NCBI GenBank assembly: GCA_047639575.1
Contig: JBLIOB010000001.1
Span: 178 to 64,177 of the forward strand
Direction: 5' to 3'
DNA: 64,000 nt
Source: Parvicellaceae bacterium
GTDB taxonomy: Bacteria > Bacteroidota > Bacteroidia > Flavobacteriales_D > Parvicellaceae
Shown here: positions 1 through 64,000 of the stretch, in pieces
Layout of the letters: each line of letters opens with the position of its first letter
How positions within the stretch are numbered: the first letter of the stretch is position 1
The notes under the pieces: generated by a model
What the model was told of the DNA's origin: nothing
Database searches by the model: none
Seen by the model: the letters and a program-made list of their open reading frames with translations, nothing else
Made by a program: the position numbers and the translations under genes

Positions 1-57
1 AAAGAAATAAATTTAAAACTATGAGATGAACTGATTAAAAACGCGAAAAATTGGGCA

Positions 58-166
58 CAAAAATAAGGCAAGCTACTCACATCGCACTGCTACAACCGTT
101 TACCCTTGCTATGTTCCCATCCTGGGGGATTCAACAGGAGCTAGTCGTGTGAGACTTGCCTCGCGG
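58..166 (-). ncRNA. ffs: Signal recognition particle RNA (small 4.5S type)
   Basis: The minus-strand read forms a long hairpin closed by GGCAAG...CTTGCC (plus 67-88 pairs with 148-160). The apex reads CCAGG-AUG-GGAA-CAU-AGCA-AGGG: a GGAA tetraloop flanked by the AGG and AGCA loops of SRP domain IV. A T-run follows. No ORF here. Confidence 0.75.
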
Positions 167-236
167 TAAAAGTACAACAACTTTATTATTTGCAAAATAT
201 TATAGCACTAAAAAAGGCTAAAAATTAAGAAGCCTG

Positions 237-725
237 CTAAATCCAGGCTATTGTGAAAGCGCAAAAGGCAATAGCCAAAATAGCAAGCAACGTTCTTGTC
301 AACGATTTTTTCCAGAGATCCAATCGAACAACACCTCTCTTATGACTTGTTAATTCATTGATTGCATATAAAACATCCTCAATAAACGTGTCAGAATCTT
401 TTAAAAGATAGTCTGTAGCCCCCTTTTTAATAATCTGTATAACAACATTCAATTTAGATTGCCCACTAAAAAATATTACGGGAAGCGAAGTTTTATTTTT
501 TTTCGCCTTTTTCATAATGTCTAGCCCATTTTCCGCCTTGCTATTTTCACTATCCAAATGATAGTCTAATATTAAGACATCAGAGTTTGGGTTAGATGAA
601 AAATAATCATCGCCAGACACAAAAGCAGACACATTATAATTAGGATTCTTACTTAGTTCATAAGACAATAACGATCTTACAATTTCACTATCTTCGATAA
701 TATCGATATTGTATTTCTCTTCCAT
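237..725 (-). CDS. Response-regulator receiver domain protein with C-terminal transmembrane tail anchor
   Basis: 162 aa. Receiver signature: IDIIEDS acidic pair, VLILDYH phospho-acceptor Asp, IFFSGQ, KKGATDYLLK. The protein ends in a hydrophobic helix, TLLAILAIAFCAFTIAWI. Overlaps the upstream gene by 38 nt. Confidence 0.75.
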   Translation of the reverse strand: MEEKYNIDIIEDSEIVRSLLSYELSKNPNYNVSAFVSGDDYFSSNPNSDVLILDYHLDSENSKAENGLDIMKKAKKNKTSLPVIFFSGQSKLNVVIQIIKKGATDYLLKDSDTFIEDVLYAINELTSHKRGVVRLDLWKKSLTRTLLAILAIAFCAFTIAWI

Positions 726-1818
726 GGCGTTTGTTTTTTATTAGGTTATTTCTCTCCTCAAAAAGTTTAACATTTATGCTCAATTCTTTGAAGTTTATCA
801 TTTTCAAAAATCTATAGTTACGAATCACAACCAGTGCTTCAAACGTTATAGCGTAGATCAGTACTAATTTTACCAAAATGATTGACTCAAGCCCTTCTTC
901 AATAAAATAATGTCCACATACCCCTATTAAAAGTGCCAATAAAAGCACAAAAGTAGTCGCTTGGGTATGATTAAAGCCTAAAATCAACAATTTGTGATGA
1001 AGGTGATTTCTGTCTGCCTTAAATGGCGTATTCCCCATTAATATTCGACCAATCAAAAGTCTAATAGCATCAAGTATGGGCACCAATAGAAAGCCAATAA
1101 TTAGAAAAATATCTGGATTCATCGTTATACCTTTACTTGAGATAGTCGAGATTGAAAACCCATATATTAATAGACCTAATGCCAGCGAACCGGAGTCACC
1201 CATGTAAATTTTGGCTGGTGAATAATTGAGAACTGCAAACCCAAGCAAACTTAGTGTTAACCAACCTAACATTGGTAAATTAACGGTGCCTGATTCAAAG
1301 TTCATAAAGAATAATATGGCAAAAATTCCAATCGAGAAGGTGACACATAATCCATCTATTCCATCTAAGAAATTAACCGCATTAATCAATCCTACGCCTA
1401 TTACAAAAGAAATTAAAATTGAAATTAGTAAGCTTAATTCTCCAATTCCAAACAATCCATATAATGATTCTATCCTATAGCCTGAACATACAACTAGACC
1501 AACTGCAAAAAACTGCAAAATAAACTTAATTTTATAGGAGAGATCGGACCTATCGTCTATGGCTCCTGTAACTAATAAAATTGCGGTTGAAATCAAAAGT
1601 GCCATTTCTTTACTGAAGATTTCCGGTTTGCAGAATACAACAAAACCTATCAAGGAAACCGTTACAAACACTACTCCTCCAGAAGTAGGAACGATGTTCT
1701 TATGAAGTTTTCTTGCATTTGGATGATCTACAAGACCTAACCTACCAGCAAATTTGATTTGAAGTTTGAGTAATGCATAAGTTGCAACAATAGGTATTAG
1801 AAATATAAAATAATTCAT
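688..1818 (-). CDS. Undecaprenyl-phosphate sugar-1-phosphate transferase (MraY/WecA family, GT4)
   Basis: 376 aa polytopic membrane protein with motifs DDRSDL, NAVNFLDGIDGL and MGDSGSLALG. Confidence 0.8.
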   Translation of the reverse strand: MNYFIFLIPIVATYALLKLQIKFAGRLGLVDHPNARKLHKNIVPTSGGVVFVTVSLIGFVVFCKPEIFSKEMALLISTAILLVTGAIDDRSDLSYKIKFILQFFAVGLVVCSGYRIESLYGLFGIGELSLLISILISFVIGVGLINAVNFLDGIDGLCVTFSIGIFAILFFMNFESGTVNLPMLGWLTLSLLGFAVLNYSPAKIYMGDSGSLALGLLIYGFSISTISSKGITMNPDIFLIIGFLLVPILDAIRLLIGRILMGNTPFKADRNHLHHKLLILGFNHTQATTFVLLLALLIGVCGHYFIEEGLESIILVKLVLIYAITFEALVVIRNYRFLKMINFKELSINVKLFEERNNLIKNKRHGREIQYRYYRR

Positions 1819-1823
1819 AGTTC

Positions 1824-3026
1824 TTATTTTTGATAGTAATGTTTGGTTCTTGATAAATGCATAATTCCCTGATCTAGCAATATTTTATTGGAAACACGCG
1901 ACAAATCCAAAGCGACTTGAGACTTCTTATAATTATATTCGAATGATCTCAGCAACATAACATATTGCCTTCCTACCAACTTCCAGGTGTAATGTTGATT
2001 TGCAACTTCCTTCAAATTGGTTCTTACTCTGACCAAATCACTGTATGTAAACGATTCCAGCTGCAGTTCCAAATCTTCCCTCCCTTTAAAATAGAGTGCC
2101 TTATCATGTGTGGTGTATCTATTAAACGAAACATCAAACGCTAATACCGGAAGTCCCAAATACATTGCTTCTATCAGTGATGGGTTCGTTCCTCCTGCGC
2201 TGTGACCATGAATATATAGATGTGCATTAGATCTAATTACATTTAATAAAACAGGGTCGTATATGGGGTCTAACAAATGAATATTTGGATAAGAACTGTA
2301 GTTCTTCTTTAAGTAAATTCCATACTTACTATTCTCCCAGTTTCCAACAACGACCAGATTCCGTTTTCCGTTATCTGTGAATGCTTCCAAAATCATATCT
2401 AAATTATTTTCAGGCTCAATCCTAGCCACTTTAAATGCATACAGCCCATTAATAAATGGGTACTTCAATCTATCAATGGGCCTTATCGCAATAGGCTTAG
2501 CATGATCAGCGCCATAGGGTATTAAATGGCTTAATGTTTTATATTTAATTGAGGTGTAACGCTTAATGCCCATATTGTCTGTAATGTCGGCATGAGAGTA
2601 TTTTACCGCTAGTCTTTCAGAATATTTAAGAAATGATTTAGCCGTTCTACCCCACTTCGCCCTCCTCCATTCTAATCCGTCTATGTTCACAATTAATTTT
2701 CTATTTGTTAAGCGTCTAACAAATGGAAATGCAATACCTCCTGAAACCCCAAGAGAAAGGATATGCTGATGATTAAAAACTGCCAAAAACAATGATAATA
2801 CATCGTAAACAATACTCTGAGGACCATTTGCATTGAACGGTAAGTAAATTAGCTTAGCTCCTTTATAATTCTCTAATCGTTCTTCTTTTGAATAAAATTT
2901 TCTACTACAGAAAACGGTTACGTTATAATTATTCGTCAAATATGGAAGTATGTTATCAACCATGGTTTCAAACCCTCCGTATCTCCCTGGCACTCCAACC
3001 GTACCAATAATTGCTAGTCTTTTCAT
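1824..3026 (-). CDS. Glycosyltransferase (DUF1972 N-terminus + GT1 C-terminus)
   Basis: 400 aa. N-terminus MKRLAIIGTVGVPGRYGGFET is typical of DUF1972-type GT-B enzymes. C-terminal region contains HSAGGTNPSLIEAM. Confidence 0.7.
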   Translation of the reverse strand: MKRLAIIGTVGVPGRYGGFETMVDNILPYLTNNYNVTVFCSRKFYSKEERLENYKGAKLIYLPFNANGPQSIVYDVLSLFLAVFNHQHILSLGVSGGIAFPFVRRLTNRKLIVNIDGLEWRRAKWGRTAKSFLKYSERLAVKYSHADITDNMGIKRYTSIKYKTLSHLIPYGADHAKPIAIRPIDRLKYPFINGLYAFKVARIEPENNLDMILEAFTDNGKRNLVVVGNWENSKYGIYLKKNYSSYPNIHLLDPIYDPVLLNVIRSNAHLYIHGHSAGGTNPSLIEAMYLGLPVLAFDVSFNRYTTHDKALYFKGREDLELQLESFTYSDLVRVRTNLKEVANQHYTWKLVGRQYVMLLRSFEYNYKKSQVALDLSRVSNKILLDQGIMHLSRTKHYYQK

Positions 3027-3074
3027 TTCTTAGTTTTTTATCCTTAATAACAGATTAGCGAAGACTAAGCCAAA

Positions 3075-3104
3075 ATTAAAAAAGCCCCTATTTCAGGGGC
3101 TTTA
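3075..3104 (-). terminator. Intrinsic terminator-like hairpin inside the EPS gene train
   Basis: Minus strand reads AAAGCCCCUGAAAUAGGGGCUUUUUUAAUUUU. GC-rich 6-7 bp stem (plus 3083-3088 with 3096-3101), GAAAUA loop, U-run. It sits in the 128-nt gap between two glycosyltransferase genes. Confidence 0.6.
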
Positions 3105-3154
3105 GGAAATAAACACAAAATGTAAGTCTAGATTTGGGAAAGTAATTCCCATAA

Positions 3155-4321
3155 TTAGGCAGCTCTAATTCTGCCTTGTTGAAGTAACACTTCATCCCCG
3201 AAATGAGCATTAAGGAAAATGCCAAGCCTTTCATTGAACGAAGATGTGGTTAATTTACTATTGAATATAAATTTACCTCTCATGCCATGCGTCCTAATCT
3301 CCTCTGGGTAATCCAAATAATACTCAATTGCTTTCGCTAATGATCTAGCATCATTATGTTTCACCAAAAAACCACTCTTTTTATTTGAAATAATTTCTTT
3401 GGCTCCACCATGATCTGTCGCAATAACCGCTCTACAACAACTCATTCCCTCTAATACAGTTGTTGGAAAAGGGTCTTTCATTACACTAGGAACTAAAATC
3501 ACATTAGCCTTGGAGAAATGACCCTTTACATCAGGTGTGAAAGGAAGAATATTCACAATACTTTGTAAGTTATCTTCAATCACTCTTTTTAACAAATCAT
3601 CTCTAAGGTATTTCTTGCTTTCTACTGTATCTCCAACGATATGAAATCTCGCCTTCTTGAGTTTATCTGATGGAATAATTTTCAAAGCATCCATCAAATA
3701 CCATTGTCCTTTTCCCGGCTTTATCCGTCCAATTAAAAAGAATCGAATAGGCCCTTTCACTATGTTTTGACCAGCAACAATAGATTGAATCCCGTTATAT
3801 ATCACCTCTGTTTTACCAGATCTAATATACTTATGTAGATTATTCTCAACCGCTTTCGACACACATACAATTTTTCGATTGTAACGATTTGCCATTTTCG
3901 CAATTTGACGCGCTACTACTTTTGGCTTTTCAACTATTTCATGACAATGGAGAAAAGAAGGTATTTTCAATCGATCGGTAATTTTACTTACATAAACACC
4001 AGCCATTGTATTATGATACGCTAAACTAAAATTATGGATAGCGTGTAAATTTTTAATCAAATGTTTAGTCTTCTGATAATCGGAATAAAAAGAAGATATT
4101 CCTTTAACACTCATCCTATTTCTGTATATAACTGAAAGAAAATCGACAAAAATTATATCTGTGTTTTCAACTTGATCCGTAATAAATTTGGTCAGTTCTC
4201 CATCTTTAGGCAGCAGGATGATTTTCCTCGTTGAGGCGGGAAACACCTTAAGGGCGTTAACTAAAATTCGGTCTGCACCATAAAGTTCATTACTTGGATG
4301 TGTTACTAATATTGTTTTCAT
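3155..4321 (-). CDS. Glycosyltransferase family 4/1 (GT-B)
   Basis: 388 aa. C-terminal pattern PTTVLEGMSCCRAVIATDHGG is typical of GT1/GT4 nucleotide-sugar binding domains. Confidence 0.7.
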   Translation of the reverse strand: MKTILVTHPSNELYGADRILVNALKVFPASTRKIILLPKDGELTKFITDQVENTDIIFVDFLSVIYRNRMSVKGISSFYSDYQKTKHLIKNLHAIHNFSLAYHNTMAGVYVSKITDRLKIPSFLHCHEIVEKPKVVARQIAKMANRYNRKIVCVSKAVENNLHKYIRSGKTEVIYNGIQSIVAGQNIVKGPIRFFLIGRIKPGKGQWYLMDALKIIPSDKLKKARFHIVGDTVESKKYLRDDLLKRVIEDNLQSIVNILPFTPDVKGHFSKANVILVPSVMKDPFPTTVLEGMSCCRAVIATDHGGAKEIISNKKSGFLVKHNDARSLAKAIEYYLDYPEEIRTHGMRGKFIFNSKLTTSSFNERLGIFLNAHFGDEVLLQQGRIRAA

Positions 4322-4322
4322 A

Positions 4323-5609
4323 TCATGCTCTTAAAAGTGGATAATTAATCATTTGGGACTTTCCCTGATCTGACTGATGCGTAATTGAATCATAGATCTC
4401 ATTAAATTTTTTTGCTTTAACCGTCCATGTCAGATGGTTATTGAAATGTTGCTTCGCCTTAGTTCCTTTATACATGAGCATATCTGGATTGCAATAAAAT
4501 TGCATTAGTGCGTTAGCCATCTCAACAATAGATTCTTCTCTATAAAGACTAGCCACTCGCACTCCTGAATAATCATCAATTAACTCTCCAGGCCCAACAT
4601 TATTCAAGCAAACAACGGGTATCCCATAAGATAGTGCTTCGGGTATTACCATTCCGGCACCTTCATGAGACGGGAATAAAAACACTGAACTATCGTTGAA
4701 TAAATTCATCATTTCAGAACGCTCAACCCAATCAACGATACTAACATATTCTGATATCCCTTGCTCGACTACTAGTCGCTCCAATAACCCTTTCTGTTTT
4801 CCCTTTCCAACAAGTTTTAATTGAATGTTTGCACGTTTATCTTTTGGAATTGATTTAATAAACTTTGCAAAAGATTCAATAGTCAAATCGAAACCTTTCA
4901 TTGGCACAAATCGACCACAGCTTAACACTGTAAATCCTCGTTTAATATCCCTAGACACGTAATTTGGAAGTTCGCTAGCAACGGCAGGAATAATAGAAAA
5001 TTTATCTTGTTCTACGCTAATCACGTCTTGTACGCTAGAATTAATCCCTATAATATGATCTGTTCTTTCAACAGCTTTTCTGTAATTCGGATCTAACTTT
5101 CTAAAACTCCATTTTATCAAATAGTATAATCGATCTCTTATGAGTTCAATAATTGGATAAGGCCTCAGGAACTCTTTTTCAATCTTAGGGTGATGTCCAA
5201 TTGGCCCCCATACAGTTGGTTTACCAAGTTTCCACATAAAATGAGGTTGACTATCGCTATGAAAATTCAATGAATGTGCAACATCAAAATCCAACTGTAA
5301 TTTCTTTATTTCATTAACAATGTAGTATTGCCAAAACCAATAATAGATAACATAGCCGCGCCTTCCGCTGATTTTCTTTATTCTCATTACCCAATTGGGT
5401 AAGTCGAAATAAAAAAAAGACATATTATCAAGCACTTTATCTCGTGGGTTTTCAGCTCGAAACCTGTCAATTTCAGCTTGATTATTCTTTCTAGTGAATA
5501 GAAGAACCCGGTTGTATTTAGCTACATGATAAGCGCTGTTCCAGCCAGTAGCGTCTTCAGATCCTTTGTACGGATTTACAGCATATGCGGTCATTAATAT
5601 TATTCTCAT
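4323..5609 (-). CDS. Glycosyltransferase family 1
   Basis: 428 aa. C-terminal FLFPSHEGAGMVIPEALSYGIPVV motif. Stop lies 1 nt from the next gene's start. Confidence 0.65.
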   Translation of the reverse strand: MRIILMTAYAVNPYKGSEDATGWNSAYHVAKYNRVLLFTRKNNQAEIDRFRAENPRDKVLDNMSFFYFDLPNWVMRIKKISGRRGYVIYYWFWQYYIVNEIKKLQLDFDVAHSLNFHSDSQPHFMWKLGKPTVWGPIGHHPKIEKEFLRPYPIIELIRDRLYYLIKWSFRKLDPNYRKAVERTDHIIGINSSVQDVISVEQDKFSIIPAVASELPNYVSRDIKRGFTVLSCGRFVPMKGFDLTIESFAKFIKSIPKDKRANIQLKLVGKGKQKGLLERLVVEQGISEYVSIVDWVERSEMMNLFNDSSVFLFPSHEGAGMVIPEALSYGIPVVCLNNVGPGELIDDYSGVRVASLYREESIVEMANALMQFYCNPDMLMYKGTKAKQHFNNHLTWTVKAKKFNEIYDSITHQSDQGKSQMINYPLLRA

Positions 5610-5649
5610 TTTATCCGTATTTCGCCAGAGGCGAGAGAAGCTTCCTGAT

Positions 5650-8274
5650 CTAAGCGACCAGAGATAGCTCCTCTATGATTATATTAATTGTAGTTTTTTT
5701 GTCATTATTTTCAATCGATCTATAAACACCTTTGTACTTACTAGAAAAATCACTGAATAATTGCTGATATTTTAAATTAAGTATCCTAATTTGATTTGCA
5801 GTCATTTCTTGTTTTCTACTTAAAATAACTTCTGGAGACGCATACAGATAAAAATTCATTTCTGGTTTTCTTACCAGGCCGTAAAAAAGCTTCACGAGTT
5901 TAGGGCTCAGTGATATATTAGATCTCTTTGCATCGTTGATAAAATCAAAATAATACCGATCATAAAGCACTATTTTCCCTCGCCACGTATATTTATAGGC
6001 AACGTAGATTTGTCCTAACAAATAGTCTAAATAGTAGTACCCAAACCTAAATATTGAGCTAACTACACTCTCATTTGTTCCTTGACGCGGAAGATTTATT
6101 GAAGCTCTTTTATCTGCTACATCCTTTCCATGCTGATATGCACTAAGTATTGGCAGTAAATTTGGCCGATGCCTTAATAAAACAACTTCTTTTCTAAACT
6201 GTTTTTTCAATCGATCTTCTAACTCCTGAACGATAGTAGTTTTACCAACTCCGTCAACTCCGCTAATTGTACATATAAAACCGCGATTGTTAATCAACTG
6301 TCGCAACGTATCAAAAAAGTAAACAAAACGTTCTGTCACCTTCTTTTTCAAAGAGAAACTTGATCTAAATACACTTAACATGTATCTCGATTTACTTGGC
6401 GTCAAATCCAAAAGCTCATCGATCGACTGATAGTTAAACATATACTTACTATTAAAATAGCGAACAGCTTTACCTTTATCTAGCCAATTCGCTCGTTGAA
6501 ATAGTTCTTGATATTTTTCCGGGATACACCCTTTATTCAGACCATAAAACAAAATGCAATTCTCAAGTTCAAATTGCAATTTTGGCCGCATTACTCCAAG
6601 TTGCTTCATACTTGAATTAATTAACACTTCTTCATTTAAGTATTGTTTGCCCTTACAAACCATTTTCGAAATCAGATCTATATATAATACCTCTCCGGTT
6701 AACAGTGATATCATCAATTGGGACAAGTAACTTTTCGTTACCACTTTAATCTTACTGATGCCAGGGTGCATTTTTAAATACTCGATCGTTTCCTTTCTCA
6801 ACCCCGTAGAAACTAATATGTCAAGATCCGCCTCCAAGCTTATTTCTAACGGATGAACGAATTGTTTAATAAACGTGTGACGCTTGCCTTCCAAGAAAAT
6901 ACAGAGATCACGAATTAGTGATATTCTATCATTTTCAGCTACACCATAACCTAACCCACGGAAAGCTTCTTGCCAACAGAACACTAGTCTTAATTGATCA
7001 ACTGACAATTCTGATTGACAAGACATCATTGCTAGTTGAAAAGACACATTATCTAATAAATAGTACTTTAAGTATTTAACAGGATCAATATCCCATTTTT
7101 GGACATATTCTTCCAATCCCCATTTCTTAAACTCATTCCAAATTGTGCATTCAATAGCCTGCCAAGAATTGTTATTAATGAGTACACCTCGTTGAATGAT
7201 GAAATGAAAAAAATCGGAAAGCATCGAACAGTAATTTGACGCTAGTTCAAAATCTATTAAGTACAATGACTCACCGCTATTAGAAGTATTCCAAGGAGTG
7301 AAATCACCATGACTTTTGGTCATTAAAACTTGATTACCTTTTAATTCTGCAAGAATTTCTTCTAATGACGCCCCCAGATATGGCGAATGTGGAATAACTT
7401 TTGACTTCGAATTATGAAGTAAATCAATATTGCTCACTATGGAGAGATACTGACGAGATTGCTGAAAAGGAAGTTGAATCACTGATTTTTCCATCACCTC
7501 TTTTAAGAAAACCACATGAGATTTAGATAGTTTTTTTGACGCTTGAATCTTTTGGGTTTCACCGTTTACAATGGCATAATTAGAAAAGCTATTGACTTTG
7601 GGCAAAGAGACTGAGTTTAAGTTTAAATTCTTCCAAACCCCATTCATTTTTAATTCATGATTCTGTAATTCCCTTGTTAAAGCAGTTTTGGATATTTTCA
7701 CAAAATATGAATGCCCGCTGTGCTCATAAAAAACAATAGGTGTATTCCCGAAACCTTTACTACCTCCAGAAAACGCATAATTAAAACCTAAAATTTTGAT
7801 ATGATTACAGGCACTGACGTCTGGCCGAACAATCACATTACAAAACCCTGAAACAAACAATCTACTCGCTTTTATTAAATGCAATAAACGCATCCCAGTA
7901 ACAAGAACTTTTGATCTTTTAGTAAAAGGCTGATATAGCTTTAAAAAACTCAAAGACCGTTTACTAAACATCCACCGAAGGCTGCCATCTTTGCGGTTGA
8001 TAAAACTCATTTTTATTTTCTCAGTGTGGCCGACAGACAAACTGCATGAAAAGTCCAAAATCAACTCAAAGTCATCCAATTCGTAAGACTTATACCTGAT
8101 CATCTCTCCTGCGAGATTCACCAAGATTTTATTGGCCTTGACACCCACATACTCACCTATAATTGGCTCATTTTCAACTAATCTTTGATACGGATCGAAA
8201 ATGAAAACACTTTTATTAGATGGGACCATCGAATGGATCCAATTATTTAGGTCTGAGGCGAGAATATTTTTCAT
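5650..8274 (-). CDS. Fusion protein: APH/choline-kinase-like phosphotransferase + thymidylate-kinase-like P-loop kinase
   Basis: 874 aa. Central HGDFTPWN catalytic loop and LIDFELAS (the DFG-equivalent) match the aminoglycoside/choline kinase fold. C-terminal ISGVDGVGKTTIVQEL Walker A with LLRHRP resembles dTMP-kinase-like proteins. About 190 aa between the two are unassigned. Confidence 0.55.
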   Translation of the reverse strand: MKNILASDLNNWIHSMVPSNKSVFIFDPYQRLVENEPIIGEYVGVKANKILVNLAGEMIRYKSYELDDFELILDFSCSLSVGHTEKIKMSFINRKDGSLRWMFSKRSLSFLKLYQPFTKRSKVLVTGMRLLHLIKASRLFVSGFCNVIVRPDVSACNHIKILGFNYAFSGGSKGFGNTPIVFYEHSGHSYFVKISKTALTRELQNHELKMNGVWKNLNLNSVSLPKVNSFSNYAIVNGETQKIQASKKLSKSHVVFLKEVMEKSVIQLPFQQSRQYLSIVSNIDLLHNSKSKVIPHSPYLGASLEEILAELKGNQVLMTKSHGDFTPWNTSNSGESLYLIDFELASNYCSMLSDFFHFIIQRGVLINNNSWQAIECTIWNEFKKWGLEEYVQKWDIDPVKYLKYYLLDNVSFQLAMMSCQSELSVDQLRLVFCWQEAFRGLGYGVAENDRISLIRDLCIFLEGKRHTFIKQFVHPLEISLEADLDILVSTGLRKETIEYLKMHPGISKIKVVTKSYLSQLMISLLTGEVLYIDLISKMVCKGKQYLNEEVLINSSMKQLGVMRPKLQFELENCILFYGLNKGCIPEKYQELFQRANWLDKGKAVRYFNSKYMFNYQSIDELLDLTPSKSRYMLSVFRSSFSLKKKVTERFVYFFDTLRQLINNRGFICTISGVDGVGKTTIVQELEDRLKKQFRKEVVLLRHRPNLLPILSAYQHGKDVADKRASINLPRQGTNESVVSSIFRFGYYYLDYLLGQIYVAYKYTWRGKIVLYDRYYFDFINDAKRSNISLSPKLVKLFYGLVRKPEMNFYLYASPEVILSRKQEMTANQIRILNLKYQQLFSDFSSKYKGVYRSIENNDKKTTINIIIEELSLVA

Positions 8275-8295
8275 TCAAATTATTTAAATAGACTT

Positions 8296-8312
8296 ATGCG
8301 TAATTCATGCCA
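8296..8312 (-). promoter_or_regulatory. Weak sigma-54 (-24/-12)-like element
   Basis: Minus strand reads TGGCAT-GAATT-ACGCAT, with the GG and GC dinucleotides at consensus spacing (consensus TGGCAC-N5-TTGCW). It lies about 22 nt upstream of the start of 5650..8274. The -12 half deviates (ACGC instead of TTGC). Confidence 0.2.
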
Positions 8313-8402
8313 CATGCACTACTCTCTTTATTAATAAGGATTTCTAAGATGTTAATGGTTTAAACTGTCCAGAACAGAGAGCGTTTTTCCCAGAATGGGA
8401 TG

Positions 8403-9698
8403 TTAATTTGATACGGCTCCAAACCGTTTCTGAAGTCGATTTAAGCTAACACGATCAAAACTAGTCATGTGCTTTCGTTGTTTGATAACAAATAACACGA
8501 TCAAGTACTGATAAAAAAGAATTCCATAATTCGCATCTCCAAAAAATCCAAACTCAGTAAATGAATTAATTAATATCGGAATGAACAGGGCGATAAAAAA
8601 CTGTCGGTACGGACTAACTTTTTCAATTACAAAATTCCTGACCGTACAAACTACATTCCAAAAAGCAATAAAAAAGCCGATAAAGCCTAAGTTCATAAGA
8701 ACTTGCATAAAAGTGTTATGTGTCATCTTACCTGGATAGGTAAATAAACCTTGAAAATAGTCGGTGTAGTTTATTCGCATAAAACCGTAGCCCAACCAAG
8801 GCTCTTTAACAATCCCTTCATTCAGAAGAGCAGTCCAAAAAGGAAGGCGACCCGTCATACTCATTACTTCCTCTACACCTCCACCATCTTTAAATATTAC
8901 AAACTTTAATGCCAAGGGAACAGAAATCACAGCCCCGACTACCATAACCAAAATGATCTTTTTATTTTTTGTCATTAATCCTATGATCGCTGTAATTAAA
9001 AAAAAGCCAATCATAGATGATCTAGAACTAGTTAGCGCCAAGACAATCATGGCAATTATCATCTTTATAATAACCCAAAATTTCTTATCGAATTTTAAAC
9101 TTAAATAGCACATCGCTGCCCCAATTGAAGAGAGCATTCCGAGTTCATTTGGGTTCATTAAATAGCCTCCTAGTCTTTGCTCTTCGCCTCCCCGCATCCC
9201 ACGGTAAAATGTATCTTCGCTTATCAAACTACCTATTAAAAATGTAAGTAATATTGGAATTATTGCATTAGCAAATAACCTTACCATATTGACTTCATGT
9301 TGTGGGAAATGAAAATTGATTGTATAAACAACTTGAATAAACACAATCACAAAGACAAAACTCTCTACGGTCATTCCTAACTGCAAAGCCGAGTATGCCG
9401 GATCTGTACTCCACATAAAAGAAGCGAGCCCCAGAATTAGATACAGCGTATACAGTATTGGGCTGAATAAATTTTTATATTCAAAATTTTGAATACAACC
9501 TAACTTCCTTAGTTTGTAGGAATAGAAAAAAATAAAACCTGTACACCCAATTCTGAAGATAATTTTGAATATCTGAGTAATCCCTCTATCCTCTACAATT
9601 GAAAAATAACCAACTATTTTAAAAAATAAAATCAGCGTCAGAATTATGCCTGCCTTCTTAATATAAACAGGCAACCTGCTATTTTGATGAACGCTCAA
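8403..9698 (-). CDS. wzy: O-antigen ligase/Wzy-like polysaccharide polymerase
   Basis: 431 aa with about 11 TM helices. Wzy_C-like segment LTSSRSSMIGFFL. Located inside the EPS locus. Confidence 0.6.
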   Translation of the reverse strand: MSVHQNSRLPVYIKKAGIILTLILFFKIVGYFSIVEDRGITQIFKIIFRIGCTGFIFFYSYKLRKLGCIQNFEYKNLFSPILYTLYLILGLASFMWSTDPAYSALQLGMTVESFVFVIVFIQVVYTINFHFPQHEVNMVRLFANAIIPILLTFLIGSLISEDTFYRGMRGGEEQRLGGYLMNPNELGMLSSIGAAMCYLSLKFDKKFWVIIKMIIAMIVLALTSSRSSMIGFFLITAIIGLMTKNKKIILVMVVGAVISVPLALKFVIFKDGGGVEEVMSMTGRLPFWTALLNEGIVKEPWLGYGFMRINYTDYFQGLFTYPGKMTHNTFMQVLMNLGFIGFFIAFWNVVCTVRNFVIEKVSPYRQFFIALFIPILINSFTEFGFFGDANYGILFYQYLIVLFVIKQRKHMTSFDRVSLNRLQKRFGAVSN

Positions 9699-10798
9699 TT
9701 ATTATAAAGTTTGTTGATTTCTTGAGCAATTAAAGTCCAACTAAAATGGTGAGCAATGGTTCTTCTACAATTTTCTGCCATTTTACTGTAATGTTTAGTG
9801 CCATGCAATTCTTGAAATTTTTTAAGCGCTTCAGCCAAAAGCTTTGGAGAGTTATTTTCTAATGATAAGCCACAATGGTATTTACTAACCTGTTCAGCCA
9901 AATTAGTTTCTGGAGATACAATTACCGGAACACCCAATGCCATACTTTCTAAGACAACACCAGGAATTCCTTCGTTCCTTGATGTTAGGACCAAGGCTGT
10001 AGACTCTCCTATCAACTCATCTTTTTCTTTCCCAAATAATGGACCAAGACATACAATATGTTTGGCCAAATTATTTTTGCGGATTAGAAGCTGAAAAGCT
10101 TTTGATTGATTTCCTCCGCCAATTACTTTCAAGTTTATATCTACTCCTTGTCTAACGCATTCCTTTACTGCCTGAACAAGTATATCCAAGCCTTTAGTTT
10201 GAATGTCAATTCTACCGCAAAAAACAAATTGAAGTTTAGATGACTTTTTCCCTGAGAATGATTTCAACTCTTGTCCATTAGGGATTAATACATACTTTGT
10301 GCTAATCTTTTTAGATCGTATACCCTCTATTTCAGATTGACCAATGAGCTGAATTACTTTTGCATGATTTAGAAAATAACGATCGAACAATATAAAGTAA
10401 AGGGTCTTTTTCAATTTACTAGTATGCAATACTCGTAGATTATAGCCGCCATGAAGATTCACCACGTACTTTATATTCTCTTTGATTAAAAGTCGGGACA
10501 CCATAAAAAATTGGGGAATAAAAGCACCATGAAAATGAAATACAACGCCATTTGAATCTTCTTCAAGAATTGCTTCTTTCAATCTCCGATCTAAACTAAA
10601 TTTTGCTTCATCTTGAAATAATTTAGTTATATATGGGCGTTTTGGGTAATCATGGACAAGTACCTTTGTAATCCCCCAAATTTCAACATTTAAACCAATA
10701 CTATTTTGAGCAGCTGCCAAGCTACTCACTACCTTATTTACTCCGTTTTGGCGATTAGGATTAGCTTTCCCAAGAATGATATGAATAACCTTCATCAT
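9695..10798 (-). CDS. Glycosyltransferase family 1
   Basis: 367 aa. LVLTSRNEGIPGVVLESMALGVPVIVS motif. 4-nt overlaps with both neighbours. Confidence 0.7.
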   Translation of the reverse strand: MMKVIHIILGKANPNRQNGVNKVVSSLAAAQNSIGLNVEIWGITKVLVHDYPKRPYITKLFQDEAKFSLDRRLKEAILEEDSNGVVFHFHGAFIPQFFMVSRLLIKENIKYVVNLHGGYNLRVLHTSKLKKTLYFILFDRYFLNHAKVIQLIGQSEIEGIRSKKISTKYVLIPNGQELKSFSGKKSSKLQFVFCGRIDIQTKGLDILVQAVKECVRQGVDINLKVIGGGNQSKAFQLLIRKNNLAKHIVCLGPLFGKEKDELIGESTALVLTSRNEGIPGVVLESMALGVPVIVSPETNLAEQVSKYHCGLSLENNSPKLLAEALKKFQELHGTKHYSKMAENCRRTIAHHFSWTLIAQEINKLYNN

Positions 10799-12021
10799 CT
10801 TTTGTGCAATTTTAACTTGCCAAGGAAATAAGTCAAACCAATGACTTGTGTACTATAAAATCCAATTATTACACCCGCTAATCCCAATTCATGAATTAAC
10901 GGATATGCCAGCAGTAAACTCACCGCGCTGCTAATAGCATAACTATGAAAAATCAATCTATTCTGCTCAATTGTTCGAATATAGAATCTAAGTATTGTAC
11001 CAGCATACACAAGGAAGTACATGATAGCGAAAGCGCTAAAAAGAGTCCCATAACTAATCATTTCCTGTCCATAGACCCAGGATAAAACTTCTTGATCAGC
11101 AAACACAAAAAATAGAATTATGGTGCTTACTGGAATCAGCGCTTTTAAAGACAATATGCGCGTTTCTTTTTTGAGCAATTTCAAACCACCAACAGACATT
11201 TGTTTCGCCATGGAAATCGGAACAATATTTTCTAGGGCCAAAAAGAGGACATGTAATACTCCCATTAAATTTTGCATCATCCGAACTACACCCAGTGCGG
11301 ACACACCCAGCCATAAACCAGCCATCAATCCAAATGCATTACCAGAAAACCATTGTAAAAAAGAGGTCCCAACAAGGTATTTCGAAAAAGCCCAATTTTG
11401 CTTGGCGAGTTTCCATATTCGCTTCCTTTTAATTTCGGCTATTCTAACTGGATACCTTGCCATCCCCATTAAAACACTCAATCCATAAGTTAAAACCAAA
11501 ACATATACTGCAGAAGTAATGGTCAGAACATCTTGATATGATAGCAGAAGAATCAATGGCACTTGCAACCCATAGGCAACAGCATCTCTAAAAAACACCT
11601 TGATTTCCGATTTACTTACAAATCCAATTCTTCGATCAAAATCTTGTATCTGATAAAGGAAAATAAATAGACTTCCTCCCACGGCAAGCTCTATACGTTC
11701 CGATTGAAATACAATAAGAAAAACGACAAATGCAACCAGCATTGAAAGAGAAGCCACGAATAAAGCTATAATCTTTTGCTGTCCCAAGTAGAATGGTTTA
11801 TTCATCTTTTCGGCATACTGACTGTAAATCGTTTGTGAGATAAAACTTTGCTGAAAACTGAATAAAACGAAATTGGTCATCCAGATAATACTAAACTCTC
11901 CAAAGGACTCAATACCAATTTTTCTAGTAAGAACAATTGCCATTAAGAAATTAGTTCCACTAACTAGCCCTTGATCCGCAAACACGAGCAATGTTCTATA
12001 TTTCCACCACCATCTTCTCAC
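10795..12021 (-). CDS. wzx: Polysaccharide flippase (Wzx/MOP superfamily)
   Basis: 408 aa polytopic membrane protein. Position and size match a Wzx flippase. Translationally coupled to the wzc-like gene. Confidence 0.55.
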   Translation of the reverse strand: MRRWWWKYRTLLVFADQGLVSGTNFLMAIVLTRKIGIESFGEFSIIWMTNFVLFSFQQSFISQTIYSQYAEKMNKPFYLGQQKIIALFVASLSMLVAFVVFLIVFQSERIELAVGGSLFIFLYQIQDFDRRIGFVSKSEIKVFFRDAVAYGLQVPLILLLSYQDVLTITSAVYVLVLTYGLSVLMGMARYPVRIAEIKRKRIWKLAKQNWAFSKYLVGTSFLQWFSGNAFGLMAGLWLGVSALGVVRMMQNLMGVLHVLFLALENIVPISMAKQMSVGGLKLLKKETRILSLKALIPVSTIILFFVFADQEVLSWVYGQEMISYGTLFSAFAIMYFLVYAGTILRFYIRTIEQNRLIFHSYAISSAVSLLLAYPLIHELGLAGVIIGFYSTQVIGLTYFLGKLKLHKR

Positions 12022-14303
12022 CTAATGTAATACCACAAATAGTTCTTAATTCTCTTGATAAAGTTGGCTCCCTGCGCTTCATAGCTCAATCCGCTCCCAA
12101 TATATAACCCGTTAAAATTACTAGCCTTATGAGCAGAATTTAATATGATATGAATATTGTCTATCCCATGCTCTTGCTGTATTAGATCCGGATTTACAGC
12201 AAAATGCTTTTTGGTATATCTTGCTCTTATTATAAATAGATTAATCGAGGCCAATTTCATCATTGGGATTGCTTCTGGAGAAATGGCAGTTGGCGGAGTA
12301 TCGATGACCACCACATCATACTTTTTGAATAAGTTAGTAGTCAAGCTTTCAAATTTTTTAACACCACTTATTTGAGTAGCTTCATCTCGAATTCCTCTCA
12401 CAACAATCAAATCAGGAAGAGACGAATCCGTATAAATTACATGGTCTTCTAGCGGCCCAATATCTTTAAACGTACTAATTAGCTTTTCTTCTTCCAAACT
12501 ATTATTCAAACCGTGTAAGCCGTTACAAGAATCAAAATCCGCATATAAAGTGGAGTATCCCAATTGTGTGAAATGTTTTGCCATTCTTGTCGCAACAAGA
12601 CTTCTACCTTCTCCTCTTATAGAAGATGCAATAGCCACAATTTTAGGCTGTTCATCATCTATTTTGCTAAGGATCCCAGATGCCAAATTCCCAACCTCAA
12701 CATCCAAGTTATTGAATCGAAATTTCTTTCTAACAACGCCAATAATAGAAGTATCCGTTTTCCGTTCAATATCAGTTCGATAAATAATTTTGCCTGATGC
12801 TGAGTCTTTTATAAAAACAAACGCAATACCGAGAATAATTCCTAGCAAACCTGACACAAAAGTTATTAGGGTTTTATTAGGCGAAATTGGTTTCGAATTC
12901 AATGTCGCAGGCTGTATAATTCGATGAAAAGAGATTAACGCGCTACTAGCAATTGCAGCCTCTGTTCGCTTCTGAGATAGAAATGTATAGACCTGTTCAT
13001 TTAGTAAAAACTCTCGTTCTAAAACCTTCATTTCTCTCTCTCTAGTAGGAAATCCGTCAAACATTTGTTCCTCTTTGGAAATCCTACTTTTCATCTCTAA
13101 TCTCTTCGTTTTAATATCACTTTTACTTGTTTTAATCGCTTCTTCTATGTAATTTTTTATTTCCTGTATTTTCTTGTCAACAGCCAATATTTTAGGATCT
13201 TCTACCGTGTATTTCAACAGTAAATCATGCCGTTCATCGATGTATTGTTTCATCTTTTTCACTAACTCAGTCATTAGTAAATCTCCATAACCAAAATTGA
13301 TTGAGGTCTGATTAAAATAGTCCCCCGACTGCATGTATTCATCCAAAGAATCAATTGATTCCTGCTGTATTTGAACGTTAATTAACTGTATCTTCAGATT
13401 AGCCAATGACCGCAATCCTGTCTCGGTTTCTTGCTTTGTGTTTACAACCTTATTTTCTATTTTATATTTCTCTAATACACCTTCAGACTCAACCAATTTT
13501 TGCGTAACCTCAGCCAGCCGCTCATCTATAAAGTTCAGCGTGTTTTGTGCAGCTGAACTTTTTGTTTTAACGTAATCTTCGATATAAACTTCACATAGGT
13601 GATTAACAATATGCTGGGCTCTTCTAGCATTCTGATCATCATAAACGATTCTGAGAACAGGTATTTCTTTATCAATTGCATTAATATGCAGATGTTCCAA
13701 AACTTTATTTACAACAGATTCTGAAGAATTCAATTCAATTCGATACGAGCCAACAGCCATTTGATCGTCATAGCCTTCTTTTATGCTTATCACAACCATA
13801 TAATCTTTTAATTTAATAGAGTCTCCATAATGATATTTAGACTTCGTTAATGCTCCTTTAACAAGCTCAATACCATTTTGTGATGCGTTGACAACAATAT
13901 TATTTGGCGGTGCCTTATCTTTATAAGAAACAAAATCAATCTCCAACGGAGAATCAACGCCATAAATCAATTCTTCTTTTCCAGCTCCTTGTCTGAACAC
14001 TCGAACACCTGCATTAATTTGATTCACAACGGCCTTTAATAATAAAGGTGATTCCAAAACCTGTGCTTCAGATTCTATCTTGTTTTCTGATGAAAAAATA
14101 TCCAGGTCGCTATATAAATTGTTGCTAGAGAATCCATACGCCTGATCATCTAATTTAATTTTCGCCACACTTTGATAAATTGGCGTAGCCTTTTTTATAT
14201 AATTCCTAGCTAATAGAATTGCTAATACAAGTACCAACGCTATAAATGGCGACCCCTTCACATAAGGCAAAAGTCCAATTTTTATTTGCTGAATTTGATT
14301 CAT
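12018..14303 (-). CDS. wzc: Wzc/GumC-type chain-length determinant with BY-kinase-like domain (Walker A Lys replaced by Arg)
   Basis: 761 aa. N-terminal Wzz-like periplasmic/coiled-coil region flanked by TM helices. C-terminal P-loop domain has SSIRGEGRS and Walker B VVVIDTPP. Tyr-containing tail NYLWYYIR. Confidence 0.7.
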   Translation of the reverse strand: MNQIQQIKIGLLPYVKGSPFIALVLVLAILLARNYIKKATPIYQSVAKIKLDDQAYGFSSNNLYSDLDIFSSENKIESEAQVLESPLLLKAVVNQINAGVRVFRQGAGKEELIYGVDSPLEIDFVSYKDKAPPNNIVVNASQNGIELVKGALTKSKYHYGDSIKLKDYMVVISIKEGYDDQMAVGSYRIELNSSESVVNKVLEHLHINAIDKEIPVLRIVYDDQNARRAQHIVNHLCEVYIEDYVKTKSSAAQNTLNFIDERLAEVTQKLVESEGVLEKYKIENKVVNTKQETETGLRSLANLKIQLINVQIQQESIDSLDEYMQSGDYFNQTSINFGYGDLLMTELVKKMKQYIDERHDLLLKYTVEDPKILAVDKKIQEIKNYIEEAIKTSKSDIKTKRLEMKSRISKEEQMFDGFPTREREMKVLEREFLLNEQVYTFLSQKRTEAAIASSALISFHRIIQPATLNSKPISPNKTLITFVSGLLGIILGIAFVFIKDSASGKIIYRTDIERKTDTSIIGVVRKKFRFNNLDVEVGNLASGILSKIDDEQPKIVAIASSIRGEGRSLVATRMAKHFTQLGYSTLYADFDSCNGLHGLNNSLEEEKLISTFKDIGPLEDHVIYTDSSLPDLIVVRGIRDEATQISGVKKFESLTTNLFKKYDVVVIDTPPTAISPEAIPMMKLASINLFIIRARYTKKHFAVNPDLIQQEHGIDNIHIILNSAHKASNFNGLYIGSGLSYEAQGANFIKRIKNYLWYYIR

Positions 14304-15052
14304 TATCTTGTCAACAATGTACCCAACAGCACTATAGCGGTTAACGTGCTTGCAATTGGGATTAGCGTTGGAGCCTTCTTCTCTATTGTTTTCCCAGGGC
14401 GCGCAGGAACATGAATTATATCACCATCTTTTAAATTGATTTGTAACAACTTTAACTGATCCTTTCCGTCCAGGTTTAATTGATACATTTTATCATCTCG
14501 AATGAATCTAATTTTTTTTGTCTGTGCGTAATACAGCATTCCTTCTGCCTTACCTATCAGTGTAACTAGCGTGTTCTTTTCCTCATCTAGCAAATAATTA
14601 CCGGGTGATTTTACCTCGCCCAAAATCGTTACTTCTTTATTAAGCAGCCTAACTTTGATAATAGGATTCAGCAAAAAAACAGAGTATAAACTCACCAGAG
14701 TGTCCTCGGCCTGAGAAAGAGTGAGCCCTCCTAATTTAATTAACCCTAGTTTGGGAAAACTCACCTCTCCTTTTGAATTAATTAAAACCCATTTTCCGAA
14801 GGACTCATGAGAATTATAAATCGTGAATAATGATCCTACACTCAAATCATCATGATTCCATATGCTTAGACTTATTTTATCATCTGGCTTTAGCACATGT
14901 TGTTTTGTGCCCATTGTATCTAACAACGCACTGTAATCTTTTTGTACTTCAACTTTATTAAAGTTCTTACTAGCACCACAAGACGTGGCTATTAATAGTA
15001 TTGTCATCAAATAAAATTGAAAAAAATTAAATCGATTCATCTTAAAATCCAT
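14303..15052 (-). CDS. wza: Polysaccharide export outer-membrane lipoprotein (Wza family)
   Basis: 249 aa. Lipobox LLIATSCG. Poly_export-like LKPDDKISLSIWNHDDL. C-terminal hydrophobic helix. Confidence 0.75.
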   Translation of the reverse strand: MDFKMNRFNFFQFYLMTILLIATSCGASKNFNKVEVQKDYSALLDTMGTKQHVLKPDDKISLSIWNHDDLSVGSLFTIYNSHESFGKWVLINSKGEVSFPKLGLIKLGGLTLSQAEDTLVSLYSVFLLNPIIKVRLLNKEVTILGEVKSPGNYLLDEEKNTLVTLIGKAEGMLYYAQTKKIRFIRDDKMYQLNLDGKDQLKLLQINLKDGDIIHVPARPGKTIEKKAPTLIPIASTLTAIVLLGTLLTR

Positions 15053-15536
15053 TTTGTAGCAACATGATTATCGACCAAACAATTAAAATGAACAGCACAA
15101 CAATGGGTACTGTAATTTTGGAAAGAAAATGATAACGTTCATTTTCCGCCAGTAAATAATTGAGTTGGAATGCTCTTCTAACCACAGACGCCATTTTCAA
15201 AAGACCATCATCACCTTTGTCTATGTAGTCGTATGCACCATATTTAAGGGCGTTTATTGCAACCTCTAATTCTTCTTGTGCACTTAAAAAGATGACTTGA
15301 ATTTCTGGATATAACCCCTTAATTTGTTTCAAAATGGTAAGGCCATCACTATCACCTAAACCGTGATCCAGTAACACAATTTCGGGGATCTTGTATAAAT
15401 TGTCAACCGCTGTTTTTCCCGAATGATATACTTCAATCTGGGTTAAATGTTCATTTTGAAGCTGCTTTTCGATCGCATTCGCATAAAAAACATCGTCTTC
15501 TACAACAAAAATTAGAGGGAATTTTCTACGTTTCAT
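15042..15536 (-). CDS. Response-regulator receiver domain protein with C-terminal transmembrane tail anchor
   Basis: 164 aa. Receiver signature FVVEDD, VLLDHGL, IFLSAQ, KYGAYDYIDK, then ITVPIVVLFILIVWSIIMLL near the C-terminus. The 3' end overlaps the wza start by 11 nt. Confidence 0.75.
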   Translation of the reverse strand: MKRRKFPLIFVVEDDVFYANAIEKQLQNEHLTQIEVYHSGKTAVDNLYKIPEIVLLDHGLGDSDGLTILKQIKGLYPEIQVIFLSAQEELEVAINALKYGAYDYIDKGDDGLLKMASVVRRAFQLNYLLAENERYHFLSKITVPIVVLFILIVWSIIMLLQNGF

Positions 15537-15548
15537 ATTGGGGGAGTT

Positions 15549-15977
15549 TTATGATACTGATTTAGTCATCAGATCAGGGTTAATAGATCTGTTAGTTGTA
15601 TTGATAAATTCTTGTGACATCACAAATCTCTGAATACGGCCAATAGGAATAACTTTTCTAGAAATCGCCCAGCTATTTTCTGGGGAGAGATGATAGATTG
15701 GCACATCAGACTGGAATAAATTCACTTTCTCTAGAAACTGCTTGGTCAGAATTCCATTCCCAGCATAATATTCATCTAATATGCACAGATCAGGAGTGAT
15801 CGCTGACACCGCCATGAATGAATTTTCGGATGCCTCTAAATTAATTAATTGCGTATGCTCTATATCCAGATGATGTTGCCAGAAAAAATCGCTTTTGAGC
15901 GTAGAGCTGATAATGAGTAATGTGGAATTTTTCATGTCTGTCGATTTGATATCAACAGTCCAATCTATAGTCCACAA
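15549..15977 (-). CDS. Hypothetical protein, possible degenerate (pseudo-)receiver
   Basis: 142 aa (start may be the internal MKNSTLLIISS). Beta-alpha pattern LLIISS / DLCILDEY / VPIYHLS resembles a receiver, but the N-terminal acidic pair is Ser-Ser. Confidence 0.35.
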   Translation of the reverse strand: MWTIDWTVDIKSTDMKNSTLLIISSTLKSDFFWQHHLDIEHTQLINLEASENSFMAVSAITPDLCILDEYYAGNGILTKQFLEKVNLFQSDVPIYHLSPENSWAISRKVIPIGRIQRFVMSQEFINTTNRSINPDLMTKSVS

Positions 15978-16045
15978 AATGCAACTGCCTGATATACATA
16001 AAGTTACATTGCTTGAACTAAGAAGGTATTCCCGAATTGGGAAGT

Positions 16046-18508
16046 TTAATCCTCAATTTGAGAAAAATCGTTGCGAAGAGCATCCACCGACTCCTGAAGC
16101 CCTAGCAAGAAAGAATTCACTAGATCATTATCAATCTTTGTATCAAACGCTTCAATCAACCTCACTAATTCCTTTAGTTGTGGAGCTACCGTATCAATAG
16201 ATGGTTTTAATTTATGAGCTACTTTAGACATCTTCAATACGTCTCCTTGTGACATTGCTTCTTCTAAAGACGAAGAACATTCAACACATGATTTCACAAA
16301 CGTTGAAAGCATTTTGAAAATAAATTCTTGATCACCATCTGCTATTCTAGCAAGTTTATCTAGAGAATAATAATTAGTGGAATCGATAATTTTTTGAAAA
16401 GATGGGTTTGCATTTTTCAATTCTTTTGGTTCTTCGATCGCGTTAATATTATTAGATATAATGGCGTATAGATCATTCATACTGAACGGTTTACTTAAAT
16501 AATCTTGCATTCCAACCGTAAGACACTTTTGATTGTCCCCCTTTATTGCGTTAGCCGTTAAAGCAATAATTGGCGTTGATAATTTCAGTTTTTCTCTTAT
16601 AATTTCAGTTGCTTCATACCCATTTAAATTAGGCATCATAATATCCATTAGAATAAGATCAAATTTATATTGCATTAGCATCTCAACAGCTTCAAGACCG
16701 TCACAAGCTTCCTCTACTATCACACCCTTCTTCATTAACACAGCAGACGCCATCATTCTATTCATCTCATTATCATCTACCAAAAGAACTGAAATTCCAT
16801 TCAAGTTTTGAATTTCTGCAACCTCCAATGCTTCCGGAAAAGGTTTTTTTGATATTTTAAGAGGCAGCTTAACCGTAAATAAAGAACCTATTGTAATTTG
16901 ACTTTGCACTTCAACACTTCCATCCATAATTTCAGTGAGTTGCTTTACGATTGCTAATCCTAATCCAGTCCCTCCGTATTGTCTAGTAACTCCTTCATCC
17001 GATTGGTTAAAACTTTCAAAAATATGATGTAGTTTATCATTTGGAATTCCAATGCCGCTATCTTTAACTTCAATGCATAGTTCATGTAATTCAGAAGACA
17101 TCTTCTTTTGTTGAACCGTGACAACCACACCGCCATTTTGAGTAAACTTAACCGCGTTAGAACACAGGTTAAGCATTACTTGATAAATTCTCAATGAATC
17201 GCCCAGGTAACAGTCGGCAACGTTTTTCTCCACATTAATTTTAAAGTAGATCCCTTTTTCCTCAGCTCGAAAAGCAACAGCTGCATAAATTTGATCTGAA
17301 ATAGATTTGAATTGAAAAGGAATTTTTTCAATACTTACTTTCCCTGCCTCTAATTTTGAAAAATCAAGAACATCATTGATAATACCTAATAAATTATTTG
17401 AAGATATTTGAATGGACTCTAAATAATGAAGTTGTTCTTCACTTAATTGGGAGTCGAGCAATAAGTGGTTTAAGCCAATAATTCCATTCAACGGAGTTCT
17501 CATCTCATGACTCATTTTAGCTAAGAATTCTTCTTTAATTTGAGCGGAACGTTCGGCTAACATTTTAGCATCTCTCAGGTCCTGCTCCATCGATTTTCGA
17601 ACAGTTATATCAACATACACTCCAATAGAACCAACAACCTCATTTTTATGATTAAACACCGGAGCGCCAGAAATCAACACCCATGCATATTCGTTATTTT
17701 TCTTCTTTAACTTAACCTCATAAATCGAAGACTGCCCTTTACTCCTCTTCATATTTTCTGAATCCATAACATTATTATAATGTTCATCCAAAAATGTGAG
17801 AGCAGCATTCTTTCCAATTAACTCTTTTTGGGAATATCCTGACAATTCGCAAAACATAGGGTATGCTCTAATAATAGACCCCTCGAGATCTACTTCCAAA
17901 AGTCCCAACTCCATGTTTTCTATAATTTTATGGTACTTCTCTTCGTTCCTTTTAACTTCTTGTTCTAGCTTGTTTTTTTCTGTTATATCAGATATTTGAA
18001 CCAACCGGGCGACTCTATTCTGGAACGGTATCGTGCAAGCCTGGATTTCCACAATTAATTCATCACCACTTTTAGTAATATGGGTCCATTTTAGAATGTT
18101 CTCAAAACCGTCACTACTATGTACAATTTCAGAAACATCTTTTATAAGCCTATCCTTATCTTTTTTCAGGTGCATTTCAAAAATTGACAGTTTAATAAAC
18201 TCTTTTTTGGAATAGCCATACTTTTCAGTTGCCCGCTCATTTACTTGTAAAATTTGATAGTCATTAGGACAGAAAATCAGCAAGGGCAATGGATTATTAT
18301 CGAATAACATTTTAAAATGTTCTGCTCTTTCCTTCAATTCCTCAGCTCGAAGTTCAACTTTAGACTCTAATCTTTCATTTAGATTCTTCAATCCTTCATT
18401 CGCTTCATAGAGTTTTGTAGCTTTTTCCTCAAGGATTTTTTCCGCCTCTATTCTAGCTGCATGTTCACGCTCAAATTTCCGTTTCCATATATCAAGTTCA
18501 CTACTCAC
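16046..18508 (-). CDS. Hybrid sensor histidine kinase (coiled coil, 2 PAS, HisKA, HATPase, receiver, HPt)
   Basis: 820 aa. H-box FLAKMSHEMRTPLNGIIG. G-box GGTGLGLAIVKQL. Receiver VLLVDDNEMN...LILMDIMMP...ALTANA. C-terminal HPt-like VAHKLKPS. No TM segment, so predicted cytoplasmic. Confidence 0.85.
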   Translation of the reverse strand: MSSELDIWKRKFEREHAARIEAEKILEEKATKLYEANEGLKNLNERLESKVELRAEELKERAEHFKMLFDNNPLPLLIFCPNDYQILQVNERATEKYGYSKKEFIKLSIFEMHLKKDKDRLIKDVSEIVHSSDGFENILKWTHITKSGDELIVEIQACTIPFQNRVARLVQISDITEKNKLEQEVKRNEEKYHKIIENMELGLLEVDLEGSIIRAYPMFCELSGYSQKELIGKNAALTFLDEHYNNVMDSENMKRSKGQSSIYEVKLKKKNNEYAWVLISGAPVFNHKNEVVGSIGVYVDITVRKSMEQDLRDAKMLAERSAQIKEEFLAKMSHEMRTPLNGIIGLNHLLLDSQLSEEQLHYLESIQISSNNLLGIINDVLDFSKLEAGKVSIEKIPFQFKSISDQIYAAVAFRAEEKGIYFKINVEKNVADCYLGDSLRIYQVMLNLCSNAVKFTQNGGVVVTVQQKKMSSELHELCIEVKDSGIGIPNDKLHHIFESFNQSDEGVTRQYGGTGLGLAIVKQLTEIMDGSVEVQSQITIGSLFTVKLPLKISKKPFPEALEVAEIQNLNGISVLLVDDNEMNRMMASAVLMKKGVIVEEACDGLEAVEMLMQYKFDLILMDIMMPNLNGYEATEIIREKLKLSTPIIALTANAIKGDNQKCLTVGMQDYLSKPFSMNDLYAIISNNINAIEEPKELKNANPSFQKIIDSTNYYSLDKLARIADGDQEFIFKMLSTFVKSCVECSSSLEEAMSQGDVLKMSKVAHKLKPSIDTVAPQLKELVRLIEAFDTKIDNDLVNSFLLGLQESVDALRNDFSQIED

Positions 18509-19044
18509 TTTCGTGCAATCTGAAAATTAATTTCGGTGCCATTGCCAGATTTGTCTTCTAACTCAACCTCTAATGTCTCTTTGTAATAAATTCCACATCC
18601 ATGAATTAATCCAAGGGCAAAATGGCCCATTGATCGTTCACTTTTATAAATCATTTCAAGATGATTCTGATCATGCCTGATCATTTGAAAGGATGGCAAT
18701 TCTGCATCCGGATATAGTTTTACAACCTCCACATGAACGTATGATTCAACCTTCTCTAAAAAATCCAATGAATTCTCTATACCTGCAAAAAAATTCTGAT
18801 ATGTATTGCTAAAACTATTGAACATGTATTTCCCAAACGTTTCCAGCAAAATAGGAACTTCTATGTTTTTTAGTTTAGAAAGAGCCACTACTAATTGAAC
18901 TATTTCCTCATGAGGATATGTGCCAACTGAAGTATATGCCCCTATATGACCCAAATTTGCAGATTGAATCATTTTATCCGAGACGTCAAGTCCAAAATTA
19001 TCTTCAACCATTTTAATGTATTCCGTAAACACTACTCCTTTCAT
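18505..19044 (-). CDS. hnoX: H-NOX (haem nitric oxide/oxygen binding) sensor protein
   Basis: 179 aa. Starts MKGVVFTEYIKMV. Candidate proximal His in SYVHVEVVKLYP followed by a conserved Pro. Y-x-S-x-R haem-propionate motif as YKSER, then LGLIHG. 4-nt overlaps with the kinase and the sigma-54 regulator genes. Confidence 0.8.
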   Translation of the reverse strand: MKGVVFTEYIKMVEDNFGLDVSDKMIQSANLGHIGAYTSVGTYPHEEIVQLVVALSKLKNIEVPILLETFGKYMFNSFSNTYQNFFAGIENSLDFLEKVESYVHVEVVKLYPDAELPSFQMIRHDQNHLEMIYKSERSMGHFALGLIHGCGIYYKETLEVELEDKSGNGTEINFQIARK

Positions 19045-20390
19045 ACCAATTCTTTTTGTTCTTGTAATAATCTATAAATTGTTGATTTACCTACATCTAA
19101 TATTTGGGCAACCTTTATAACGTTGTTATTATTTTGATTTAGATATAATCTAATAATTTCATTACTGTATTCTTTCAAAGTAAGTTCTTGGTTCATTAGC
19201 TCCTCAATCCCAACATCACCTGACGAAATTGCGTGAAAATTAATATCATCAACATCTATTGTATTATTTTCACATATGGCACAAGACAATTCAACCAAAG
19301 CTCTTAGCTCCCTTACATTTCCAGGGTAATTGTACGTGAGTAATCTGTCTTGAGCCCGCTGAGTAATATCGGTCGGTGCTAATTTGTTTTGCTTTTGAAA
19401 ATCTTTAATAAAAAATTTAGCTAAAATCAGTATGTCTTCCTTTCTTTTTCTCAGGGCTGGCAATTCGATCGGTAAACCGATTAATCGATAATAAAGATCT
19501 TCTCGAAAGTTTCCATTTTTCACCTCCTCTTGGAGATTTTTATGAGTTGCACAAATAATTCGAATGTCTAGTTTCACTAATGAATTATCTCCAATTCTGC
19601 TCAACTCTCTTTCCTGTAGTACTCGTAAAAGTTTAGCTTGTAAGGCAATGTCCATGTCTCCTATCTCATCTAAGAATAGAGTTCCTTTGTTTGCCGCTTC
19701 AAACTTGCCAATTCGTCTTGAATTTGCACCTGTAAAGGCACCTTTCTCGTACCCGAACAATTCACTTTCCAGAAGCTCCGAAGGGATTGCAGAAACATTC
19801 ACGGCTACAAACTTGCTTTTTTTTCTGTCTGAATTATAATGAATTGCTTTGGCCACAAGCTCCTTCCCTGTTCCCGTTTCGCCATATATAGAAACGTTAA
19901 TATTCGTTTTGCAAGCTTTTTCCATTAACTTAAAAACGCCTATTAACAATTGGCTATTTCCTTTTATATAATTGCCAAATGCATATTTATTAATTACTTC
20001 TTCTTCAAGCTCTACTATTCTTTCTTTTAGCTCTTGTTTTTCCAGAACAATATTAATCGTATTCCATAATCTTTCTTTTGTATCATCGTCTTTCACTATA
20101 TAGTCATAAGCGCCATTATTCAATAAAGTAATCGCAGTTCTCACATCTTCCTGACCTGACACAACAATTACCTCCGACTGAGGACACGATGACAACAACC
20201 TTTTTAAACAGTCTTCTCCACTGATATCGGGAAGACCAAAATCCATGATGATTAGATCGAACCGATTTCGACTTGAGAAAAATGATTTAGACGTTTCAAA
20301 ACATTGAACTTCGAAATCAGGGTTTAAGCTCACCTGATACTTCAACATTTGGGAGTACCATTGGTCGTCTTCAATAATAGCTATTTTCAT
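19041..20390 (-). CDS. Sigma-54-dependent response regulator (NtrC family)
   Basis: 449 aa. Receiver (IIEDD, LIIMDFGLPD), AAA+ domain with GETGTGKE, the GAFTGA loop and RED/RLIG motifs, and a C-terminal Fis-type HTH. Confidence 0.9.
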   Translation of the reverse strand: MKIAIIEDDQWYSQMLKYQVSLNPDFEVQCFETSKSFFSSRNRFDLIIMDFGLPDISGEDCLKRLLSSCPQSEVIVVSGQEDVRTAITLLNNGAYDYIVKDDDTKERLWNTINIVLEKQELKERIVELEEEVINKYAFGNYIKGNSQLLIGVFKLMEKACKTNINVSIYGETGTGKELVAKAIHYNSDRKKSKFVAVNVSAIPSELLESELFGYEKGAFTGANSRRIGKFEAANKGTLFLDEIGDMDIALQAKLLRVLQERELSRIGDNSLVKLDIRIICATHKNLQEEVKNGNFREDLYYRLIGLPIELPALRKRKEDILILAKFFIKDFQKQNKLAPTDITQRAQDRLLTYNYPGNVRELRALVELSCAICENNTIDVDDINFHAISSGDVGIEELMNQELTLKEYSNEIIRLYLNQNNNNVIKVAQILDVGKSTIYRLLQEQKELV

Positions 20391-20637
20391 ATTCTAATAA
20401 ATGGAATGTTTCCCAAAACGGAACACGCGAACAAAAATCCTAGACTTCTCTTTACACTTAAGAAAGTGTTAATTCAGTCAATATAACGTGGCAACAGGAC
20501 GGAAACAATTATTTTCATTAATGGTTTTAGGCTATTTTACGCACCGTAGAATACAGGCTAAAATTCTAATTAATTGGTTCTACGTAACTTCCTACGTTAT
20601 AGTTTCCCGTTTTGGGATTATATTTATTTGAAAAAAG

Positions 20638-21069
20638 CTAAAATCCGTTAGATCTTCTAGTCATAAAATCTTGTAATATGACCGTAGCACTTACTTCATC
20701 TACTAATTCTTTATTAGCACGTTGTTTTTTAGATAAACCAGAATCGATCATTGATTGAAATGCAATTTTAGAAGTAAATCGTTCGTCTATTCTATGAACT
20801 GGGAGAGACGGGAACGTCCTTTGTAAATGAATTGCAAAATTATTGATTGCTTCGGAAGAGTCTGTTTCTTTATTCTGGAGGTTTTTGGGTTCTCCAATAA
20901 CAAAGCATTCAATCGTATTTTTGCTTTCGTATTCTTTCAAATAGACAATTAGGTCTTTAGCATGTACTGTAGTCAAACCCGAGGCTATGATTTGTAAATC
21001 ATCCGTTGCTGCAATCCCTACCCTTTTTGTCCCGTAATCTATCGCTACTATCTTCGCCATTCTGAACAA
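20638..21069 (-). CDS. ruvX: Holliday-junction resolvase-like nuclease RuvX/YqgF
   Basis: 143 aa. VAIDYGTKRVGIA N-terminus and DERFTS motif. Confidence 0.85.
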   Translation of the reverse strand: MFRMAKIVAIDYGTKRVGIAATDDLQIIASGLTTVHAKDLIVYLKEYESKNTIECFVIGEPKNLQNKETDSSEAINNFAIHLQRTFPSLPVHRIDERFTSKIAFQSMIDSGLSKKQRANKELVDEVSATVILQDFMTRRSNGF

Positions 21070-21151
21070 AACTACGTTTTAATGTAAATATTCTACAATC
21101 TTAATTATTCCATTGAATTGAAAATTATATTTGTATCGTAATACTGAAAAC

Positions 21152-21958
21152 ATGAGGGAAGTAATTGAACAAGCTTGGGAGAATAGAGAGTTGCTTAAAG
21201 AAGCATCAACCCAGGAAGCTATAAGGGCTGTTATTGAGGAAATTGATAAGGGAAGGTTAAGAGTTGCCGAACCAATTAACGATGATTGGCAAGTTAATGA
21301 GTGGGTGAAAAAAGCGGTAGTCCTTTATTTTCCAATTCAAAAAATGGAAACGATCGAAGCTGGACCATTAGAGTGGCATGATAAAATGAAACTCAAATCT
21401 AACTATGCTGAGCTTGGAGTGCGAGTTGTACCTCATGCAGTAGCCAGATATGGAGCTTACCTGGCTTCAGGAGTTATCATGATGCCTTCTTATGTGAATA
21501 TTGGAGCATATGTAGATTCTGGAACAATGGTAGACACGTGGGCCACTGTAGGGTCTTGTGCTCAAATTGGCAAAAACGTGCATCTAAGTGGTGGTGTCGG
21601 TATCGGTGGAGTTCTTGAACCTTTACAAGCTGCGCCCGTAATTATCGAAGATGGAGCTTTTGTAGGTTCAAGATGTATAGTAGTTGAAGGCGCAAGAATT
21701 AGTAAAGAAGCTGTTCTAGGAGCAAACGTGGTGATTACAAAGTCCACTAAAATTATTGATGTATCAGGATCTGAACCTATAGAGCATAGAGGGTATGTAC
21801 CCCCAAGGAAAGTAGTTATTCCTGGCTCATACCCTAAGAAATTCAATGCTGGAACCTACAATGTTCCTTGCGCACTTATTATTGGAGAAAGAAAACCAAG
21901 TACGGATTTAAAAACTTCATTAAACGATGCTCTAAGAGAATATGATTTAGCCGTATAA
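21152..21958 (+). CDS. dapD: 2,3,4,5-tetrahydropyridine-2,6-dicarboxylate N-succinyltransferase
   Basis: Hexapeptide-repeat transferase with a DapD-type N-terminal domain. I place the start at ATG 21152 (MREVIE) rather than the TTG at 21131 used by the ORF track. Confidence 0.85.
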   Translation: MREVIEQAWENRELLKEASTQEAIRAVIEEIDKGRLRVAEPINDDWQVNEWVKKAVVLYFPIQKMETIEAGPLEWHDKMKLKSNYAELGVRVVPHAVARYGAYLASGVIMMPSYVNIGAYVDSGTMVDTWATVGSCAQIGKNVHLSGGVGIGGVLEPLQAAPVIIEDGAFVGSRCIVVEGARISKEAVLGANVVITKSTKIIDVSGSEPIEHRGYVPPRKVVIPGSYPKKFNAGTYNVPCALIIGERKPSTDLKTSLNDALREYDLAV

Positions 21959-21998
21959 CAGTTGAAGTTCATCTAATATCAAACCTTATCTTTGAGCC

Positions 21999-23111
21999 AT
22001 GCGAATCGGATTTGACGCTAAAAGGGCATATCATAACAATACTGGACTAGGTAATTACAGTAGGGATCTTATTCAAGGAATGGCAAATTCCTATAAGGAT
22101 GATGACTATTTCTTATTTACTCCTAGCCTCTCGGAGAATCCAAGAATTGCATTCACCAATTACTTCCCTAATGTCAATGCGGTTATTCCGCAGTCAACTT
22201 TAGATCGACAATTTAAAAGCTATTGGCGATCTGTGAACTTGGAAAAGGATTTGATTAAAAACGGAATTGAGTTATACCATGGCTTAAGCCAAGAAATACC
22301 GAAACGTAAGGGCGGAAAAGTGAAATACGTTGTAACGATTCACGATTTAATTTTCTTGAGATTTCCAGAGACTTACAAGGCAATTGATCGGAAGATATAT
22401 GATAAAAAGTTTCGGTATGCGACTGAAAATGCGGACTTAGTAATAGCTATCTCTGAGCAAACGAAATCAGACCTCATCGAATTTTATGATGCGGACCCGG
22501 ATAAAATTCGAGTCGTTTATCAAAGTTGTCACGATCAATTTAAACAGGAGTTAACTGCGGATTCTAAAACCAAAATAATAGAAAAACACAAATTACCGTC
22601 AGACTATATCTTGTATGTTGGTACGATTGAAAAAAGAAAAAACTTAGTTTCTTTGATTAAGGCATGTGCAAATATTAACACGCCCATTGTGGCAATTGGG
22701 AACCAAACCGATTACTTCAACGAGGTGAAAAAGGTTGTTGCTGCTAATGGTATGGAAAAGCAAGTTCATTTTCTTCAAGACATTCCCTTTACAGATCTGC
22801 CGGCCATATACCAGTCCGCCAAATTGTTTTGCTACCCATCGGTTTTTGAAGGATTTGGTATTCCAATTATTGAAGCGCTTTATTCCAAAATTCCGGTGAT
22901 CACTTCTAAGGGTGGAGTTTTCTCAGAAACTGGAGGTCCGAGTTCTACCTACATTGACCCGCTTGATATAGATCAGCTGAGTTCAGCAATTGAAAAAACG
23001 TTGAGCACTAACAATTCTGAGCAAATAGCTGAAGGCTATAAATTTGTTCAGAAATTCTCTACGGAAAATCATATCAAAGGCATTCGAAACGTTTACAAGG
23101 AATTATTTTAA
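21999..23111 (+). CDS. Glycosyltransferase family 1/4
   Basis: 370 aa. C-terminal CYPSVFEGFGIPIIEALYSKIPVITS motif. Confidence 0.7.
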   Translation: MRIGFDAKRAYHNNTGLGNYSRDLIQGMANSYKDDDYFLFTPSLSENPRIAFTNYFPNVNAVIPQSTLDRQFKSYWRSVNLEKDLIKNGIELYHGLSQEIPKRKGGKVKYVVTIHDLIFLRFPETYKAIDRKIYDKKFRYATENADLVIAISEQTKSDLIEFYDADPDKIRVVYQSCHDQFKQELTADSKTKIIEKHKLPSDYILYVGTIEKRKNLVSLIKACANINTPIVAIGNQTDYFNEVKKVVAANGMEKQVHFLQDIPFTDLPAIYQSAKLFCYPSVFEGFGIPIIEALYSKIPVITSKGGVFSETGGPSSTYIDPLDIDQLSSAIEKTLSTNNSEQIAEGYKFVQKFSTENHIKGIRNVYKELF

Positions 23112-23674
23112 TGGAAGAACAAATTGAAAAGGCAATTGAAACGCTACGAAACGGTGGTGTAATTCTTTATCCAACAGATACAATTTGGGGATTAGGCTGC
23201 GATGCTTCAAATGAAGAAGCAGTACAGAAATTATATGCTATTAAAAAGCGGTCTGATTCAAAAAGTTTGATCGTACTAATTGATCATCATCAAAAATTAG
23301 GAAGGTATGTAAAGCACATTCCTGATGCAGCGTGGGACATTATTGATCACAGCGCAAAGCCGACTACCTTAATTCTTGACGGTGCTTATAATATGGCGTC
23401 TGGAGTAATAGCCGAAGATGGTTCTATTGGCATTCGAGTTTGTAGCATGGAATTTTGTCAGAAATTAATTAGAAGGTTAAATAAGCCACTAGTTTCAACC
23501 TCTGCCAATATTAGTGGAAGTAAACCAGCACCTAATTTCCAAGATATATCTCTTGAAATTAAAAATCAGGTTGACTATATCGTTGACTTACCCAAATATC
23601 ATAAAACATCAGGAAATGCATCTAGTATTATAAAACTAGATCAGCATGCAAACGTTACTGTAATCCGAAAGTAG
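23111..23674 (+). CDS. tsaC: L-threonylcarbamoyladenylate synthase (YrdC/TsaC)
   Basis: 187 aa YrdC-only protein. ILYPTDTIWGLGCDA and STSANISG motifs. Confidence 0.85.
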   Translation: MEEQIEKAIETLRNGGVILYPTDTIWGLGCDASNEEAVQKLYAIKKRSDSKSLIVLIDHHQKLGRYVKHIPDAAWDIIDHSAKPTTLILDGAYNMASGVIAEDGSIGIRVCSMEFCQKLIRRLNKPLVSTSANISGSKPAPNFQDISLEIKNQVDYIVDLPKYHKTSGNASSIIKLDQHANVTVIRK

Positions 23675-23677
23675 CTT

Positions 23678-24529
23678 TTAAGCCGAATGAAATGCGGCTA
23701 ACCCTTCAATAGGTGCTTCTATAACCTGTCCGAGGGTAATTCCTCTCATTTTACAAATATCAGCTAATATCAGTCGGTTGTAAAAACCAACCGAACCCAC
23801 AATATGGAGCGGTACATCTTGATGCTGACTGTATTTACAAATGTGCTTATCAAGGAATGATTCCAAACACTGAATAATCAAATTTTTAGCGTAGAATTCG
23901 TCCTCCTTTATCTGATAAATCCATTTTGAAAAAGAGGCTAAGAATCGATTTGGTAAATCACCGATATATACCTCATCCAGCAGTTGTTCTTTAGAGTAAC
24001 CGAATTTTTTATCAAAAAGATCTCGCATGGTATCTGGTACCTCATGATCTAGATAATCCTTAATTAACTTTTTCCCTATTTGAGATCCACTACCTTCATC
24101 TCCAAGTATATATCCTAACGCAGTTACGTTTCTTACAATTTCGGTACCATCAAAGAAACAAGAATTGGATCCAGTACCCAGAATAGCCGCCATACCTGGC
24201 TGATCTCCACATAAAGCACGCGCTGCTCCAAGCAGGTCATGGTCTACATTTATTTCAGCTTTAGGAAATACGGCTTCGAATGCGTCTTCTAATATTTTAC
24301 ATTTTTCTGCGCTTGAGCAACCTGCTCCGTAAAACCATATTTGTTTAATTTCAAATACGCCCACGTCTTCTAATTGAGGAAGCAGTTCTTGTAAGAAAGT
24401 TACTTTACAATCTTCAGTGGATTTGAAAAACGGATTAAGCCCTTGGGTTTTAGCCTCGATTAAGCCCCCTTTGTCTTTTATTACTTTCCAGTCTGTTTTG
24501 GTTGAACCACTATCAGCGATCAGAATCAT
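23678..24529 (-). CDS. BadF/BadG/BcrA/BcrD-type ATPase, N-acetylglucosamine kinase-like
   Basis: 283 aa. MILIADSGSTKTDW N-terminus and GTGSNS, GYILGDEGSG motifs. Confidence 0.7.
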   Translation of the reverse strand: MILIADSGSTKTDWKVIKDKGGLIEAKTQGLNPFFKSTEDCKVTFLQELLPQLEDVGVFEIKQIWFYGAGCSSAEKCKILEDAFEAVFPKAEINVDHDLLGAARALCGDQPGMAAILGTGSNSCFFDGTEIVRNVTALGYILGDEGSGSQIGKKLIKDYLDHEVPDTMRDLFDKKFGYSKEQLLDEVYIGDLPNRFLASFSKWIYQIKEDEFYAKNLIIQCLESFLDKHICKYSQHQDVPLHIVGSVGFYNRLILADICKMRGITLGQVIEAPIEGLAAFHSA

Positions 24530-24531
24530 GC

Positions 24532-27195
24532 TTACAAAGTAAACTTAATTCCTGCATTAATTTGTCTAAATCCTCCAGGCATTATTCCAGAAGATACTCG
24601 ATGCAACCTAGAAGCCTTATAGACCTTATTTGTTAAGTTTTTCCCTACAACAAAAATACTCATGTTGCTCAATAGTTTTTTCTTGCTTTTGATTCTATAT
24701 CCAATGTTAGCATCGATAACGGAATATGCATCTAACTTTCCAATTGCCCCTTCAGCAGTTTCATTCTCAAAGTTTAAATACTCGGAGTATTGGGCACCTA
24801 CAACGCTATAACTTGCGCCTATACTAAATCCTTTATACGCATAGCTTAAGCTTCCCGTTATTATTTGGGAAGGGGTATAAGGAGCTCTATTATCAGCAAT
24901 TTTTCCTTCTCCAAATTCATATTCAACTGATTCTATACTTCCGAAATCAGCATAAACTAGATCTCTAGAAATTAGACTGTCGCCTGCGAAAAACACGTTA
25001 AACCCTCCTCTTTCCGTATTGATCTTATCAATTAATTCATTCTTAGAATCTGTCGTATGGTTTGCTTTAAACATGTCCGAATCTTTTAATTTGCCATCTA
25101 ATATTGTTGACTTCATCATGGTTAAAGCAACGCCAACCACAATCTTATGTTCTTCTAATTTTAAAAGATGAGCTAAATCAAAGTTCGCACTTACTTCCAA
25201 TCCCTTAATATCTACAGATCCTAAAGTCTCGAAAGCCTCTTTTCGTCCAGCCGCGTAGTAATTTTGAATTACGTTATAAAATGAAGTGACCTGTCCAGAT
25301 AACTTACCTTGAAAAGCATATCCCCTTGTACCGACTTCAAAACTATTGCTTGTTTCAGATTTGATATTTACCTCATCTATTGCCGGGGATGTATTTACTA
25401 TCCCCTCTTCATCAACTCCAACAAACCCAACGCTTGACGTTGGAGGTGTAAACCCTTGATAATACCCACCAAAAATTTCCAGCTTATTTAAATTTGTATC
25501 TACTAATACTTGCTGTATAGATATACCAGGTAGCAACTGACTAAATTTATTTAGCGTTGATCCGTAGTGTTTTGATCCATCATTTAAAGGGTCATTCGAA
25601 ATAGATAGCAAATTAAACTTCCGCATTTCTATTAGCTCATATCTAAGCATTGGAGAGAAACTAAATTTCTTATATGTAAACTGATTTTTTACGTAGCCAG
25701 ACATAGCCGTCATTGAAAACTTCTCATCTTTTATCAAGTTTCCGCTTCGTGCAAACCTGCTGGAGTCTCCAGTTATTTCTTGATTGAAAAATTGCTCTGT
25801 ATGCACATTCAATCCAACCGTCAACTGCCCTTTGAAATCAGATGAAAGATCATACTTCCATTTAAAGTCTTCTTTTACTCCAGCTACTCTAAAAACTCTG
25901 TTTCGGGCTTTCGTTGACTCTCTTCCGTTGCTCAATCTACCAACTCTCACATAATCGTCTCCAGAAAATGTTTGATCTGTTAAGTATGAATATCTACTAT
26001 TGAAAATATCTTCTCCCAAATAAGTTCGTACATCAGAGGCTGCTAACAAGGTTGTGTTCTGTCTCCACCAATCTCTTGAAAATTGTGAGGCGTAAACAGT
26101 TGTTGTAAACATCGTTTTTTCATTTAAACTGTACTTATAGATTAAATCCAACGCATATCTTTTAGTAGATAAATCATCAGAATCAAATGGATTTTGAATT
26201 GGATCAAGCGCAAACGTCAATGGAGTTTGTCCGCTGTAAGTGGCTTGTGATTCTTCTTGATGAAAATTGAATTTCGCGTATAGAGTCGATTTACTCCCTA
26301 GGTCTGCGTAGACTTTTCCGGTGGTATTAAATATCTTAGAAGAGGTATTATTTTGGAATCCATTGAACGACTTATTTAAGATCTGCAGTTCCGCTCCAAC
26401 ATTGTTTCGTGTTCCTCCTAAAGTTACGAATTGGGATTGGTATCCTCTTTGACCGCCAACTAATGAAACTCCTAGTTCTGGTTTTAATGAAGGTCTTTTG
26501 GTAATGTAATTAATGACGCCATACATATTATTTGGCCCCATTGTTAAAACATCTGCGCCTTTAATAATTTCAATTCCGTCCAATCGATCAGCGGGTGGAT
26601 TATAATAAGCTGATGGTGACAAATAAGGAGCAGGTGCAATCGGAATTCCGTCTTCTAATAACAATACTTTTTCGGATCGTCTTGGATACGACCCTCTAAT
26701 CCCAATATTTAGTCTATTGGAAATACCCATATCTCCAGCAACATTTACTCCTACTACTTTCTTTAAAATTTCTTCACTTCCTAGCGGCTGAACTTTTCTC
26801 AACTCCATTTGAGATATTACATTTGATGTTCCCTGATAATGGCTGCTGTATCCCGGCCTGATATAGACAATTTCAAAAGGATCCATGAGTGTAAACAAAG
26901 GACTCATTTCAACGGTACCAATGTCAGTGATTCCATCGTTAAACTCTACCTCTGCGATCACCACTTTTGCATAACCTAAAGTAGTAATCGAAACATGGTA
27001 AACTCCGCTTTTCACATTTTCGATGAAAATGTTTCCCTCTTCATCTGAATAAGTGTTAATCAAATCGCCAATAGAAACAGAAACACTTTGCATGTTTGCT
27101 CCTCCGTTACTAGAAACTACTTTTGCTTTTAAAGTTCCTGCATACGCTGAAATACTTAACAATAACAACACAACAACCCCGCAATACTTCATCAA
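24532..27195 (-). CDS. TonB-dependent receptor with carboxypeptidase-regulatory-like N-domain
   Basis: 887 aa. Signal peptide, CarbopepD_reg-like beta sandwich, plug (NVAGDMGISNRLNIGIRG) and a long beta-barrel. Confidence 0.8.
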   Translation of the reverse strand: MMKYCGVVVLLLLSISAYAGTLKAKVVSSNGGANMQSVSVSIGDLINTYSDEEGNIFIENVKSGVYHVSITTLGYAKVVIAEVEFNDGITDIGTVEMSPLFTLMDPFEIVYIRPGYSSHYQGTSNVISQMELRKVQPLGSEEILKKVVGVNVAGDMGISNRLNIGIRGSYPRRSEKVLLLEDGIPIAPAPYLSPSAYYNPPADRLDGIEIIKGADVLTMGPNNMYGVINYITKRPSLKPELGVSLVGGQRGYQSQFVTLGGTRNNVGAELQILNKSFNGFQNNTSSKIFNTTGKVYADLGSKSTLYAKFNFHQEESQATYSGQTPLTFALDPIQNPFDSDDLSTKRYALDLIYKYSLNEKTMFTTTVYASQFSRDWWRQNTTLLAASDVRTYLGEDIFNSRYSYLTDQTFSGDDYVRVGRLSNGRESTKARNRVFRVAGVKEDFKWKYDLSSDFKGQLTVGLNVHTEQFFNQEITGDSSRFARSGNLIKDEKFSMTAMSGYVKNQFTYKKFSFSPMLRYELIEMRKFNLLSISNDPLNDGSKHYGSTLNKFSQLLPGISIQQVLVDTNLNKLEIFGGYYQGFTPPTSSVGFVGVDEEGIVNTSPAIDEVNIKSETSNSFEVGTRGYAFQGKLSGQVTSFYNVIQNYYAAGRKEAFETLGSVDIKGLEVSANFDLAHLLKLEEHKIVVGVALTMMKSTILDGKLKDSDMFKANHTTDSKNELIDKINTERGGFNVFFAGDSLISRDLVYADFGSIESVEYEFGEGKIADNRAPYTPSQIITGSLSYAYKGFSIGASYSVVGAQYSEYLNFENETAEGAIGKLDAYSVIDANIGYRIKSKKKLLSNMSIFVVGKNLTNKVYKASRLHRVSSGIMPGGFRQINAGIKFTL

Positions 27196-27284
27196 ATCCT
27201 TTATTTAGATCAATTTTAAATAACGACACAAATCTAGGTGCTGTAAGGATATTAGACAATACCTGAATTAAGGTATTTTACGTT

Positions 27285-27668
27285 TTAGGCACTTTTATTT
27301 CTAATTAAATTAATACTGTAAATGTTTAAGCTTTCCATTAAATTGGTCACTGCATTTTCATCTTTAACAATGTAGACATCAGGATAATAACCCTGCGTAT
27401 TGAAGGTCTGTTTCAGGCCTCTATCGCTTGATAAAATAATTACAAATACACCTCGATAATATTGTTTTAAAAGGCTTAAAACTTCCACACCATTCAAATC
27501 AGGTAGGGAGCAATCAATAATCGCGACATCGGGTTTTGAATCTAAATCTGTAAAAAACCGATAGGCATTAGCGTGCAAAATAACACTAACATGATCTTCA
27601 AAATTAAGCCGCTCTTTAATTAAACTACCGTAAAAGTTATCGTCATCTACTATTGATATTTTCATCAT
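27285..27668 (-). CDS. Stand-alone response-regulator receiver protein
   Basis: 127 aa. IVDDD, AIIDCSLPD, IILSS receiver motifs. No output domain and no TM. Confidence 0.75.
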   Translation of the reverse strand: MMKISIVDDDNFYGSLIKERLNFEDHVSVILHANAYRFFTDLDSKPDVAIIDCSLPDLNGVEVLSLLKQYYRGVFVIILSSDRGLKQTFNTQGYYPDVYIVKDENAVTNLMESLNIYSINLIRNKSA

Positions 27669-27774
27669 TGTTTTCCAATTGAGTATTTATTTACATCAAA
27701 TATTGGAATCGCTCAGGACATTAGAACGTATCAACTTCCCTATAGGTTATATCAATTACCGATTGCAGGGTTTA

Positions 27775-28458
27775 CTAGTTTGAACTAGCGAAAAGAAACT
27801 TATTTGGACTAACTAATTGTGTTTTAACTGCGTACATCACGATTCCAGCTGTGTTATTTACGCCTAACTTTCTCATGATGTTCTTTCGATGCGTATTCAC
27901 CGTATGGCTACTTAGAAACAGCATATCGGCTACTTGAGTGTTAGTATACCCTTCAGCTATATGCGTAATCACTTCCATTTCTCGTTGAGACAACGAAATA
28001 GGATCGCAATTCATTTCTTCAAACTCTATTTCGTCAACGTTGATTTTCTCTTCACGTATTTTTTGAAGAATTTGACCACAGAAAAATTTATTTCCAGCTG
28101 CTGTTTCAATAACTGACTCGGCAATTTCTGATGCGGAACAATCTTTTTTAATATGACTGGTAATCCCTACTTTAATCGCATTGATTATAGTCTGTGCGGA
28201 TTGCTCAATAGTAATTGCAACAAATTTAACTTCAGGATGCACTTTTAAAACCGATGGGATAACTTGAATATCAAACTCGTTCGAAGTGTAATCTATCAAA
28301 ACAATCTGAGGCTTATTCTGTTTTACAAGTTGCAATAGATCATCTCCATTTACAGCTTCATCAATCACTTTAATCTGGCCAGAAGTTTCAAGTACCGTTC
28401 TTAAACCAATTCGAATTAGTTCACTAGAATCTGCAAGTAATACACTTATTTTATCCAT
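27775..28458 (-). CDS. LuxR/NarL-family two-component response regulator
   Basis: 227 aa. Receiver domain plus C-terminal LSQREMEVITHIAEGYTNTQVADMLFLSSHTVNTHRKNIMRKLG HTH. Confidence 0.85.
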   Translation of the reverse strand: MDKISVLLADSSELIRIGLRTVLETSGQIKVIDEAVNGDDLLQLVKQNKPQIVLIDYTSNEFDIQVIPSVLKVHPEVKFVAITIEQSAQTIINAIKVGITSHIKKDCSASEIAESVIETAAGNKFFCGQILQKIREEKINVDEIEFEEMNCDPISLSQREMEVITHIAEGYTNTQVADMLFLSSHTVNTHRKNIMRKLGVNNTAGIVMYAVKTQLVSPNKFLFASSN

Positions 28459-28579
28459 TAGCTGAGCACAAACTTAAGTGTTATTTAGAATCGTTCCAAA
28501 TAAAACATTGAACTTTATTAACAATGTTATTATAACCTGCCTGCAATTTACAATTCTTAGAAACATTAACTTCGAAGCA

Positions 28580-29626
28580 ATGAATTTCTTCTCTAATTTT
28601 TTCATAGCTATTATCCTCTCCGTTTCCTTTGCTGGCATCTCTCAAAACCTGCCTAAACTTTATAATTGTCCTTTAATTACAGAAGACATTAAAGTAGATG
28701 GAAACGACACTGAACTTAGTTGGTCTAGGGCTACTTGGACTCCCATATTTGTTGATATTGAAGGAGATTCTGCTAAAAAACCTTTTTTAGAAACCAAAGT
28801 GAAAATACTTTGGGATAGCACCTACCTATATGTCTTTGCTTCTTTAGCTGAACCAAACATTTGGGCAAGTTTAGAAAATCACGATGATATCGTTTATCGA
28901 GATAATGATATCGAAGTCTTTATTGATCCTGATGGAGACTCCCACAACTATATGGAGATTGAAGTGAATGCCCTCAATACCGTTTTAGATTTATTAATGG
29001 TTAAACCATATCGAAATGGTGGTCCGTTGATCATGGAATGGAATCCAGCAAAATTGAAAACAGCCGTTCATTTATATGGTACTTTAAATAACTCGTCTGA
29101 TACCGATTCCAGTTGGACCGTGGAAATGGCGATTCCGATGAGTGCCCTTTGTTTCAATAAACCAAAATCTTGGCCAGCTCCTGGGGATTACTGGAGAATC
29201 AATTTCTCTAGAGTTCATTACAGCTTGGTTAAAGCTGGAAATGGATATGAAAAAGCAAAAGGTAGTGATGGCAACTTGTTACCTGAATACAATTGGGTTT
29301 GGAGTCCACAGGGACAAATCAATATGCACATGCCAGAGCAATGGGGGTATTTACTTTTTAATTCCGTCAAAATGGATTTTACTGAGAAGTTACCTGTTGA
29401 CGCCAAAATAAGAGCTGTTTTACATAAAGAATATCAGGCTCAAAAATCAAGTTTAGTTTTAATTGGAACTTATAGAGGTACGACAACAAAAAAGGTGATG
29501 TTTGATAAACGTACATACGAACTCTCTACTAAAGTCACTGAAAATCACTTTGAAATAACCGCAAAGGGCAAAGAAAGAACTTGGCATCTTACCGATGATT
29601 CTAAACTATGGATAACCGGCAATTGA
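28580..29626 (+). CDS. Secreted carbohydrate-binding family 9-like (DOMON-like) protein
   Basis: The signal peptide starts at ATG 28580 (MNFFSNFFIAIILSVSFAG). Pattern WDSTYLYVFA...DNDIEVFIDPDGDSHNYMEIEVN is typical of CBM9-like domains. The ORF-track start (GTG 28478) is probably too far upstream. Confidence 0.5.
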   Translation: MNFFSNFFIAIILSVSFAGISQNLPKLYNCPLITEDIKVDGNDTELSWSRATWTPIFVDIEGDSAKKPFLETKVKILWDSTYLYVFASLAEPNIWASLENHDDIVYRDNDIEVFIDPDGDSHNYMEIEVNALNTVLDLLMVKPYRNGGPLIMEWNPAKLKTAVHLYGTLNNSSDTDSSWTVEMAIPMSALCFNKPKSWPAPGDYWRINFSRVHYSLVKAGNGYEKAKGSDGNLLPEYNWVWSPQGQINMHMPEQWGYLLFNSVKMDFTEKLPVDAKIRAVLHKEYQAQKSSLVLIGTYRGTTTKKVMFDKRTYELSTKVTENHFEITAKGKERTWHLTDDSKLWITGN

Positions 29627-29628
29627 AA

Positions 29629-30723
29629 ATGAAGTATTCATACTTATTAGCTTTTTGCTTTTTGATAATTGGATGTTCGGATCCAGTTGAACCGGATCTA
29701 CATGTTGTGGTAAACGAAGCTGATATTCTAAAGGAATCATTTCCAAACAAAAATTGGATGTGGGTTCGAAATGATGCTAAAGCTACTGACGAAGAGCTAA
29801 ATCAAAAATTCAAAAAACTAGTTGAACATGGATTTTCAGGAGTCCTAATTGCAGGAGATCATGAGCGAATGTTTCGTGCAGCGAAATCCGCAGGCCTCGA
29901 AACACATATTTGGATGTGGACCATGAATCGTGGTGATAAAGAAATCATGGACAATCATTCAGATTGGTATGCAATCAATAGGAAAGGAGAGTCTTGTCAT
30001 GACAAGCCGCCTTATGTTGGTTACTACCGATGGTTATGCCCAACTAAAAAGCCAGTAAGGAACTTTTTAAAAGAACAAGTCAAGCAATTAGTTGCTAAAG
30101 ACTATATAGATGGCATCCACCTAGATTATGTGCGCCATTGCGATGTGATTTTACCGCGTGCCCTTTGGGAAAAGTATGGATTGGTTCAAGACCATGAAAT
30201 GCCCGAATATGATTATTGTTATTGTGACGATTGTAAAAGTCATTATATGTCGGCTGATTACGGAGGTGCTAGATTCCTTAGTCCATCACTTGAAAAAGAC
30301 CCTCCTTCTAAACAAGAATGGGTTCAGTATCGATCAGATATGATAACAGAAGTAGTTAATGAATTAGCTGCAGTTTGCCATGCAGCTGGTAAGCCGATTT
30401 CGGCAGCTGTTTTCCCTACTCCTGCCATTGCTAAAAAATTGGTACGTCAAGATTGGTTGAAATGGGATTTGGACATGGTCTTCCCTATGGTCTATCATGT
30501 ATTCTATGAAGAAAAATTGAGTTGGGTGAATACCGCAACGAAAGAAGGAGTTGATAGCCTGAATGGAGCGATACCATATTATACTGGCCTTTATATGCCT
30601 GATTTAAAAACTGCTCCACAATTGGACACTGCGATCGTTAATGCGCTGACAGCCAAGGCGAATGGGTTCTGCCTTTTAGGCGAATTGACCAAGTCTCAAT
30701 GGGAAGTTTTAAGAAATCATTAA
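29629..30723 (+). CDS. Lipoprotein, glycoside-hydrolase-like family 10 (GHL10/DUF187-like)
   Basis: Lipobox LLAFCFLIIGCS after ATG 29629. IDGIHLDYVRH motif of a TIM-barrel GHL10-type protein. Confidence 0.45.
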   Translation: MKYSYLLAFCFLIIGCSDPVEPDLHVVVNEADILKESFPNKNWMWVRNDAKATDEELNQKFKKLVEHGFSGVLIAGDHERMFRAAKSAGLETHIWMWTMNRGDKEIMDNHSDWYAINRKGESCHDKPPYVGYYRWLCPTKKPVRNFLKEQVKQLVAKDYIDGIHLDYVRHCDVILPRALWEKYGLVQDHEMPEYDYCYCDDCKSHYMSADYGGARFLSPSLEKDPPSKQEWVQYRSDMITEVVNELAAVCHAAGKPISAAVFPTPAIAKKLVRQDWLKWDLDMVFPMVYHVFYEEKLSWVNTATKEGVDSLNGAIPYYTGLYMPDLKTAPQLDTAIVNALTAKANGFCLLGELTKSQWEVLRNH

Positions 30724-30750
30724 AATAAGTTTGCATTTTTTCATTAAGTC

Positions 30751-30781
30751 TTTGTGTGGATCAAAAATTCTACTACTTTTG
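30751..30781 (+). promoter_or_regulatory. Bacteroidota-type promoter (TTTG -33, TAnnTTTG -7) for tRNA-Asp
   Basis: TTTG at 30751-30754 and TACTTTTG at 30774-30781, spaced 19 nt. It lies about 85 nt upstream of the tRNA. Confidence 0.35.
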
Positions 30782-30865
30782 TCGTCCGCTTGCAACAATG
30801 GTTGTAAGAGGAAACAATTTCCACGAAGCTTAGCTGTTGCTAAGAGCTGAAAAGTTTGGAAAATT

Positions 30866-30942
30866 GGTCTGGTAGTTCAGTTGGTTAGAATACCTGCCTG
30901 TCACGCAGGGGGTCGCGGGTTCGAGTCCCGTCCAGACCGCCA
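30866..30942 (+). tRNA. tRNA-Asp (anticodon GTC), CCA encoded
   Basis: The cloverleaf can be drawn by hand. Acceptor GGTCTGG/CCAGACC, anticodon stem CCTGC/GCAGG with loop CTGTCAC, T-arm GCGGG-TTCGAGT-CCCGT, discriminator G, then CCA. Confidence 0.95.
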
Positions 30943-31022
30943 GTTCGCAAGAACAAAAAGTAAGTCTTTATGGCTGAAGACCTAGAGAAGCCCGAGGAGT
31001 ATCAAAATCCTCGGGCTTTTTG
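30925..31022. repeat. attL: 98-bp direct repeat (last 18 nt of tRNA-Asp plus trailer and terminator)
   Basis: Matches 48625..48722 at 95/98 positions, at an offset of exactly 17,700 bp. Mismatches are at 30968, 30977 and 31012. Confidence 0.9.
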
Positions 31023-31026
31023 TTTT
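30988..31026 (+). terminator. Intrinsic terminator after tRNA-Asp trailer
   Basis: AAGCCCGAGGA-GTATCAAAA-TCCTCGGGCTT followed by TTTTGTTTT. Confidence 0.75.
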
Positions 31027-31033
31027 CTATAAA

Positions 31034-31057
31034 GGGGTCAGTTTAGGGATCAGATTA
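31034..31057 (+). repeat. Tandem 12-mer GGGGTCAGTTTA-GGGATCAGATTA (candidate arm-type recombinase site, attL arm)
   Basis: Starts 12 nt inside attL. Near-identical to the tandem GGGATCAGATTA x2 at 48477..48500, in the same orientation. Confidence 0.5.
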
Positions 31058-31222
31058 AAAATTCAATCAGAAAAGCTTACGTCACAATCTATGTCCTTAG
31101 GACTTAACCATCGATCCAGCTTTATTCGATTCTGCATATTATTTAGTAAGTTAACTAACTTATTGTACGCGTGCTAAGTCAAATATTGGCTTTCATTACA
31201 TACCAAAAGAACAATCTCTCTT

Positions 31223-33481
31223 ATGGCAAATTATGATTTTCAAAGTCTATTATCTCCATTAGATTTTGAACACCTGGTTAAGGATTTATTGTCAGCTGAG
31301 CTTCAGATTGAGTTCACAACATTTGCCAGCGGTAAAGATGGTGGTGTGGATTTGAGGTATTCAAAAAATGGTGAGTCAAATATTATTATTCAATGCAAAC
31401 GGGTTAAATATATTGGGAAAAAAGTTCTTCAAAAAGAGGCTGATAAGGTTAAGGAGTTGAATCCGGACTTTTACTATTTCGTTACTTCATCTGATCTTAG
31501 TGTTGCCAAAACCGATCAAATAAAGGAGTTGTTTAAAAACTGGATTGATAGTGATGAATACATATATACTAGGGAAAAACTAAATAGTCTTATAGATAAG
31601 CATAAAGACATTCATCAAAAACATTACAAATTATGGTTGAATAGCTCGACTATTTTCAATTCGCTAATTAATAACCATCTGTATGAAAGAGCAAAATCCC
31701 TGATTAATAGCATTTCTTCCTCTTATAAATACTATGTTAAAAATGACAGTATAAAAGACGCTATTAATATTTTGAATGAGAGTCAGTTTTTAATTATTAG
31801 TGGTATACCTGGTATTGGAAAAACAACATTAGCAAAACTTCTGCTCTGGGAGTACTTACAAAAAGGGTTTGAAGTAGTCGAAATCAGAAAAGTTATTGAA
31901 GGTGAACAAATTTTAATTGAAGAATCAGAAGCAAAACAAGTTTTTTATTTTGATGACTTTTTAGGCGAGAATTTTTTAAAATATGATGTTATTGAAGGAC
32001 GTTCATATGATCTTGTACAATTTATTCAACGAATAATGAGCAGTAAAAACAAGATTCTAATAATGACCACAAGGGAATACATATTAAATCAGGCGAAAGA
32101 AAAATACGACAAACTGGATTCAAATGAACTAAATATTTATAAGTACACTCTAGACCTAGACAACTACACGAAGAGAATAAAAACACTGATTCTATATAAC
32201 CATTTATTCTACTCGAAAATTAATGAAGCGTACATAAATAATATTATTTCTTCGAAGGCTTACAAAAAGATAATAAATCACAAAAATTATAGTCCCCGTA
32301 TTATCGAACAGATGACCACAAGGCTTCATAATGTAGCTCCAGATGATTATTCTGACGTGTTTTTGAATAATTTAGATAATCCATTTGGGATTTGGGACAA
32401 AGCTTTTAAAGCCGAAATATCTGAAGGCTCAAAATACACTTTGTATATACTATTGTCCATTGGTAAAGCTATTTCACTTTCAGATTTAAAAAAATCTTTA
32501 ACCTATTTTCACCAGATATCTGCAAAGAAAAATTCACTCGACTTTAGAACATTAGATTTTAAAAATTATTTAAAAGAACTTGAAGGAAGCTTTATAAAAA
32601 TTGATGTTACGGACGACTTAAATCACTATGTAGATTTTCAAAATCCTTCAATTAAAGACTTTTTACTAGAAATAATTAAGTCAAATGATGAAATCGCATT
32701 GATGCTTTTGCAATCTGCTTTTTTCTTCAACCAGTTTGTTTATGTAGTGAATTATTTGACTGAAAAAAATAATGATTTGGTAGAAACTAAAAACATAATA
32801 AGCTCAGTTGTAATAAATCGGTTTGAAGAATTCGAAAATTCAAGTAGTTTTTTTAGTGGCTATGAATTTGAAAATGAAAGGCGTGATATTAATATCATTG
32901 AAAGTTTGTCTGAGTACATGCAACGACATACTAATGATGAGCTTCTCGAATTTCTAATAAGTAAATTTGAAAAATTGGAGATTAGTCAGCTTTATACATC
33001 TGAAGAACCAGGGTACATTATGTTTTATTCAACCTTCAAGGAACGCATATCAATACCATTTAATCAAATATTGAAGCAATTATTCGACAACATTAGTTGG
33101 TTCAGAAGCGTAAAAAATTTCCTTCTCCTAAAACCGATTTCTGAAAAAGAATTTTCAGCATTTATAGAAGATCACAAGGAGTCTGTTGATGTAAAGGTTA
33201 TCGATGCAATTAGAAACGATATAGAATATGCACGCTCCGAGTCTTCCTTGAATACGCTTATTAGTAACATTGAATCTGAAATTGATAATTTGAATTTAAT
33301 TTCCAAATTCAATTATTCAAAATTAAAAATAGAGATAACCGATAAAATTAAAAGCGTTGTAACTGATGAAGATGAAAACAACGAGTTTTTAGACCAAGAA
33401 ATTAATATTGAAGAGGAATTTAACATGGAAGAATCAAATTTTAACGAAGATGAATATTTCAAAATTGAAATGTTTGATTGA
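31223..33481 (+). CDS. Mrr-like restriction endonuclease domain fused to STAND-type P-loop NTPase
   Basis: 752 aa. N-terminus LDFEHLVKDLL...GKDGGVDL...IIIQCKR (PD-(D/E)xK Mrr_cat pattern). Walker A ISGIPGIGKTTLAKLL and Walker B VFYFDDFLG. About 450 aa helical C-terminal region with an acidic tail. Confidence 0.7.
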   Translation: MANYDFQSLLSPLDFEHLVKDLLSAELQIEFTTFASGKDGGVDLRYSKNGESNIIIQCKRVKYIGKKVLQKEADKVKELNPDFYYFVTSSDLSVAKTDQIKELFKNWIDSDEYIYTREKLNSLIDKHKDIHQKHYKLWLNSSTIFNSLINNHLYERAKSLINSISSSYKYYVKNDSIKDAINILNESQFLIISGIPGIGKTTLAKLLLWEYLQKGFEVVEIRKVIEGEQILIEESEAKQVFYFDDFLGENFLKYDVIEGRSYDLVQFIQRIMSSKNKILIMTTREYILNQAKEKYDKLDSNELNIYKYTLDLDNYTKRIKTLILYNHLFYSKINEAYINNIISSKAYKKIINHKNYSPRIIEQMTTRLHNVAPDDYSDVFLNNLDNPFGIWDKAFKAEISEGSKYTLYILLSIGKAISLSDLKKSLTYFHQISAKKNSLDFRTLDFKNYLKELEGSFIKIDVTDDLNHYVDFQNPSIKDFLLEIIKSNDEIALMLLQSAFFFNQFVYVVNYLTEKNNDLVETKNIISSVVINRFEEFENSSSFFSGYEFENERRDINIIESLSEYMQRHTNDELLEFLISKFEKLEISQLYTSEEPGYIMFYSTFKERISIPFNQILKQLFDNISWFRSVKNFLLLKPISEKEFSAFIEDHKESVDVKVIDAIRNDIEYARSESSLNTLISNIESEIDNLNLISKFNYSKLKIEITDKIKSVVTDEDENNEFLDQEINIEEEFNMEESNFNEDEYFKIEMFD

Positions 33482-33566
33482 ACAAAACTTTAACTACCAA
33501 ATAAGCGCTTTAAAAATATCAGTCATGAGCGTGAAAGAAAAATACATTTAAATAGTAAAATAAACG

Positions 33567-35339
33567 ATGGGGCATATAATAAGTAACATTCAAATAAAAA
33601 ACTTCAAATCTGTCAAAAACCAAGAATTTGATTTATCTGCTTTCTCACCTCTTATTGGATACAATAACGCTGGAAAATCAAACATTTTGGAAGCAATAAA
33701 ATGGGTTTTAAGAAAAACATCATTAAAAAAAGATAGTTTCAACGATATAACTCAACCAATAATAATGATTGGTAAAATCGAAGGAATCACAACCGACATA
33801 TTAGACAATATTGACCCAGTTCATAGAACCAGAATAGTACCATTTCTTAACAATGAAACATTAACCATAAAGAGAATTCAGACAAGTCCAAGTCAGTCTG
33901 CCGCTCAAATTCAATTGCAAGTTTTAGACCCTACCGATGGTACCACATGGCAAAACAATCCTACCGGAATAGATAATGCAATAAAAGATTTATTCCCAGA
34001 ACCTATTCACATAGGCGCAATGGAAAATTCCGAAGATGACATTTCAAAATCTAGCACTTCATCTACTATTGGCAAACTATTAGCAGAAATAATAGAACCA
34101 ATTGAGCTGCAATATGGCCAACAAGTAAATACAGCGCTGAATGGTCTTAAGGAAATTTTGGATGCCGAAGGAATTCAACGTGCACCAGAACTTACGACTT
34201 TTGACCAAGAAATAAATGAAAAATTGGAAGCCTTTTTCCCCGATATAAAAGTAAAAGTGCACATTCCAACACCAGAATTAAAAGAAGTTTTCAAAAAAGG
34301 AACAATTAAAGTATATGAAAACTTATTGCCAACACCTAAGGATGTCAGTCTGCTGGGTCATGGTGCACAACGGTCCATTCAAATGACACTTATTAGACAT
34401 TTAGCGGATTTAAAATTAATCAGTCAAGAAAATAGGACAACAACATTATTACTGATTGATGAACCTGAACTTTATTTGCATCCGCAAGCAATAGAAATAT
34501 TAAGAAATTCACTTAAGGTATTATCCAATCAAGGGTATCAGGTTATATTTTCAACGCATTCACCTTTTATGATTACTCAAAAAGATGTAGGAAATACGAT
34601 CCTAATTAGAAAAAATGACGCTCTAGGAACATATAAAAGAACAACTCTAAAAAGTGCCATTCCGATTGTGGAACAAGAAGCCTCACATCAACTTACCTTA
34701 TTATACTCTTTGAGTAATTCTAGTAACATTTTGTTTTCAGAAAAAGTAATACTTACAGAAGGTAAAACAGAAAACAAATTACTACCCATTATTATTGAAA
34801 AAGTTACTGGGAAAACAATTTTATATCATAAAGCAGCTTTAGTTAAGTTGGATGGTTCGGGAAACACTAAAAAAACAATGCGAGTCCTTACAACAATGGA
34901 CCTGCCAACCAAAGCAATCGTAGATTTAGATTTCGCTTTAAAAAACGGAATAAGAGAGGGTTATTTACAAGCAGACGATGCCGATATCATAAGCTGTCTT
35001 GCCGAAATAACAAACTTAGCCGCTGGAAATAATATTGCAATAGGCTCTGACGGTTGGCCAACAAGCAGTAATGGTTCAATCTCGGCCGCTGCGGGTTTTT
35101 CAATTTTAGCTCAATCCACAAATACAGAAGATAACATTATTAATATCTGTGCTAAGATGAAAGATCACAACATATGGGTCTGGAAGCACGGGACAATTGA
35201 GGATCAGCTCGATCTTGATGGAAAAAGTGAGGCTATTTGGGCAGCATTTAATGAGTCATTGGAGCAATCTGATTTAGAAACAATCTTGCCTGTAAAACAT
35301 CAAGATATTGAGGATTGTATTAACTGGCTATTAGATTAA
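33567..35339 (+). CDS. OLD-family nuclease (ABC-type ATPase + Toprim)
   Basis: 590 aa. IKNFKSVKNQEFDL...GYNNAGKSNILEAI (Walker A), LLLIDEPELYLHP (Walker B), FSTHSP. C-terminal Toprim VILTEGKTE, AIVDLDF, and terminal HGTIEDQL. Confidence 0.75.
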   Translation: MGHIISNIQIKNFKSVKNQEFDLSAFSPLIGYNNAGKSNILEAIKWVLRKTSLKKDSFNDITQPIIMIGKIEGITTDILDNIDPVHRTRIVPFLNNETLTIKRIQTSPSQSAAQIQLQVLDPTDGTTWQNNPTGIDNAIKDLFPEPIHIGAMENSEDDISKSSTSSTIGKLLAEIIEPIELQYGQQVNTALNGLKEILDAEGIQRAPELTTFDQEINEKLEAFFPDIKVKVHIPTPELKEVFKKGTIKVYENLLPTPKDVSLLGHGAQRSIQMTLIRHLADLKLISQENRTTTLLLIDEPELYLHPQAIEILRNSLKVLSNQGYQVIFSTHSPFMITQKDVGNTILIRKNDALGTYKRTTLKSAIPIVEQEASHQLTLLYSLSNSSNILFSEKVILTEGKTENKLLPIIIEKVTGKTILYHKAALVKLDGSGNTKKTMRVLTTMDLPTKAIVDLDFALKNGIREGYLQADDADIISCLAEITNLAAGNNIAIGSDGWPTSSNGSISAAAGFSILAQSTNTEDNIINICAKMKDHNIWVWKHGTIEDQLDLDGKSEAIWAAFNESLEQSDLETILPVKHQDIEDCINWLLD

Positions 35340-35374
35340 ACAAGTTTGTATTAATACAGGGGAAAATCACATAA

Positions 35375-36079
35375 ATGGCTATATCAGATAAATCAAGAAA
35401 AAACCTATGGGCTAAATCCGGAAATCGTTGTGCAATTTGCAAAACAGAATTATTTGCAAAAGATGAAAGTGAAAATGAGTTTAACATCGGTGAAGAATGC
35501 CATATAATAAGTAAAAAAGATACTGGCCCAAGACATAAAGAAGGCCTAAGTGATTACGATCATCATAGTAATTTATTATTACTGTGTCGTAATCATCATA
35601 AAGAAGTTGACGAACTAATGGATACGTTTACCGAAGATCTCCTTAATTACATAAAAATTAATCATGAAAATTGGGTGAGAAAATCTCTTTCTAAATCAAT
35701 AGAAGGGGAATCACCGGAAGAACCAGCTTTTTTAACCTCGATTAAAACCGGAGCCCAACTACTAAATACATTACGATCAACTTTAGCTACTTCCATCGAC
35801 TTTGATGAAGTGCGTACTCAAGAAGAGTCGGTGATCGTTGGAGGAGCAAGTCAAACTTTAACAGAGTATTTAGATATTCTAGAAATTGTGGAACCCGGGG
35901 ATATTCCAGGATTATCATTACAAATGAAAGAATTTATAGAATCTTTGGAATCAAAAGGGTTCTTGCTTTTCGGACAACGTCAAGTGAGATCAATTCAAGT
36001 TGGAAGCAAATCTGAAAAAATAGATGTTGCTAATTTTGCAATTAAAAGAATTGATAGTCCTGATATCATTGCTTTATGA
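35375..36079 (+). CDS. HNH endonuclease with unassigned C-terminal domain
   Basis: 234 aa. CAICKTEL...ECHIISKK...LLLLCRNHHKEVD is an HNH/zinc-finger core. The remaining 130 aa have no motif I recognise. Lies 35 nt after the OLD gene. Confidence 0.75.
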   Translation: MAISDKSRKNLWAKSGNRCAICKTELFAKDESENEFNIGEECHIISKKDTGPRHKEGLSDYDHHSNLLLLCRNHHKEVDELMDTFTEDLLNYIKINHENWVRKSLSKSIEGESPEEPAFLTSIKTGAQLLNTLRSTLATSIDFDEVRTQEESVIVGGASQTLTEYLDILEIVEPGDIPGLSLQMKEFIESLESKGFLLFGQRQVRSIQVGSKSEKIDVANFAIKRIDSPDIIAL

Positions 36080-36206
36080 CCATTTGCAATTAAGAAACGA
36101 AGTTTGTGCCAGTCTTGAACTCTGAAGACTCTATTTATCGTTAAGTAAGTACTTATTAAATAGATCTGTTGAACGCCCATTTTTTTTCACATTCAAATGA
36201 TCTATT

Positions 36207-37412
36207 ATGGTCATAGATTCGGATAAAATCCTATTTTTTATAATTCAATTTAAAAGCTTAATCATGAATCTTGACGACATATTAGGTAAAGTTGACAAAT
36301 CCTTTGATTGGGACAAAACAAAAAAACTCAACTTTGCAAAGGTCTTCGTAACATTCGTTAAAGTTCGAGCCGCCTACTTGGACCCAAAAAAACGTGCCCG
36401 AATCGACCTTGAATTTAATCGAAGCATAATTATAGAACTATTTCAATTCAAGCCAAATATTAAATTTTTAATCGGTGACTGCGAGGATCAAGCGGTTCTG
36501 TTAGATGTACGAAAACGAGAATCAATGCACTCTCGAAACGAGTTGTTTTTCAATACCGCCTCTGCCCCATTCCAAGAAGACTTTTCAGAGGCCGTGCTAT
36601 TTGTTTTTAAAAACTATGTAGACAAAATCAATAATACTTTTGATTTTAAACTGCTAACATCGTCAATTGATCAGCTAGCAACTGAGCTAAGAGACGAACT
36701 AATATCCACCCATTACGTCCTGGATTATTTTATCAAACTGAAGCTGGAAATTCTCGATGAAGAATTCCCTCGTTTTTTCGATCCATATTTAAAAACGAAT
36801 AAATGGTCGATTGATGACAAGGTCAAATTAGTGCAAAAATTAATTAGCGAATATCGAATAGCACTTCTGGAAGATCGGTTTATTAATCCGGTAGAAAACT
36901 TTATGGTGTTAGGATACCGATATAAGGTATCTAAAGCCACTTCAGACAAATATGTACTGGCAATTGTATCGTTGCTAAATGATAGACTAGTTGCTTGGGA
37001 CGAACCTAGAATTGAGCTTACATTGAATGACAAAGTAGATCCTAGAATCGAAACTAACTCTGATGAAAACGAGATTTACAGCTACTTTCAAAAACTTAGA
37101 AACAAAAACAAAAAAGGACAGGAGATCATGTCTGAAAAAGAGATTCGCTTATTTATCGGATCAGCATTCGTTAATTGTGAATATCAGAAACTTGAGAACA
37201 AATTAAAGCCTAAAACTACGCAGCAGGCATTAAGAAAATTGGTACACGGATTTTACTACGAGGATAGGAATACCCAAGCTAATAAGCAGAAAGAATATTG
37301 CTTATTACTTATCAATAGTTTTGAGCAGTTTAAATCTTACGATCGAGCTGATGGTGTAGATGATTTATCAAAAAAATTAGGCAATTCTGTGGAAGGACAT
37401 TATCCTTTTTGA
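36207..37412 (+). CDS. Hypothetical protein (no recognisable domain)
   Basis: 401-aa ORF (alternative start ATG 36264, MNLDDILG). Codon-consistent long ORF followed by a hairpin at 37435-37461. Confidence 0.5.
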   Translation: MVIDSDKILFFIIQFKSLIMNLDDILGKVDKSFDWDKTKKLNFAKVFVTFVKVRAAYLDPKKRARIDLEFNRSIIIELFQFKPNIKFLIGDCEDQAVLLDVRKRESMHSRNELFFNTASAPFQEDFSEAVLFVFKNYVDKINNTFDFKLLTSSIDQLATELRDELISTHYVLDYFIKLKLEILDEEFPRFFDPYLKTNKWSIDDKVKLVQKLISEYRIALLEDRFINPVENFMVLGYRYKVSKATSDKYVLAIVSLLNDRLVAWDEPRIELTLNDKVDPRIETNSDENEIYSYFQKLRNKNKKGQEIMSEKEIRLFIGSAFVNCEYQKLENKLKPKTTQQALRKLVHGFYYEDRNTQANKQKEYCLLLINSFEQFKSYDRADGVDDLSKKLGNSVEGHYPF

Positions 37413-37434
37413 CCAAGAATTGGTGTTTGTAACT

Positions 37435-37472
37435 GGGGGATTAGGGGATCGGTCATCCCCCCTTACTTTATT
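37435..37472 (+). terminator. Hairpin/terminator-like element upstream of the excisionase gene
   Basis: GGGGGAT-TAGGGGATCGGTC-ATCCCCC (alternative inner stem GGGGAT/ATCCCC), followed by the T-rich CTTACTTTATT. Contains GATTAGGGGATC, which resembles the att-arm 12-mer junction GATTAGGGATC. Confidence 0.35.
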
Positions 37473-37505
37473 GATGACCATTGTATCGAATTAAAACTCA
37501 ATACA

Positions 37506-37814
37506 ATGAAAAAAGAAAACAATAAAGAACAAGACGAAAGGCTCCTCTTCAACTTAACCGTAACAGAATTACGTGCTTTAGTAAAAGAGCTATTATTAGA
37601 AACTTCGAACGAAAAACCTTCTGAACCAAACGGACCTGACGAATTAATTCCTCGCAAGGATTTAGCGCGAGAATTCAAAGTATCCTTAGTAACTATAGAC
37701 AGATGGACTAAACTTAATCTTCTTCCTAAAGCAATTAAACAAGGCGGTCGTATTTACTTTTCCAGAGCTGACATAAATAAGATGATTTCAGAGAAAGGAG
37801 AACGAAATGCTTAA
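37506..37814 (+). CDS. Helix-turn-helix excisionase/AlpA-like DNA-binding protein
   Basis: 102 aa. LIPRKDLAREFKVSLVTIDRWTKLNLLPKAIKQGGRIYFSRADINKMI matches the HTH_17/MerR-type excisionase pattern common in Bacteroidota integrative elements. Confidence 0.7.
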   Translation: MKKENNKEQDERLLFNLTVTELRALVKELLLETSNEKPSEPNGPDELIPRKDLAREFKVSLVTIDRWTKLNLLPKAIKQGGRIYFSRADINKMISEKGERNA

Positions 37815-38127
37815 GCTAGACCCTAAAATTACCCTGCAAGGAATTATTGATGGATTAACAACCAAACTGAATTCCTACTTAAGCGCAGAGCGCCCTTCAT
37901 ACAAAACAACAAAGGCTATGAAGAACTTAATCAATGACCTCTATCTCGTTTTTGACAATATGGACTTGCTACTTCTCTTCAGTATTTGGACAATTGTAGA
38001 GAAAAGAATCTTTGAAATCGAAGATTTAGATCCTGAAGTTTCCGTTTTCGTTATTGAACTGAGACGATCAAATAAAAATGACAATAAGGCAATTATTAAT
38101 CTAAATAATCAATCAGATGAAAAATGA
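37807..38127 (+). CDS. Hypothetical protein
   Basis: 106 aa. Overlaps the upstream gene by 8 nt and the downstream gene by 11 nt, so probably translationally coupled. Confidence 0.45.
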   Translation: MLKLDPKITLQGIIDGLTTKLNSYLSAERPSYKTTKAMKNLINDLYLVFDNMDLLLLFSIWTIVEKRIFEIEDLDPEVSVFVIELRRSNKNDNKAIINLNNQSDEK

Positions 38128-39361
38128 ATTCCCAAAAGGAGTCTTTCCAGCTGAAGTTGAGGAGATGATTGACGAATGCGTTAAGGTTAATGGATTTAAC
38201 AGAGACATTCTATGCTGTGCCTTTCTCACAACCGTATCGAGCATTGTAGGCAATAAATTAAAAGTTAAGATTCAGGACTCGTGGCACGAGAGTATCTGCA
38301 TTTGGGTAGCTATAGTTGGGTTCTCAGGTTTAAAGAAGTCACCTGCTATTAAAACCATGATGAAACCAATATTAGACAAAGAAGCAAAATGGTATTTGGA
38401 ATACATGGAAGTGCAAAAAGAACAATCTGATGATTCGGATAAGCCAAAATGTAAACAAATCTACGTGGATGATGCGACTTTCGAAGCACTGGTTACTGTA
38501 CTATCTAACAATCCAAATGGAGTGGTGTTGAAGAAAGATGAACTAATGACATTAATTAAAGACTCAGGGCGGTATAGTGGTGCAAGTCAACTTGAGAAAC
38601 TTATGTCAATTTTTAGCGGTGAGGATATTAGAATCAATCGTAAAGGCGATGATTACAATGAACTCATCGTTAGCCCTTTTGTAAATATTATTGGAGGCAT
38701 ACAAAACAAAGTAGTGGATGAACTTTTCAAGGCGGGCAGACAAGACAATGGATTTGTTTATCGGTTTTTATTCTGCAAACCAGAATCACCCGAACGAAAT
38801 ATGCCCGAAGGGGAATGCAACGAAGTTATAAGATCTAAATATTACAATCTTGTTAATCGAGTTTTCGAACTTCCTGAATCGCAGACTTCAAAAAATCAAA
38901 GCCGAAATATTCACCTTTCTCCCGATGCTTCAATAGAATTTAAAAGTTGGCAAACAAACTTCATTTATAAAGATGCAGAACATGATGAAGACTTAATTAG
39001 CTATAAATCAAAGATGGAAGCGAATGCCTGCAGGATTGCGCTTATTCTGGAAACCGCCACATCAGCAGCTAAAAAATCTGCACCGGTCGAAATCTCAAAA
39101 AATTCAATGGAGAATGCCATTAGAATTAGCATGTATTTTATCCGTTGCTATTTGAGCATAACTAAACCAGGTCCATCTGAAAACGTAATTATTAAAGTAA
39201 GAATCAGCGCGCTTAGACAACGGGCAATTGTTTTGTTTAAAGGAGGGCTCAACCTTAAAGAAATTATAGTTAAAACTTATAATGAAGGTTATAGAAATTC
39301 CGAAATAAATCAGGCTTTAGGTGTGCCCAAGGCCACTATTAGCTTATATACCAAGACTTAA
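38117..39361 (+). CDS. DUF3987-family protein (primase/helicase-associated, YfjI-like)
   Basis: 414 aa. VDDATFEALVTVLSNNPNGVVLKKDELMTLI and FVNIIGGIQ patterns are typical of DUF3987 proteins of integrative elements. C-terminal HTH-like tail. Confidence 0.6.
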   Translation: MKNEFPKGVFPAEVEEMIDECVKVNGFNRDILCCAFLTTVSSIVGNKLKVKIQDSWHESICIWVAIVGFSGLKKSPAIKTMMKPILDKEAKWYLEYMEVQKEQSDDSDKPKCKQIYVDDATFEALVTVLSNNPNGVVLKKDELMTLIKDSGRYSGASQLEKLMSIFSGEDIRINRKGDDYNELIVSPFVNIIGGIQNKVVDELFKAGRQDNGFVYRFLFCKPESPERNMPEGECNEVIRSKYYNLVNRVFELPESQTSKNQSRNIHLSPDASIEFKSWQTNFIYKDAEHDEDLISYKSKMEANACRIALILETATSAAKKSAPVEISKNSMENAIRISMYFIRCYLSITKPGPSENVIIKVRISALRQRAIVLFKGGLNLKEIIVKTYNEGYRNSEINQALGVPKATISLYTKT

Positions 39362-39565
39362 CCCCATGAACAGTGTTTATGCACCAACACCTTTGTTTAC
39401 AGATAGTTAAACATTAAACAATGAACACCAGTCCAAATTAATTTGAATTACGCTATTTCCATTTAAACTATAAGTAAAGCAGCTTAAGTATAAGTTAAAC
39501 ATCGGTTAAGCGGGGTTATGTTTAACCGCTTAAGCTATAGCTTACTTTAGTTTTAAATCCAATTT

Positions 39566-39916
39566 ATGAAACGTAAAGACCCCTACTCTGGTGAAGAATT
39601 TTACCCACACAGGAACAACCAGAAATTCGCTAGTAAAGAAAATCAGATCAAGTTCAATAATGCAAAGGCTCAACAAAAAAGAGATGCAACTGCCACAGTA
39701 AACAAATGGCTTAACTCAAACCGAAACATCCTTAAAAAACTATTAGGTAAGAAGAACTCCGTTTCAAAAAGCCAAGACTATTTGCTTGGCGCTGGATTCC
39801 ATTTTCACTACTTCAGTAATAGTGCTGTAATTGATGGAACACCTTGTCAGATCATTTATGAATATTACATCGTAAACAATGGTGATAAGACCTTCACTAT
39901 TAAAAAACTAAAATAA
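39566..39916 (+). CDS. Hypothetical protein
   Basis: 116 aa basic protein. Its stop overlaps the next start (TAATG). Confidence 0.45.
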   Translation: MKRKDPYSGEEFYPHRNNQKFASKENQIKFNNAKAQQKRDATATVNKWLNSNRNILKKLLGKKNSVSKSQDYLLGAGFHFHYFSNSAVIDGTPCQIIYEYYIVNNGDKTFTIKKLK

Positions 39917-40113
39917 TGGATTACTTATCAATTGGAGATCCTTCTATTCCAAGTTTTAGCTTACCAGTAAAGGCTCAAGTTCCTGCGTCAAATAATAATG
40001 CTATTTGGTGGGTAATTGGAGGGGCGGTTGTAATTGGAGTTATTGGTTATTTAGCTTACCATTATGCCTATAAAATCAAAACTAGAACCAATACAACTGA
40101 AAGCGATATTTAG
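39916..40113 (+). CDS. Small membrane protein
   Basis: 65 aa with one clear TM helix (AIWWVIGGAVVIGVIGYLAYHYA). Confidence 0.4.
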   Translation: MDYLSIGDPSIPSFSLPVKAQVPASNNNAIWWVIGGAVVIGVIGYLAYHYAYKIKTRTNTTESDI

Positions 40114-41540
40114 GGTTCCAGCATCAATTTTACAGTCCTAGCTTTATGCCCACCAATAACAAAAGAACATAGATATATTCCTGGCGAGAACCCATTTAAA
40201 TCGAGTTCGATTTGACCTTCACGAAATAGAACTAGCCTTTCTAAGATTACTTTACCCATTAGGTCTGATATAATCACCTTTTCAATCTCTATCTCAGATT
40301 CAAATTGAATTGTAGTCGAACTGGAAAATGGATTGGGAAAAGCACTTATAGAAATATTAGCAATTTCTTCCTTTATTCCAATCCCATTACACCCCAAATC
40401 AATACATCCATAATAATCCGTTCTAAATAACCACAAATCTTGAGAAAATCCAGCATCGGCAAACACTACTCCCAAAAAGAGTAAGCTGCTATCCCCCAGC
40501 TCTTCTACATCATAGATATAATGATCATTTAAGCGCTTATCAGGCCTTCGTTGCCATATTTCGTTACAGTTACTATCAACTTTAACTATCCAACCCTGAG
40601 GGTCACTTAATGAAGGCGGATGCACCGTACCTGCAGCAATGAAAGAACCATCATCCAGTTCATGCCCCGCATACAAGTTCGCTCGGTATATATCTGTTTG
40701 ATCAAAAATAATTTGATTCTGGATAATTCCGTTCGTATTTAACTTCGTTATCTGGCCAGTGTATTCGCTAGCGGTGGACCACAGACCGTAGCACCAATAT
40801 CCAGTCTTTCCTGCCTCTACAAAAGCAATTTCACCTCCAAAACTAGTTCCGTAATCCCTTTCCCATTCAAACGCTCCAGATTCATCGACCTTTACTAAGT
40901 GCCAATTACCATTTGGCTCTATACTGTAGTTATATCCGGACATTAGATATCCTGAATCAACTCCAGGAACTATGCTAAATGCAATATCCGCACCCGCACC
41001 ACCGTACGTGCTACTGTCAAGTATATTACCAAGCGTATCTGTTTTTAGAAACAAAAAATCATTTCCGTTAGAAGGCGAATATTGATATCCACAAAACACA
41101 TAATTTGAATCATTAGCTACACAACCACCTAACAGAATCATCTGAAGAGAATTCACTGTGTAGTATCTGGACCAAACAAGTTCACCTGATTTTTTAATCT
41201 TGAAAGTAAATGCGCGTATAGTGTCTATAGCATTTACATTTCCATAACCAATGATATTATCTTCATGATCAACGTAAAATCCAAGATAGCCAACATCTAA
41301 ACTTATAGAATCGATAATGGTGAAATCAACAATTTTATTTCCGTTCGTATCAAACTTTGATAATATTAGATCCCGCTTAACAAAATCATCGGTCCATCCT
41401 ATCGTATAGAGCGTATCATCAATCATTTCCATCCCAATTCCAGCTTCAACCGCACCCCAATCATAGGTGTTATTAAAGAATTGTTGAGCATTGCTGCTAA
41501 ATCCAATTGAGATAAACGATATGATGAGTAGAACTCTCAC
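40110..41540 (-). CDS. Secreted repeat protein with T9SS C-terminal sorting domain
   Basis: 476 aa. Signal peptide, repeated propeller-like segments, and a C-terminal Por_Secre_tail pattern (FPNPFSSSTTIQFE...GIYLCSFVIGG). 4-nt overlap with the upstream giant gene. Confidence 0.65.
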   Translation of the reverse strand: MRVLLIISFISIGFSSNAQQFFNNTYDWGAVEAGIGMEMIDDTLYTIGWTDDFVKRDLILSKFDTNGNKIVDFTIIDSISLDVGYLGFYVDHEDNIIGYGNVNAIDTIRAFTFKIKKSGELVWSRYYTVNSLQMILLGGCVANDSNYVFCGYQYSPSNGNDFLFLKTDTLGNILDSSTYGGAGADIAFSIVPGVDSGYLMSGYNYSIEPNGNWHLVKVDESGAFEWERDYGTSFGGEIAFVEAGKTGYWCYGLWSTASEYTGQITKLNTNGIIQNQIIFDQTDIYRANLYAGHELDDGSFIAAGTVHPPSLSDPQGWIVKVDSNCNEIWQRRPDKRLNDHYIYDVEELGDSSLLFLGVVFADAGFSQDLWLFRTDYYGCIDLGCNGIGIKEEIANISISAFPNPFSSSTTIQFESEIEIEKVIISDLMGKVILERLVLFREGQIELDLNGFSPGIYLCSFVIGGHKARTVKLMLEP

Positions 41541-44500
41541 TTTCTAATAATAATTTTATCAAATTTAATTATAATGCCTCCTTCAATAACTTGAATAACA
41601 TACATCCCTTCTGGTTGGTCTTGAAGATCAACTGTTTTAGTTGTTCCGACAAAATTCAAATCCTGTACAAGTCTCCCATCCATCGTATATATACGCACTT
41701 TACCAGCTTCGAGTTCAACTTCCGATAATATATTAAGCATTCCCGATGTAGGGTTTGGATTAATATCCACTTCTTTTTCGATGATTTCATTTCCTGGATT
41801 CTCTTTATCTGACTTTATACTGCTCAGCGACTTACCTGCACCTAGAATATCTTCACCTCCAATGTATGGGAAACTATTTTTCACAAAATTCAAAATGGCT
41901 TCGGCATTTGCACGCACACCAACATCCCCTTTGTTAGCAATCACATCTAGTTCATTCATCTCAGATGAAGTAAGACTATAATAGCCGCCTGGTCGCTGTT
42001 TTACATGGGTCAGCAGTTCATGAAAATCACAAAAACTAATAACATTATCCCCTTTCTTATCTCCTGGAAGTTCATACTTTTTCATGTCTTCTCCTGCCAG
42101 GCGGATACTAGTCAAATGCTGACTTGCTTTAACCGGATCTCTTTTAATTTCAATTGGCACAAGAGCGCATGATGCTTCACTAGAACCGTCAAGCTCAAGA
42201 TAATAAACAGCAGTATCAATCCAAGTACTATCGATCCATGCACTGTCCAAAAATCGTCTGGTTAATCGCGCTAACTCAATGTTTTTGTTCAAATTAACCA
42301 TTGCAATTTCCTTTTCGATTTGGTCCAACGGTCTTATACCAGTTTGAACATTCTGAATTTGATTTAAGATTCCATTTGGTATGTTATCTGATTCCAGCCA
42401 AAAAAGAACTTTTTCACTAAGTGGACTATTTGCAAGAAGCACTTGTTTTAAATTTCCATTTGGCGGGTTAGACCATAAATATTCAATCAATACTTTATCA
42501 CTTAAAAAAGGCGATAGTGAAAGCAATTCATTTTTAACCTGGCCATCTGGTCCATTTGCAATTACGTCTAGCAAGGCATCAGCATCACCAGCATCAATTT
42601 GTTCCTCAAACAATATTTTTTGTTCCAGCAATGCAAAATATTTTCCTTTCCCAGTCCCTATAGGAGTGTTAACTAAACTGGTTACGCACTGTTCCACAGG
42701 TTCTGGCACACCTATGCAAATTTCTGCAGTACTTAGGTCAAAAGCGCAAGACGTTGGAACGTATCCTTCTCCTATGTACGAATCATATTCAAATAAATTA
42801 GTACCAGGGTTTCTATAATGCTGGTACTTGCTATTTAAAATGTCGCATGTTCCAGTCCAGTTATTTGCCATTTTAGAAAATTGCAATGGGCTTCCACAAT
42901 CTCCCTGATTTGCCATTAATCCAGTACTATGATGGTGCCCCACAATTGAATTACTTCCTATATCAAACCCATTACAATCATATTCTAATGCTAAATTATT
43001 TTGACTTGTTTGCAGGCCTATTGATATATCTGCAAAATCATTTAGGAAAATTTCACTTGCCAAGATATCACCGTTCTTTTTAAAAATTCCAGTACTTAAA
43101 TATGATTCTGTAGAAGAATAAGAGGTGAAATCATTATCTTCTATTTTAGAACCACTTACACCGTCACTGTAGATGCCAAAGTCCCAATATCGAGTTCCAG
43201 AAGTACCAACAGCGCCATCAGCGTTTGAAATTTGAAATTTATTTCGAGTTACATCCGATTTCGTATTTGTTCCAGCCATCCGAATTCCATATACACAATT
43301 TGAAAAATTGTTTTGATCTATTGTCGCTTTTCTATGTGTCGACCCTTCCAATGAAATTACTCCAGCATATAAGTTGTTAAATGAATTGGACCTTGTGAAA
43401 TCTGAACAGAATGGATCAAAAAATCCACAAACTGGACCTACTCTCATGCTAGCATCAAGCATAACTAAGCCGCTTCCTCTTTTATCAAAATCAAATTCTT
43501 CCCAGGCTAAATTGTCAAATACGTTGTTTTCAAAATCTACACCTTGAATATCATACATTGTGACATGGGCGTACGGTCCATCTTCTTTATCAGGATAATT
43601 TAAATCTGTTAAAAAGAGTGAATTTGTCACTTTAGACAAATTATTTCCTCCAACATCATAGCTCATGAATTCAATGGATCTCCAATTATTTCTAAACGTT
43701 GAATTATTCGCTGATATTACTCCTCCTGTTGTGTTCCAATCCAAATTTCCATTTGAATCCTCGCCAATTAATTGAACTGCATTTCTAGCATACTCAATTA
43801 CCGCGTTTTCAAGTAATACAATTCCACGATTTGCAGGATTCAATTGGCTGCTTGATACATCTCCCTCAATAATTATCCCATCCCAAAACACTCCGCATTG
43901 ATTCGTTATGGTTCCTCCGTTAACTGTAAACTTGCCGCCTTTTTTAACCGTAATCGATTTTCCAGCCGACATAAAAATCTTACCTTCTAAAATCACCTCA
44001 GAATTTGTAGGAACAATTAGATTATTTAAATACTTTTCTTCACCAGTAATAGTTCTTAGAGACTGACCATGACTTAAATCTTCACCCAAATTATTTACAG
44101 GAAGTTTAGATTTCCAGATACCTCGTCCATAAGTTGAAATAAATATCTCTTTGGTACAATTGTTAATCTCCAAGTCGGAAACCATTGCCACAGGCAAATT
44201 ATTATTAAAACATTCCCAGGGAGTACTTTCATCCGTAGCATCGGATTTATAATAAACACCTACATCTGTTGCGGCATAAATAGAGTTTCCGCCCCCATCA
44301 ACAAATACAAGCTTCTGTACCGGTAAGCCCGGCAAACCCAAGGATACGTCAGTCCATGATGCTCCATTGTCATCAGTGAATAAAACGCTTCTTTTTCCTG
44401 AAGGAGTGGCTGAAGTATAATTAGTTGAAATCCAAATTTTAGAGGGATCCTCGGGATGAAAAGTTACATGGGTAATTGTAGCCCACTTTAACGCATCGAA

Positions 44501-47035
44501 TAATTCAGGCGAATTAGAGCCTCTTGTCAAATCAGTCCAGTTAGATCCATTATCTAATGTTAAAAAAAGCTTACTATGGATATCAGAAGGACTTGTAACT
44601 CCTTCCGCATTCAAGTGATTTCCAGCAGCTACAATAACTATATTATCATTTTTATCATAAATATTCACGCTGCGATATTTGGTTTTGAAATCGGCAACAA
44701 ATGGATCACTTGGATTAACAATATTAAATGATCCAAAATTGTCATTCGTATTTCTTAAATATTTAAGTCCTCCATACCAAACACGGTCAGGATTCAACTT
44801 TGATCGGTCAAAATTTGACTCTAAACTTCCATCACTTAACCCTCCGGATCCTGGACCTCCACAAGAACTAATACCAGTAAGCGTTGTTAGGTTCCAACCA
44901 CCGCAGCAACCATGCTGAATTACACTTGTGGTACCCGTAAGTTCGTTAATATGAACATCTCCTCCATCGGAGCCACATCCTCGCGTCCAAGATTCACCGT
45001 CACCGCCAAGAGTTCCATTATCTTGAGTCCCTCCAATGATAACTTTTGAACTTTTATCAGTAACATCCATTCCATAGAACTGCGTATTATTTAGCCCTTT
45101 CCCATTAATATTCAAAGTTGTGGCATAACCATCTGGTGTAAATGTTATTCCACCGTCATTCCCTATCAAAACCACATCGTTTCCATTTCCCGTTGGATCC
45201 GAAGCAACAATTTGAATAGCTCTTGTATCACCATGTATCCCATGAAATCCCGCTGGACCAACTTCAGTTGAGATTCCAGAACTAAGATTGCCTTTTAACA
45301 AAACCACATTATCCATGTACCACCATTCAGGGAAATCCTTATTAATTGCAAAATCACCATGAAACAAACTTACCCCTGAACAATCATCATAAAAACTCCA
45401 AGTAATCCCATAATCTGATGATTTATATATTATTTGTTCATCGGTTGCTGCATAAATATTACCCATATTATCATGTTCAACTTCAATATTTCTATGCACT
45501 AAAAGCTCGTTTAAAATCACATCTATGTTATCCATTATCACTTTGTCCGCTCCAGCATAGGTTGCATTACTCGTAGCTTCAAACCATAAATCGGTCATTC
45601 CAAAATCACCCAAACTTGGATCAACCAAAAACGGCAAAGTTTCATTCGAGTATACCATATCTGTGGTTGCGATTGCGCCAGAATTACTTTCCCAAATTGG
45701 TAAAAACTGATCTCCTAATCCAGATACAAAATGTCTCGCAAAAACGGTCAATTTAGTATCCTTCGGCACCCTTGCATCAAATACCAAATCAAAGTTCCTT
45801 CCAAATTGCCAACCAAAAATATCCGAGGCTTTCAATCTTGCTTTTGGTTGACGTGGCTGAATTGGATCATTTATGTCCGGTAATGCAGCAGCCACAATAT
45901 TTGTTGGATCAAGAGGGTCAATTTCATATTTCCAAGTTCTAAAGCCATAATTAGGAGCACTTGATGAAGAGACAAAGGGATGGGTCAATTGATTTCCGAT
46001 TGTTCCGCCTTCCATGTCTCCAGCTATTTCCAAAACAGAGCCATTACCCATAATTACTATTTGATCTGTAAAATTGTGCCAAGTTGCACCTCGATCTGTA
46101 GAAACGAGCGCGTTTGATGAACTATTCCCGTCAGCTTTACTACCAACTACTACAATTGTGTTTCCTCCATCATCCATAACCTCAATGTCATGAAACCAGT
46201 GGTTATTTGCACCATGAATTTGCGAAGCGGGAGGTGTTACTTCGGTGTAAATATTTGAGCAGGTGTTGTACCAAAACAACCTTCTTCCAAAAGAAACAAG
46301 TGCCTCACACGGTACATTTGGGTCAAAATCTACGTTATGTGAGACTGCTCCTGCAACTTGATCAACAGGTATCGCAGAAGGAACATCAACAATATTCCAA
46401 TTTTTACCTTTGTTTGTTGAAATGAGTAATCCCATTCCGTAATTAAATTGGCCTAATCCCAGCGCAGCCAATACAACATTATCATCTCCGGGCTTAACTG
46501 CAAAATCATTAATCCCAATTCCCGGATGTCTCAGATTATCTGTAACACAATTCCAGTTGACTCCACCATCTTCAGTTCTCCAAATACCAGAAGTTGCGGC
46601 ACCTGCTAAAATCGTATTCCTGTCATTCTCGTACATATGGACAGCAATTATTCTCCCTTGACTTTGTACATCAAAGAAAAATGGACCTACGAATCCCCAA
46701 TCACTCTCTCCCCCATCGCAAACTGCGGATCCTGAGAAAGCCTTAACCGCATCAACAAATGTACCCGGCTTTCCCGTTTCCATTGCCGAGGTTCCTCTAA
46801 GACGGTCATCAAATAACCATTTAGTTCTTTCATATTCTTTCAGCTGAGACTGTGTCCAGTTTAACTTAATATTTGAAGCATCTATGGCATTCGTTACATT
46901 ATAAAAGTTATAAGAAGCATCTATTCCTTCCAAATGCGACTTTGGCGTTTGAGCGGTCGCATGACTGTATAGACACAACATTAATATCCCTATTAAGGAG
47001 CCTATTTCACAGATTTTTTTTAGCTGGAATTTCAT
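41537..47035 (-). CDS. Giant secreted BNR/Asp-box repeat + right-handed beta-helix protein with T9SS C-terminal sorting domain
   Basis: 1832 aa. Signal peptide. At least six Asp-box motifs (TEDGGVNW, STNKGKNW, STDRGATW, SSDYGITW, TLDNGSNW, TDDNGASW). The central region has parallel beta-helix-like repeats. C-terminal NPNPTSGMLNI...GMYVIQV sorting domain. Confidence 0.7.
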   Translation of the reverse strand: MKFQLKKICEIGSLIGILMLCLYSHATAQTPKSHLEGIDASYNFYNVTNAIDASNIKLNWTQSQLKEYERTKWLFDDRLRGTSAMETGKPGTFVDAVKAFSGSAVCDGGESDWGFVGPFFFDVQSQGRIIAVHMYENDRNTILAGAATSGIWRTEDGGVNWNCVTDNLRHPGIGINDFAVKPGDDNVVLAALGLGQFNYGMGLLISTNKGKNWNIVDVPSAIPVDQVAGAVSHNVDFDPNVPCEALVSFGRRLFWYNTCSNIYTEVTPPASQIHGANNHWFHDIEVMDDGGNTIVVVGSKADGNSSSNALVSTDRGATWHNFTDQIVIMGNGSVLEIAGDMEGGTIGNQLTHPFVSSSSAPNYGFRTWKYEIDPLDPTNIVAAALPDINDPIQPRQPKARLKASDIFGWQFGRNFDLVFDARVPKDTKLTVFARHFVSGLGDQFLPIWESNSGAIATTDMVYSNETLPFLVDPSLGDFGMTDLWFEATSNATYAGADKVIMDNIDVILNELLVHRNIEVEHDNMGNIYAATDEQIIYKSSDYGITWSFYDDCSGVSLFHGDFAINKDFPEWWYMDNVVLLKGNLSSGISTEVGPAGFHGIHGDTRAIQIVASDPTGNGNDVVLIGNDGGITFTPDGYATTLNINGKGLNNTQFYGMDVTDKSSKVIIGGTQDNGTLGGDGESWTRGCGSDGGDVHINELTGTTSVIQHGCCGGWNLTTLTGISSCGGPGSGGLSDGSLESNFDRSKLNPDRVWYGGLKYLRNTNDNFGSFNIVNPSDPFVADFKTKYRSVNIYDKNDNIVIVAAGNHLNAEGVTSPSDIHSKLFLTLDNGSNWTDLTRGSNSPELFDALKWATITHVTFHPEDPSKIWISTNYTSATPSGKRSVLFTDDNGASWTDVSLGLPGLPVQKLVFVDGGGNSIYAATDVGVYYKSDATDESTPWECFNNNLPVAMVSDLEINNCTKEIFISTYGRGIWKSKLPVNNLGEDLSHGQSLRTITGEEKYLNNLIVPTNSEVILEGKIFMSAGKSITVKKGGKFTVNGGTITNQCGVFWDGIIIEGDVSSSQLNPANRGIVLLENAVIEYARNAVQLIGEDSNGNLDWNTTGGVISANNSTFRNNWRSIEFMSYDVGGNNLSKVTNSLFLTDLNYPDKEDGPYAHVTMYDIQGVDFENNVFDNLAWEEFDFDKRGSGLVMLDASMRVGPVCGFFDPFCSDFTRSNSFNNLYAGVISLEGSTHRKATIDQNNFSNCVYGIRMAGTNTKSDVTRNKFQISNADGAVGTSGTRYWDFGIYSDGVSGSKIEDNDFTSYSSTESYLSTGIFKKNGDILASEIFLNDFADISIGLQTSQNNLALEYDCNGFDIGSNSIVGHHHSTGLMANQGDCGSPLQFSKMANNWTGTCDILNSKYQHYRNPGTNLFEYDSYIGEGYVPTSCAFDLSTAEICIGVPEPVEQCVTSLVNTPIGTGKGKYFALLEQKILFEEQIDAGDADALLDVIANGPDGQVKNELLSLSPFLSDKVLIEYLWSNPPNGNLKQVLLANSPLSEKVLFWLESDNIPNGILNQIQNVQTGIRPLDQIEKEIAMVNLNKNIELARLTRRFLDSAWIDSTWIDTAVYYLELDGSSEASCALVPIEIKRDPVKASQHLTSIRLAGEDMKKYELPGDKKGDNVISFCDFHELLTHVKQRPGGYYSLTSSEMNELDVIANKGDVGVRANAEAILNFVKNSFPYIGGEDILGAGKSLSSIKSDKENPGNEIIEKEVDINPNPTSGMLNILSEVELEAGKVRIYTMDGRLVQDLNFVGTTKTVDLQDQPEGMYVIQVIEGGIIIKFDKIIIRK

Positions 47036-47202
47036 AGATCATAAGTGTTAAGTAGCGTTCACATTAAACATAAACAAAAAACTTCACTTTACACCACAAC
47101 ATGTTCTATTAGTGATCTTTATGTCACACAACTTTCATATTCATTGAGTTTCTACTCCTTCTTTTAAATGTTTCTACAAAACATATGGTAAAATAGATTG
47201 AG

Positions 47203-48447
47203 CTAAAAGTAATCAGCATATTCAGTCGCGGTCAACTCAGCATCTAACTTCAAATACTTCATAAAACTCTTTTCCGTTTTATGCCCACTAAACATCATTA
47301 TAGCCTGAGCAGGCATGCCAACAATAAACTTTAATGTACAAAACGTCCTTCTACAAGAATGCGTTGATATTTCTTGATATTTGGGCCTAAACTCTTCGAT
47401 CGTTTTACCAGAACTTCTCTTATAGATTGTAATCGAATCATCTATTTCCGCACGTTTACATAAATCACGAATTGTATGATTAAACAAGGTTAGTTTTCTA
47501 CTATCGAAAGTTGGCAATTCAGCTTTATATTTTTCAAGTATTAGTCTTACGCGAGTACTTATCGGAATTTCTTGCTTAGAGCCCGTCTTTTTACTTCTTA
47601 TTATTAATCTATCTCTCTCAAAATATTGGGGTTTAAGCCTTGAGAAATCACTAAATCTTAATCCTGTTTCACAGCCGATCATGAATAAATCCCTAACTAT
47701 AATCTCATTTTCGTTTTTTAACTCCAAAGATTCAAGACGTAATAATTCGTCAGACTTGAGATAGACCTTATCCACTTCCTCCATTAATGTTGGCAAATGT
47801 TTCAAACTGTACCTTGGGTGTATTTCCCGATCAAAGCACCAATTTAAAAAGACCTTCAAGTTCTTATGCTGTTTCCCCACCGTATTAACCGACAAACCAT
47901 GATCACCTTTTGAATTGACAGCTTCATAAATTAAATATTGGTCCCAAGCATCCACGAAACCTTCATGTTGCAACTTGATAGAACGAAAAGTTAAAGACTG
48001 CCCAAACTTCACTTCTCCAGCTTGAAGATGCTTTCTTAATGAATTGTGGTAATCACGCACATCACCGAGTTCTGTTCTTTTAAAAGACACGAAATCTTCG
48101 AAATGATCCCAGAACTCCTTCTTTACTTTTGGCTGGATAGGATTGGCTTTAAGATTTAAAAACTCTTGCCTCAATATTTCAGCCTTTGGTATCCACCCTT
48201 CTGATTTATACCCATTATACAAGTCTATCATAAGACGAGACAACTTCTCTAATTGCAGATTAATTTGACCGTTATCTGGCAATTCCAACAACTCTTTTGC
48301 ACGTTGCTTTCGATCATTCCAATATTTAGGCTCAATCTTATAACCCGTAGACAGTTTTATACGTTGTCCATTAAAATTGAAGATGAGATTAATCAGCGAT
48401 TTGTTCTTCGCATTTTTGTTTTTAAGATTAAAATTCACTTCTGCCAT
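47203..48447 (-). CDS. int: Tyrosine recombinase/integrase (Bacteroidota type with N-terminal arm-binding domain)
   Basis: 414 aa. Catalytic pattern GLRFSD (Arg), HSCRRTF (His-x-x-Arg), and GHKTEKSFMKYL (His ... Tyr). Lies 177 nt from attR. Confidence 0.9.
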   Translation of the reverse strand: MAEVNFNLKNKNAKNKSLINLIFNFNGQRIKLSTGYKIEPKYWNDRKQRAKELLELPDNGQINLQLEKLSRLMIDLYNGYKSEGWIPKAEILRQEFLNLKANPIQPKVKKEFWDHFEDFVSFKRTELGDVRDYHNSLRKHLQAGEVKFGQSLTFRSIKLQHEGFVDAWDQYLIYEAVNSKGDHGLSVNTVGKQHKNLKVFLNWCFDREIHPRYSLKHLPTLMEEVDKVYLKSDELLRLESLELKNENEIIVRDLFMIGCETGLRFSDFSRLKPQYFERDRLIIRSKKTGSKQEIPISTRVRLILEKYKAELPTFDSRKLTLFNHTIRDLCKRAEIDDSITIYKRSSGKTIEEFRPKYQEISTHSCRRTFCTLKFIVGMPAQAIMMFSGHKTEKSFMKYLKLDAELTATEYADYF

Positions 48448-48476
48448 ATTGATCGTTTGTTCAAATATACGAAAAG

Positions 48477-48500
48477 GGGATCAGATTAGGGATCAGATTA
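48477..48500 (+). repeat. Tandem 12-mer GGGATCAGATTA x2 (candidate arm-type recombinase site, attR arm)
   Basis: Perfect tandem copy 30 nt upstream of the integrase start codon and 125 nt inside attR. Matches 31034..31057. Confidence 0.5.
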
Positions 48501-48624
48501 TCTATATTTATCATTATATCAATTTTTCTTTCGCAACCCAAAAAACATCTTAAAGCGCAACTACTAAAGGCTTTTAAAGAAACAATAGACAACATTTAAC
48601 AAAGTTAGAAAACATGGTTTTGCG

Positions 48625-48722
48625 GTCCCGTCCAGACCGCCAGTTCGCAAGAACAAAAAGTAAGTCTATATGGCTGTAGACCTAGAGAAGCCCGAGGAGT
48701 ATCAAAATCCTTGGGCTTTTTG
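48625..48722. repeat. attR: 98-bp direct repeat containing a displaced tRNA-Asp 3' fragment
   Basis: GTCCCGTCCAGACCGCCA plus trailer and terminator, 95/98 identical to 30925..31022. No 5' tRNA half is present here. Confidence 0.9.
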
Positions 48723-48838
48723 CTGCTTAGAACTTTTTTGCAAACAATTTGCAAGCAGAATTGAAAAGAACTGATACCAGAAGATGTATTCAAAACATCC
48801 TTCAAAAATGAAAAAGGCTTTAAAATTAATTAGTCGAA

Positions 48839-49480
48839 TTACTCGGTTACATCTACTTCCGTTTCAATCACATCACCATTGGCTACCATGATTCCGTCAG
48901 CGATAAAAGAAATTGTTTCCAAAGGTTCTGTAATTGCATCAATATCAGCCTGAGTTACTTCACCACCTTCTTTCATTGCATCTTCCAGGTAATGTTTCTG
49001 CATTTCAACTGTTTCGACTTCTTTAATACCAACACCATGGAAAACTACATGCTTTCCATGACTTGATTCAATTGGAAGCGTAAAATGGTCCTTAAACTTA
49101 ACTCTTACCATTTCTCCATTGTCGTTTCCAACCTTGATCCAACAACCGGCCATTTGACACACCTCATGGGCAGTGCTAGCTATTACCATTTCCGTTTCAG
49201 TAGTTTCATTTACTGCTGCTAATAGATCATCTACTGTACTAATATCAGTCACCGGAAAATCTCTATTCATTCCATAAACCATATAGTCTTGTTCATTATA
49301 AACGGCTTTTGTTGGAGCTTCCGTTTCTACATCATGATCGTGATCTTCCATTAACCCTGCTTCTACAGAATCAACATCCGTATTATTTCCAGTTATATCT
49401 ACAACTTCAGTAGATCCGCAAGCAGTAATTAATCCGGCACCGATTAGAAATGCTGGAATATATATGATTAACCTTTTCAT
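48839..49480 (-). CDS. DUF4920-like lipoprotein
   Basis: Lipobox LITACGS after the internal start MKRLIIY. QMAGCWIKV motif. Confidence 0.45.
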   Translation of the reverse strand: MKRLIIYIPAFLIGAGLITACGSTEVVDITGNNTDVDSVEAGLMEDHDHDVETEAPTKAVYNEQDYMVYGMNRDFPVTDISTVDDLLAAVNETTETEMVIASTAHEVCQMAGCWIKVGNDNGEMVRVKFKDHFTLPIESSHGKHVVFHGVGIKEVETVEMQKHYLEDAMKEGGEVTQADIDAITEPLETISFIADGIMVANGDVIETEVDVTE

Positions 49481-49561
49481 CTTTAAGCTTTTATAAGTAA
49501 GCCGCAAAGATAAGCTATAATGCTAATTAAAATTAACTGTGAAAATTAGAATAAATATGTA

Positions 49562-51691
49562 CTAGAGCGAAATGATCTTGAAATCAGTTCGTCTGTTCCT
49601 AGCTCTATTCATATCGGAATCATTTGGGTATTTAGGTTTACCCTCACCATACCCTTTGAATTTTAAACGGGACGACTTTACCCCCTTTAGAGATAAGTAT
49701 TCTAAAACGGTAAACGCACGATCTTGAGAAAGCGCCAAATTTCTTGCGTCATTTCCAACATCATCTGTATGCCCTTGAATCTCAACTTTAATTTTAGGAT
49801 TGTCAATTAAATATTGTGCGAAGCCGTCCAAAATGATTTCCGAATCCGGCTCTACATCCGCAGAACTGGTTGTATACAGGATGTCATCAATAGTATAAGA
49901 CTTCCCCACTACCAATTCCGAAACTTCTAATTTTTCTGGATCCTTAACGACTAAAGGAATTTTCTTAGCAATAAAATCCTTCGCCTTGAAAACTTTAGAA
50001 TCAAACGAATGACCATCTTTTTTTACAGATAGCAAAACGTCTTTAGGTGCATCATGTTTACCCATGTTAACGATGGCCACTATTTGTCCTTTGTCGTTTA
50101 TTTTAGATGGCGCTTTTACCGTTGTTGTTTTCCCATCATCATCTTTAAAAGTCAATTCCACCTCAACATCTGTGACAGGTATTCCTTTGTCATCATTAAT
50201 TTCACCTTTATATAGCACAACCGCATCCGGTCTCACATTATGTGGTAATATGAAAGAATAAATATCTCTTAAACCAACTCCCCCACTCTTATTAGAAGAA
50301 ATAAAAGCATGCTCCCCGTCAATACTAACGATTAACCCTTCTTCATCTCCTTCTGAATTGATTGGAAAACCTAAGTTTTTTGGCTTTGACCATTTTTTAG
50401 TTTTCGGATCTTGCTGCGAGTAAAACACATCATATCCACCTGCTCCTAGCCGTTTCTTATTGGTGTGGGCCACATAGTATAGCGTTCTGCTATCAGAATG
50501 CATAAACGGAGCTTTCTCATGGTCTCCTGAATTAATCGTAGGCCCCATATTTTTAGCTATTCCCCAAGTTCCGTCTTCCTGCCGCTCTGAATAAAACAAA
50601 TCCATCGTTATTTGACCTTGAGCGTTCTTGTAACAATCTGGTCTGGCGGAAGCAAAGTATAACGTATTTCCGTCTGCGCTGATAGACGGCTGGGCTTCCC
50701 AAGTTCCAGGATCCGTAGAGTTTACATTCGGACCTAAATTCTCCATATCCGTCCACTCGTATACGTTTCTTTTCTTCTTTTCATCGTAATGTTCTTCATA
50801 GTTAGTAACGTAAATATCACATAGTGATTGGCCTGAATTTGGATCGGTTTTACAAGCACATACATACATTTCATGATTATCTATTGAAAAAGATACTCCT
50901 CCTAACTTATCAAATTCTCCATGATTAAATGGCTGAGGCATCATTCTACCCTTATCCCAAGGATCCTTATAACTTCCTCTATTCGAAATAGTTAAGTCCT
51001 CTAGTGTCTGCGTCAGCATATCTCCTTTGCCTTTATATTCATACCTACGTGTATACATCAGTATTTCATTATCCGGTGAGATCATGGGCAAGAATTCATC
51101 TTTTTGAGAAGAAACATTTTGAACCAATTTTGGATCAAACTTCACTGGTTTGCTATAAAAATCTAGAAAAAAATCGATTTCTGGAAGTACTGCTTTTACA
51201 TCGTCTACTTGCTCAGAATATCGTCTGCCTAATTTGTCTTCATCGTCTGTAGGAAATTTCAAATATTGATTGAAATACTTTCTGGCCATTTCATCGTTAG
51301 TCTTATTATAATAGATGATTCCAAGATTATAATACATATCAGCATGATATTCAGGACAAACCCCAATAAGCTGCTCATAATACTTAATGGAATGCTCAAA
51401 GTACTCGCCTCCTTCAGATTTTGCTTTGATAAAGTTCTTCTTGGCTAATTCCCATAAACAAACGCCACATTCTTCGTCAATTTCTAGCGCATCCTTTAAC
51501 GCTTGATACCTCTTTTGATAAGGAATTCCCTTGTCATGGGATGACTTAAGAAGCTTAGCTATTTTCTTATTGGTCGGTACTTTCAAACATGCTTCTTCAA
51601 TTTCTTCCTCCTCGTTCTCTTGCGAAAACATTACTAAAGGCTGTGCGATGAAAATCGCAAGGGCAAATAAAATTTTAAATCTCATCATCAA
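49562..51691 (-). CDS. OmpA-family protein with TPR and TolB-like (PD40) beta-propeller repeats
   Basis: 709 aa. Signal peptide. C-terminal OmpA_C motif (IQGHTDDVGNDARNLALSQDRA...NRRTDF). Confidence 0.8.
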   Translation of the reverse strand: MMMRFKILFALAIFIAQPLVMFSQENEEEEIEEACLKVPTNKKIAKLLKSSHDKGIPYQKRYQALKDALEIDEECGVCLWELAKKNFIKAKSEGGEYFEHSIKYYEQLIGVCPEYHADMYYNLGIIYYNKTNDEMARKYFNQYLKFPTDDEDKLGRRYSEQVDDVKAVLPEIDFFLDFYSKPVKFDPKLVQNVSSQKDEFLPMISPDNEILMYTRRYEYKGKGDMLTQTLEDLTISNRGSYKDPWDKGRMMPQPFNHGEFDKLGGVSFSIDNHEMYVCACKTDPNSGQSLCDIYVTNYEEHYDEKKKRNVYEWTDMENLGPNVNSTDPGTWEAQPSISADGNTLYFASARPDCYKNAQGQITMDLFYSERQEDGTWGIAKNMGPTINSGDHEKAPFMHSDSRTLYYVAHTNKKRLGAGGYDVFYSQQDPKTKKWSKPKNLGFPINSEGDEEGLIVSIDGEHAFISSNKSGGVGLRDIYSFILPHNVRPDAVVLYKGEINDDKGIPVTDVEVELTFKDDDGKTTTVKAPSKINDKGQIVAIVNMGKHDAPKDVLLSVKKDGHSFDSKVFKAKDFIAKKIPLVVKDPEKLEVSELVVGKSYTIDDILYTTSSADVEPDSEIILDGFAQYLIDNPKIKVEIQGHTDDVGNDARNLALSQDRAFTVLEYLSLKGVKSSRLKFKGYGEGKPKYPNDSDMNRARNRRTDFKIISL

Positions 51692-51794
51692 TTCAATCTA
51701 ACTACTAGCGTGGCGTCACTATTTACATCAGAACTATTACAAAAATGCGTCCAAACGCATTTGAATAACTTAAAATCTTCGGATTTGTTACAGA

Positions 51795-53525
51795 TTAATC
51801 CAAATCCTCAAGGGGTGGGACCTCCAATTCTCCCTCGCTTTTAGCAATAATTGTAGCTACCGTAGCATCTCCAGTTACATTAACTACTGTTCTGCACATA
51901 TCTAAGATTCTATCAATCGGTAAAATAATAGCGATCCAAGCAGGATTCAATCCTATCGATTCTAGCACAATCATTAACATAACTATTCCAGCACTAGGAA
52001 CGGCCGCAGAGCCAATTGACGCTAATGTTGCCATTCCCATAATGGTAACTTGGTGTCCGATGCTCAAATCAATACCGTGCATTTGTGCTAAAAAGATAGC
52101 AGCAACTGCTTGATACAAACTAGTCCCATCCATATTAACGGTGGCTCCAATAGGTAAAACAAAGCTGGATATTTTCTTCTTTACTCCAATTCGATCTTCA
52201 ACACATTCTATAGTTACTGGTAATGTGGCAGCACTGGAGCTAGTTGAAAATGCCATGAACTGAGCCGGACTGATTCTTTTGAAAAATCCAGTATAGGTTA
52301 TTTTTTTCTTCGCTACAATTAGCATGGTCACGGGATAAATAACAAATACCATCAATATCAAACCTCCAAGAACCGTCAGTGTATACTTTCCAAGTAAAAT
52401 GAAGATTCCTCCCATTTCCTGGGGGGAACTGGCCATTTTGGTCATCAACCCTGCCATTAAACAGAAAACGAAAAATGGAGCATATTTCATAATAATGTCA
52501 ACCATTTTTACGAAAATATCGTTGGCACCTTGCACAAAGGAATCGACACCTTTCATCCGTTCTTTTGGCAACATTCCCATCACTATTCCAAAGAAGATTG
52601 CAAAGAAGATAACTTGCAGCATGGCCGCTTCGCCAAGCGATACAAAAATGTTTTCAGGAACTACTTCCACTAGCGCATTTAATGGCCCTTTACCTGTGCT
52701 TTTCTTTTTCTTCTCGGCAAATTTTGCAACGCTTTCTTTAACATCTTGCGGTACATTTTGTCTTTCTGACCTAACTTGCGCCACAAGTGCTTGCACGGAT
52801 TCGTCTTCTACTAATCGCTGATCTCCTAAAATTTCTTTATTATTTTCTCCTGCCCACAATTCATAATCAATTCGATATTTGTTCATGGCATGCTTGTCTA
52901 ATCCCTTTCCAGGGGCAAAAGTATTAACCAAAAGCAACCCTATCGTAACCGCGAAAACCGTTGTAATTAAGTACATCCCTAGGGTTTTACCTCCTAGTTT
53001 TCCAAGTTTAGACATATCTGCCAAGCTAGACACACCAACAATTATTGAAAACAGTACTAATGGTATCGCTATAAACTTTAACAGCCGGATAAAAATGGTT
53101 CCCCATGGACTAATCCAATCTGCCGTGATATTAGTCATCGAATTAAGTCCAGACCCTTTATAGGAAAATTGAAATTCCGTAACATTCTTGTCTAGACCAA
53201 GTCTACAGACTAAAAAAGCTCCTTTAGAATGATCTAAAGGGTCGATCCAATCCCTTTTCATAATTGGCACAATTTTACCTTCTTGATCATAGAGCATAAT
53301 GCTTGATGTTTTTGCTTGATCGAAGTCGGCAATTTGAATCATATGATCTTTGAGCAGCGTAATGGTAGAATCTTCAATTTCCATTGGAGTTACTGTCACA
53401 TTAGCCACATCGCCCTCAACCATACCGCCAAAGAAACCTCCGGCTACCATGCTCCAAACAATACCAAGTATTAATGCAATAATGATCTTCCAATGAAGTG
53501 CTATTTTCTTTTTACCCTTACTCAT
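51795..53525 (-). CDS. Dicarboxylate/amino acid:cation symporter (DAACS family) with extra domains
   Basis: 576 aa. [23 protein letters not shown] and NVTGDA motifs. An insert of about 100 aa follows TM1, and there is a charged insert mid-protein. Confidence 0.8.
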
Positions 53526-54601
53526 AATTTTATCGTTCTACTTCTTAAAAGATGATCAACTAATACGATTGCAGACATGGCTTCTACTATTGGTACTGCT
53601 CTTGGCACAACACATGGGTCGTGTCTTCCTTTGCCAGTTACCGTAACTTCATTCCCGGCAATGTCTACAGAAGACTGGTCTTGCATAATTGTTGCAACAG
53701 GCTTAAATGCCACATTGAAATAAATGTCTTCACCATTACTAATTCCTCCCTGAATACCTCCAGATCTATTAGATGTGGTTGATACTTTCTCGGATTCAGC
53801 TTGAAACAGGTCATTGTGAGCTGATCCTTTCATTTTGGTTCCTTCGAAGCCTGAACCATATTCAAAGCCTTTAACTGCATTAATACTCAGCATCGCTTTG
53901 CCCAGGTCTGCATGCAACTTGTCAAAAACAGGAGCTCCAAGTCCAACTGGTGATCCTTTAATTACGCAAGACACAACTCCACCCACCGTATCGCCAGCTT
54001 TTCGAATCTCTTTAATGAAATTAATCATCTCCTCTGCAAATTCAGAGTCAGGGGTACGAAGTATATTATTTTCGCTGTTGGATAGGTCATACGCAGTATA
54101 ATCTGACGGCAACTTATGTGGTCCAACTGCTGAAACAAAAGCTTGAACGCTCATGTTATAATGTGCTAAAATCTGCTTACCTACGGCTCCGGCTACAACC
54201 CTGCAAACAGTTTCTCTTGCTGAAGACCGACCACCTCCGCGATAATCTCTTACCCCGTATTTCTCTTGGTAGGTGAAATCAGCATGTGAAGGTCTAAATT
54301 GATCTTTTATATGGGCGTAGTCTTTTGATTTCTGGTTTTCGTTTCGAATAATAAAACCAATCGGTGTTCCAGTGGTTGTTCCTTCAAATATTCCGGATAA
54401 AAACTCTACAGAATCCCCTTCTTTTCGTTGGGTAACGATTTCACTTTGACCGGGCTTTCTTCTATCTAGTTCATTCTGGACAAATGCTAAATCTATTTTC
54501 AAACCTGCCGGACATCCATCAATAACTCCACCTAGTGCAGCACCGTGTGATTCACCAAATGATGTTAACCTAAATATTTCTCCAAATGAATTTCCAGCCA
54601 T
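53522..54601 (-). CDS. aroC: Chorismate synthase
   Basis: 359 aa. [16 protein letters not shown] and [13 protein letters not shown] motifs. Confidence 0.95.
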
Positions 54602-54688
54602 AGATAGGATAAAAATAGCACCTAGTTTTCAGCTAAACTAACATTGCTACATTTTTAATAAAACAGATAAAGTCTGTACCTTCGGTTC

Positions 54689-55285
54689 ATGGATGACGAA
54701 TCACTTAGCAATTCTTTTATTGATACAGATATCTGTGTGGAATTCCACTGCGACAGCACAGGACAACCGTTTCAATTTTGTATCGAGTGCGAAAGCGAAT
54801 TAATTGAATCCAATAAGCATTATTTCATCGAGAAAGCGGTACGTAAATATCCTGACTCAGATAAAACATTAACGATCTTCGAGTTCGCTATTTGCCAGGA
54901 ATGTATATATACCAGACAACAGGAGTTAAGTGAAGATTCAGAAGAAGCTTTGGCAAATTTCTATGCTGGAAAGACTATCACCAAACCACCGTTTCTACAT
55001 AAGGGGTTTGAAAGTTTGTACATCAGTAGCTCGTTAGAAACCTGCGCGTTTTCTGGGAAACCGTTAGAAGACAGTCAGGAATACCAAATCGTTGGTGAGT
55101 TTAATGGAAAGCAAATGAGACTCAGCAACTTTCCATTTGCAATTTCAGGAGAGCAAATTGAGGCGATTTCCGAGATTTTATCTGAAGAAACTAAAGGCGG
55201 CTTTGACGACTTTATTGGCAAACACTTTAGCGGACCTCCTGAATTCCAAGAACTTTGGGAAAAACCAAAAGTGATTCTTGTTTGA
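54689..55285 (+). CDS. Hypothetical Cys-rich protein
   Basis: 198 aa. CVEFHC...FCIEC and CQEC pairs suggest a zinc ribbon. Confidence 0.4.
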   Translation: MDDESLSNSFIDTDICVEFHCDSTGQPFQFCIECESELIESNKHYFIEKAVRKYPDSDKTLTIFEFAICQECIYTRQQELSEDSEEALANFYAGKTITKPPFLHKGFESLYISSSLETCAFSGKPLEDSQEYQIVGEFNGKQMRLSNFPFAISGEQIEAISEILSEETKGGFDDFIGKHFSGPPEFQELWEKPKVILV

Positions 55286-55384
55286 TAAACATACAGGATT
55301 TTCTTTGATTTCACTTGTCAAATAGTACCTTCGTGATTCATTACCCTCCGCAAAAAGTAAAGAACATAATTATAGAACATTAGT

Positions 55385-56023
55385 ATGGACTATCCAGCTC
55401 CGTGGAAACTTAATGGCGAAGGAATTATTCTGACCTATAGCTTTAATAAAAATTGGATTTTAGAGAACGGATTCGTTCCCGCTCATTTGCATTATAAATT
55501 CAAAGGCGGATTATCTTTTGTGATGATCGTTGATTATAAGGAATCAGATTGTGGACCTTATCAAGAGCTGGTATTTATTCCAGGGCTTTTCAATATTGAA
55601 GGGAAGTATCAGTTAATGATTACCAAAACCTACGTGAATTCTGAAGAGAGTAAAGTTGCTGGCAGATCCAATTGGGGGATTCCAAAAGAATTAGCAGAAC
55701 TTAATTGGAAGAAAGACGGTTCTACAGTTCTGTTTAACGCAAAGATCAACGATAACAAGTTTTTCGAGACACAAATTCAGTCCAATTCCATCGCGTTTCC
55801 AGTAAATAACACACTGATTCCTTTTAAGTTTTATCAAGAATTGGAAGAAAACTCATTTTTATTTCAACCAAAAGGCAGAGGAAGAGCTACTTCTGCTAAA
55901 GTTAAAGGAACGAGAAGCGTTCAAACGAAGTTTCCTGATTTATCTAATGGAAAATATATCAACTGCCTTCATATTAAGAACTTCAATTTGTCTCTTCCTA
56001 AATCAGAAATAAAAGGGATTTAA
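55385..56023 (+). CDS. Acetoacetate decarboxylase-like family protein
   Basis: 212 aa. N-terminal YPAPWKLNGEGIIL is typical of the ADC-like beta-cone family. Confidence 0.4.
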   Translation: MDYPAPWKLNGEGIILTYSFNKNWILENGFVPAHLHYKFKGGLSFVMIVDYKESDCGPYQELVFIPGLFNIEGKYQLMITKTYVNSEESKVAGRSNWGIPKELAELNWKKDGSTVLFNAKINDNKFFETQIQSNSIAFPVNNTLIPFKFYQELEENSFLFQPKGRGRATSAKVKGTRSVQTKFPDLSNGKYINCLHIKNFNLSLPKSEIKGI

Positions 56024-56953
56024 CCGAACGCCATTTTTTGAAAACTCTAAAGCTGGCGCAGGAATTTTTATAAAACCGAAAGTCCCGAAGAAAGCTTTCA
56101 AGAAACCACTTTTTAGTTTCTTTTGGTACTTACCAGATCCTATTTTAGTTAAATCTGCATCAAGGCTCAAGTACCACTGACGATGTCTATCTAATCCTTT
56201 ACACCAGGCATTTCCATTACAATATAAATCCGGGTTTTTAGTTCCGCTTATCATTTGAGTCGCCCCATACCCGATCGCTACATTTAACCAACCTGGAAAC
56301 CTCTGGTTTTCTTTGAACGCGAATGACTTCAAGTTAAAAGAAAGCCAATAAGTTTGGCCGTTATAATCTTTTAATAATCGCTCACCAACTGTACTTCCTA
56401 AAGCGTTAGGTCTAAAGCCAGCGTAATCAGTTAAGTGAGCTGAAAATTTCATTTTTATTCGCTGATCATCCCACAGTAATTCTTGCGCTACTACAAGGCC
56501 AGTGCCCGCTACATTGGCAACCATGTCTCCAATACTGAAACCCCATCCAGTTGAAAATGCATCTAATGTTTCTAAGCCTGTTTGATAAAGCAAACCCAAA
56601 CCAGCGCCATACCAGATCGCTCTTTTTCTCTTAGCTCCAGTCCACTGTAAGGCTTTTACTCCAGCGTATCCTATATAGTACGCAGTTAACGTATGGCCCA
56701 CTTTGTCCATTTGTAGCCATTCCGCATTATCATTAAATAAATGAAATGATGATCTTGGATATTGGGAGTACCAAACTTGATTTAATGCGAGAAGTGATCC
56801 AGCTGTTCCAATAGTTTCAATTGCCACCACTCCGGCCAGTCTCTTTTTATTTATCGTATCTGGAAAATCAAAAAAAGACTGGGAACTACCTCCAACAGAG
56901 ATTAATAATGCGATTATAACAAGTACCAACTTCACAAAGTAAAGGTAGAGCAA
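56003..56953 (-). CDS. DUF2279-like outer-membrane/lipoprotein
   Basis: 316 aa. Signal sequence and DKVGHTLTAYY motif. Confidence 0.45.
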   Translation of the reverse strand: MLYLYFVKLVLVIIALLISVGGSSQSFFDFPDTINKKRLAGVVAIETIGTAGSLLALNQVWYSQYPRSSFHLFNDNAEWLQMDKVGHTLTAYYIGYAGVKALQWTGAKRKRAIWYGAGLGLLYQTGLETLDAFSTGWGFSIGDMVANVAGTGLVVAQELLWDDQRIKMKFSAHLTDYAGFRPNALGSTVGERLLKDYNGQTYWLSFNLKSFAFKENQRFPGWLNVAIGYGATQMISGTKNPDLYCNGNAWCKGLDRHRQWYLSLDADLTKIGSGKYQKKLKSGFLKAFFGTFGFIKIPAPALEFSKNGVRLNPFYF

Positions 56954-56990
56954 TTCTCAGTACTATTTTTTTTACTTACTTTTCGTTTTC

Positions 56991-57671
56991 ATGAGCCCTA
57001 ATCAACTTCGTTATGCCTTCACTTTTACAGGTGTTAGTATTGCAATATATTTATTGCTGACAACAATAATGATGTTCTTATACTACGGTGGCGATCGATT
57101 TAATCCAACATTAGAAGGTTACAATTTTTTCGGTTCCTTTTTTAGTGATCTCGGAAGGACACACGGCTTTACTGGTAAATCAACCATTTGGACCTCAATT
57201 CCCTACATGTTTTCAATGGTTTTAATGGGAAGTGGTGTGGTCGTGTTTTTCAGAGTTCATAAAAACCTAGTGCCAGCTGGTAATAAATTGGTTGTTAAAA
57301 TAACCACCATTTTAGGTACTATTTCTGGGTTAGGCTATATGGCCATTGCACTTACTCCATGGAACTTAGTGCCTAAAGCCCACATTTATAGTGTTTTCTC
57401 GTGCTTTACCGCTTTTATGATTTGTAGCTTTTTACTTTTTATTAGCATCAAACAACAGCCGAATTATCCAAAAATATTTGGAATTATTTTCCTTGCTTTT
57501 GGATTTTTTCTTGCGGCTTATATCTTTTTCCTAATTTTAGGTCCTAGTACAGAATTTGAATCTGGAAGAATTGTTCAAGGATCTGGACAAAAACTGCTGA
57601 TTTATACGCAATCGATTTTGATGATAATCTGTTGCTATGGAGCTTACAAACACTCTGCCCGTTATGCGTAA
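56991..57671 (+). CDS. Integral membrane protein
   Basis: 226 aa with about 6 TM helices. Confidence 0.5.
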   Translation: MSPNQLRYAFTFTGVSIAIYLLLTTIMMFLYYGGDRFNPTLEGYNFFGSFFSDLGRTHGFTGKSTIWTSIPYMFSMVLMGSGVVVFFRVHKNLVPAGNKLVVKITTILGTISGLGYMAIALTPWNLVPKAHIYSVFSCFTAFMICSFLLFISIKQQPNYPKIFGIIFLAFGFFLAAYIFFLILGPSTEFESGRIVQGSGQKLLIYTQSILMIICCYGAYKHSARYA

Positions 57672-58182
57672 AATAATAATACCTATTCTAACCTCTCTGT
57701 TTCTATTTTCATGCTCTGCAGTTGAAAAGAAACCCGTTCACATATTAGTGAATGAAGAAATTTTAGACCCTCTTCAAATGTATCAGGATTTTGATCTAGA
57801 GCAATTACAAAATCTAACAGGGCTATCTGAACAAGATTCAGTTAATGTGAATTATGAGATTAATGGCAAAACCGTTTTATTCTCATTGATTAACCGAGGT
57901 AAAACTTCGGTTATTGTAGGGAAACAACAAAACGTAAAAACGTCCGAAGGTGAGGATCAACAATATTATTTAGAGGGTACAGAATATAAAAACTTAACAA
58001 TGGTTACTATCTCATTGCATGAAGAACATATTGTGAATACAGGCGATAAGTTTGAATTGGAAGTTGAATTTGAAGAATATGGAAATTATCTGGTGGGCTT
58101 TTTATATCACATGGAAAATGGTGGAACCGCAATTACTAATATCCGTTGGAAATATTCTGAAATATTTGATTTAGGCAAGTGA
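57664..58182 (+). CDS. Lipoprotein, hypothetical
   Basis: Start placed at MRKIIIPILTSLFLFSCS (lipobox) rather than the ORF-track start 57637. Confidence 0.45.
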   Translation: MRKIIIPILTSLFLFSCSAVEKKPVHILVNEEILDPLQMYQDFDLEQLQNLTGLSEQDSVNVNYEINGKTVLFSLINRGKTSVIVGKQQNVKTSEGEDQQYYLEGTEYKNLTMVTISLHEEHIVNTGDKFELEVEFEEYGNYLVGFLYHMENGGTAITNIRWKYSEIFDLGK

Positions 58183-58829
58183 CAAAAAGTGAAAGCGTTG
58201 AATACGTTATTCGGGAGCTTGAGAACCTTTACCCCGAAACTCCAATTCCATTGGATCATAGTAATAATTATACTCTTCTCGTTGCAGTGCTTCTTTCTGC
58301 TCAGTGCACGGACGTTAGGGTAAATAAAACGACCCCTGAATTATTTGCGCTAGCTGACAATCCTCATGATATGATCTTGGTGTCTACCGAAGAAATCAGG
58401 CAAATAATAAGACCATGTGGCTTGTCTCCAAGAAAGTCAAAAGCAATAACAGATCTATCTCATTTACTAATAGAGCATCACGAAGGCGAAGTTCCAGCCT
58501 CATTTGAAGCATTAGAAGCTTTACCTGGCGTAGGACATAAAACAGCTTCGGTTGTTATGGCTCAAGCCTTTAAAGTCCCTGCTTTTCCGGTTGACACGCA
58601 CATCCATCGGTTAATGTATAGATGGAACTTAACCAATGGAAAAAATGTAGATCAGACGGAAAAGGATGCTAAAAGACTTTTCCCTAAAGAACTTTGGAAT
58701 AAATTGCACCTGCAAATCATATTCTATGGGCGCGAATATTCTCCGGCACGTGGTTGCAAGTACGATGTTGATTTCATTACCAGAACAATAGGTAGGAAAT
58801 CGGAAATTGATAAAATGAAACTGGATTAA
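58179..58829 (+). CDS. nth: Endonuclease III-like HhH-GPD DNA glycosylase lacking the C-terminal Fe-S Cys cluster
   Basis: 216 aa. HhH LPGVGHKTASVV with the catalytic Lys, and VDTHIHRL with the Asp. The C-terminus has only one Cys instead of the C-x6-C-x2-C-x5-C cluster. Confidence 0.75.
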   Translation: MTKSESVEYVIRELENLYPETPIPLDHSNNYTLLVAVLLSAQCTDVRVNKTTPELFALADNPHDMILVSTEEIRQIIRPCGLSPRKSKAITDLSHLLIEHHEGEVPASFEALEALPGVGHKTASVVMAQAFKVPAFPVDTHIHRLMYRWNLTNGKNVDQTEKDAKRLFPKELWNKLHLQIIFYGREYSPARGCKYDVDFITRTIGRKSEIDKMKLD

Positions 58830-59686
58830 TGAGTGATGTAATTCGCATAGGCGGTGTTCCTGAACATTTTAATCTTCCTTGGCATTTGGCGATGGAAGAA
58901 GGCTTATTTACTGATCAAGGTCTTGATGTTTCGTGGGAGGATTTCCCAGGAGGCACTGGAGCTATGGCTAGGGAATTGCGTCATGGTAAAATAGACGTTG
59001 CATTAATTCTTACGGAGGGTATCGTTGCGGATATTGTAAAAGGAAATAAAACTTCGATTGTAGGGTTTTATGTAAAGTCACCCCTAACCTGGGGAGTTCA
59101 TACTTCAGCACATAACGACTTTCAGCAGCCAGAAGACATTAAAAACAAGTTGTTTGCTATAAGTAGATGGGGTTCTGGATCTCATTTAATGGCTTACGTA
59201 TACGCAGAACAAAAAGGTTGGGTGCGAGATGATTTTGACTTTAGAGTAGTAGCTAATTTAAAAGGAGCTCGTGAAACGTTAGGTTATCAGGGAGCTAACC
59301 TATTTCTCTGGGAGAAGTTCACAACTAAACCATTGGTCGATTCTGGTGAATTAAGACTCATTGACAGTATTAAAACTCCATGGCCATGTTTTGTTATTGC
59401 TGTCAGAAATGAAATTCTGGCCACTCGACTTGACGATATTAAGTCATTAATTCAGATCATTAAGAAAAGGTCGGAGGTTTTTATGCAGCAATCCAGTGCA
59501 ATTGAATTGATCTCCAATCGATACGGTATTGAAAAAAAGGATGCTGAACAGTGGATGAATATGACTGAATGGGAAACTACAAATGATATTCATCCGGAGG
59601 TAATTCAAAAAGTACAAGACACACTTCAGAACTTAGGCGTTATTTCAAATCAAATGAACTACGAAGACTTTTGCATTAGTCTTTAA
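58829..59686 (+). CDS. NMT1/THI5-like periplasmic-binding-fold protein (no signal peptide)
   Basis: 285 aa. IRIGGVPEHFNLPW N-terminus is typical of SsuA/THI5-like binding-fold proteins. Confidence 0.4.
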   Translation: MSDVIRIGGVPEHFNLPWHLAMEEGLFTDQGLDVSWEDFPGGTGAMARELRHGKIDVALILTEGIVADIVKGNKTSIVGFYVKSPLTWGVHTSAHNDFQQPEDIKNKLFAISRWGSGSHLMAYVYAEQKGWVRDDFDFRVVANLKGARETLGYQGANLFLWEKFTTKPLVDSGELRLIDSIKTPWPCFVIAVRNEILATRLDDIKSLIQIIKKRSEVFMQQSSAIELISNRYGIEKKDAEQWMNMTEWETTNDIHPEVIQKVQDTLQNLGVISNQMNYEDFCISL

Positions 59687-59909
59687 ACTCCTATTCTAGC
59701 TACCGATTCTCCCCTCAACTTCAATTAATCTCATTAATCCATTTCTTTTTCACTATTTACAAAGTACGTATTACATTGTGACACTACCATTTTTAATACT
59801 TCATTGATTATAATTAACCACCCACTAAAGTACGCATAATTTCAAAACAGTGTTTCACGGCCCATCGTCTCGAGCTAGGTTTACAATGTCAAACAAACAC
59901 ACAGACATT

Positions 59910-60611
59910 ATGAAAACTTTAAGAAACACAACAATGATTATAGCTATTCTTTTAACCGGATTATTCAGTAACCAACTATTCGCAAATACAGTTATTGGCG
60001 AATTAGAAAAAGAAAATCCGATTCAGAAAAAACGAGAGAAATTAAAGCAACTAAGAAAATTTAAAAGAAGTATCAATAAAAAATCCAACCTCGCGGGATT
60101 CTCTTACCATCAAAAAATGTACGTAGTTAATGCAGACATCTCAACAGTTTGGGAAGCTTATACGCAAGCTAAACCCACGGAAGTTTGGAAAGGACCTTTA
60201 AACACTTTCAAGAATTCTTATTCACAGGCAGATGATACATTATATGACACAAATGATTCTCTAATTCCATCAATAGAATTGGGGATGGTATTTGAATTGA
60301 ATTTGAGAGTCGCTAAGTTAATGGATGTAGCCGTTGCCTTTCAAATTACGGAACTTGATTCTACTAATAAGCTCATCGAATTCACTTATGGTAAAGACAA
60401 CAAATCTCATGGAAGACAACGTATAGTATTCATCGCGGACGGAGCTCAAACAATCATTGCTCATTACTCAAACTTTAAAAGTAGCAGCAAGTTTAGAGAC
60501 AAGCATTTATATCCATTGTTTCATGAGAGATGTATGGATGAGTTTCACGCTAACATGAACAAGTCTATCCTTAACGAACAAGTAACAGAACTATTAAGCT
60601 CATTAAAATAA
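59910..60611 (+). CDS. Secreted hypothetical protein
   Basis: Signal peptide MKTLRNTTMIIAILLTGLFSNQLFA at ATG 59910. The ORF-track GTG start at 59850 is probably too early. Confidence 0.45.
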   Translation: MKTLRNTTMIIAILLTGLFSNQLFANTVIGELEKENPIQKKREKLKQLRKFKRSINKKSNLAGFSYHQKMYVVNADISTVWEAYTQAKPTEVWKGPLNTFKNSYSQADDTLYDTNDSLIPSIELGMVFELNLRVAKLMDVAVAFQITELDSTNKLIEFTYGKDNKSHGRQRIVFIADGAQTIIAHYSNFKSSSKFRDKHLYPLFHERCMDEFHANMNKSILNEQVTELLSSLK

Positions 60612-60623
60612 ACATAGGGATTA

Positions 60624-60675
60624 AGGTAGGTGGTTGATGTGTTTGTTTAACCTACCTCCCTTTGTTTGTTTAATT
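60624..60675 (+). terminator. Hairpin plus T-rich tract after 59910..60611
   Basis: AGGTAGGT-18 nt loop-ACCTACCT followed by CCCTTTGTTTGTTTAATTTTTT. Confidence 0.4.
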
Positions 60676-60736
60676 TTTTACCTCGGTACTAAATAGATCT
60701 CGAAGTAATCCAGTATAGCCCACTGGAGAAATGAAG

Positions 60737-60768
60737 GCTTGACGTTTACGTCAGGCTTTTTGTTTCGA
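60737..60768 (+). terminator. Strong intrinsic terminator in an intergenic region
   Basis: GCTTGACG-TTTA-CGTCAGGC (8 bp including one G-U pair) followed by TTTTTGTTT. Confidence 0.6.
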
Positions 60769-61181
60769 AATTTTAATCAAAGCTGTTGAAGGGAATGGAG
60801 TGTCACAGATCATTAATATTGACAAGAGTGGAGCAAACACATCCGCCATTGTTGCAAACCTTCAATATCCTAAATGTTCTGGGAGTCTAGCCTCAAAAAC
60901 AACGTTAGGAAACGAAACCTCCACGCTAGGAAATTCAATGACTCCAGACTCCAATATATCACGTAAACTTCGGCACACATGAAAAATTTTCACACATAAT
61001 AAATAAACGGTATGTCCATAACCTTTATTGAACCTTCACGTATATTGAAGAACGTGATTCTCAGTTTGTTTTCATTTCACTAATTTGAGTTGATTATATC
61101 CTGCAAAATCAACTGTAGAAAACAAAGTCATTTGCAGTATAAGGATCACATTTTATTAATAATATTAATCATTACTATATT

Positions 61182-63122
61182 ATGAAAAAGACAATATTAA
61201 TTGCAACTCTAGCCCTATACAGTTTAACAAACTTTGGACAAGTTATTAATCTAGGAACTGCGGCTGATTTTGTCCTCTTTACTACCACAGGAGCTGTTAG
61301 TAATACAGGAATTTCTCATGTAACTGGGGATGTGGGCACAACTGCGGGTGCAATTAGCGGTTTTAGCAATATAGATGGTGTAAATCATAATGGTGATGCA
61401 ACAAGTTTTAATGCCTCAACTGACTTATTAACTGCTTACAAACAACTACACGCAGCTGTACCAACTTTCTTTCCTGGTCCATTACTGGGATATGGACAAA
61501 GATTCTTTGCGGGCGTTTTCTCAATTCCCCAAGCCGCCTCACTTGACGATTGCTTAATATTAGATGGGCAAGGAGATTCAAATGCTGTATTTATTATTCA
61601 GATACAAGGCACATTTTCTACCGGCCCTTCAGCTAAAGTTAGGTTGATTAATGGGGCATTAGCCTGTAATGTATTTTGGAAAGTTGAGGGTGCAATTAGC
61701 ATGGGTGCGGGAACTTTAATGAGAGGCAATCTTATTGCAAACAATGGGGCAATTCATATGGCTGCAGGTGACACATTAGAAGGTAGAGCTTTCTCAACCA
61801 CAGGAGCAATTACAATAGATGGAACACTAGCATTTATGCCAAAAGGAGATGGAAGGGCAATTCTTACCGGCCCTAATGCACCGGCTCTTGGCTCAACTAT
61901 AAACTATTCTGTATTTTCTTCTAATGGGTTAGTTAGAGATAATGGCTTAACACATTTAGCCGGTGATGTTGGAACAAATTTAGGTTCAACTTCAGGTTAC
62001 AATCCTTTGAACGTAGCAGGCACTATTCACCCTATTCCAGATGCCTCTACATTATTATGCTCAAGCGATTTACTTAATATTTATAATTATCTCAATGCTT
62101 TACCTTCTGATATCGAACTACTATATCCTGTACAATTTGGAAACAAATTAGTACTTACACCACATGTATATCTTATGAATGCTGCAGCTGTATTAACTGA
62201 CACATTATACTTGAATGCACAAGGTAATGCGAATGCGGTTTTTGTTATCAAAATAAATGGAGCTCTTACTACAAGTACCTATGCAAAAGTAAAATTGATT
62301 AACAGCGCCCAATCAAAAAATATATTTTGGTTAATCAATGGAGCAGCTACATTAAATAACTATTCTGTATTTAGAGGAACAATCATTTGTAATAATGCGT
62401 CAATTGTTTTAAACGTTGGGGCAAGTATTGATGGTTCAATATTTACAACCGCTGGGAATATAACAACAACTTCAGATACTATTAGAGATTTAAATCTTAC
62501 TTCAACGAATCTTCCAGGTATAATCTGTACATGTCCGATTCTTTCTACCCTTCCTATTGAATTACTGTCATTTACAGGCGAGTACTATAATCAAAGCATA
62601 GTATTGGAATGGAGTACTGCAACTGAAATAAATAATGACTATTTCGAAGTATTAAGAAGTACCAATGGAATATCATATGAAGTGCTTGAAACTATTAATG
62701 GAGGTGGAAATTCAACGACAATGTTGGCTTATGACTTTACAGATTCAAATCCCGCTGATGGCACAAATTATTATATGCTTAGACAAACTGATTATGACGG
62801 TCAGTTCGAAGAATATGGTCCGGAGGTAGTTGATGTATTAAATGCAGTTGATGAAAGCATGTGCGTTTTAACTGTATATCCAAACCCTTGTCCAGGTAAT
62901 TGCAGAGCAAAGCTTTCAGAGTGCCCTAAAGGCTCTTCCGAAATTCGTTTAATGATGACGGATGCAACGGGGCATATCATAAATGAAATTTATGCGATTA
63001 GAGATTATGATGGAACATTTGATATTCAAATTGATACTAGCAACAATCTTAAGCCAGGATTATACATAATCACAACTGTTGTTGGTGAAGAAAAGATCTC
63101 AGAAAAGTTAATAGTAGGATAA
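61182..63122 (+). CDS. Tandem DUF3494 ice-binding-like protein with T9SS C-terminal sorting domain
   Basis: 646 aa. Two copies of the LGTAADFVLFTTTGAVSNTG..HVTGDVGT / LGSTINYSVFSSNGLVRDNG..HLAGDVGT start motif with ...AVFIIQI / AVFVIKI beta-solenoid cores. C-terminal VYPNPCPG...GLYIITT sorting domain. Confidence 0.75.
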   Translation: MKKTILIATLALYSLTNFGQVINLGTAADFVLFTTTGAVSNTGISHVTGDVGTTAGAISGFSNIDGVNHNGDATSFNASTDLLTAYKQLHAAVPTFFPGPLLGYGQRFFAGVFSIPQAASLDDCLILDGQGDSNAVFIIQIQGTFSTGPSAKVRLINGALACNVFWKVEGAISMGAGTLMRGNLIANNGAIHMAAGDTLEGRAFSTTGAITIDGTLAFMPKGDGRAILTGPNAPALGSTINYSVFSSNGLVRDNGLTHLAGDVGTNLGSTSGYNPLNVAGTIHPIPDASTLLCSSDLLNIYNYLNALPSDIELLYPVQFGNKLVLTPHVYLMNAAAVLTDTLYLNAQGNANAVFVIKINGALTTSTYAKVKLINSAQSKNIFWLINGAATLNNYSVFRGTIICNNASIVLNVGASIDGSIFTTAGNITTTSDTIRDLNLTSTNLPGIICTCPILSTLPIELLSFTGEYYNQSIVLEWSTATEINNDYFEVLRSTNGISYEVLETINGGGNSTTMLAYDFTDSNPADGTNYYMLRQTDYDGQFEEYGPEVVDVLNAVDESMCVLTVYPNPCPGNCRAKLSECPKGSSEIRLMMTDATGHIINEIYAIRDYDGTFDIQIDTSNNLKPGLYIITTVVGEEKISEKLIVG

Positions 63123-63289
63123 TGTAAGTTGATACCCTTAAAATAGACCATTTGTTACGTGATTTTCATAGTCTTTTTTATGCGGTTTGCATGTCCTTAA
63201 ATATCCATTTTTTCAAAGTTTCGTCCCGAAAAGGTAACCGAATTAACTATTTATCCTAACCCAATAAAAAGTAAAATTTATCAAACGAA

Positions 63290-63975
63290 ATGGACGCCAG
63301 CACATAGTCGAGTACACGGGGTCCGCCAGAACTAACTGACGGACTGCGCCTCTCACACCACAGGTCCTTCGTCAGGCTCAGAATAAACCAAGCGGGTCTC
63401 GTACTTGGCGGTTCACTGAGCGTACTATAAAAGCTCTTTTCACCGGTTGAAGCTATTCTCTACTTTCATAAAGGGCTATAACTCTACTGGAAAACTATCC
63501 GTAACGTAGAAATTACTCCCTATTCAATTTCGAAAAGACTATCGTTAAGTCCTTCCCTACTTTACGCAGGTACTATGACCGCTGCTGACTTCTCTGCTTT
63601 GCCAACTCGTGATTAGCCCAATGCGGCAAGCTGGCTCGTTCGCTAAAATGATTTACAAAATCATTTTTTTTCCGCTCCGCCCTCCAGGTAATTGCATCTT
63701 CTTTCATTCGATCCCTGCCGCATCTAGATAATTGACCTTTTGTAATTCTTTGGGGCTTTGCAAAGATGTGCTTGCTTACCCGATCAACTATACCCCATAT
63801 GCTGTTCCTGCTTGGTTTATCCTGAGCTCTTGTCGAAGGGTCAGTTCAGACTTTTGTAGTCGGTATTTGTTCTTTATTCAATCACAAATAACTTCAGTCC
63901 TAACCTCACGGTTAGAGACATTGAAGCTTACTAATGGTTCAAGCCATTACACCTGCCCACAAGAGACTTGCACCC
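63290..63975. other. ORF-free, GC-richer region with multiple hairpins and long-range complementarity (unassigned, possible large structured RNA or decayed repeat element)
   Basis: No credible ORF (none in the track for 63123-63731; only a spurious 82-aa ORF after that). By eye, far more G+C than the flanks. 63377-63393 is complementary to 63810-63826 (17 nt) and 63621-63628 to 63716-63723 (8 nt). Local hairpins at 63900-63916 and 63923-63940. Confidence 0.3.
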
Positions 63976-64000
63976 TCTAGATTAATCCCTATATTTATAA

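Follow-up and report, generated by a model that had tools for sequence, protein, structure and literature searches.

What does a receiver domain accomplish when its only companion is a hydrophobic helix at the C-terminus? The question is raised by the last gene of a long EPS gene train in a Parvicellaceae bacterium (assembly GCA_047639575.1, contig JBLIOB010000001.1), within a stretch of 64,000 nucleotides here called the window. This gene, REC-TM1, encodes protein P0001. Post-transcriptional throttling of costly envelope polysaccharide synthesis is poorly understood, and the first clear example of a bare receiver controlling an initiating transferase was published in 2025: the receiver is soluble and the enzyme monotopic. 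The window locus would be a second, structurally different version, in which the receiver is joined to an anchor, the enzyme is of the WecA/MraY type, and the sensor is an H-NOX protein. The WecA/MraY-type family also starts the synthesis of O-antigen, ECA, and teichoic acid.

The receiver and its tail

P0001 comprises 162 amino acids in the six-frame list of open reading frames. The Pfam model PF00072 (Response_reg) matches residues 9-112 (E=2.5e-13; 50.6 bits against a cut-off of 30.2). Present are the acidic pair E11/D12, the phospho-Asp D54, S87, the aromatic switch residue Y106, and K109; in an alignment of 55 family sequences, four of these (D12, D54, Y106, and K109) never vary, and E11 and S87 scarcely do. 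The receiver is therefore complete: the catalytic residues and the Ser/Tyr switch pair are all kept. The Pfam match and the alignment thereby bear out the initial annotation, made from the window alone, which had read a complete receiver (acidic pair, phospho-Asp, Ser, and Lys) in this gene. NCBIfam models match P0001 only below threshold (the FixJ, NtrX, and NtrC types, all full-length regulators), and no curated Pfam or NCBIfam family covers the whole protein.

The only extra element, again as first annotated, is a hydrophobic C-terminal helix, and this membrane segment was judged from two sources: hydropathy scales and the helix in an AlphaFold2 (AF2) model. The tail, TLLAILAIAFCAFTIAWI, occupies about residues 145-162, reaches the C-terminus, and is the sole TM-like segment of the protein (17-19 residues). 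Over residues 145-162 the Kyte-Doolittle mean is 2.5-2.6 and the summed value on the Hessa scale about -3 kcal/mol; over the last 17-19 residues the ranges are 2.1-2.6 and -0.3 to -3.5 kcal/mol, a hydropathy on par with that of accepted TM helices in the WecA-like, Wzy, and Wzc proteins of the same operon. Six Lys or Arg residues lie within the 17 residues N-terminal to the tail and none lies C-terminal to it, which argues for an N-in topology without an external domain. P0001 shows the tail-anchored layout: a single C-terminal hydrophobic helix, with no N-terminal signal or TM segment. From its sequence it is predicted to be a tail-anchored protein that inserts in the membrane. The hydrophobic stretch proper is short, at 17-18 residues.

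The AF2 model, built from the family alignment (pLDDT 92.4, pTM 0.80), is a canonical (βα)5 receiver: strands at residues 5-10, 30-35, 50-54, 83-87, and 105-108; helices at 14-25, 38-43, 67-77, 92-100, and from 114 onward. The last of these, α5, is modelled as one unbroken helix, 114-161, that continues through the hydrophobic tail, with pLDDT 96-98 across the final 30 residues. Foldseek searches of the PDB with this model return receivers only; the longest alignments are with the NtrC1/DctD-type structures 1ny5, 4l4u, and 1zy2 (138-141 columns, TMq 0.69-0.71). In the model, then, α5 and the membrane helix form a single rigid rod. Since α5 passes into the membrane helix without interruption, the model would place the α4-β5-α5 switch face, which responds to phosphorylation, on a rigid stalk at the surface of the membrane.

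The operon and its relatives

The train (Table 1) starts with its signalling genes: the NtrC-type activator, the H-NOX sensor, the hybrid kinase, the 142-aa protein, and REC-TM2. Then come Wza, Wzc, Wzx, a GT4 glycosyltransferase, Wzy, the P-loop protein, and two further GT4 genes; beyond a gap of 128 nt, the DUF1972 glycosyltransferase, the WecA-like transferase, and REC-TM1 complete it.

Table 1. Features of the EPS gene train and its downstream edge in the window
Feature	Coordinates	Strand	Remarks
Small SRP RNA gene	62-168		Rfam, 102 bits; downstream of REC-TM1
Weak terminator-like hairpin	231..249	-	Spans REC-TM1 stop codon
REC-TM1 (P0001)	237..725	-	Receiver, α5 continuing into predicted C-terminal anchor; last gene of train
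WecA-like polytopic phosphoglycosyl transferase (PGT)	688..1818	-	PF00953
DUF1972/GT4 glycosyltransferase	1824..3026	-	First gene past conserved internal gap
Terminator-like hairpin and T-run	3081..3103	-	Strong; inside conserved 128-nt gap
Biosynthesis core: GT4a, GT4b, 874-aa P-loop protein, Wzy, GT4c, Wzx-like flippase	3155..12021	-	
Wzx-like flippase, 408-aa membrane protein	10795-12021	-	PF01943 (Polysacc_synt) matched by orthologues
Wzc-like polysaccharide co-polymerase, BY-kinase-like domain	12018..14303	-	Walker A, GEGRS
Wza-like export protein	14303..15052	-	Poly_export and SLBB
REC-TM2 (P0002), 164 aa	15042..15536	-	Receiver and C-terminal TM helix, 141-160
Conserved 142-aa protein, degenerate receiver/flavodoxin-like fold	15549..15977	-	Between kinase and REC-TM2
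Soluble hybrid histidine kinase, PAS-PAS-HisKA-HATPase-REC-HPt	16046..18508	-	Presumed phosphodonor
H-NOX haem gas sensor	18505..19044	-	PF07700, E=3e-41
NtrC-type REC-AAA+ sigma-54 activator	19041..20390	-	Sigma54_activat, 1e-69

The 3' end of the transferase gene overlaps the start of REC-TM1 by 38 nt, exactly as the two reading frames had suggested at the outset. The transferase matches TIGR02380 (WecA) with E=2e-45, a match below the cut-off, and is accordingly called no more than WecA-like. Downstream of P0001 come a weak hairpin and the SRP RNA gene, which makes it the final protein-coding gene of the train. The initial annotation had it closing a single minus-strand train; the run from 20390 to 237 agrees, with one reservation: the strong hairpin in the conserved gap means that the last three genes may form a sub-unit.

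P0002, encoded farther upstream, contains a second receiver (PF00072, E=3.4e-19, 69.5 bits), and its gene overlaps wza by 11 nt. The gene order thus fits the early description of two receiver-plus-tail genes bracketing the synthesis and export genes. By hydropathy, no TM segment is present in the kinase, the H-NOX sensor, or the NtrC-like activator, so REC-TM1 and REC-TM2 are the only signalling parts predicted to be membrane-bound. The hybrid kinase/HPt is the sole candidate phosphodonor encoded nearby. No sigma-54 promoter consensus was found in the operon. The 142-aa protein, present in every syntenic operon, lacks an acidic pair and α4; it was considered as a STAS protein and rejected, AF2 (pLDDT 79) and Foldseek indicating a receiver/flavodoxin-like fold.

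An EPS operon with H-NOX, hybrid kinase-HPt, and sigma-54 activator occurs at no fewer than ten loci besides the window, spanning several genera and metagenomes: L019/G041 and L072/G042 (Crocinitomicaceae); G010, G078, and probably G079; the metagenome contigs L144-L147; and, in part, L001. A survey of such loci for receiver-TM genes next to wecA or wza had been proposed when the gene was first annotated, and it upholds the association. In each of the ten other loci REC-TM2 immediately precedes wza, with a spacing of -11 to +31 nt wherever wza is intact and +122 nt in L147, which has a wza fragment only. A REC-TM gene follows and overlaps wecA at eight of ten operon ends, the window counted along with G041, G042, L148-L151, and L153. 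(The ends of L144, L145, and L147 were reached through their Wzy proteins; the terminal gene of L150, a 2.3x assembly, is split by a frameshift.) The overlap measures 4-38 nt across the eight loci and 4-11 nt in the seven relatives of the window, whose genes encode receivers of 163-173 aa with a C-terminal TM helix. It stays while the downstream flanking genes differ. In G010 and G078 (genus g11) the operon is whole and ends with wecA, the terminal REC-TM gene being absent; REC-TM1 is therefore dispensable for the pathway.

P0001 shares 37% identity with its L148 counterpart (3e-25) and 35% with that of L149 (8e-23), within a range of 34-37% for the group. All three carry the same insert, LD(Y/H)xLDSxxxxAxxG, which follows the phospho-Asp. 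In pairwise BLAST the proteins encoded after WecA are nearer to each other than to REC-TM2. By position, shared insert, and these BLAST comparisons, they are one orthologous group. P0001 and P0002, first described as paralogues, belong to distinct orthologous groups and are not recent paralogues.

In G041, G042, and P0178-P0180 the motif Q-E-N replaces the acidic pair, with Asp, Ser, and Lys retained. These variants, half of the after-WecA orthologues, have only part of the receiver catalytic set and may be poorly phosphorylatable. A maximum-likelihood tree left P0001 and the Q-E-N group unplaced because their branches are too long. In some of the orthologous operons the HPt is a separate open reading frame.

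Direct searches with P0001 return little: three relatives among 5.8 billion proteins, generic receivers only in a scan of genome contigs, and no orthologue in 40 related genomes. That P0001 might be a lineage-specific oddity was considered and rejected on finding REC-TM genes after wecA at the fetched syntenic operon ends.

Searches with P0002 reach much further. Among 185,579 species genomes, 369 relatives were confirmed by tblastn, and the anchor is kept in all 80 of the best of these (157-205-aa open reading frames; C-terminal helix with Kyte-Doolittle values of 2.4-3.9; 0-16 residues beyond the helix). An exhaustive profile search yields 907 proteins at E<=1e-30; of the best 150, roughly half are bare REC-TM proteins of 145-180 aa that match the profile end to end. 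In the two orthologous groups, mean pairwise identity is 52% and 32% in the receiver core, and 16% and 18% in the TM helix. Position is kept and sequence is not, which argues that the helix is a generic tether and that specificity resides in the receiver surface.

The family splits in two: a clade of Prolixibacteraceae and allies, tight and slowly evolving, in which the gene stands alone and to which most relatives belong; and the Flavobacteriales group in the H-NOX/EPS operon. At Prolixibacteraceae-type loci no EPS gene lies within 10 kb. The neighbours there are, as we read them from sequence, presumably a divergent type III pantothenate kinase and a convergent S41 C-terminal peptidase. Insert-bearing members also occur outside EPS loci, in a two-component cluster and downstream of uvrD, and P0181 likewise lies away from EPS genes. 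The association with EPS genes thus holds for the syntenic operons and not for most family members, orphan genes among housekeeping genes. The REC-TM family is not EPS-specific: the orphan clade and scattered members far from EPS genes indicate other uses of the module. Overall, a receiver with a tail anchor constitutes an unnamed, widespread Bacteroidota protein family.

Might the tail serve for oligomerization or degradation instead of anchoring, or might the gene simply be decaying? The brevity of the P0001 stretch (only 17-18 residues), together with its long branch and low identity to its orthologues, would fit such a view, which nonetheless is very improbable: the helix keeps its position in every orthologue and in all 80 best relatives, flanked by positive charges; the open reading frame is intact, with every catalytic residue present; and the model is at pLDDT 96-98 over the tail.

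Where the signal may go

The architecture, the intact phospho-site, the conserved anchor, and the conserved gene coupling are established here, as is, at the level of a model, the rigid α5-TM helix. Transfer of phosphate by the HPt, insertion of the tail in the membrane, the identity of the partner, and the sign of the effect are inferred. Gene coupling and location in the same membrane suggest direct action on WecA, Wza, or Wzc, as was first proposed. However, Wza is an outer-membrane protein, out of reach of a cytoplasmic receiver. Wza is therefore excluded as the direct partner of REC-TM2, and Wzc or Wzx is more plausible.

The model that we tentatively favour, with confidence a little short of even, is that membrane-tethered single-domain regulators form a post-translational branch of the relay, P0001 acting on the initiating transferase as phosphorylated EpsW acts on EpsZ. 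P0001 and P0002 would be terminal phospho-acceptors of the operon's relay, which would run from H-NOX through the soluble hybrid kinase to the HPt. One branch would govern transcription through the NtrC-like activator; through the other, the two REC-TM proteins would bring the signal post-translationally to the inner-membrane machinery. P0001 would be made together with the WecA-like transferase by way of the overlapping genes, and its tail would insert N-in beside that enzyme. Phosphorylation of D54 would flip the S87/Y106 switch, and the switched face, or a REC-TM dimer, would alter contact with the cytoplasmic loops of the transferase, thereby gating the first, undecaprenyl-phosphate-consuming step. 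REC-TM2 would act likewise at the export and polymerization end, most plausibly on Wzc or Wzx.

This two-branch model is favoured by the EpsW/EpsZ precedent; the intact receiver; the unbroken helix of the AF2 model; the lack of TM segments in the other signalling proteins; the tether; the synteny and the orthologous group encoded after WecA; and the conserved gene overlaps. A bare receiver acts only by protein-protein contact, so a conserved tether limits its partners to the inner membrane, and the retained overlaps of REC-TM1 with wecA, and of REC-TM2 with wza-wzc, suggest that receivers and machinery are translated together. Counted against it are the absence of REC-TM1 from genus g11; the orphan clade; the Q-E-N variants; the short tail; and the partner of EpsW, which is a monotopic PGT where the enzyme here is polytopic and of the MraY/WecA type.

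The composition of the relay admits a different role. One HPt faces several receivers of the same operon (that of the NtrC-type activator, the two REC-TMs, and the degenerate receiver-like protein), and single-domain receivers are well known as phosphate sinks, for example Sinorhizobium CheY1 and the Rhodobacter CheY proteins. The REC-TMs might compete with the activator for HPt phosphoryl groups or drain them back, and so set how strongly and when transcription responds; the anchor would then only localize or stabilize the protein and would contact no membrane enzyme. The dispensability of the terminal REC-TM in genus g11 is in keeping with this, as is the orphan clade, in which the module works without EPS genes. 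A sink needs no anchor, however, and the anchor is invariably kept among the 80 best relatives; nor would a sink explain why each of two REC-TMs is coupled to a specific membrane-machinery gene (4-38-nt overlaps). We regard this role as unlikely.

Another membrane target for REC-TM1 is quite unlikely, by our estimate: Wzx, Wzy, Wzc, lipid-carrier recycling, or a REC-TM1/REC-TM2 heterodimer, with the position after wecA reflecting operon packing. The unconserved sequence of the TM helix is relevant here, since it implies no specific intramembrane partner. REC-TM2 adjoins wza and yet cannot have Wza as a direct partner, so adjacency need not mean contact; and a single train encodes all of the inner-membrane parts. 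Packing nevertheless sits poorly with a REC-TM1 start that overlaps the wecA stop in eight of eight loci despite differing downstream genes, and the published direct control concerns the initiating transferase (PMC12802240).

Finally, the anchored receivers might be docking sites or scaffolds that bring the soluble complex of H-NOX and kinase to the membrane beside the machinery, phosphorylation setting the residence time of the kinase and not the activity of an enzyme. Neither the kinase nor the H-NOX protein has a TM segment, and receivers bind HPt domains by design. Still, nothing is evidently gained by localizing a kinase that also has a DNA-bound activator as substrate, and no additional docking motif was seen; this arrangement is improbable.

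In the favoured two-branch model, a gas-sensing kinase relay would act on the synthesis machinery itself. A bolder extension, which we hold to be doubtful as a whole, assigns a place to every part. REC-TM1 would dock on the WecA-type transferase and gate initiation; REC-TM2 would dock on Wzc or Wzx and gate polymerization and export; one gas-sensing relay would set both ends within seconds and without new transcription; the rigid α5-TM helix would be a new kind of response-regulator output, a membrane anchor that places the switch face at the bilayer surface; receiver control of a polytopic (MraY-superfamily) PGT would be the first of its kind; and the orphan clade would reuse the device on another membrane target.

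Comparison with known systems

Probably new here is a single-domain response regulator with a membrane tether as its "output", in a gas-sensor-controlled Wzx/Wzy operon; we did not find an anchored receiver of this kind described before. A literature search returned no paper on membrane-anchored, membrane-bound, or transmembrane response regulators, and "tail-anchored" together with "response regulator" gave incidental co-mentions only. Likewise, no Pfam or NCBIfam model and no paper turned up that describes a receiver ending in such a tail anchor. A census of archaea notes membrane-anchored output domains as a rarity among response regulators (PMC5847659).

The anchor has counterparts elsewhere, as does the stalk. 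The NtrC1/DctD receivers also prolong α5 into a long helix, through which the phospho-state is passed on, and NtrC/NtrX-type regulators supply the best NCBIfam match of P0002 and several top matches of P0001. In those proteins the helix leads to an AAA+ ATPase, whereas in P0001 it enters the predicted membrane anchor, with no DNA-binding or ATPase output. Tail-anchored inner-membrane proteins of bacteria include ElaB/YqjD, DjlC, and Flk of Escherichia coli, and their insertion is post-translational. P0001 resembles them in its single C-terminal TM helix, lack of a signal peptide, and cytoplasmic N-terminal domain. To our knowledge none of the bacterial tail-anchored inner-membrane proteins carries a receiver domain, and a literature search found none.

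In Vibrio fischeri, HnoX-HahK signals through the HPt of SypF to SypG, a sigma-54 activator, and SypE and SypA provide further control of the Syp polysaccharide. SypE is a receiver flanked by kinase and phosphatase domains, and acts on the STAS protein SypA. The shared layout is that of an H-NOX-controlled polysaccharide circuit: H-NOX, hybrid kinase, HPt, and sigma-54 activator accompany a polysaccharide locus, which in the window is one train with wza, wzc, wzx, and wzy, and both systems have a second receiver branch that is non-transcriptional (in the window, as proposed). The parts of that branch differ, however. Domains of the SypE and SypA types (receiver with kinase/phosphatase; STAS) were not found in the operon; here there are two bare receivers with predicted anchors and a degenerate receiver-like protein, all in one Bacteroidota operon.

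A looser parallel is BcsE-BcsF of enterobacterial cellulose synthesis, in which a receiver-like domain, kept at the inner membrane by a one-helix protein, tunes secretion (PMC7840130). Both cases place a receiver-like domain at the inner membrane beside polysaccharide synthesis. The BcsE domain, though, is not phosphorylatable and binds c-di-GMP; its anchor is a separate protein, BcsF; and its pathway is synthase-dependent, not of the Wzx/Wzy type.

In its proposed function P0001 resembles EpsW of Myxococcus xanthus, a single-domain receiver that in its phosphorylated form promotes EPS synthesis at the post-translational level, binding and activating the initiating transferase EpsZ (Schwabe et al., mBio 2025, PMC12802240). 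EpsW adjoins EpsZ in vivo and raises EpsZ activity in a heterologous host, and some small PGTs have receiver domains fused to them (PMC12802240). As with EpsW, an output-less receiver is encoded with a Wzx/Wzy-type EPS pathway and with the PGT of that pathway (at eight of ten operon ends); the step concerned would be the first to consume Und-P; and the post-translational branch would run parallel to other regulation from a dedicated sensory phosphodonor. The differences lie in the parts. EpsW is a soluble protein; in P0001, α5 continues into a predicted anchor at the C-terminus. EpsZ is a large monotopic PGT (WbaP/EpsZ type) without the dimerizing β-hairpin; the presumed partner of P0001 is not monotopic, being a polytopic PF00953 enzyme of the MraY/WecA type. 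The donor of EpsW is the Dif chemosensory kinase, and that of P0001 is presumably the H-NOX-associated hybrid kinase/HPt. The proposed likeness is one of function, with no claim of orthology.

Receiver-like proteins near hybrid kinases

A conserved small protein is encoded between the hybrid histidine kinase and REC-TM2 (the tail-anchored receiver whose gene precedes wza), and in every operon its gene occupies this same position. The AF2 model (pLDDT 79) has a receiver/flavodoxin-like fold without alpha4. The acidic pair is replaced by S-x-N-N; the Asp that ends beta3 is retained, and the Ser-Pro after beta4 is invariant. The protein is probably a pseudo-receiver.

Another contig of the same genome encodes a 161-aa protein, adjoining a 1117-aa hybrid kinase, that is closely related to REC-TM2 and has no hydrophobic tail at all. 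This protein is a soluble counterpart.

Coordinates of the features discussed
Feature	Location	Strand	Remark
Small SRP RNA gene, Bacteroidales-type	window 62-168	-	Rfam RF04183, 102 bits
Gap within gene train	window 3027-3154	-	holds hairpin 3081-3103
408-aa protein	window 10795-12021	-	Wzx candidate
Wzc-like protein	window 12018-14303	-	
Conserved small protein	window 15549-15977	-	between kinase and REC-TM2
161-aa REC-TM2 relative	contig C325, 4221-4706	+	
Orphan REC-TM gene	L016 9974-10501		example
Orphan REC-TM gene	L062 10001-10507		example
Q-E-N orthologue after WecA	L135 6216-6710		
Q-E-N orthologue after WecA	L136 537-1028		
Q-E-N orthologue after WecA	L151 10001-10501		
Q-E-N orthologue after WecA	L153 4241-4735		

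Wzx- and Wzc-like proteins, and non-coding elements in and beside the gene train

The window's 408-aa protein matches no Pfam family, but its orthologues match PF01943 (Polysacc_synt); the most likely assignment for it is Wzx, the flippase of this locus. The Wzc-like protein has the Walker A sequence GEGRS (residues about 560-568), with Arg in the expected place of Lys.

All syntenic operons seen contain, at the same position, a 130-210-nt gap before the DUF1972 glycosyltransferase gene. Here it holds a strong, terminator-like hairpin with a T-run inside the train, and control of the three final genes may be separate. The gene directly downstream of REC-TM1, the tail-anchored receiver gene that closes the train, is that for the SRP RNA.

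In one metagenome relative (L148 19440-21299), genes for NUDIX, SRA-HNH, and reverse-transcriptase proteins adjoin the operon end and may form a defence island. In one relative, two small ORFs that match no Pfam family are inserted on the opposite strand between wzy and a gene for an 887-aa P-loop protein (L149 11318-12530).

Tail-anchored receivers in other genomes

Prolixibacteraceae and allies (loci L002-L080) carry a tightly conserved orphan gene for a receiver with a C-terminal hydrophobic helix (REC-TM), whose product has the juxtamembrane motif SNKRYKxG. This gene lies between apparent genes for a type III pantothenate kinase and for an S41 peptidase.

Half of the REC-TM1 orthologues encoded after WecA carry Q-E-N where the Mg-binding acidic pair would stand, and these retain the phospho-Asp, Ser, and Lys. 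The substitution could represent drift toward a pseudo-receiver.

Follow-up and report, generated by a model that had tools for sequence, protein, structure and literature searches.

Export of group 1 capsule by the Wza-Wzc machine of Escherichia coli K30 is controlled by the Wzc/Wzb tyrosine-phosphorylation cycle. Beyond this model, post-transcriptional switching of Wzx/Wzy-dependent capsule and exopolysaccharide export is, to our knowledge, poorly understood, and we know of little work on the regulation of polysaccharide export in the Bacteroidota. In Shewanella, Vibrio and Pseudoalteromonas, NO-responsive H-NOX/HnoK phosphorelays control biofilm, their outputs being c-di-GMP enzymes or transcription factors. 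The first receiver-based mechanism was published only in 2025: in Myxococcus xanthus, the soluble single-domain regulator EpsW, fed by the Che-like kinase DifE, binds in its phosphorylated form to a membrane enzyme of the EPS pathway, the large monotopic transferase EpsZ, and activates synthesis post-translationally (PMC12802240). Apart from EpsW, a literature search for receivers linked to OPX or PCP proteins returned nothing, nor did one for membrane-anchored, membrane-bound or transmembrane response regulators. The PEP-CTERM/EpsH-associated PrsK/PrsR system groups the genes of an NtrC-family response regulator and a kinase with those of Wza-like proteins and chain-length determinants (PMC1569441; TIGR02915).

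The 64,000-nucleotide stretch of DNA analysed here (the window) encodes, at 15042..15536 on the minus strand, a single-domain response regulator of 164 residues with a C-terminal transmembrane (TM) anchor, starting at an ATG and assigned from its open reading frame, Pfam, an AlphaFold2 model and a family alignment; we call it REC-TM. Like EpsW, it is a bare receiver lacking an output domain and is encoded with a Wzx/Wzy-dependent pathway; a dedicated sensory kinase input and post-translational action on a membrane component, both proposed here for REC-TM, would be further points in common. Unlike EpsW, it has its own TM anchor, is coupled to Wza (and fused to it in relatives), is NtrC-like in sequence, adjoins an H-NOX-associated hybrid kinase with an HPt domain and belongs to a family restricted to the Bacteroidota. 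Orthology of the two proteins is unlikely. Taken with its relatives, the locus suggests that a second receiver-based solution is widespread in the Bacteroidota. In it a TM tail, a short hydrophobic tail or a fusion to Wza links the receiver physically to the export proteins, and the Wzc paired with it has usually lost kinase motifs. The pairing of REC-TM with wza suggests a little-studied on/off switch for capsule or slime export.

The receiver domain comprises residues 9-108 (15213..15512, minus strand), as delimited by the Pfam envelope and conserved alignment columns, and is CheY-like (PF00072 Response_reg, E 3.4e-19, 69.5 bits with a cut-off of 30.2). Its AlphaFold2 model (pLDDT 93.9) has the (beta-alpha)5 fold, with strands at residues 9-12, 34-37, 53-57, 80-85 and 103-106 alternating with five helices. 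The active-site residues, namely the acidic triad E13/D14/D15, the phospho-acceptor D57, S85, Y104 and K107, all occupy canonical positions; D57 and K107 do not vary across an alignment of 20 relatives, in which D14 and S85 show conservation of 90% or more. Each of the motifs FVVEDD, VLLDHGL, IFLSAQ and KYGAYDY, for which the initial annotation had called the protein a canonical receiver, was found, and Pfam and the catalytic quintet agree with that call. REC-TM is probably a complete, phosphorylatable receiver. Some sources label relatives as NtrC-family response regulators; in REC-TM, Pfam detects neither a sigma-54 AAA+ domain (PF00158) nor an HTH, and no further domain follows the TM helix. 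The receiver sequence is NtrC-like and unlike the internal relay receiver of the neighbouring kinase; its nearest non-family receiver in the genome is that of the NtrC-type activator encoded nearby, at 31% identity. Matches of NCBIfam NtrC models are confined to the receiver part (58 bits, cut-off 559), the match to TIGR02915 (E 3e-13) lies far under its cut-off, and no NCBIfam model at or above cut-off provides a curated name.

The tail contains the only hydrophobic segment of the protein, residues 141-160 (ITVPIVVLFILIVWSIIMLL; 15057..15116, minus strand), which is followed by just four residues, QNGF; there is no N-terminal signal sequence. Hydropathy (Kyte-Doolittle 19-mer value of 2.94) and the helix in the AlphaFold2 model bear out the single C-terminal TM helix proposed earlier. 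In the model, alpha5 and the TM segment form one continuous helix from residue 111 to 163. The basic residues R134, H136 and K140 precede the TM helix and no charged residue lies beyond it. Phylogenetic profiling of the architecture, which had been suggested as a check, found a TM-like C-terminal helix in most family members: 60 of 81 from species-representative genomes, and 66 of 83 single-receiver-sized representatives from an exhaustive profile search, so the tail is not a chance feature. Pairwise identity is 13% in the TM segment against 53% in the receiver core, while the hydrophobic character of the tail is conserved; the poor conservation of its sequence favours a simple tether and does not hint at any particular membrane partner. 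In the fusions, the segment equivalent to the tail must be N-in, because it is the Wza signal peptide. On this indirect evidence REC-TM is predicted to be tail-anchored in the inner membrane with its receiver in the cytoplasm (N-in).

On the strand of REC-TM lie the genes for Wza, Wzc, a Wzx-like protein, Wzy, glycosyltransferases and an initiating transferase, that is, a Wzx/Wzy-dependent locus. The Wza-type OPX lipoprotein (14303..15052, minus strand) was assigned from its Poly_export and SLBB Pfam domains and from homolog N-termini, and carries the lipobox LIATSC. The REC-TM/wza junction (15038..15052, minus strand) was read directly. The receiver stop codon TAA is at 15044-15042, and wza has two candidate starts: ATG 15052 (MDFKMNRF...), giving an 11-nt overlap, and the in-frame ATG 15040 (MNRFNFF...), which leaves a 1-nt spacer after the TAA. 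The 11-nt overlap reported before is correct with the former and gives way to the spacer with the latter; the coupling is tight under both. Intergenic distances along the train are +12 nt from the pseudo-receiver gene (described below) to REC-TM, −11 to wza, −1 to wzc, −4 to wzx, −4 to the GT4 gene and −4 to wzy. A gap of 110 nt parts this train, including the pseudo-receiver and REC-TM, from the unit encoding the NtrC-type protein, H-NOX and kinase, and by gene spacing REC-TM is therefore part of the export train. A sigma-70 promoter and terminator scan of 14900-16300, not modelled on Bacteroidota promoters, gave nothing above shuffled background, including no terminator after the kinase gene. 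That REC-TM and wza might be a broken or frameshifted fusion was rejected, as the tail lacks a lipobox and the signal peptide of Wza is complete in itself.

Sequence comparison places REC-TM in a sizeable unnamed family of Bacteroidota receivers. One branch of it lies directly upstream of a Wza-Wzc-Wzx-GT4-Wzy block, and three forms of it exist: some receivers carry a TM tail, as in the clade of REC-TM, some end in a short hydrophobic tail and some are fused to Wza. The receiver abuts wza in all 25 wza-linked family loci, three of which are in-frame fusions; gaps are between −29 and +31 nt in most loci, and ATGA overlaps are present in four. The tight coupling to wza, first noted for this gene alone, is in this way a hallmark of the family. 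In the fusion form, the receiver runs in frame into the lipoprotein signal peptide of Wza; about 40 clusters in a global protein collection, with members in Hymenobacter and Phnomibacter among others, combine PF00072, PF02563 and PF22461 in one protein, down to 39% identity. The lipobox cysteine is intact at 15 of 15 fusion junctions inspected. Assembly errors were ruled out as the source of the fusions, which are in frame in a complete genome, confirmed by Pfam and spread over the roughly 40 clusters. They are a natural example of a folded cytoplasmic domain ahead of a lipoprotein signal peptide.

The sensors upstream of the branch differ by locus (an H-NOX kinase, a PAS kinase, BLUF or none), while the block from the receiver to Wzy is constant. 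All eight TM-type wza-linked loci have an HPt hybrid kinase at most 700 nt upstream, and across the 25 wza-linked loci a kinase is adjacent in 18 and H-NOX is present in only eight. As the remaining seven have no adjacent kinase, partnership with the H-NOX kinase is not universal; the family-wide constant partner is the Wza-Wzc-Wzx-GT4-Wzy block rather than this kinase. The whole cassette was found again at 40-50% identity in Parvicellaceae and Crocinitomicaceae genomes, and is patchy, being present in one of 24 other genomes of the same family. A large orphan clade in the Prolixibacteraceae has housekeeping neighbours, so a link to export does not hold for every REC-TM protein.

The Wzc-like polysaccharide co-polymerase (12018..14303, minus strand; Pfam and an alignment of 25 homologs) is atypical, with the Walker A lysine replaced by arginine (GEGRS) and a short tyrosine tail, NYLWYYIR. 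The same replacement is found in three of nine TM-type loci, counting the window; in the three fusion and 13 no-TM loci aligned the receiver-linked Wzc also has a non-canonical Walker A, and in related loci the P-loop and the tyrosine cluster are gone altogether. Three other Wzc proteins of the host genome, taken as a control, have a canonical Walker A. Receiver presence and P-loop degeneracy are correlated, and the relation is one of correlation only. As in the Wzc/Wzb cycle, reversible phosphorylation is proposed here to regulate the PCP-OPX machine at the cytoplasmic face of the inner membrane, but the phospho-switch would be a His-Asp receiver instead of tyrosine autophosphorylation, with a partner Wzc whose P-loop lysine is an arginine.

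Between the kinase gene and REC-TM lies a gene for a 128-residue pseudo-receiver (15549..15935, minus strand), conserved in four relatives. It has no Pfam match, but its AlphaFold2 model (pTM 0.72) has a receiver fold, its PDB fold matches are all receivers, and hhalign aligns it to the REC-TM family with a probability of 87.8%. It keeps D54 and S84 and lacks the acidic pair and the lysine; the gene is found only at TM-type loci, directly upstream of and coupled to REC-TM. The kinase (16046..18508, minus strand) is a soluble hybrid histidine kinase, PAS-PAS-HisKA-HATPase-REC-HPt by Pfam, with H333 and H765 and no TM segment. Its HPt domain scores slightly under the cut-off (Pfam Hpt, E 8.3e-5, 23.2 bits versus 24.6), with the HKLKPS motif at H765. 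Its gene overlaps by 4 nt that of an H-NOX haem NO/O2-binding protein (18505..19044, minus strand; Pfam HNOB, E 3.3e-41). At the head of the operon containing REC-TM stands the gene of an NtrC-type sigma-54 activator, REC-AAA+-HTH by Pfam (19041..20390, minus strand), a rival or parallel phospho-acceptor. Among these signalling components only REC-TM has a TM segment; the NtrC-type protein, H-NOX, kinase and pseudo-receiver have none.

The initial annotation was right that the kinase carries its own HPt domain, with an intact histidine, H765. It had also placed REC-TM directly downstream of the kinase, where the conserved pseudo-receiver gene and the 110-nt gap in fact intervene, and called it the obvious terminal phospho-acceptor, which is overstated given the NtrC-type activator in the operon. 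Since this activator heads the operon and has the nearest non-family receiver, a branched relay appears at least as likely as one ending in REC-TM. The resemblance to H-NOX/HnoK systems lies in an H-NOX gene adjoining and overlapping a histidine kinase gene, several receiver-containing acceptors and a matrix or biofilm output; the difference is in the candidate acceptors, here a sigma-54 activator, a pseudo-receiver and a membrane-anchored bare receiver within an export operon. Pfam finds no GGDEF, EAL or HD-GYP domain in the locus, which would couple haem-based NO/O2 sensing to polysaccharide export with no involvement of c-di-GMP. As with PrsK/PrsR, an NtrC-family regulator and a kinase are paired with Wza-like export genes; PrsR, however, is a full sigma-54 activator, and a tail-anchored bare receiver or a receiver-Wza fusion is absent from that system as described.

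Taking the evidence together, we put at about one half the probability that REC-TM is a membrane-tethered phospho-acceptor acting as the input port of the export machine, fed through HPt by the H-NOX-associated hybrid kinase in parallel to the NtrC-type activator. REC-TM would be produced in step with Wza by translational coupling and held in the inner membrane by its C-terminal helix, the rigid alpha5 stalk projecting the receiver towards the cytoplasm. The HPt domain of the soluble kinase, associated with the H-NOX NO/O2 sensor, would most likely pass phosphate to REC-TM, and the sigma-54 activator would be served in parallel. REC-TM may then work post-translationally on the export or polymerisation machine through protein-protein contacts at the membrane, the most attractive target being the atypical Wzc with its degenerate tyrosine-kinase P-loop; phosphorylation might either activate or inhibit. 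A wider, tentative proposal, in which we have low confidence, is that the Bacteroidota have built a His-Asp receiver into the Wza-Wzc machine in place of the tyrosine-autokinase cycle of a pseudokinase Wzc. In some 40 lineages the receiver would form one polypeptide with Wza, the signal peptide would remain as its anchor after cleavage by signal peptidase II, and the REC-TM of the window would be a stand-alone version of that cleavage product.

Because the NtrC-type regulator of the operon is an equally plausible acceptor, REC-TM could be a mere modulator. Having no output domain of its own, it might drain or buffer HPt phosphoryl groups as a phosphate sink, setting a threshold for the activator that would transcribe the polysaccharide genes. 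Such sink-type single-domain receivers are known from branched phosphorelays, for example the CheY1/CheY2 pair of Sinorhizobium chemotaxis. One HPt domain could plausibly feed both NtrC-like receivers, and the first gene of the operon encodes an NtrC-type regulator at every complete TM-type locus and at 10 of 14 no-TM loci. A sink, however, could do without a membrane anchor and without obligatory coupling to Wza or fusion with it, seven of the 25 wza-linked loci are without an adjacent kinase and several are without an NtrC gene, and no sigma-54 promoter signal stands out: exact TGGYAY-N5-TTGC matches number zero in the window, and sites with at most three mismatches number 134, against 128.5 expected, and so are not enriched, with none in the 110-nt gap before the pseudo-receiver. 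We regard the sink as unlikely. One site, at 8297-8312 on the minus strand, retains GG-N10-GC; alone, it has no significance.

Somewhat less probable is a role in Wza biogenesis, with REC-TM as the free-standing equivalent of a receiver plus lipoprotein signal peptide; it would act at the translocon or during lipoprotein maturation and set the amount of Wza inserted and processed, rather than act on the assembled machine. In-frame receiver-signal peptide-Wza proteins are common and retain the lipobox cysteine at the 15 junctions inspected, stand-alone no-TM receivers end in the motif K/R-F-F-S-x-F that opens the signal peptide in the fusions, and every form is tightly coupled to wza. In the window, though, the signal peptide of Wza is complete and a lipobox is missing from the receiver tail, so that receiver and Wza are not physically joined here; that signal peptidase II processes the fusions is an assumption, and we are aware of no receiver known to control the maturation of a lipoprotein.

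More doubtful still is the EpsW-like possibility that phosphorylated REC-TM binds and activates the initiating phosphoglycosyl transferase and not Wza or Wzc, as EpsW~P binds EpsZ directly and activates it (PMC12802240). Within the locus is the gene of a PF00953 transferase (688..1818, minus strand), and transferase genes lie immediately upstream of the signalling genes at loci L051, L054 and L075. The transferase gene overlaps by 38 nt that of a second REC-TM paralog (237..725, minus strand; 162 residues, assigned by Pfam and translation, with a TM segment at 144-162 and a Kyte-Doolittle value of 2.09), hinting at a receiver-transferase pairing for this paralog, which has no ortholog in 40 relatives and best matches NtrC-type proteins. 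The receiver studied here is instead coupled or fused to wza, and the transferase of the window is polytopic and WecA/MraY-like, with about 10 TM-like segments, whereas the EpsW target is of the large monotopic type (PMC12802240). Least probable is that REC-TM chiefly recruits the soluble H-NOX/kinase complex to the export machinery, perhaps via the conserved, TM-type-specific pseudo-receiver, with phosphorylation secondary: every other signalling protein lacks a TM segment, but the catalytic receiver residues are all kept family-wide, which argues for a role of phosphorylation, and a kinase is absent near many family members.

In the no-TM form of the receiver, the tails have a best 11-residue hydrophobic moment of 0.40-0.90 (0.40-0.74 in those bearing the motif), where the genome median is 0.43 and the 90th percentile 0.63, which is no more than suggestive of an amphipathic membrane-targeting helix. 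This form occurs in Flavobacterium and Chryseobacterium, and with fusions in the cultivable genera Hymenobacter and Phnomibacter the proposed receiver-based control of export is directly testable.

The observation that REC-TM is a receiver with one C-terminal TM helix, encoded tightly next to the start of wza, is confirmed, with two corrections, and its interpretation as an acceptor for the neighbouring kinase is partly supported. The ORF (15042..15536 (-), ATG start) encodes 164 aa, and its sole Pfam domain is Response_reg (residues 9-108, E 3.4e-19, 69.5 bits). Its acidic triad (E13-D14-D15), phospho-acceptor (D57) and switch aromatic (Y104), like S85 and K107, lie at the canonical receiver positions. 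Among 20 aligned relatives no substitution occurs at D57 or K107, and conservation of D14 and S85 is 90% or higher. The receiver motifs named in the initial annotation are all present, as is the single C-terminal hydrophobic segment. This segment, residues 141-160, is the only one in the protein (Kyte-Doolittle 19-mer 2.94), with R134, H136 and K140 before it and just four residues (QNGF) after it. The AlphaFold2 model, computed from the family alignment (pLDDT 93.9), is a standard receiver with alpha5 extended into a single uninterrupted helix (residues 111-163), which would set the receiver on a rigid stalk, about 20 residues long, over the membrane helix. Pairwise identity within the TM clade is 53% in the receiver core, 28% in the linker and 13% in the TM segment; on sequence grounds, the tail is best regarded as an anchor, not as a helix that packs against a specific partner.

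All genes of the cluster lie on the (-) strand. The NtrC-type sigma-54 activator (19041..20390) is followed at -4 nt by the H-NOX gene, again at -4 nt by the PAS-PAS-HisKA-HATPase-REC-HPt hybrid kinase (16046..18508), at +110 nt by a 128-aa ORF (15549..15935) and at +12 nt by REC-TM. From there the gaps are -11 nt to Wza, -1 nt to the Wzc-like gene, -4 nt each to the Wzx-like, GT4 and Wzy genes, and +128 nt to an 874-aa P-loop protein, beyond which three glycosyltransferases and a PF00953 initiating transferase are variously spaced. This spacing makes REC-TM part of the export train, not of the sensor unit. The overlap of 11 nt between REC-TM (stop TAA at 15044-15042) and wza holds if wza starts at ATG 15052; a start at ATG 15040 (MNRFNFF...) would leave a 1-nt spacer instead, and both ATGs fit the sequence. 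The 874-aa protein (5650-8274 (-)) has only a weak thymidylate-kinase-like P-loop match, and counterparts of 885-887 aa occupy the same cassette place in the related loci L001, L002 and L007. In the 128-nt gap before its gene, TGGCATGAATTACGCA (8297-8312 (-)) matches sigma-54 promoters in its GG-N10-GC spacing, with three mismatches to the consensus and no enrichment of such sites in the window.

The kinase carries its own HPt domain, as claimed, with the HPt histidine in place (HKLKPS, H765), and keeps its DHp histidine (SHEMRTP, H333). REC-TM had been placed directly downstream of it, but the previously missed 128-aa ORF intervenes. Its position is conserved in four related loci. It has no Pfam match; a (beta-alpha)5 domain is predicted (pTM 0.72), its top PDB matches are receivers without exception, the CikA pseudo-receiver among them, and profile alignment with the REC-TM family gives a probability of 87.8%. 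D54 and S84 align with D57 and S85 of REC-TM, Ser-Ser-Thr replaces the Glu-Asp-Asp triad and the receiver Lys is missing. The product is a pseudo-receiver, found only in H-NOX/TM-type loci and coupled to the REC-TM start. Since neither the NtrC-type protein, the H-NOX protein, the kinase nor the 128-aa ORF contains a TM segment, REC-TM alone among the signalling components is predicted to be embedded in the membrane.

The REC-TM receiver is 31% identical to that of the NtrC-type protein, whereas BLAST finds no significant similarity to the internal receiver of the kinase. This would suit a role as acceptor more than one as relay module, and would make the NtrC-type protein an equally good acceptor. 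Contig C325 of the same genome (L009 236-4706) carries a second H-NOX gene (181 aa), a hybrid kinase of 1117 aa that includes an HPt domain and, 84 nt before the contig ends, a REC-TM-family receiver of 141 aa that has no TM tail; the design is thus reused in this genome.

A word-indexed search returned about 20 close relatives of 145-167 aa, with a hydrophobic tail in nearly all full-length ones. Four loci from metagenomes or MAGs proved, in context look-ups, to carry the entire cassette (NtrC-type, H-NOX, kinase-HPt, small ORF, REC-TM, Wza, Wzc, Wzx, GT4, Wzy and the ~885-aa protein), with identities of about 40-50%; one more distant relative follows a PAS hybrid kinase, without wza. The cassette is patchily distributed in the family to which the window belongs, where 1 of 24 further genomes carries it. 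An exhaustive profile search gave 828 representatives at E <= 1e-30, a large family, and among its best 150 matches 66 of the 83 single-receiver-sized proteins have a TM tail.

Scanning species-representative genomes yielded 80 loci, all from Bacteroidota, which were profiled by phmmer and a hydropathy test and placed in a tree; 25 of the 81 non-NtrC family members are wza-linked. The TM-tail form (8 loci: the window, Parvicellaceae, Crocinitomicaceae and Putridiphycobacter) has a kinase within 700 nt upstream in all 8 and H-NOX within 5 kb in 7. The corresponding counts are 9 and 0 for the 14 loci of a form of about 144 aa without TM segment (Flavobacterium, Chryseobacterium, Lewinellaceae, Saprospiraceae, Chitinophagaceae, Spirosomataceae and Marinifilaceae), and 1 and 1 for three in-frame REC-Wza fusions (Chitinophagaceae, including Phnomibacter, and one unclassified Bacteroidota MAG). 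Receiver and wza are separated by -29 to +31 nt in most wza-linked loci, with an ATGA overlap in four. The receivers without TM segment end, just ahead of wza, in a conserved K/R-F-F-S-x-F-type motif, more fully [NP]-x-hydrophobic-hydrophobic-x-K/R-F/L-F/L-S-x-F (L053, L063, L066, L073, L078, L080, L082 and L086). The helical moment of this motif exceeds background by a modest margin only, and the same motif starts the signal peptide of the fusions. In the tree, 46 orphan REC-TM proteins form a separate, well-supported clade, mostly from Prolixibacteraceae and with housekeeping neighbours. These proteins (L011-L060; for example L016 9974-10501, Prolixibacter bellariivorans) are of about 166 aa, with neither kinase nor wza nearby, and their juxtamembrane region and tail are strongly conserved (SNKRYKVGVVLFF...YPQIFG).

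The receiver reads into Wza without a stop in L061 (9956-11164, from the complete genome of Phnomibacter sp. MR), L051 (9989-11173) and L074 (2538-3728), and Pfam finds Response_reg, Poly_export and SLBB_2 within one ORF. Behind the receiver, the Wza lipoprotein signal peptide supplies the hydrophobic segment, which ends in a lipobox Cys, e.g. ...KKGWRRFLPVLSIVTLLIVSIMGTGC|SS, so that a folded cytoplasmic domain precedes a lipobox signal peptide in Hymenobacter, Phnomibacter and other Bacteroidota. Searching a global protein collection with the fusion gave about 40 clusters (90% identity) with all three domains, of 374-445 aa and identity down to 39% (P0026-P0063, P0065 and P0073), Hymenobacter rigui and Hymenobacter sp. 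102 among them. All 15 junctions inspected run from receiver through a basic 'RFFSLF'-like motif, h-region and lipobox Cys to a mature 'TQNLF'. The order REC-Wza, Wzc, Wzx, GT4, Wzy is constant across fusion contexts and the upstream gene differs, being an unrelated Kdp kinase at one locus; the export block is therefore the constant partner of the receiver lineage, and sensory input is lineage-specific. Hymenobacter sp. 102 encodes a blue-light sensor of the BLUF type (L098 8394-8837) immediately upstream of the fusion, with no kinase nearby, which hints at light input to the export module. In Phnomibacter sp. MR, rpoN (sigma-54; L061 7931-9457 (-)) is divergent and immediately upstream of the fusion operon.

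The Wzc-like protein of the window (12018-14303 (-)) reads GEGRS where BY-kinases read G-K-S/T, and has only a short Tyr tail. The Lys to Arg change recurs in Wzc of L002 and L047; in the loci with fusions or receivers lacking the TM segment, the P-loop is non-canonical in 16 of 16 Wzc proteins (e.g. SKEHL, PEHHT, NHGAR and GEGKR), and these proteins lack the C-terminal Tyr cluster; in receiver-linked Wzc proteins of other Bacteroidota the P-loop has disappeared altogether. As a control, the three remaining Wzc homologs of the same genome (contigs C8, C120 and C290) all have GEGKT and YGYGYG tails. The association is a correlation, and would fit a His-Asp switch supplementing or replacing the tyrosine-phosphorylation cycle. 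TM-tail, short-tail and fused forms, variable sensors and a degenerate Wzc give REC-TM markedly more interest than an isolated, unusual ORF would have.

The locus combines an intact, stalked receiver with its predicted anchor, probable co-production with Wza, an adjacent soluble, H-NOX-associated hybrid kinase with HPt, an operon NtrC-type regulator and an atypical Wzc. In the proposed mechanism, the kinase HPt would phosphorylate both the NtrC-type regulator, leading to transcription, and REC-TM; phosphorylated REC-TM would alter its alpha4-beta5-alpha5 surface or its oligomerisation at the membrane, thereby modulating the PCP-OPX (Wzc-Wza) machine. REC-TM might alternatively control the initiating transferase as EpsW does, take part in Wza biogenesis, provide a docking site for the kinase or serve as a phosphate sink.

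REC-TM is a putative single-domain response regulator of polysaccharide synthesis. REC-TM, the pseudo-receiver and the fusion all score below the cut-offs of the curated NCBIfam models, and relatives carry uninformative or incorrect database names ('DNA-binding NtrC family response regulator', 'polysaccharide export protein'). Full-text searches of the literature returned nothing on response regulators anchored in the membrane or on links between receivers and OPX proteins. The closest characterised system is that of Myxococcus, in which phosphorylated EpsW activates EpsZ (PMC12802240). EpsW and, as predicted, REC-TM follow the same logic, a bare receiver exerting post-translational control of a membrane step in a Wzx/Wzy pathway, but they have different partners and kinase types, are not anchored alike and come from different phyla. 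A second REC-TM paralog (237-725 (-)), on a very long branch and with no ortholog among 40 relatives, overlaps the PF00953 transferase gene (688-1818 (-)) by 38 nt, and the two could form a receiver-transferase pairing like EpsW-EpsZ.

Follow-up and report, generated by a model that had tools for sequence, protein, structure and literature searches.

ORF and Pfam reading of the window, the whole 64-kb stretch of DNA analyzed here, places one minus-strand gene string at 20390 to 237 (Table 1). It runs from an NtrC-type sigma-54 activator through an H-NOX protein, a hybrid kinase, a degenerate receiver-like ORF, and a tail-anchored receiver (REC-TM1) into a Wza/Wzc/Wzx/Wzy polysaccharide locus, which closes with a second tail-anchored receiver (REC-TM2) followed by a terminator-like hairpin (231-249). 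Operon 1 comprises the sigma-54 activator, the H-NOX sensor, and the soluble hybrid kinase and is followed by three polysaccharide operons; inside these predicted target operons lie the two receivers that end in a membrane helix and the degenerate receiver. Direct reading of the junctions gives an ATGA overlap between the activator and H-NOX genes (GAATTGGTATGAAAGGA, 19041-19044) and a GTGA overlap between the H-NOX and kinase genes (CGAAAGTGAGTAGT, 18505-18508), and the start of the Wza gene overlaps the end of the REC-TM1 gene. A preliminary description had given this order from the activator to wza, with the PAS-PAS architecture of the kinase and both 4-nt overlaps, all of which our reading confirms; it had also deduced co-translation, for which the overlaps go no further than one operon and possible translational coupling.

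Table 1. Features of the gene string and of its candidate regulatory DNA (window coordinates)
Feature	Coordinates	Strand	Evidence or remarks
Activator-gene upstream region: palindrome-like sites (20604-20618; 20409-20424) and AGGATTTTTGTTCGCG (20426-20441)	20409-20618	-	
NtrC-type sigma-54 enhancer-binding response regulator (REC, AAA+, HTH)	19041-20390	-	Pfam
Stand-alone H-NOX heme sensor (predicted)	18505-19044	-	Pfam HNOB 3.3e-41
Cytoplasmic hybrid histidine kinase: coiled-coil, PAS, PAS, HisKA, HATPase, REC, HPt	16046-18508	-	Pfam
Candidate enhancer after kinase stop: perfect palindrome TTCCCGAATTGGGAA (16029-16043) and weak second site (16010-16024)	16010-16043	.	Zero mismatches
Possible -24-like element TGGACTGTTGATATCA before degenerate-receiver gene	15947-15962	-	81 nt past palindrome, 27 nt before ATG
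Small degenerate receiver-like protein, 128 aa from ATG	15549-15935	-	hhalign, homolog alignments
REC-TM1, tail-anchored single-domain response regulator	15042-15536	-	Response_reg 3.4e-19
Wza-type outer-membrane polysaccharide export protein	14303-15052	-	Poly_export 1.4e-14, SLBB_2 1e-12
Wzc-like co-polymerase/tyrosine autokinase	12018-14303	-	Wzz, GNVR, AAA_31; two TM segments
Wzx-like flippase + GT1 + Wzy block	8403-12021	-	
Wzx-like flippase	10795-12021	-	Multi-TM; L167 and L168 orthologs match Polysacc_synt
GT1 glycosyltransferase	9695-10798	-	Glycos_transf_1 9.8e-30
Wzy polymerase	8403-9698	-	Wzy_C 1.5e-17
Candidate enhancer ATCCCATTCTGGGAA (8387-8401) and sigma-54-like promoter TGGCATGAATTACGCA (8297-8312), before 874-aa gene	8297-8401	-	
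Second polysaccharide operon	3155-8274	-	874-aa P-loop gene + two GT1 genes
874-aa P-loop protein, function not assigned	5650-8274	-	Orthologs of 885 and 887 aa, same place in L166, L167
Two GT1 glycosyltransferases of second operon	4323-5609, 3155-4321	-	
Degenerate site pair (3146-3160, 3126-3140), terminator hairpin (3081-3103), and TGGCTTAGTCTTCGCT (3057-3072), before DUF1972 gene	3057-3160	-	
Third polysaccharide operon	237-3026	-	DUF1972 GT + WecA-like transferase + REC-TM2
DUF1972 glycosyltransferase	1824-3026	-	
WecA-like initiating transferase	688-1818	-	Glycos_transf_4
REC-TM2, second tail-anchored receiver	237-725	-	REC 2.5e-13; hydrophobic tail 141-162

The set for a Wzx/Wzy-dependent pathway is complete in one locus (Wza, Wzc, Wzx, Wzy, an initiating transferase, and four GT1/DUF1972 genes). 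The Wzc-like protein matches the NCBIfam models Wzc and eps_fam, both under the cut-off, and the window flippase itself has no Pfam match. None of the 47 ORFs scanned against Pfam (all string genes and every ORF of at least 110 aa outside the string) carries a GGDEF, EAL, or HD-GYP domain, and a six-frame search of the window returned no GG[DE]EF and no HD...GYP motif, in line with the earlier report that no c-di-GMP gene is present. The two membrane-anchored receivers of that report both exist, and its tally of four receivers rises to at least six canonical ones (those of the activator, the kinase, REC-TM1, REC-TM2, the protein at 27285-27668, and a REC-GerE protein at 27775-28458) besides the degenerate one. 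No rpoN lies within the 64-kb window; one sigma-54 is present in F. psychrophilum, which belongs to the same order (PMC9723704).

The predicted sensor matches HNOB (PF07700) over model positions 1 to 162 of 163 with 141.3 bits against a cut-off of 25.5, and its nearest solved structures are the H-NOX entries 6bde/6bdd (4.7e-41) and 6ocv. Across 46 homologs, H104, P117, Y133, and S135 show no variation, and conservation of R137 reaches at least 90%. H104 and Y133/S135/R137 align to H102 and Y131/S133/R135 of Tt H-NOX, which we take to be the proximal heme-ligating histidine and the Y-x-S-x-R heme-propionate motif, respectively. The position of the distal Tyr140 of Tt H-NOX is occupied by Phe142 and that of Asn74 by Met. 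Tt H-NOX requires its distal tyrosine to bind O2 stably, and NO-selective H-NOX proteins are expected to lack one; F142 therefore hints that the predicted sensor is NO selective. The same circuit might instead answer to O2, CO, or redox state, with the PAS domains of the kinase adding to the input or dominating it: the ligand is not readable from sequence, the two PAS domains have no assigned ligand, the host is an uncultured Parvicellaceae MAG, and heme-independent redox sensing has been described for the H-NOX of V. cholerae (PMC7108781). We consider such a signal unlikely in view of the Tyr-to-Phe and Asn74-to-Met replacements, of the single cysteine read in the window H-NOX, which makes a V. 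cholerae-type Zn/Cys redox site unlikely, and of the response to NO of all characterized kinase-adjoining H-NOX proteins (PMC8738867). Two observations on H-NOX weigh against the module reading proposed below: the closest homolog outside the organism (56% identity) belongs to a simple H-NOX/kinase pair, and in the H-NOX tree the H-NOXs of the module are not resolved as one clade.

The kinase carries two PAS domains, HisKA (1e-21), HATPase_c (2.3e-28), REC, and Hpt; it adjoins hnoX, its H-box and ATPase domain are intact, and it is soluble, with no hydrophobic or TM segment found. Its GTG start, which overlaps the hnoX stop, is supported by homologous kinases, which have the same N-terminal coiled-coil and whose starts coincide with or adjoin the H-NOX stop. 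The activator belongs to the NtrC family by its phospho-Asp receiver (Response_reg, 5e-15; D50, S78, and K100 invariant in alignment A2), its AAA+ domain (Sigma54_activat, 1.3e-69, and AAA_lid_14, with the Walker A motif GETGTGKE and the GAFTGA loop present in the same alignment), and a C-terminal HTH, which matches HTH_8 weakly (E = 0.0055) and whose helix GKSTIYR is invariant in nine orthologs. No NCBIfam equivalog reaches its cut-off with the activator; the best, PEP_resp_reg (TIGR02915), scores 360.3 bits against a curated cut-off of 502.6, and we therefore rejected an identification as PrsR.

The ORF at 15549-15977, for which homolog alignments place the start at ATG 15935, has no Pfam match. 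Against the REC-TM profile it aligns over beta1 to beta4 (hhalign probability 88%, E = 3e-6), with D54 at the phospho-Asp and S84 at the conserved Ser/Thr; the N-terminal acidic pair is missing, and about 10 small homologs are its only relatives among 1.8 billion representative proteins. REC-TM1 retains the conserved residues E13, D14, D57, S85, and K107 and ends in one hydrophobic helix (residues 134 to 164); in its AF2 model (pLDDT, 93.2) alpha5 is a single helix spanning residues 111 to 163, and the top Foldseek matches are receiver domains. The tail-anchored family has just 20 members at E ≤ 1e-8 among 5.8 billion proteins, and all three additional contexts sampled proved to be the same module, so that the family is specific to the module in every context examined. 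Two related loci (L008 and L016) have receivers without the tail, and a third (L014) has no receiver at all, so the membrane branch is not universal.

Nine further loci keep the order and strand of activator, H-NOX, hybrid kinase, (small ORF), receiver, Wza, Wzc, Wzx, GT1, and Wzy at 35 to 60% protein identity to the window (L008, L014, whose contig ends early, L015, L016, L026, L084, L166, L167, and L168). Their hosts include Fluviicola, Putridiphycobacter, and other Crocinitomicaceae/Flavobacteriales, and in all ten syntenic loci, the window included, the kinase ortholog comes after H-NOX. In about 70 other loci, H-NOX and a kinase form a plain pair. Conservation of hnoX beside wza/wzc in Bacteroidota, which the preliminary description had raised as a check, is thus found.

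Directly 3′ of the kinase stop, all ten loci carry an inverted repeat, TTCCC-N5-GGGAA, with a second site 19 to 21 nt beyond the first, and the palindrome is conserved within otherwise unalignable intergenic DNA. Most loci then have a -24-like element, TGGCA(T/C) or TGGAAC; in the form TGG(C/A)A(T/C) it lies 88 to 90 nt past the first site in seven regions and 111 to 112 nt past it in two more. With a motif whose definition was partly post hoc, the composite of site and TGG element has 9 matches in 236 kb of syntenic sequence, each in a gap where it was expected, and 6 in 2.13 Mb of other loci; L168, added once the motif was already defined, has its TGG match at +89. At up to one mismatch the window has 5 copies of the palindrome, where 1.37 are expected, and three of the five lie in intergenic gaps of the string; at up to two mismatches the palindrome is not enriched.

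Within the window the repeat also stands upstream of two internal polysaccharide operons and of the activator gene. All three polysaccharide operons have a site pair and a TGGCA/TGGAA -24-like element ahead of them. The TGG of TGGCATGAATTACGCA lies 89 nt past ATCCCATTCTGGGAA, which has one mismatch to the palindrome; TGGCATGAATTACGCA satisfies GG-N10-GC, and the ATG follows 38 nt further on. Before the DUF1972 gene the inner half-sites GGGAA-N6-TTCCC are kept, and the TGG of TGGCTTAGTCTTCGCT, which also satisfies GG-N10-GC, lies 88 nt past the first site. The TGGACTGTTGATATCA element is weaker than its counterparts in other loci, has outlier spacing, and would give a transcript almost without a leader. 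Ahead of the activator gene the spacing departs from the standard, and autoregulation through these sites is only a suggestion. Taken together, repeat and TGG element look like an enhancer plus a sigma-54-type promoter with a non-canonical -12 element (GG-N10-GC only at the window sites and in L168, AT or GT in other genera).

These elements bear on whether the signaling operon and the polysaccharide locus are wired together or are only neighbors, with the activator acting elsewhere, the palindromes being sites of another regulator or RNA hairpins or terminators, and transcription starting at ordinary or ECF promoters. That second reading draws on the departure of the -12 element from the canonical form, on the resemblance of TGGAAC to an ECF -35 box, on a scan of the window with the plain sigma-54 consensus, which stayed at chance level with no significant match, on the terminator-like hairpins between sites and promoters in several loci, and on two near homologs of the activator (L086 and L087) that adjoin a kinase but neither H-NOX nor wza. 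We nevertheless think it improbable, given the order and strand kept in ten loci at such identities, a palindrome that is itself conserved where the surrounding DNA cannot be aligned, tandem sites that stand about two helical turns from each other and at a constant distance from the TGG, which is typical NtrC-type enhancer geometry, and the recurrence of the sites before internal polysaccharide operons. The H-NOX/kinase/activator operon thus appears to be functionally tied to the adjoining Wzx/Wzy-type locus, a view supported by gene order kept in ten loci at low identity and by the conserved palindrome/-24-like sites, and the output link to the exopolysaccharide locus that had been proposed earlier is strengthened by both.

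We propose, with somewhat more confidence than doubt, that this is a self-contained, cis-encoded Flavobacteriales module through which a diatomic gas, with nitric oxide the most probable candidate, controls production of a Wzx/Wzy-dependent surface polysaccharide. In this module, heme-bound H-NOX would contact the kinase, and its ligand would alter kinase autophosphorylation; phosphate would pass from the kinase histidine to the kinase's own receiver and on to its own HPt. From the HPt it would reach the receiver of the NtrC-type activator, which would assemble on the tandem sites and open the sigma-54-type polysaccharide promoters. To our knowledge, NO-bound H-NOX inhibits the kinase in every characterized H-NOX/kinase pair; by analogy, the bound ligand would reduce polysaccharide synthesis here, a sign not readable from sequence. 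The identity of the ligand as NO, the direction of regulation, and the partners in phosphotransfer are alike inferred. One gene string would thus hold a complete predicted circuit, from heme gas sensor through kinase relay and sigma-54 activator to capsule- or slime-synthesis genes, and would do so in several genera.

In a second branch, the HPt may also pass phosphate to the tail-anchored receivers, which would act as membrane modulators of Wzc/Wzx/Wzy/Wza or as induced phosphate sinks (negative feedback). Tentatively, and with more doubt than belief, we suggest that these receivers, helped by the degenerate receiver, are an undescribed type of output, a membrane-tethered phosphorelay end that directly gates Wzc/Wzx/Wzy/Wza; if so, gas sensing would set polysaccharide polymerization or export post-translationally, in parallel to sigma-54 transcription. 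That the relay acts chiefly through this branch, with the activator mainly setting expression of the signaling genes, seems quite unlikely to us. The overlap of a module-specific receiver gene with wza, the continuity of alpha5 with the membrane helix in a confident model, the palindrome-like sites upstream of the activator gene, and the post-transcriptional branch formed by the response regulator SypE of V. fischeri (PMC12369376) would all fit it, but the loci with tailless receivers or no receiver keep their palindromes, and the best palindrome/-24 pairs stand before polysaccharide operons and not before the activator gene.

The preliminary description regarded this wiring as uncharacterized; a circuit of the same kind, HnoX-HahK-SypF-SypG-syp, is in fact established in V. 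fischeri (PMC12369376, PMC8738867). There, HnoX in its NO-bound form inhibits its kinase, HahK; the syp polysaccharide locus is activated directly by SypG, and SypE, a second response regulator, acts post-transcriptionally (PMC12369376, PMC8738867). As in the window, H-NOX shares an operon with its kinase, and the polysaccharide locus itself encodes a second response regulator. As we predict for the window, phosphate travels along a His-Asp-His-Asp relay that includes an HPt step (SypF(HPt)/LuxU) and reaches a sigma-54 response regulator of the NtrC type, SypG, which activates its multi-operon locus through an enhancer sequence, and c-di-GMP enzymes are not the direct output, going by those papers and the title of Ray et al. 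2013 cited therein. In V. fischeri, however, hnoX-hahK is a separate operon (PMC12369376), and HahK borrows the HPt of the separate kinase SypF or that of LuxU, where several other kinases (RscS, BinK) converge, whereas the window, from another phylum, has sensor, kinase, HPt, activator, and targets in one contiguous string and a kinase with its own receiver and HPt. The second branch also differs, with tail-anchored single-domain and degenerate receivers in place of the multidomain SypE acting on SypA. No orthology of window proteins to Syp proteins was established, and no NCBIfam equivalog reached its cut-off. All component types of a syp-type circuit are nonetheless present and syntenic, with connections that we infer from conservation and DNA motifs, and the marine Flavobacteriales module looks like a compact Bacteroidota counterpart of the NO-controlled biofilm circuit of V. 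fischeri. The circuit type was thus already known; what is new is its cis-encoded Bacteroidota version and the module-specific family of tail-anchored receivers.

Other known systems share parts of this arrangement. In V. harveyi and V. parahaemolyticus, NO/H-NOX controls the hybrid kinase HqsK, which feeds the sigma-54 activator LuxO through LuxU, so that a hybrid kinase, an HPt step, and an NtrC-type regulator recur (PMC6759604, PMC8738867); unlike the window, that system has a separate HPt and genes scattered over several loci, and its LuxO drives the Qrr small RNAs of quorum sensing instead of a neighboring polysaccharide locus. HnoX-HnoK of Shewanella oneidensis and V. cholerae likewise sets a stand-alone H-NOX beside a soluble kinase and controls biofilm through several receivers that serve as branch points (PMC8738867), but its outputs are the c-di-GMP enzymes HnoB and HnoD and the repressor HnoC, in contrast to the scanned window ORFs, which have no c-di-GMP domain. 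PrsK/PrsR of PEP-CTERM/exosortase loci are also a kinase and an NtrC-type activator whose genes adjoin an exopolysaccharide locus (PMC1569441), although without H-NOX, and no exosortase or PEP-CTERM genes were seen in the window. More broadly, comparative genomics has tied sigma-54 to exopolysaccharide genes (PMC3162934).

All 16 genes between positions 20390 and 237 of the window lie on the minus strand in one uninterrupted string (see the table), and ORF calls and domain searches confirm the gene order and content that the preliminary description gave around the H-NOX gene and wza. Both of the 4-nt overlaps it reported are present in the sequence, joining the activator to H-NOX (ATGA, 19041-19044) and H-NOX to the hybrid kinase (GTGA, 18505-18508). 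The activator, H-NOX, kinase, and following small ORF have no hydrophobic segment and are therefore predicted to be cytoplasmic. The observation that no c-di-GMP gene is seen also holds for the material searched: Pfam found no GGDEF, EAL, or HD-GYP domain in 47 window ORFs (all genes of the string and every other ORF of at least 110 aa), and GG[DE]EF and HD...GYP motifs are absent from all six frames of the window. The count of four receivers was too low, as the window encodes at least six canonical receivers and one degenerate one, including those at 27285-27668 and 27775-28458. These last two, a single-domain receiver of 127 aa and a LuxR-type REC-GerE protein, lie on the minus strand 7 kb upstream of the module (27285-28458), where their neighbors are a TonB-dependent receptor (24532-27195) and CBM9/GHL10 proteins; both receivers may engage in cross-talk with the hybrid kinase.

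Genes of the H-NOX/polysaccharide string and candidate promoter elements in the window and comparison loci (L numbers). Spacing is measured from the first palindromic site.
Feature	Position	Strand	Basis or spacing
NtrC-type receiver, sigma-54-interaction AAA+, HTH (activator)	19041-20390	-	Pfam, alignment
Stand-alone H-NOX	18505-19044	-	HNOB 3.3e-41
Hybrid kinase: two PAS, HisKA, HATPase, receiver, HPt	16046-18508	-	Pfam
Small ORF	15549-15935	-	Pfam: no match
REC-TM1: receiver with single C-terminal hydrophobic helix	15042-15536	-	Pfam, hydrophobicity
Wza	14303-15052	-	Pfam
Wzc-like protein	12018-14303	-	Pfam
Flippase-like multi-TM protein (Wzx)	10795-12021	-	TM segments
GT1 glycosyltransferase	9695-10798	-	Pfam
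Wzy	8403-9698	-	Pfam
874-aa P-loop protein	5650-8274	-	P-loop match
GT1 glycosyltransferases, two genes	4323-5609, 3155-4321	-	Pfam
DUF1972 glycosyltransferase	1824-3026	-	Pfam
WecA-like initiating transferase	688-1818	-	Pfam
REC-TM2: second receiver with C-terminal hydrophobic helix	237-725	-	Pfam, hydrophobicity
-24-like element, L084: TGGAACGCTTTAGGTA			88-90 nt
-24-like element, L026: TGGCATGATTTGTATA			88-90 nt
-24-like element, L015: TGGCATGGTTTGTATG			88-90 nt
-24-like element, L008: TGGAACAATGTTTATC			88-90 nt
-24-like element, L016: TGGAACAGTTTTCATA			88-90 nt
-24-like element, L168: TGGCATAGTTTGGGCA			89 nt
Window, ahead of 874-aa gene: palindrome; TGGCATGAATTACGCA	8387-8401; 8297-8312		89 nt
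Window, ahead of DUF1972 gene: sites; TGGCTTAGTCTTCGCT	3126-3160; 3057-3072		88 nt
-24-like element ahead of P-loop gene, L166: TGGCACATTTTTC			111-112 nt
-24-like element ahead of P-loop gene, L167: TGGCACGTTTTTC			111-112 nt

Neighborhood conservation was assessed by tblastn of the window proteins against the best 80 of at least 594 H-NOX loci found in a profile scan of one genome per species. Six of these 80 carry the full string, with conserved order and strand: activator, H-NOX, hybrid kinase, (small ORF), receiver, Wza, Wzc, Wzx, GT1, and Wzy. They come from Fluviicola (L008) and Putridiphycobacter (L015, L026), both members of the Crocinitomicaceae, from another Crocinitomicaceae genome (L016), from a Flavobacteriales genome (L084), and from a Bacteroidia bin whose contig ends within wzc (L014). 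Protein identity to the window across these six is only 35 to 60%. About 70 others among the best 80 are plain H-NOX/kinase pairs, and in three loci (L027, L031, L045) an activator adjoins H-NOX in arrangements other than the module; the L027 H-NOX locus adjoins WecA/DUF1972-like genes. The Saprospiraceae MAG L045 (4026-18863) encodes H-NOX, a kinase, a LytTR response regulator, an NtrC-type activator, a FIST protein, and a second hybrid kinase directly downstream of nonulosonic-acid genes (NeuB, DegT, cytidylyltransferase), a different H-NOX/sigma-54 arrangement that likewise lies beside surface-glycan genes. Counting the window and three loci found through the receivers (L166, L167, L168), there are ten syntenic loci that keep order and strand at 35 to 60% identity. 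Order kept through such divergence is strong evidence for functional linkage, the rival reading being that the genes are merely adjacent and that the palindromes found among them are bound by something else. The module is real and conserved, and better supported than the preliminary description could know.

Motifs are intact in both the sensor and the activator. In H-NOX, the proximal histidine H104, the Y-x-S-x-R residues Y133, S135, and R137, and P117 are invariant or nearly so among 46 homologues. Aligned with Caldanaerobacter (Tt) H-NOX, the window protein has Phe142 in place of the distal-pocket Tyr140 and Met in place of Asn74; in this family, such a distal pocket tends to accompany selectivity for NO and not O2 binding. 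These residues favor NO over the rival possibility of a different signal. A Zn/Cys redox switch as in Vibrio cholerae H-NOX (PMC7108781) is argued against by the single Cys of the window protein. The nearest H-NOX homologue outside the source organism (P0002, 56% identity) is encoded in a simple pair with a 297-aa kinase, and the module is therefore not predictable from H-NOX similarity alone. A neighbor-joining tree of 84 H-NOX sequences is star-like, with module H-NOXs in three to four groups, and fits a single origin of the module as well as repeated recruitment. The best solved H-NOX relatives, PDB 6bde and 6bdd, carry the label "2,4-dihydroxyhept-2-ene-1,7-dioic acid aldolase"; both align as H-NOX proteins over the full length and are identical to each other apart from a Gly/Ala hinge position, and their molecule name seems to be a misannotation.

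The activator conserves receiver residues D50, S78, and K100, Walker A, GAFTGA, and the C-terminal helix-turn-helix. No NCBIfam equivalog matches it at or above cut-off; the nearest, the PEP-CTERM polysaccharide-locus regulator PrsR, scored 360 bits against a cut-off of 502.6 and was rejected. A metagenome scan with the activator alignment returned only two close relatives (L086, 9962-13254, and L087; 52 to 54% identity), each paired with a kinase and with no H-NOX or wza nearby. The activator/kinase pair therefore also occurs without the gas sensor, and these loci add nothing to the syntenic set.

The tail-anchored receivers keep every phosphorylation residue (E13, D14, D57, S85, K107). A confident structural model (pLDDT 93.2) has a standard receiver fold in which helix 5 runs unbroken into the hydrophobic tail (residues 111-163), and its Foldseek matches are receiver domains. 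Only 20 proteins among 5.8 billion belong to this family at E ≤ 1e-8, and all three further contexts examined (L166, L167, L168) contain the module, with an 885- to 887-aa P-loop protein after Wzy; this reveals a small, membrane-tethered family specific to the module. The small ORF, whose start is placed at the ATG at 15935 by homologue alignment, is a predicted degenerate receiver, the sole basis being an hhalign match to the receiver profile (88% probability, E 3e-6, beta1-beta4). It keeps an Asp at the phospho-acceptor position and the beta4 Ser and has lost the N-terminal acidic pair. A word-indexed homologue search with it returned nothing but itself, and a single-sequence AlphaFold model (pLDDT 38.5) was discarded.

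A canonical sigma-54 scan of the window (TGGCAC-N5-TTGCW, ≤2 mismatches) gave 31 matches against 23.5 expected, which is chance level, with no convincing match in the module locus, and comparative footprinting was therefore used instead. In all ten syntenic loci, a palindrome close to TTCCCAAAATGGGAA lies right behind the kinase stop codon; the window copy (16029-16043) is perfect, and L008 (12975) and L016 (12145) have a symmetric variant, TTCTC-N5-GAGAA, with both half-sites changed. The same two loci are those whose receiver is without a membrane tail. An RNA hairpin or terminator is a less likely explanation of these inverted repeats, since the stem is just 5 bp, the coding strand has no T-run, and the sequence itself is conserved beyond mere pairing. 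A weaker second site begins 19 to 21 nt downstream, about two helical turns, and is followed in most loci by a -24-like element, TGG(C/A)A(T/C); in the class spaced 88 to 90 nt from the first site, the start codon lies 38 to 47 nt past this element. This layout, with paired dimer sites around -115 and GG at -24, is the one standard for NtrC-type enhancers.

At -12 the match is weak: the window sites and L168 fit GG-N10-GC, and other genera have AT or GT at that position; sigma-54 promoters of Flavobacterium psychrophilum are reported to have typical -24/-12 elements (PMC9723704). The window region downstream of the kinase is an outlier with TGG at +81 (15947-15962), just 27 nt before the ATG, and a promoter there would imply a nearly leaderless transcript. 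Given the weak -12, this outlier, and the null consensus scan, we name the palindrome pairs with TGG elements only candidate sigma-54-type promoters with enhancer sites. Because the motif was defined on part of the same data, its statistics are descriptive: at ≤1 mismatch the window holds five palindromes against 1.37 expected (five were reached in 1 of 100 shuffles), three of them in gaps of the module string; at ≤2 mismatches there is no enrichment in the window (21 against 22.4 expected); and 236 kb of syntenic DNA contain nine composites of palindrome and TGG element at those distances, each on the coding strand and in the gap where it was expected, against six in 2.13 Mb of other loci. 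L168, obtained after the motif was defined, fits it.

Terminator-like hairpins occur at 3081-3103 and 231-249, and similar hairpins lie between the palindrome sites and the promoter in L084, L008, and L016. The layout suggests four transcription units in the window: the signaling operon; the degenerate receiver through Wzy; the P-loop protein with two GT1 genes; and the DUF1972 and WecA-like transferases with REC-TM2. The 874-aa P-loop protein, whose gene is preceded by its own palindrome and -24 element, is soluble, and its sole recognizable feature is a P-loop near residue 670 with a weak dTMP-kinase-like match; Pfam, NCBIfam, and PADLOC were otherwise uninformative. It is kept in other polysaccharide loci (L166, 17161-19818; L167, from 18596).

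From the parts, intact motifs, conserved order, and conserved DNA elements read in the sequence, we infer a phosphorelay. Heme-bound H-NOX would sense a diatomic gas, most likely NO, and modulate the soluble kinase, whose His would pass phosphate to its own receiver and then its own HPt. The HPt would phosphorylate the NtrC-type activator, which on its tandem sites would turn on three polysaccharide operons, and also the tail-anchored receivers, themselves encoded in the activated operons. The latter could act on the export or polymerization machinery at the membrane, where a rival reading would place the main, post-translational output of the system, or could drain phosphate as negative feedback. 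We lean, with modest confidence, toward the whole chain from gas sensing to polysaccharide operons and receivers. In every H-NOX/kinase pair studied, the NO-bound form inhibits autophosphorylation (PMC8738867), and by this analogy only, NO would lower polysaccharide synthesis.

The suggestion that such wiring is uncharacterized does not stand, as a HnoX-HahK-SypF-SypG-syp pathway has been described in Vibrio fischeri (PMC12369376, PMC8738867). There, NO-HnoX inhibits HahK, which signals through the HPt of SypF (and LuxU) to SypG, which activates the syp polysaccharide locus directly and in a sigma-54-dependent manner; SypE, another response regulator, adds a post-transcriptional branch, and biofilm formation is inhibited by NO (PMC12369376, PMC8738867). 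A paper whose title is cited in PMC12369376 describes a syp enhancer sequence for SypG. In V. harveyi and V. parahaemolyticus, H-NOX/HqsK acts on the sigma-54 activator LuxO (PMC6759604), and sigma-54 regulators have been found beside polysaccharide loci before (PMC1569441, PMC3162934). The overall circuit logic is thus already known, and the module is a variant of it. Unlike the Vibrio systems, it belongs to a different phylum, Bacteroidota, is fully cis-arranged, has a kinase with its own receiver and HPt, and shows no other converging kinases in its locus; its tail-anchored and degenerate receivers, small families confined to the module, have no Vibrio counterpart.

The module is unusually readable, with sensor, relay, transcription factor, candidate sites and promoters, and targets within 20 kb, recurring across genera. 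To our knowledge, H-NOX signaling has been studied almost entirely in Proteobacteria, and our literature search turned up no work on a Bacteroidota H-NOX pathway. The module lends itself to testing in a phylum that has been neglected, and it supplies both a defined candidate DNA site for an enhancer-binding protein of Bacteroidota and a membrane-tethered receiver in need of explanation. Algae, denitrifiers, and animal hosts are sources of NO and provide surfaces and particles colonized by Flavobacteriales. A testable hypothesis is that marine and freshwater members of this order (Parvicellaceae, Crocinitomicaceae) adjust how much capsule or slime they make in response to NO; control of this kind would, if real, matter for particle aggregation and carbon export.

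Elsewhere in the window, an apparent mobile/defense island (31223-48447; GC dip to 0.293 at 32-34 kb) encodes a Mrr-nuclease/nSTAND3 NTPase matching PADLOC candidate PDC-S73 (1.6e-138), a full-length Old-family ATPase-TOPRIM nuclease (757 bits), an HNH effector-like protein, a DUF3987 protein, a 1832-aa T9SS-sorted protein, and a tyrosine integrase (47203-48447). A 646-aa protein at 61182-63122 (plus strand) combines an ice-binding-like domain (3.6e-70) with a T9SS C-terminal sorting domain and hints at a cold habitat.
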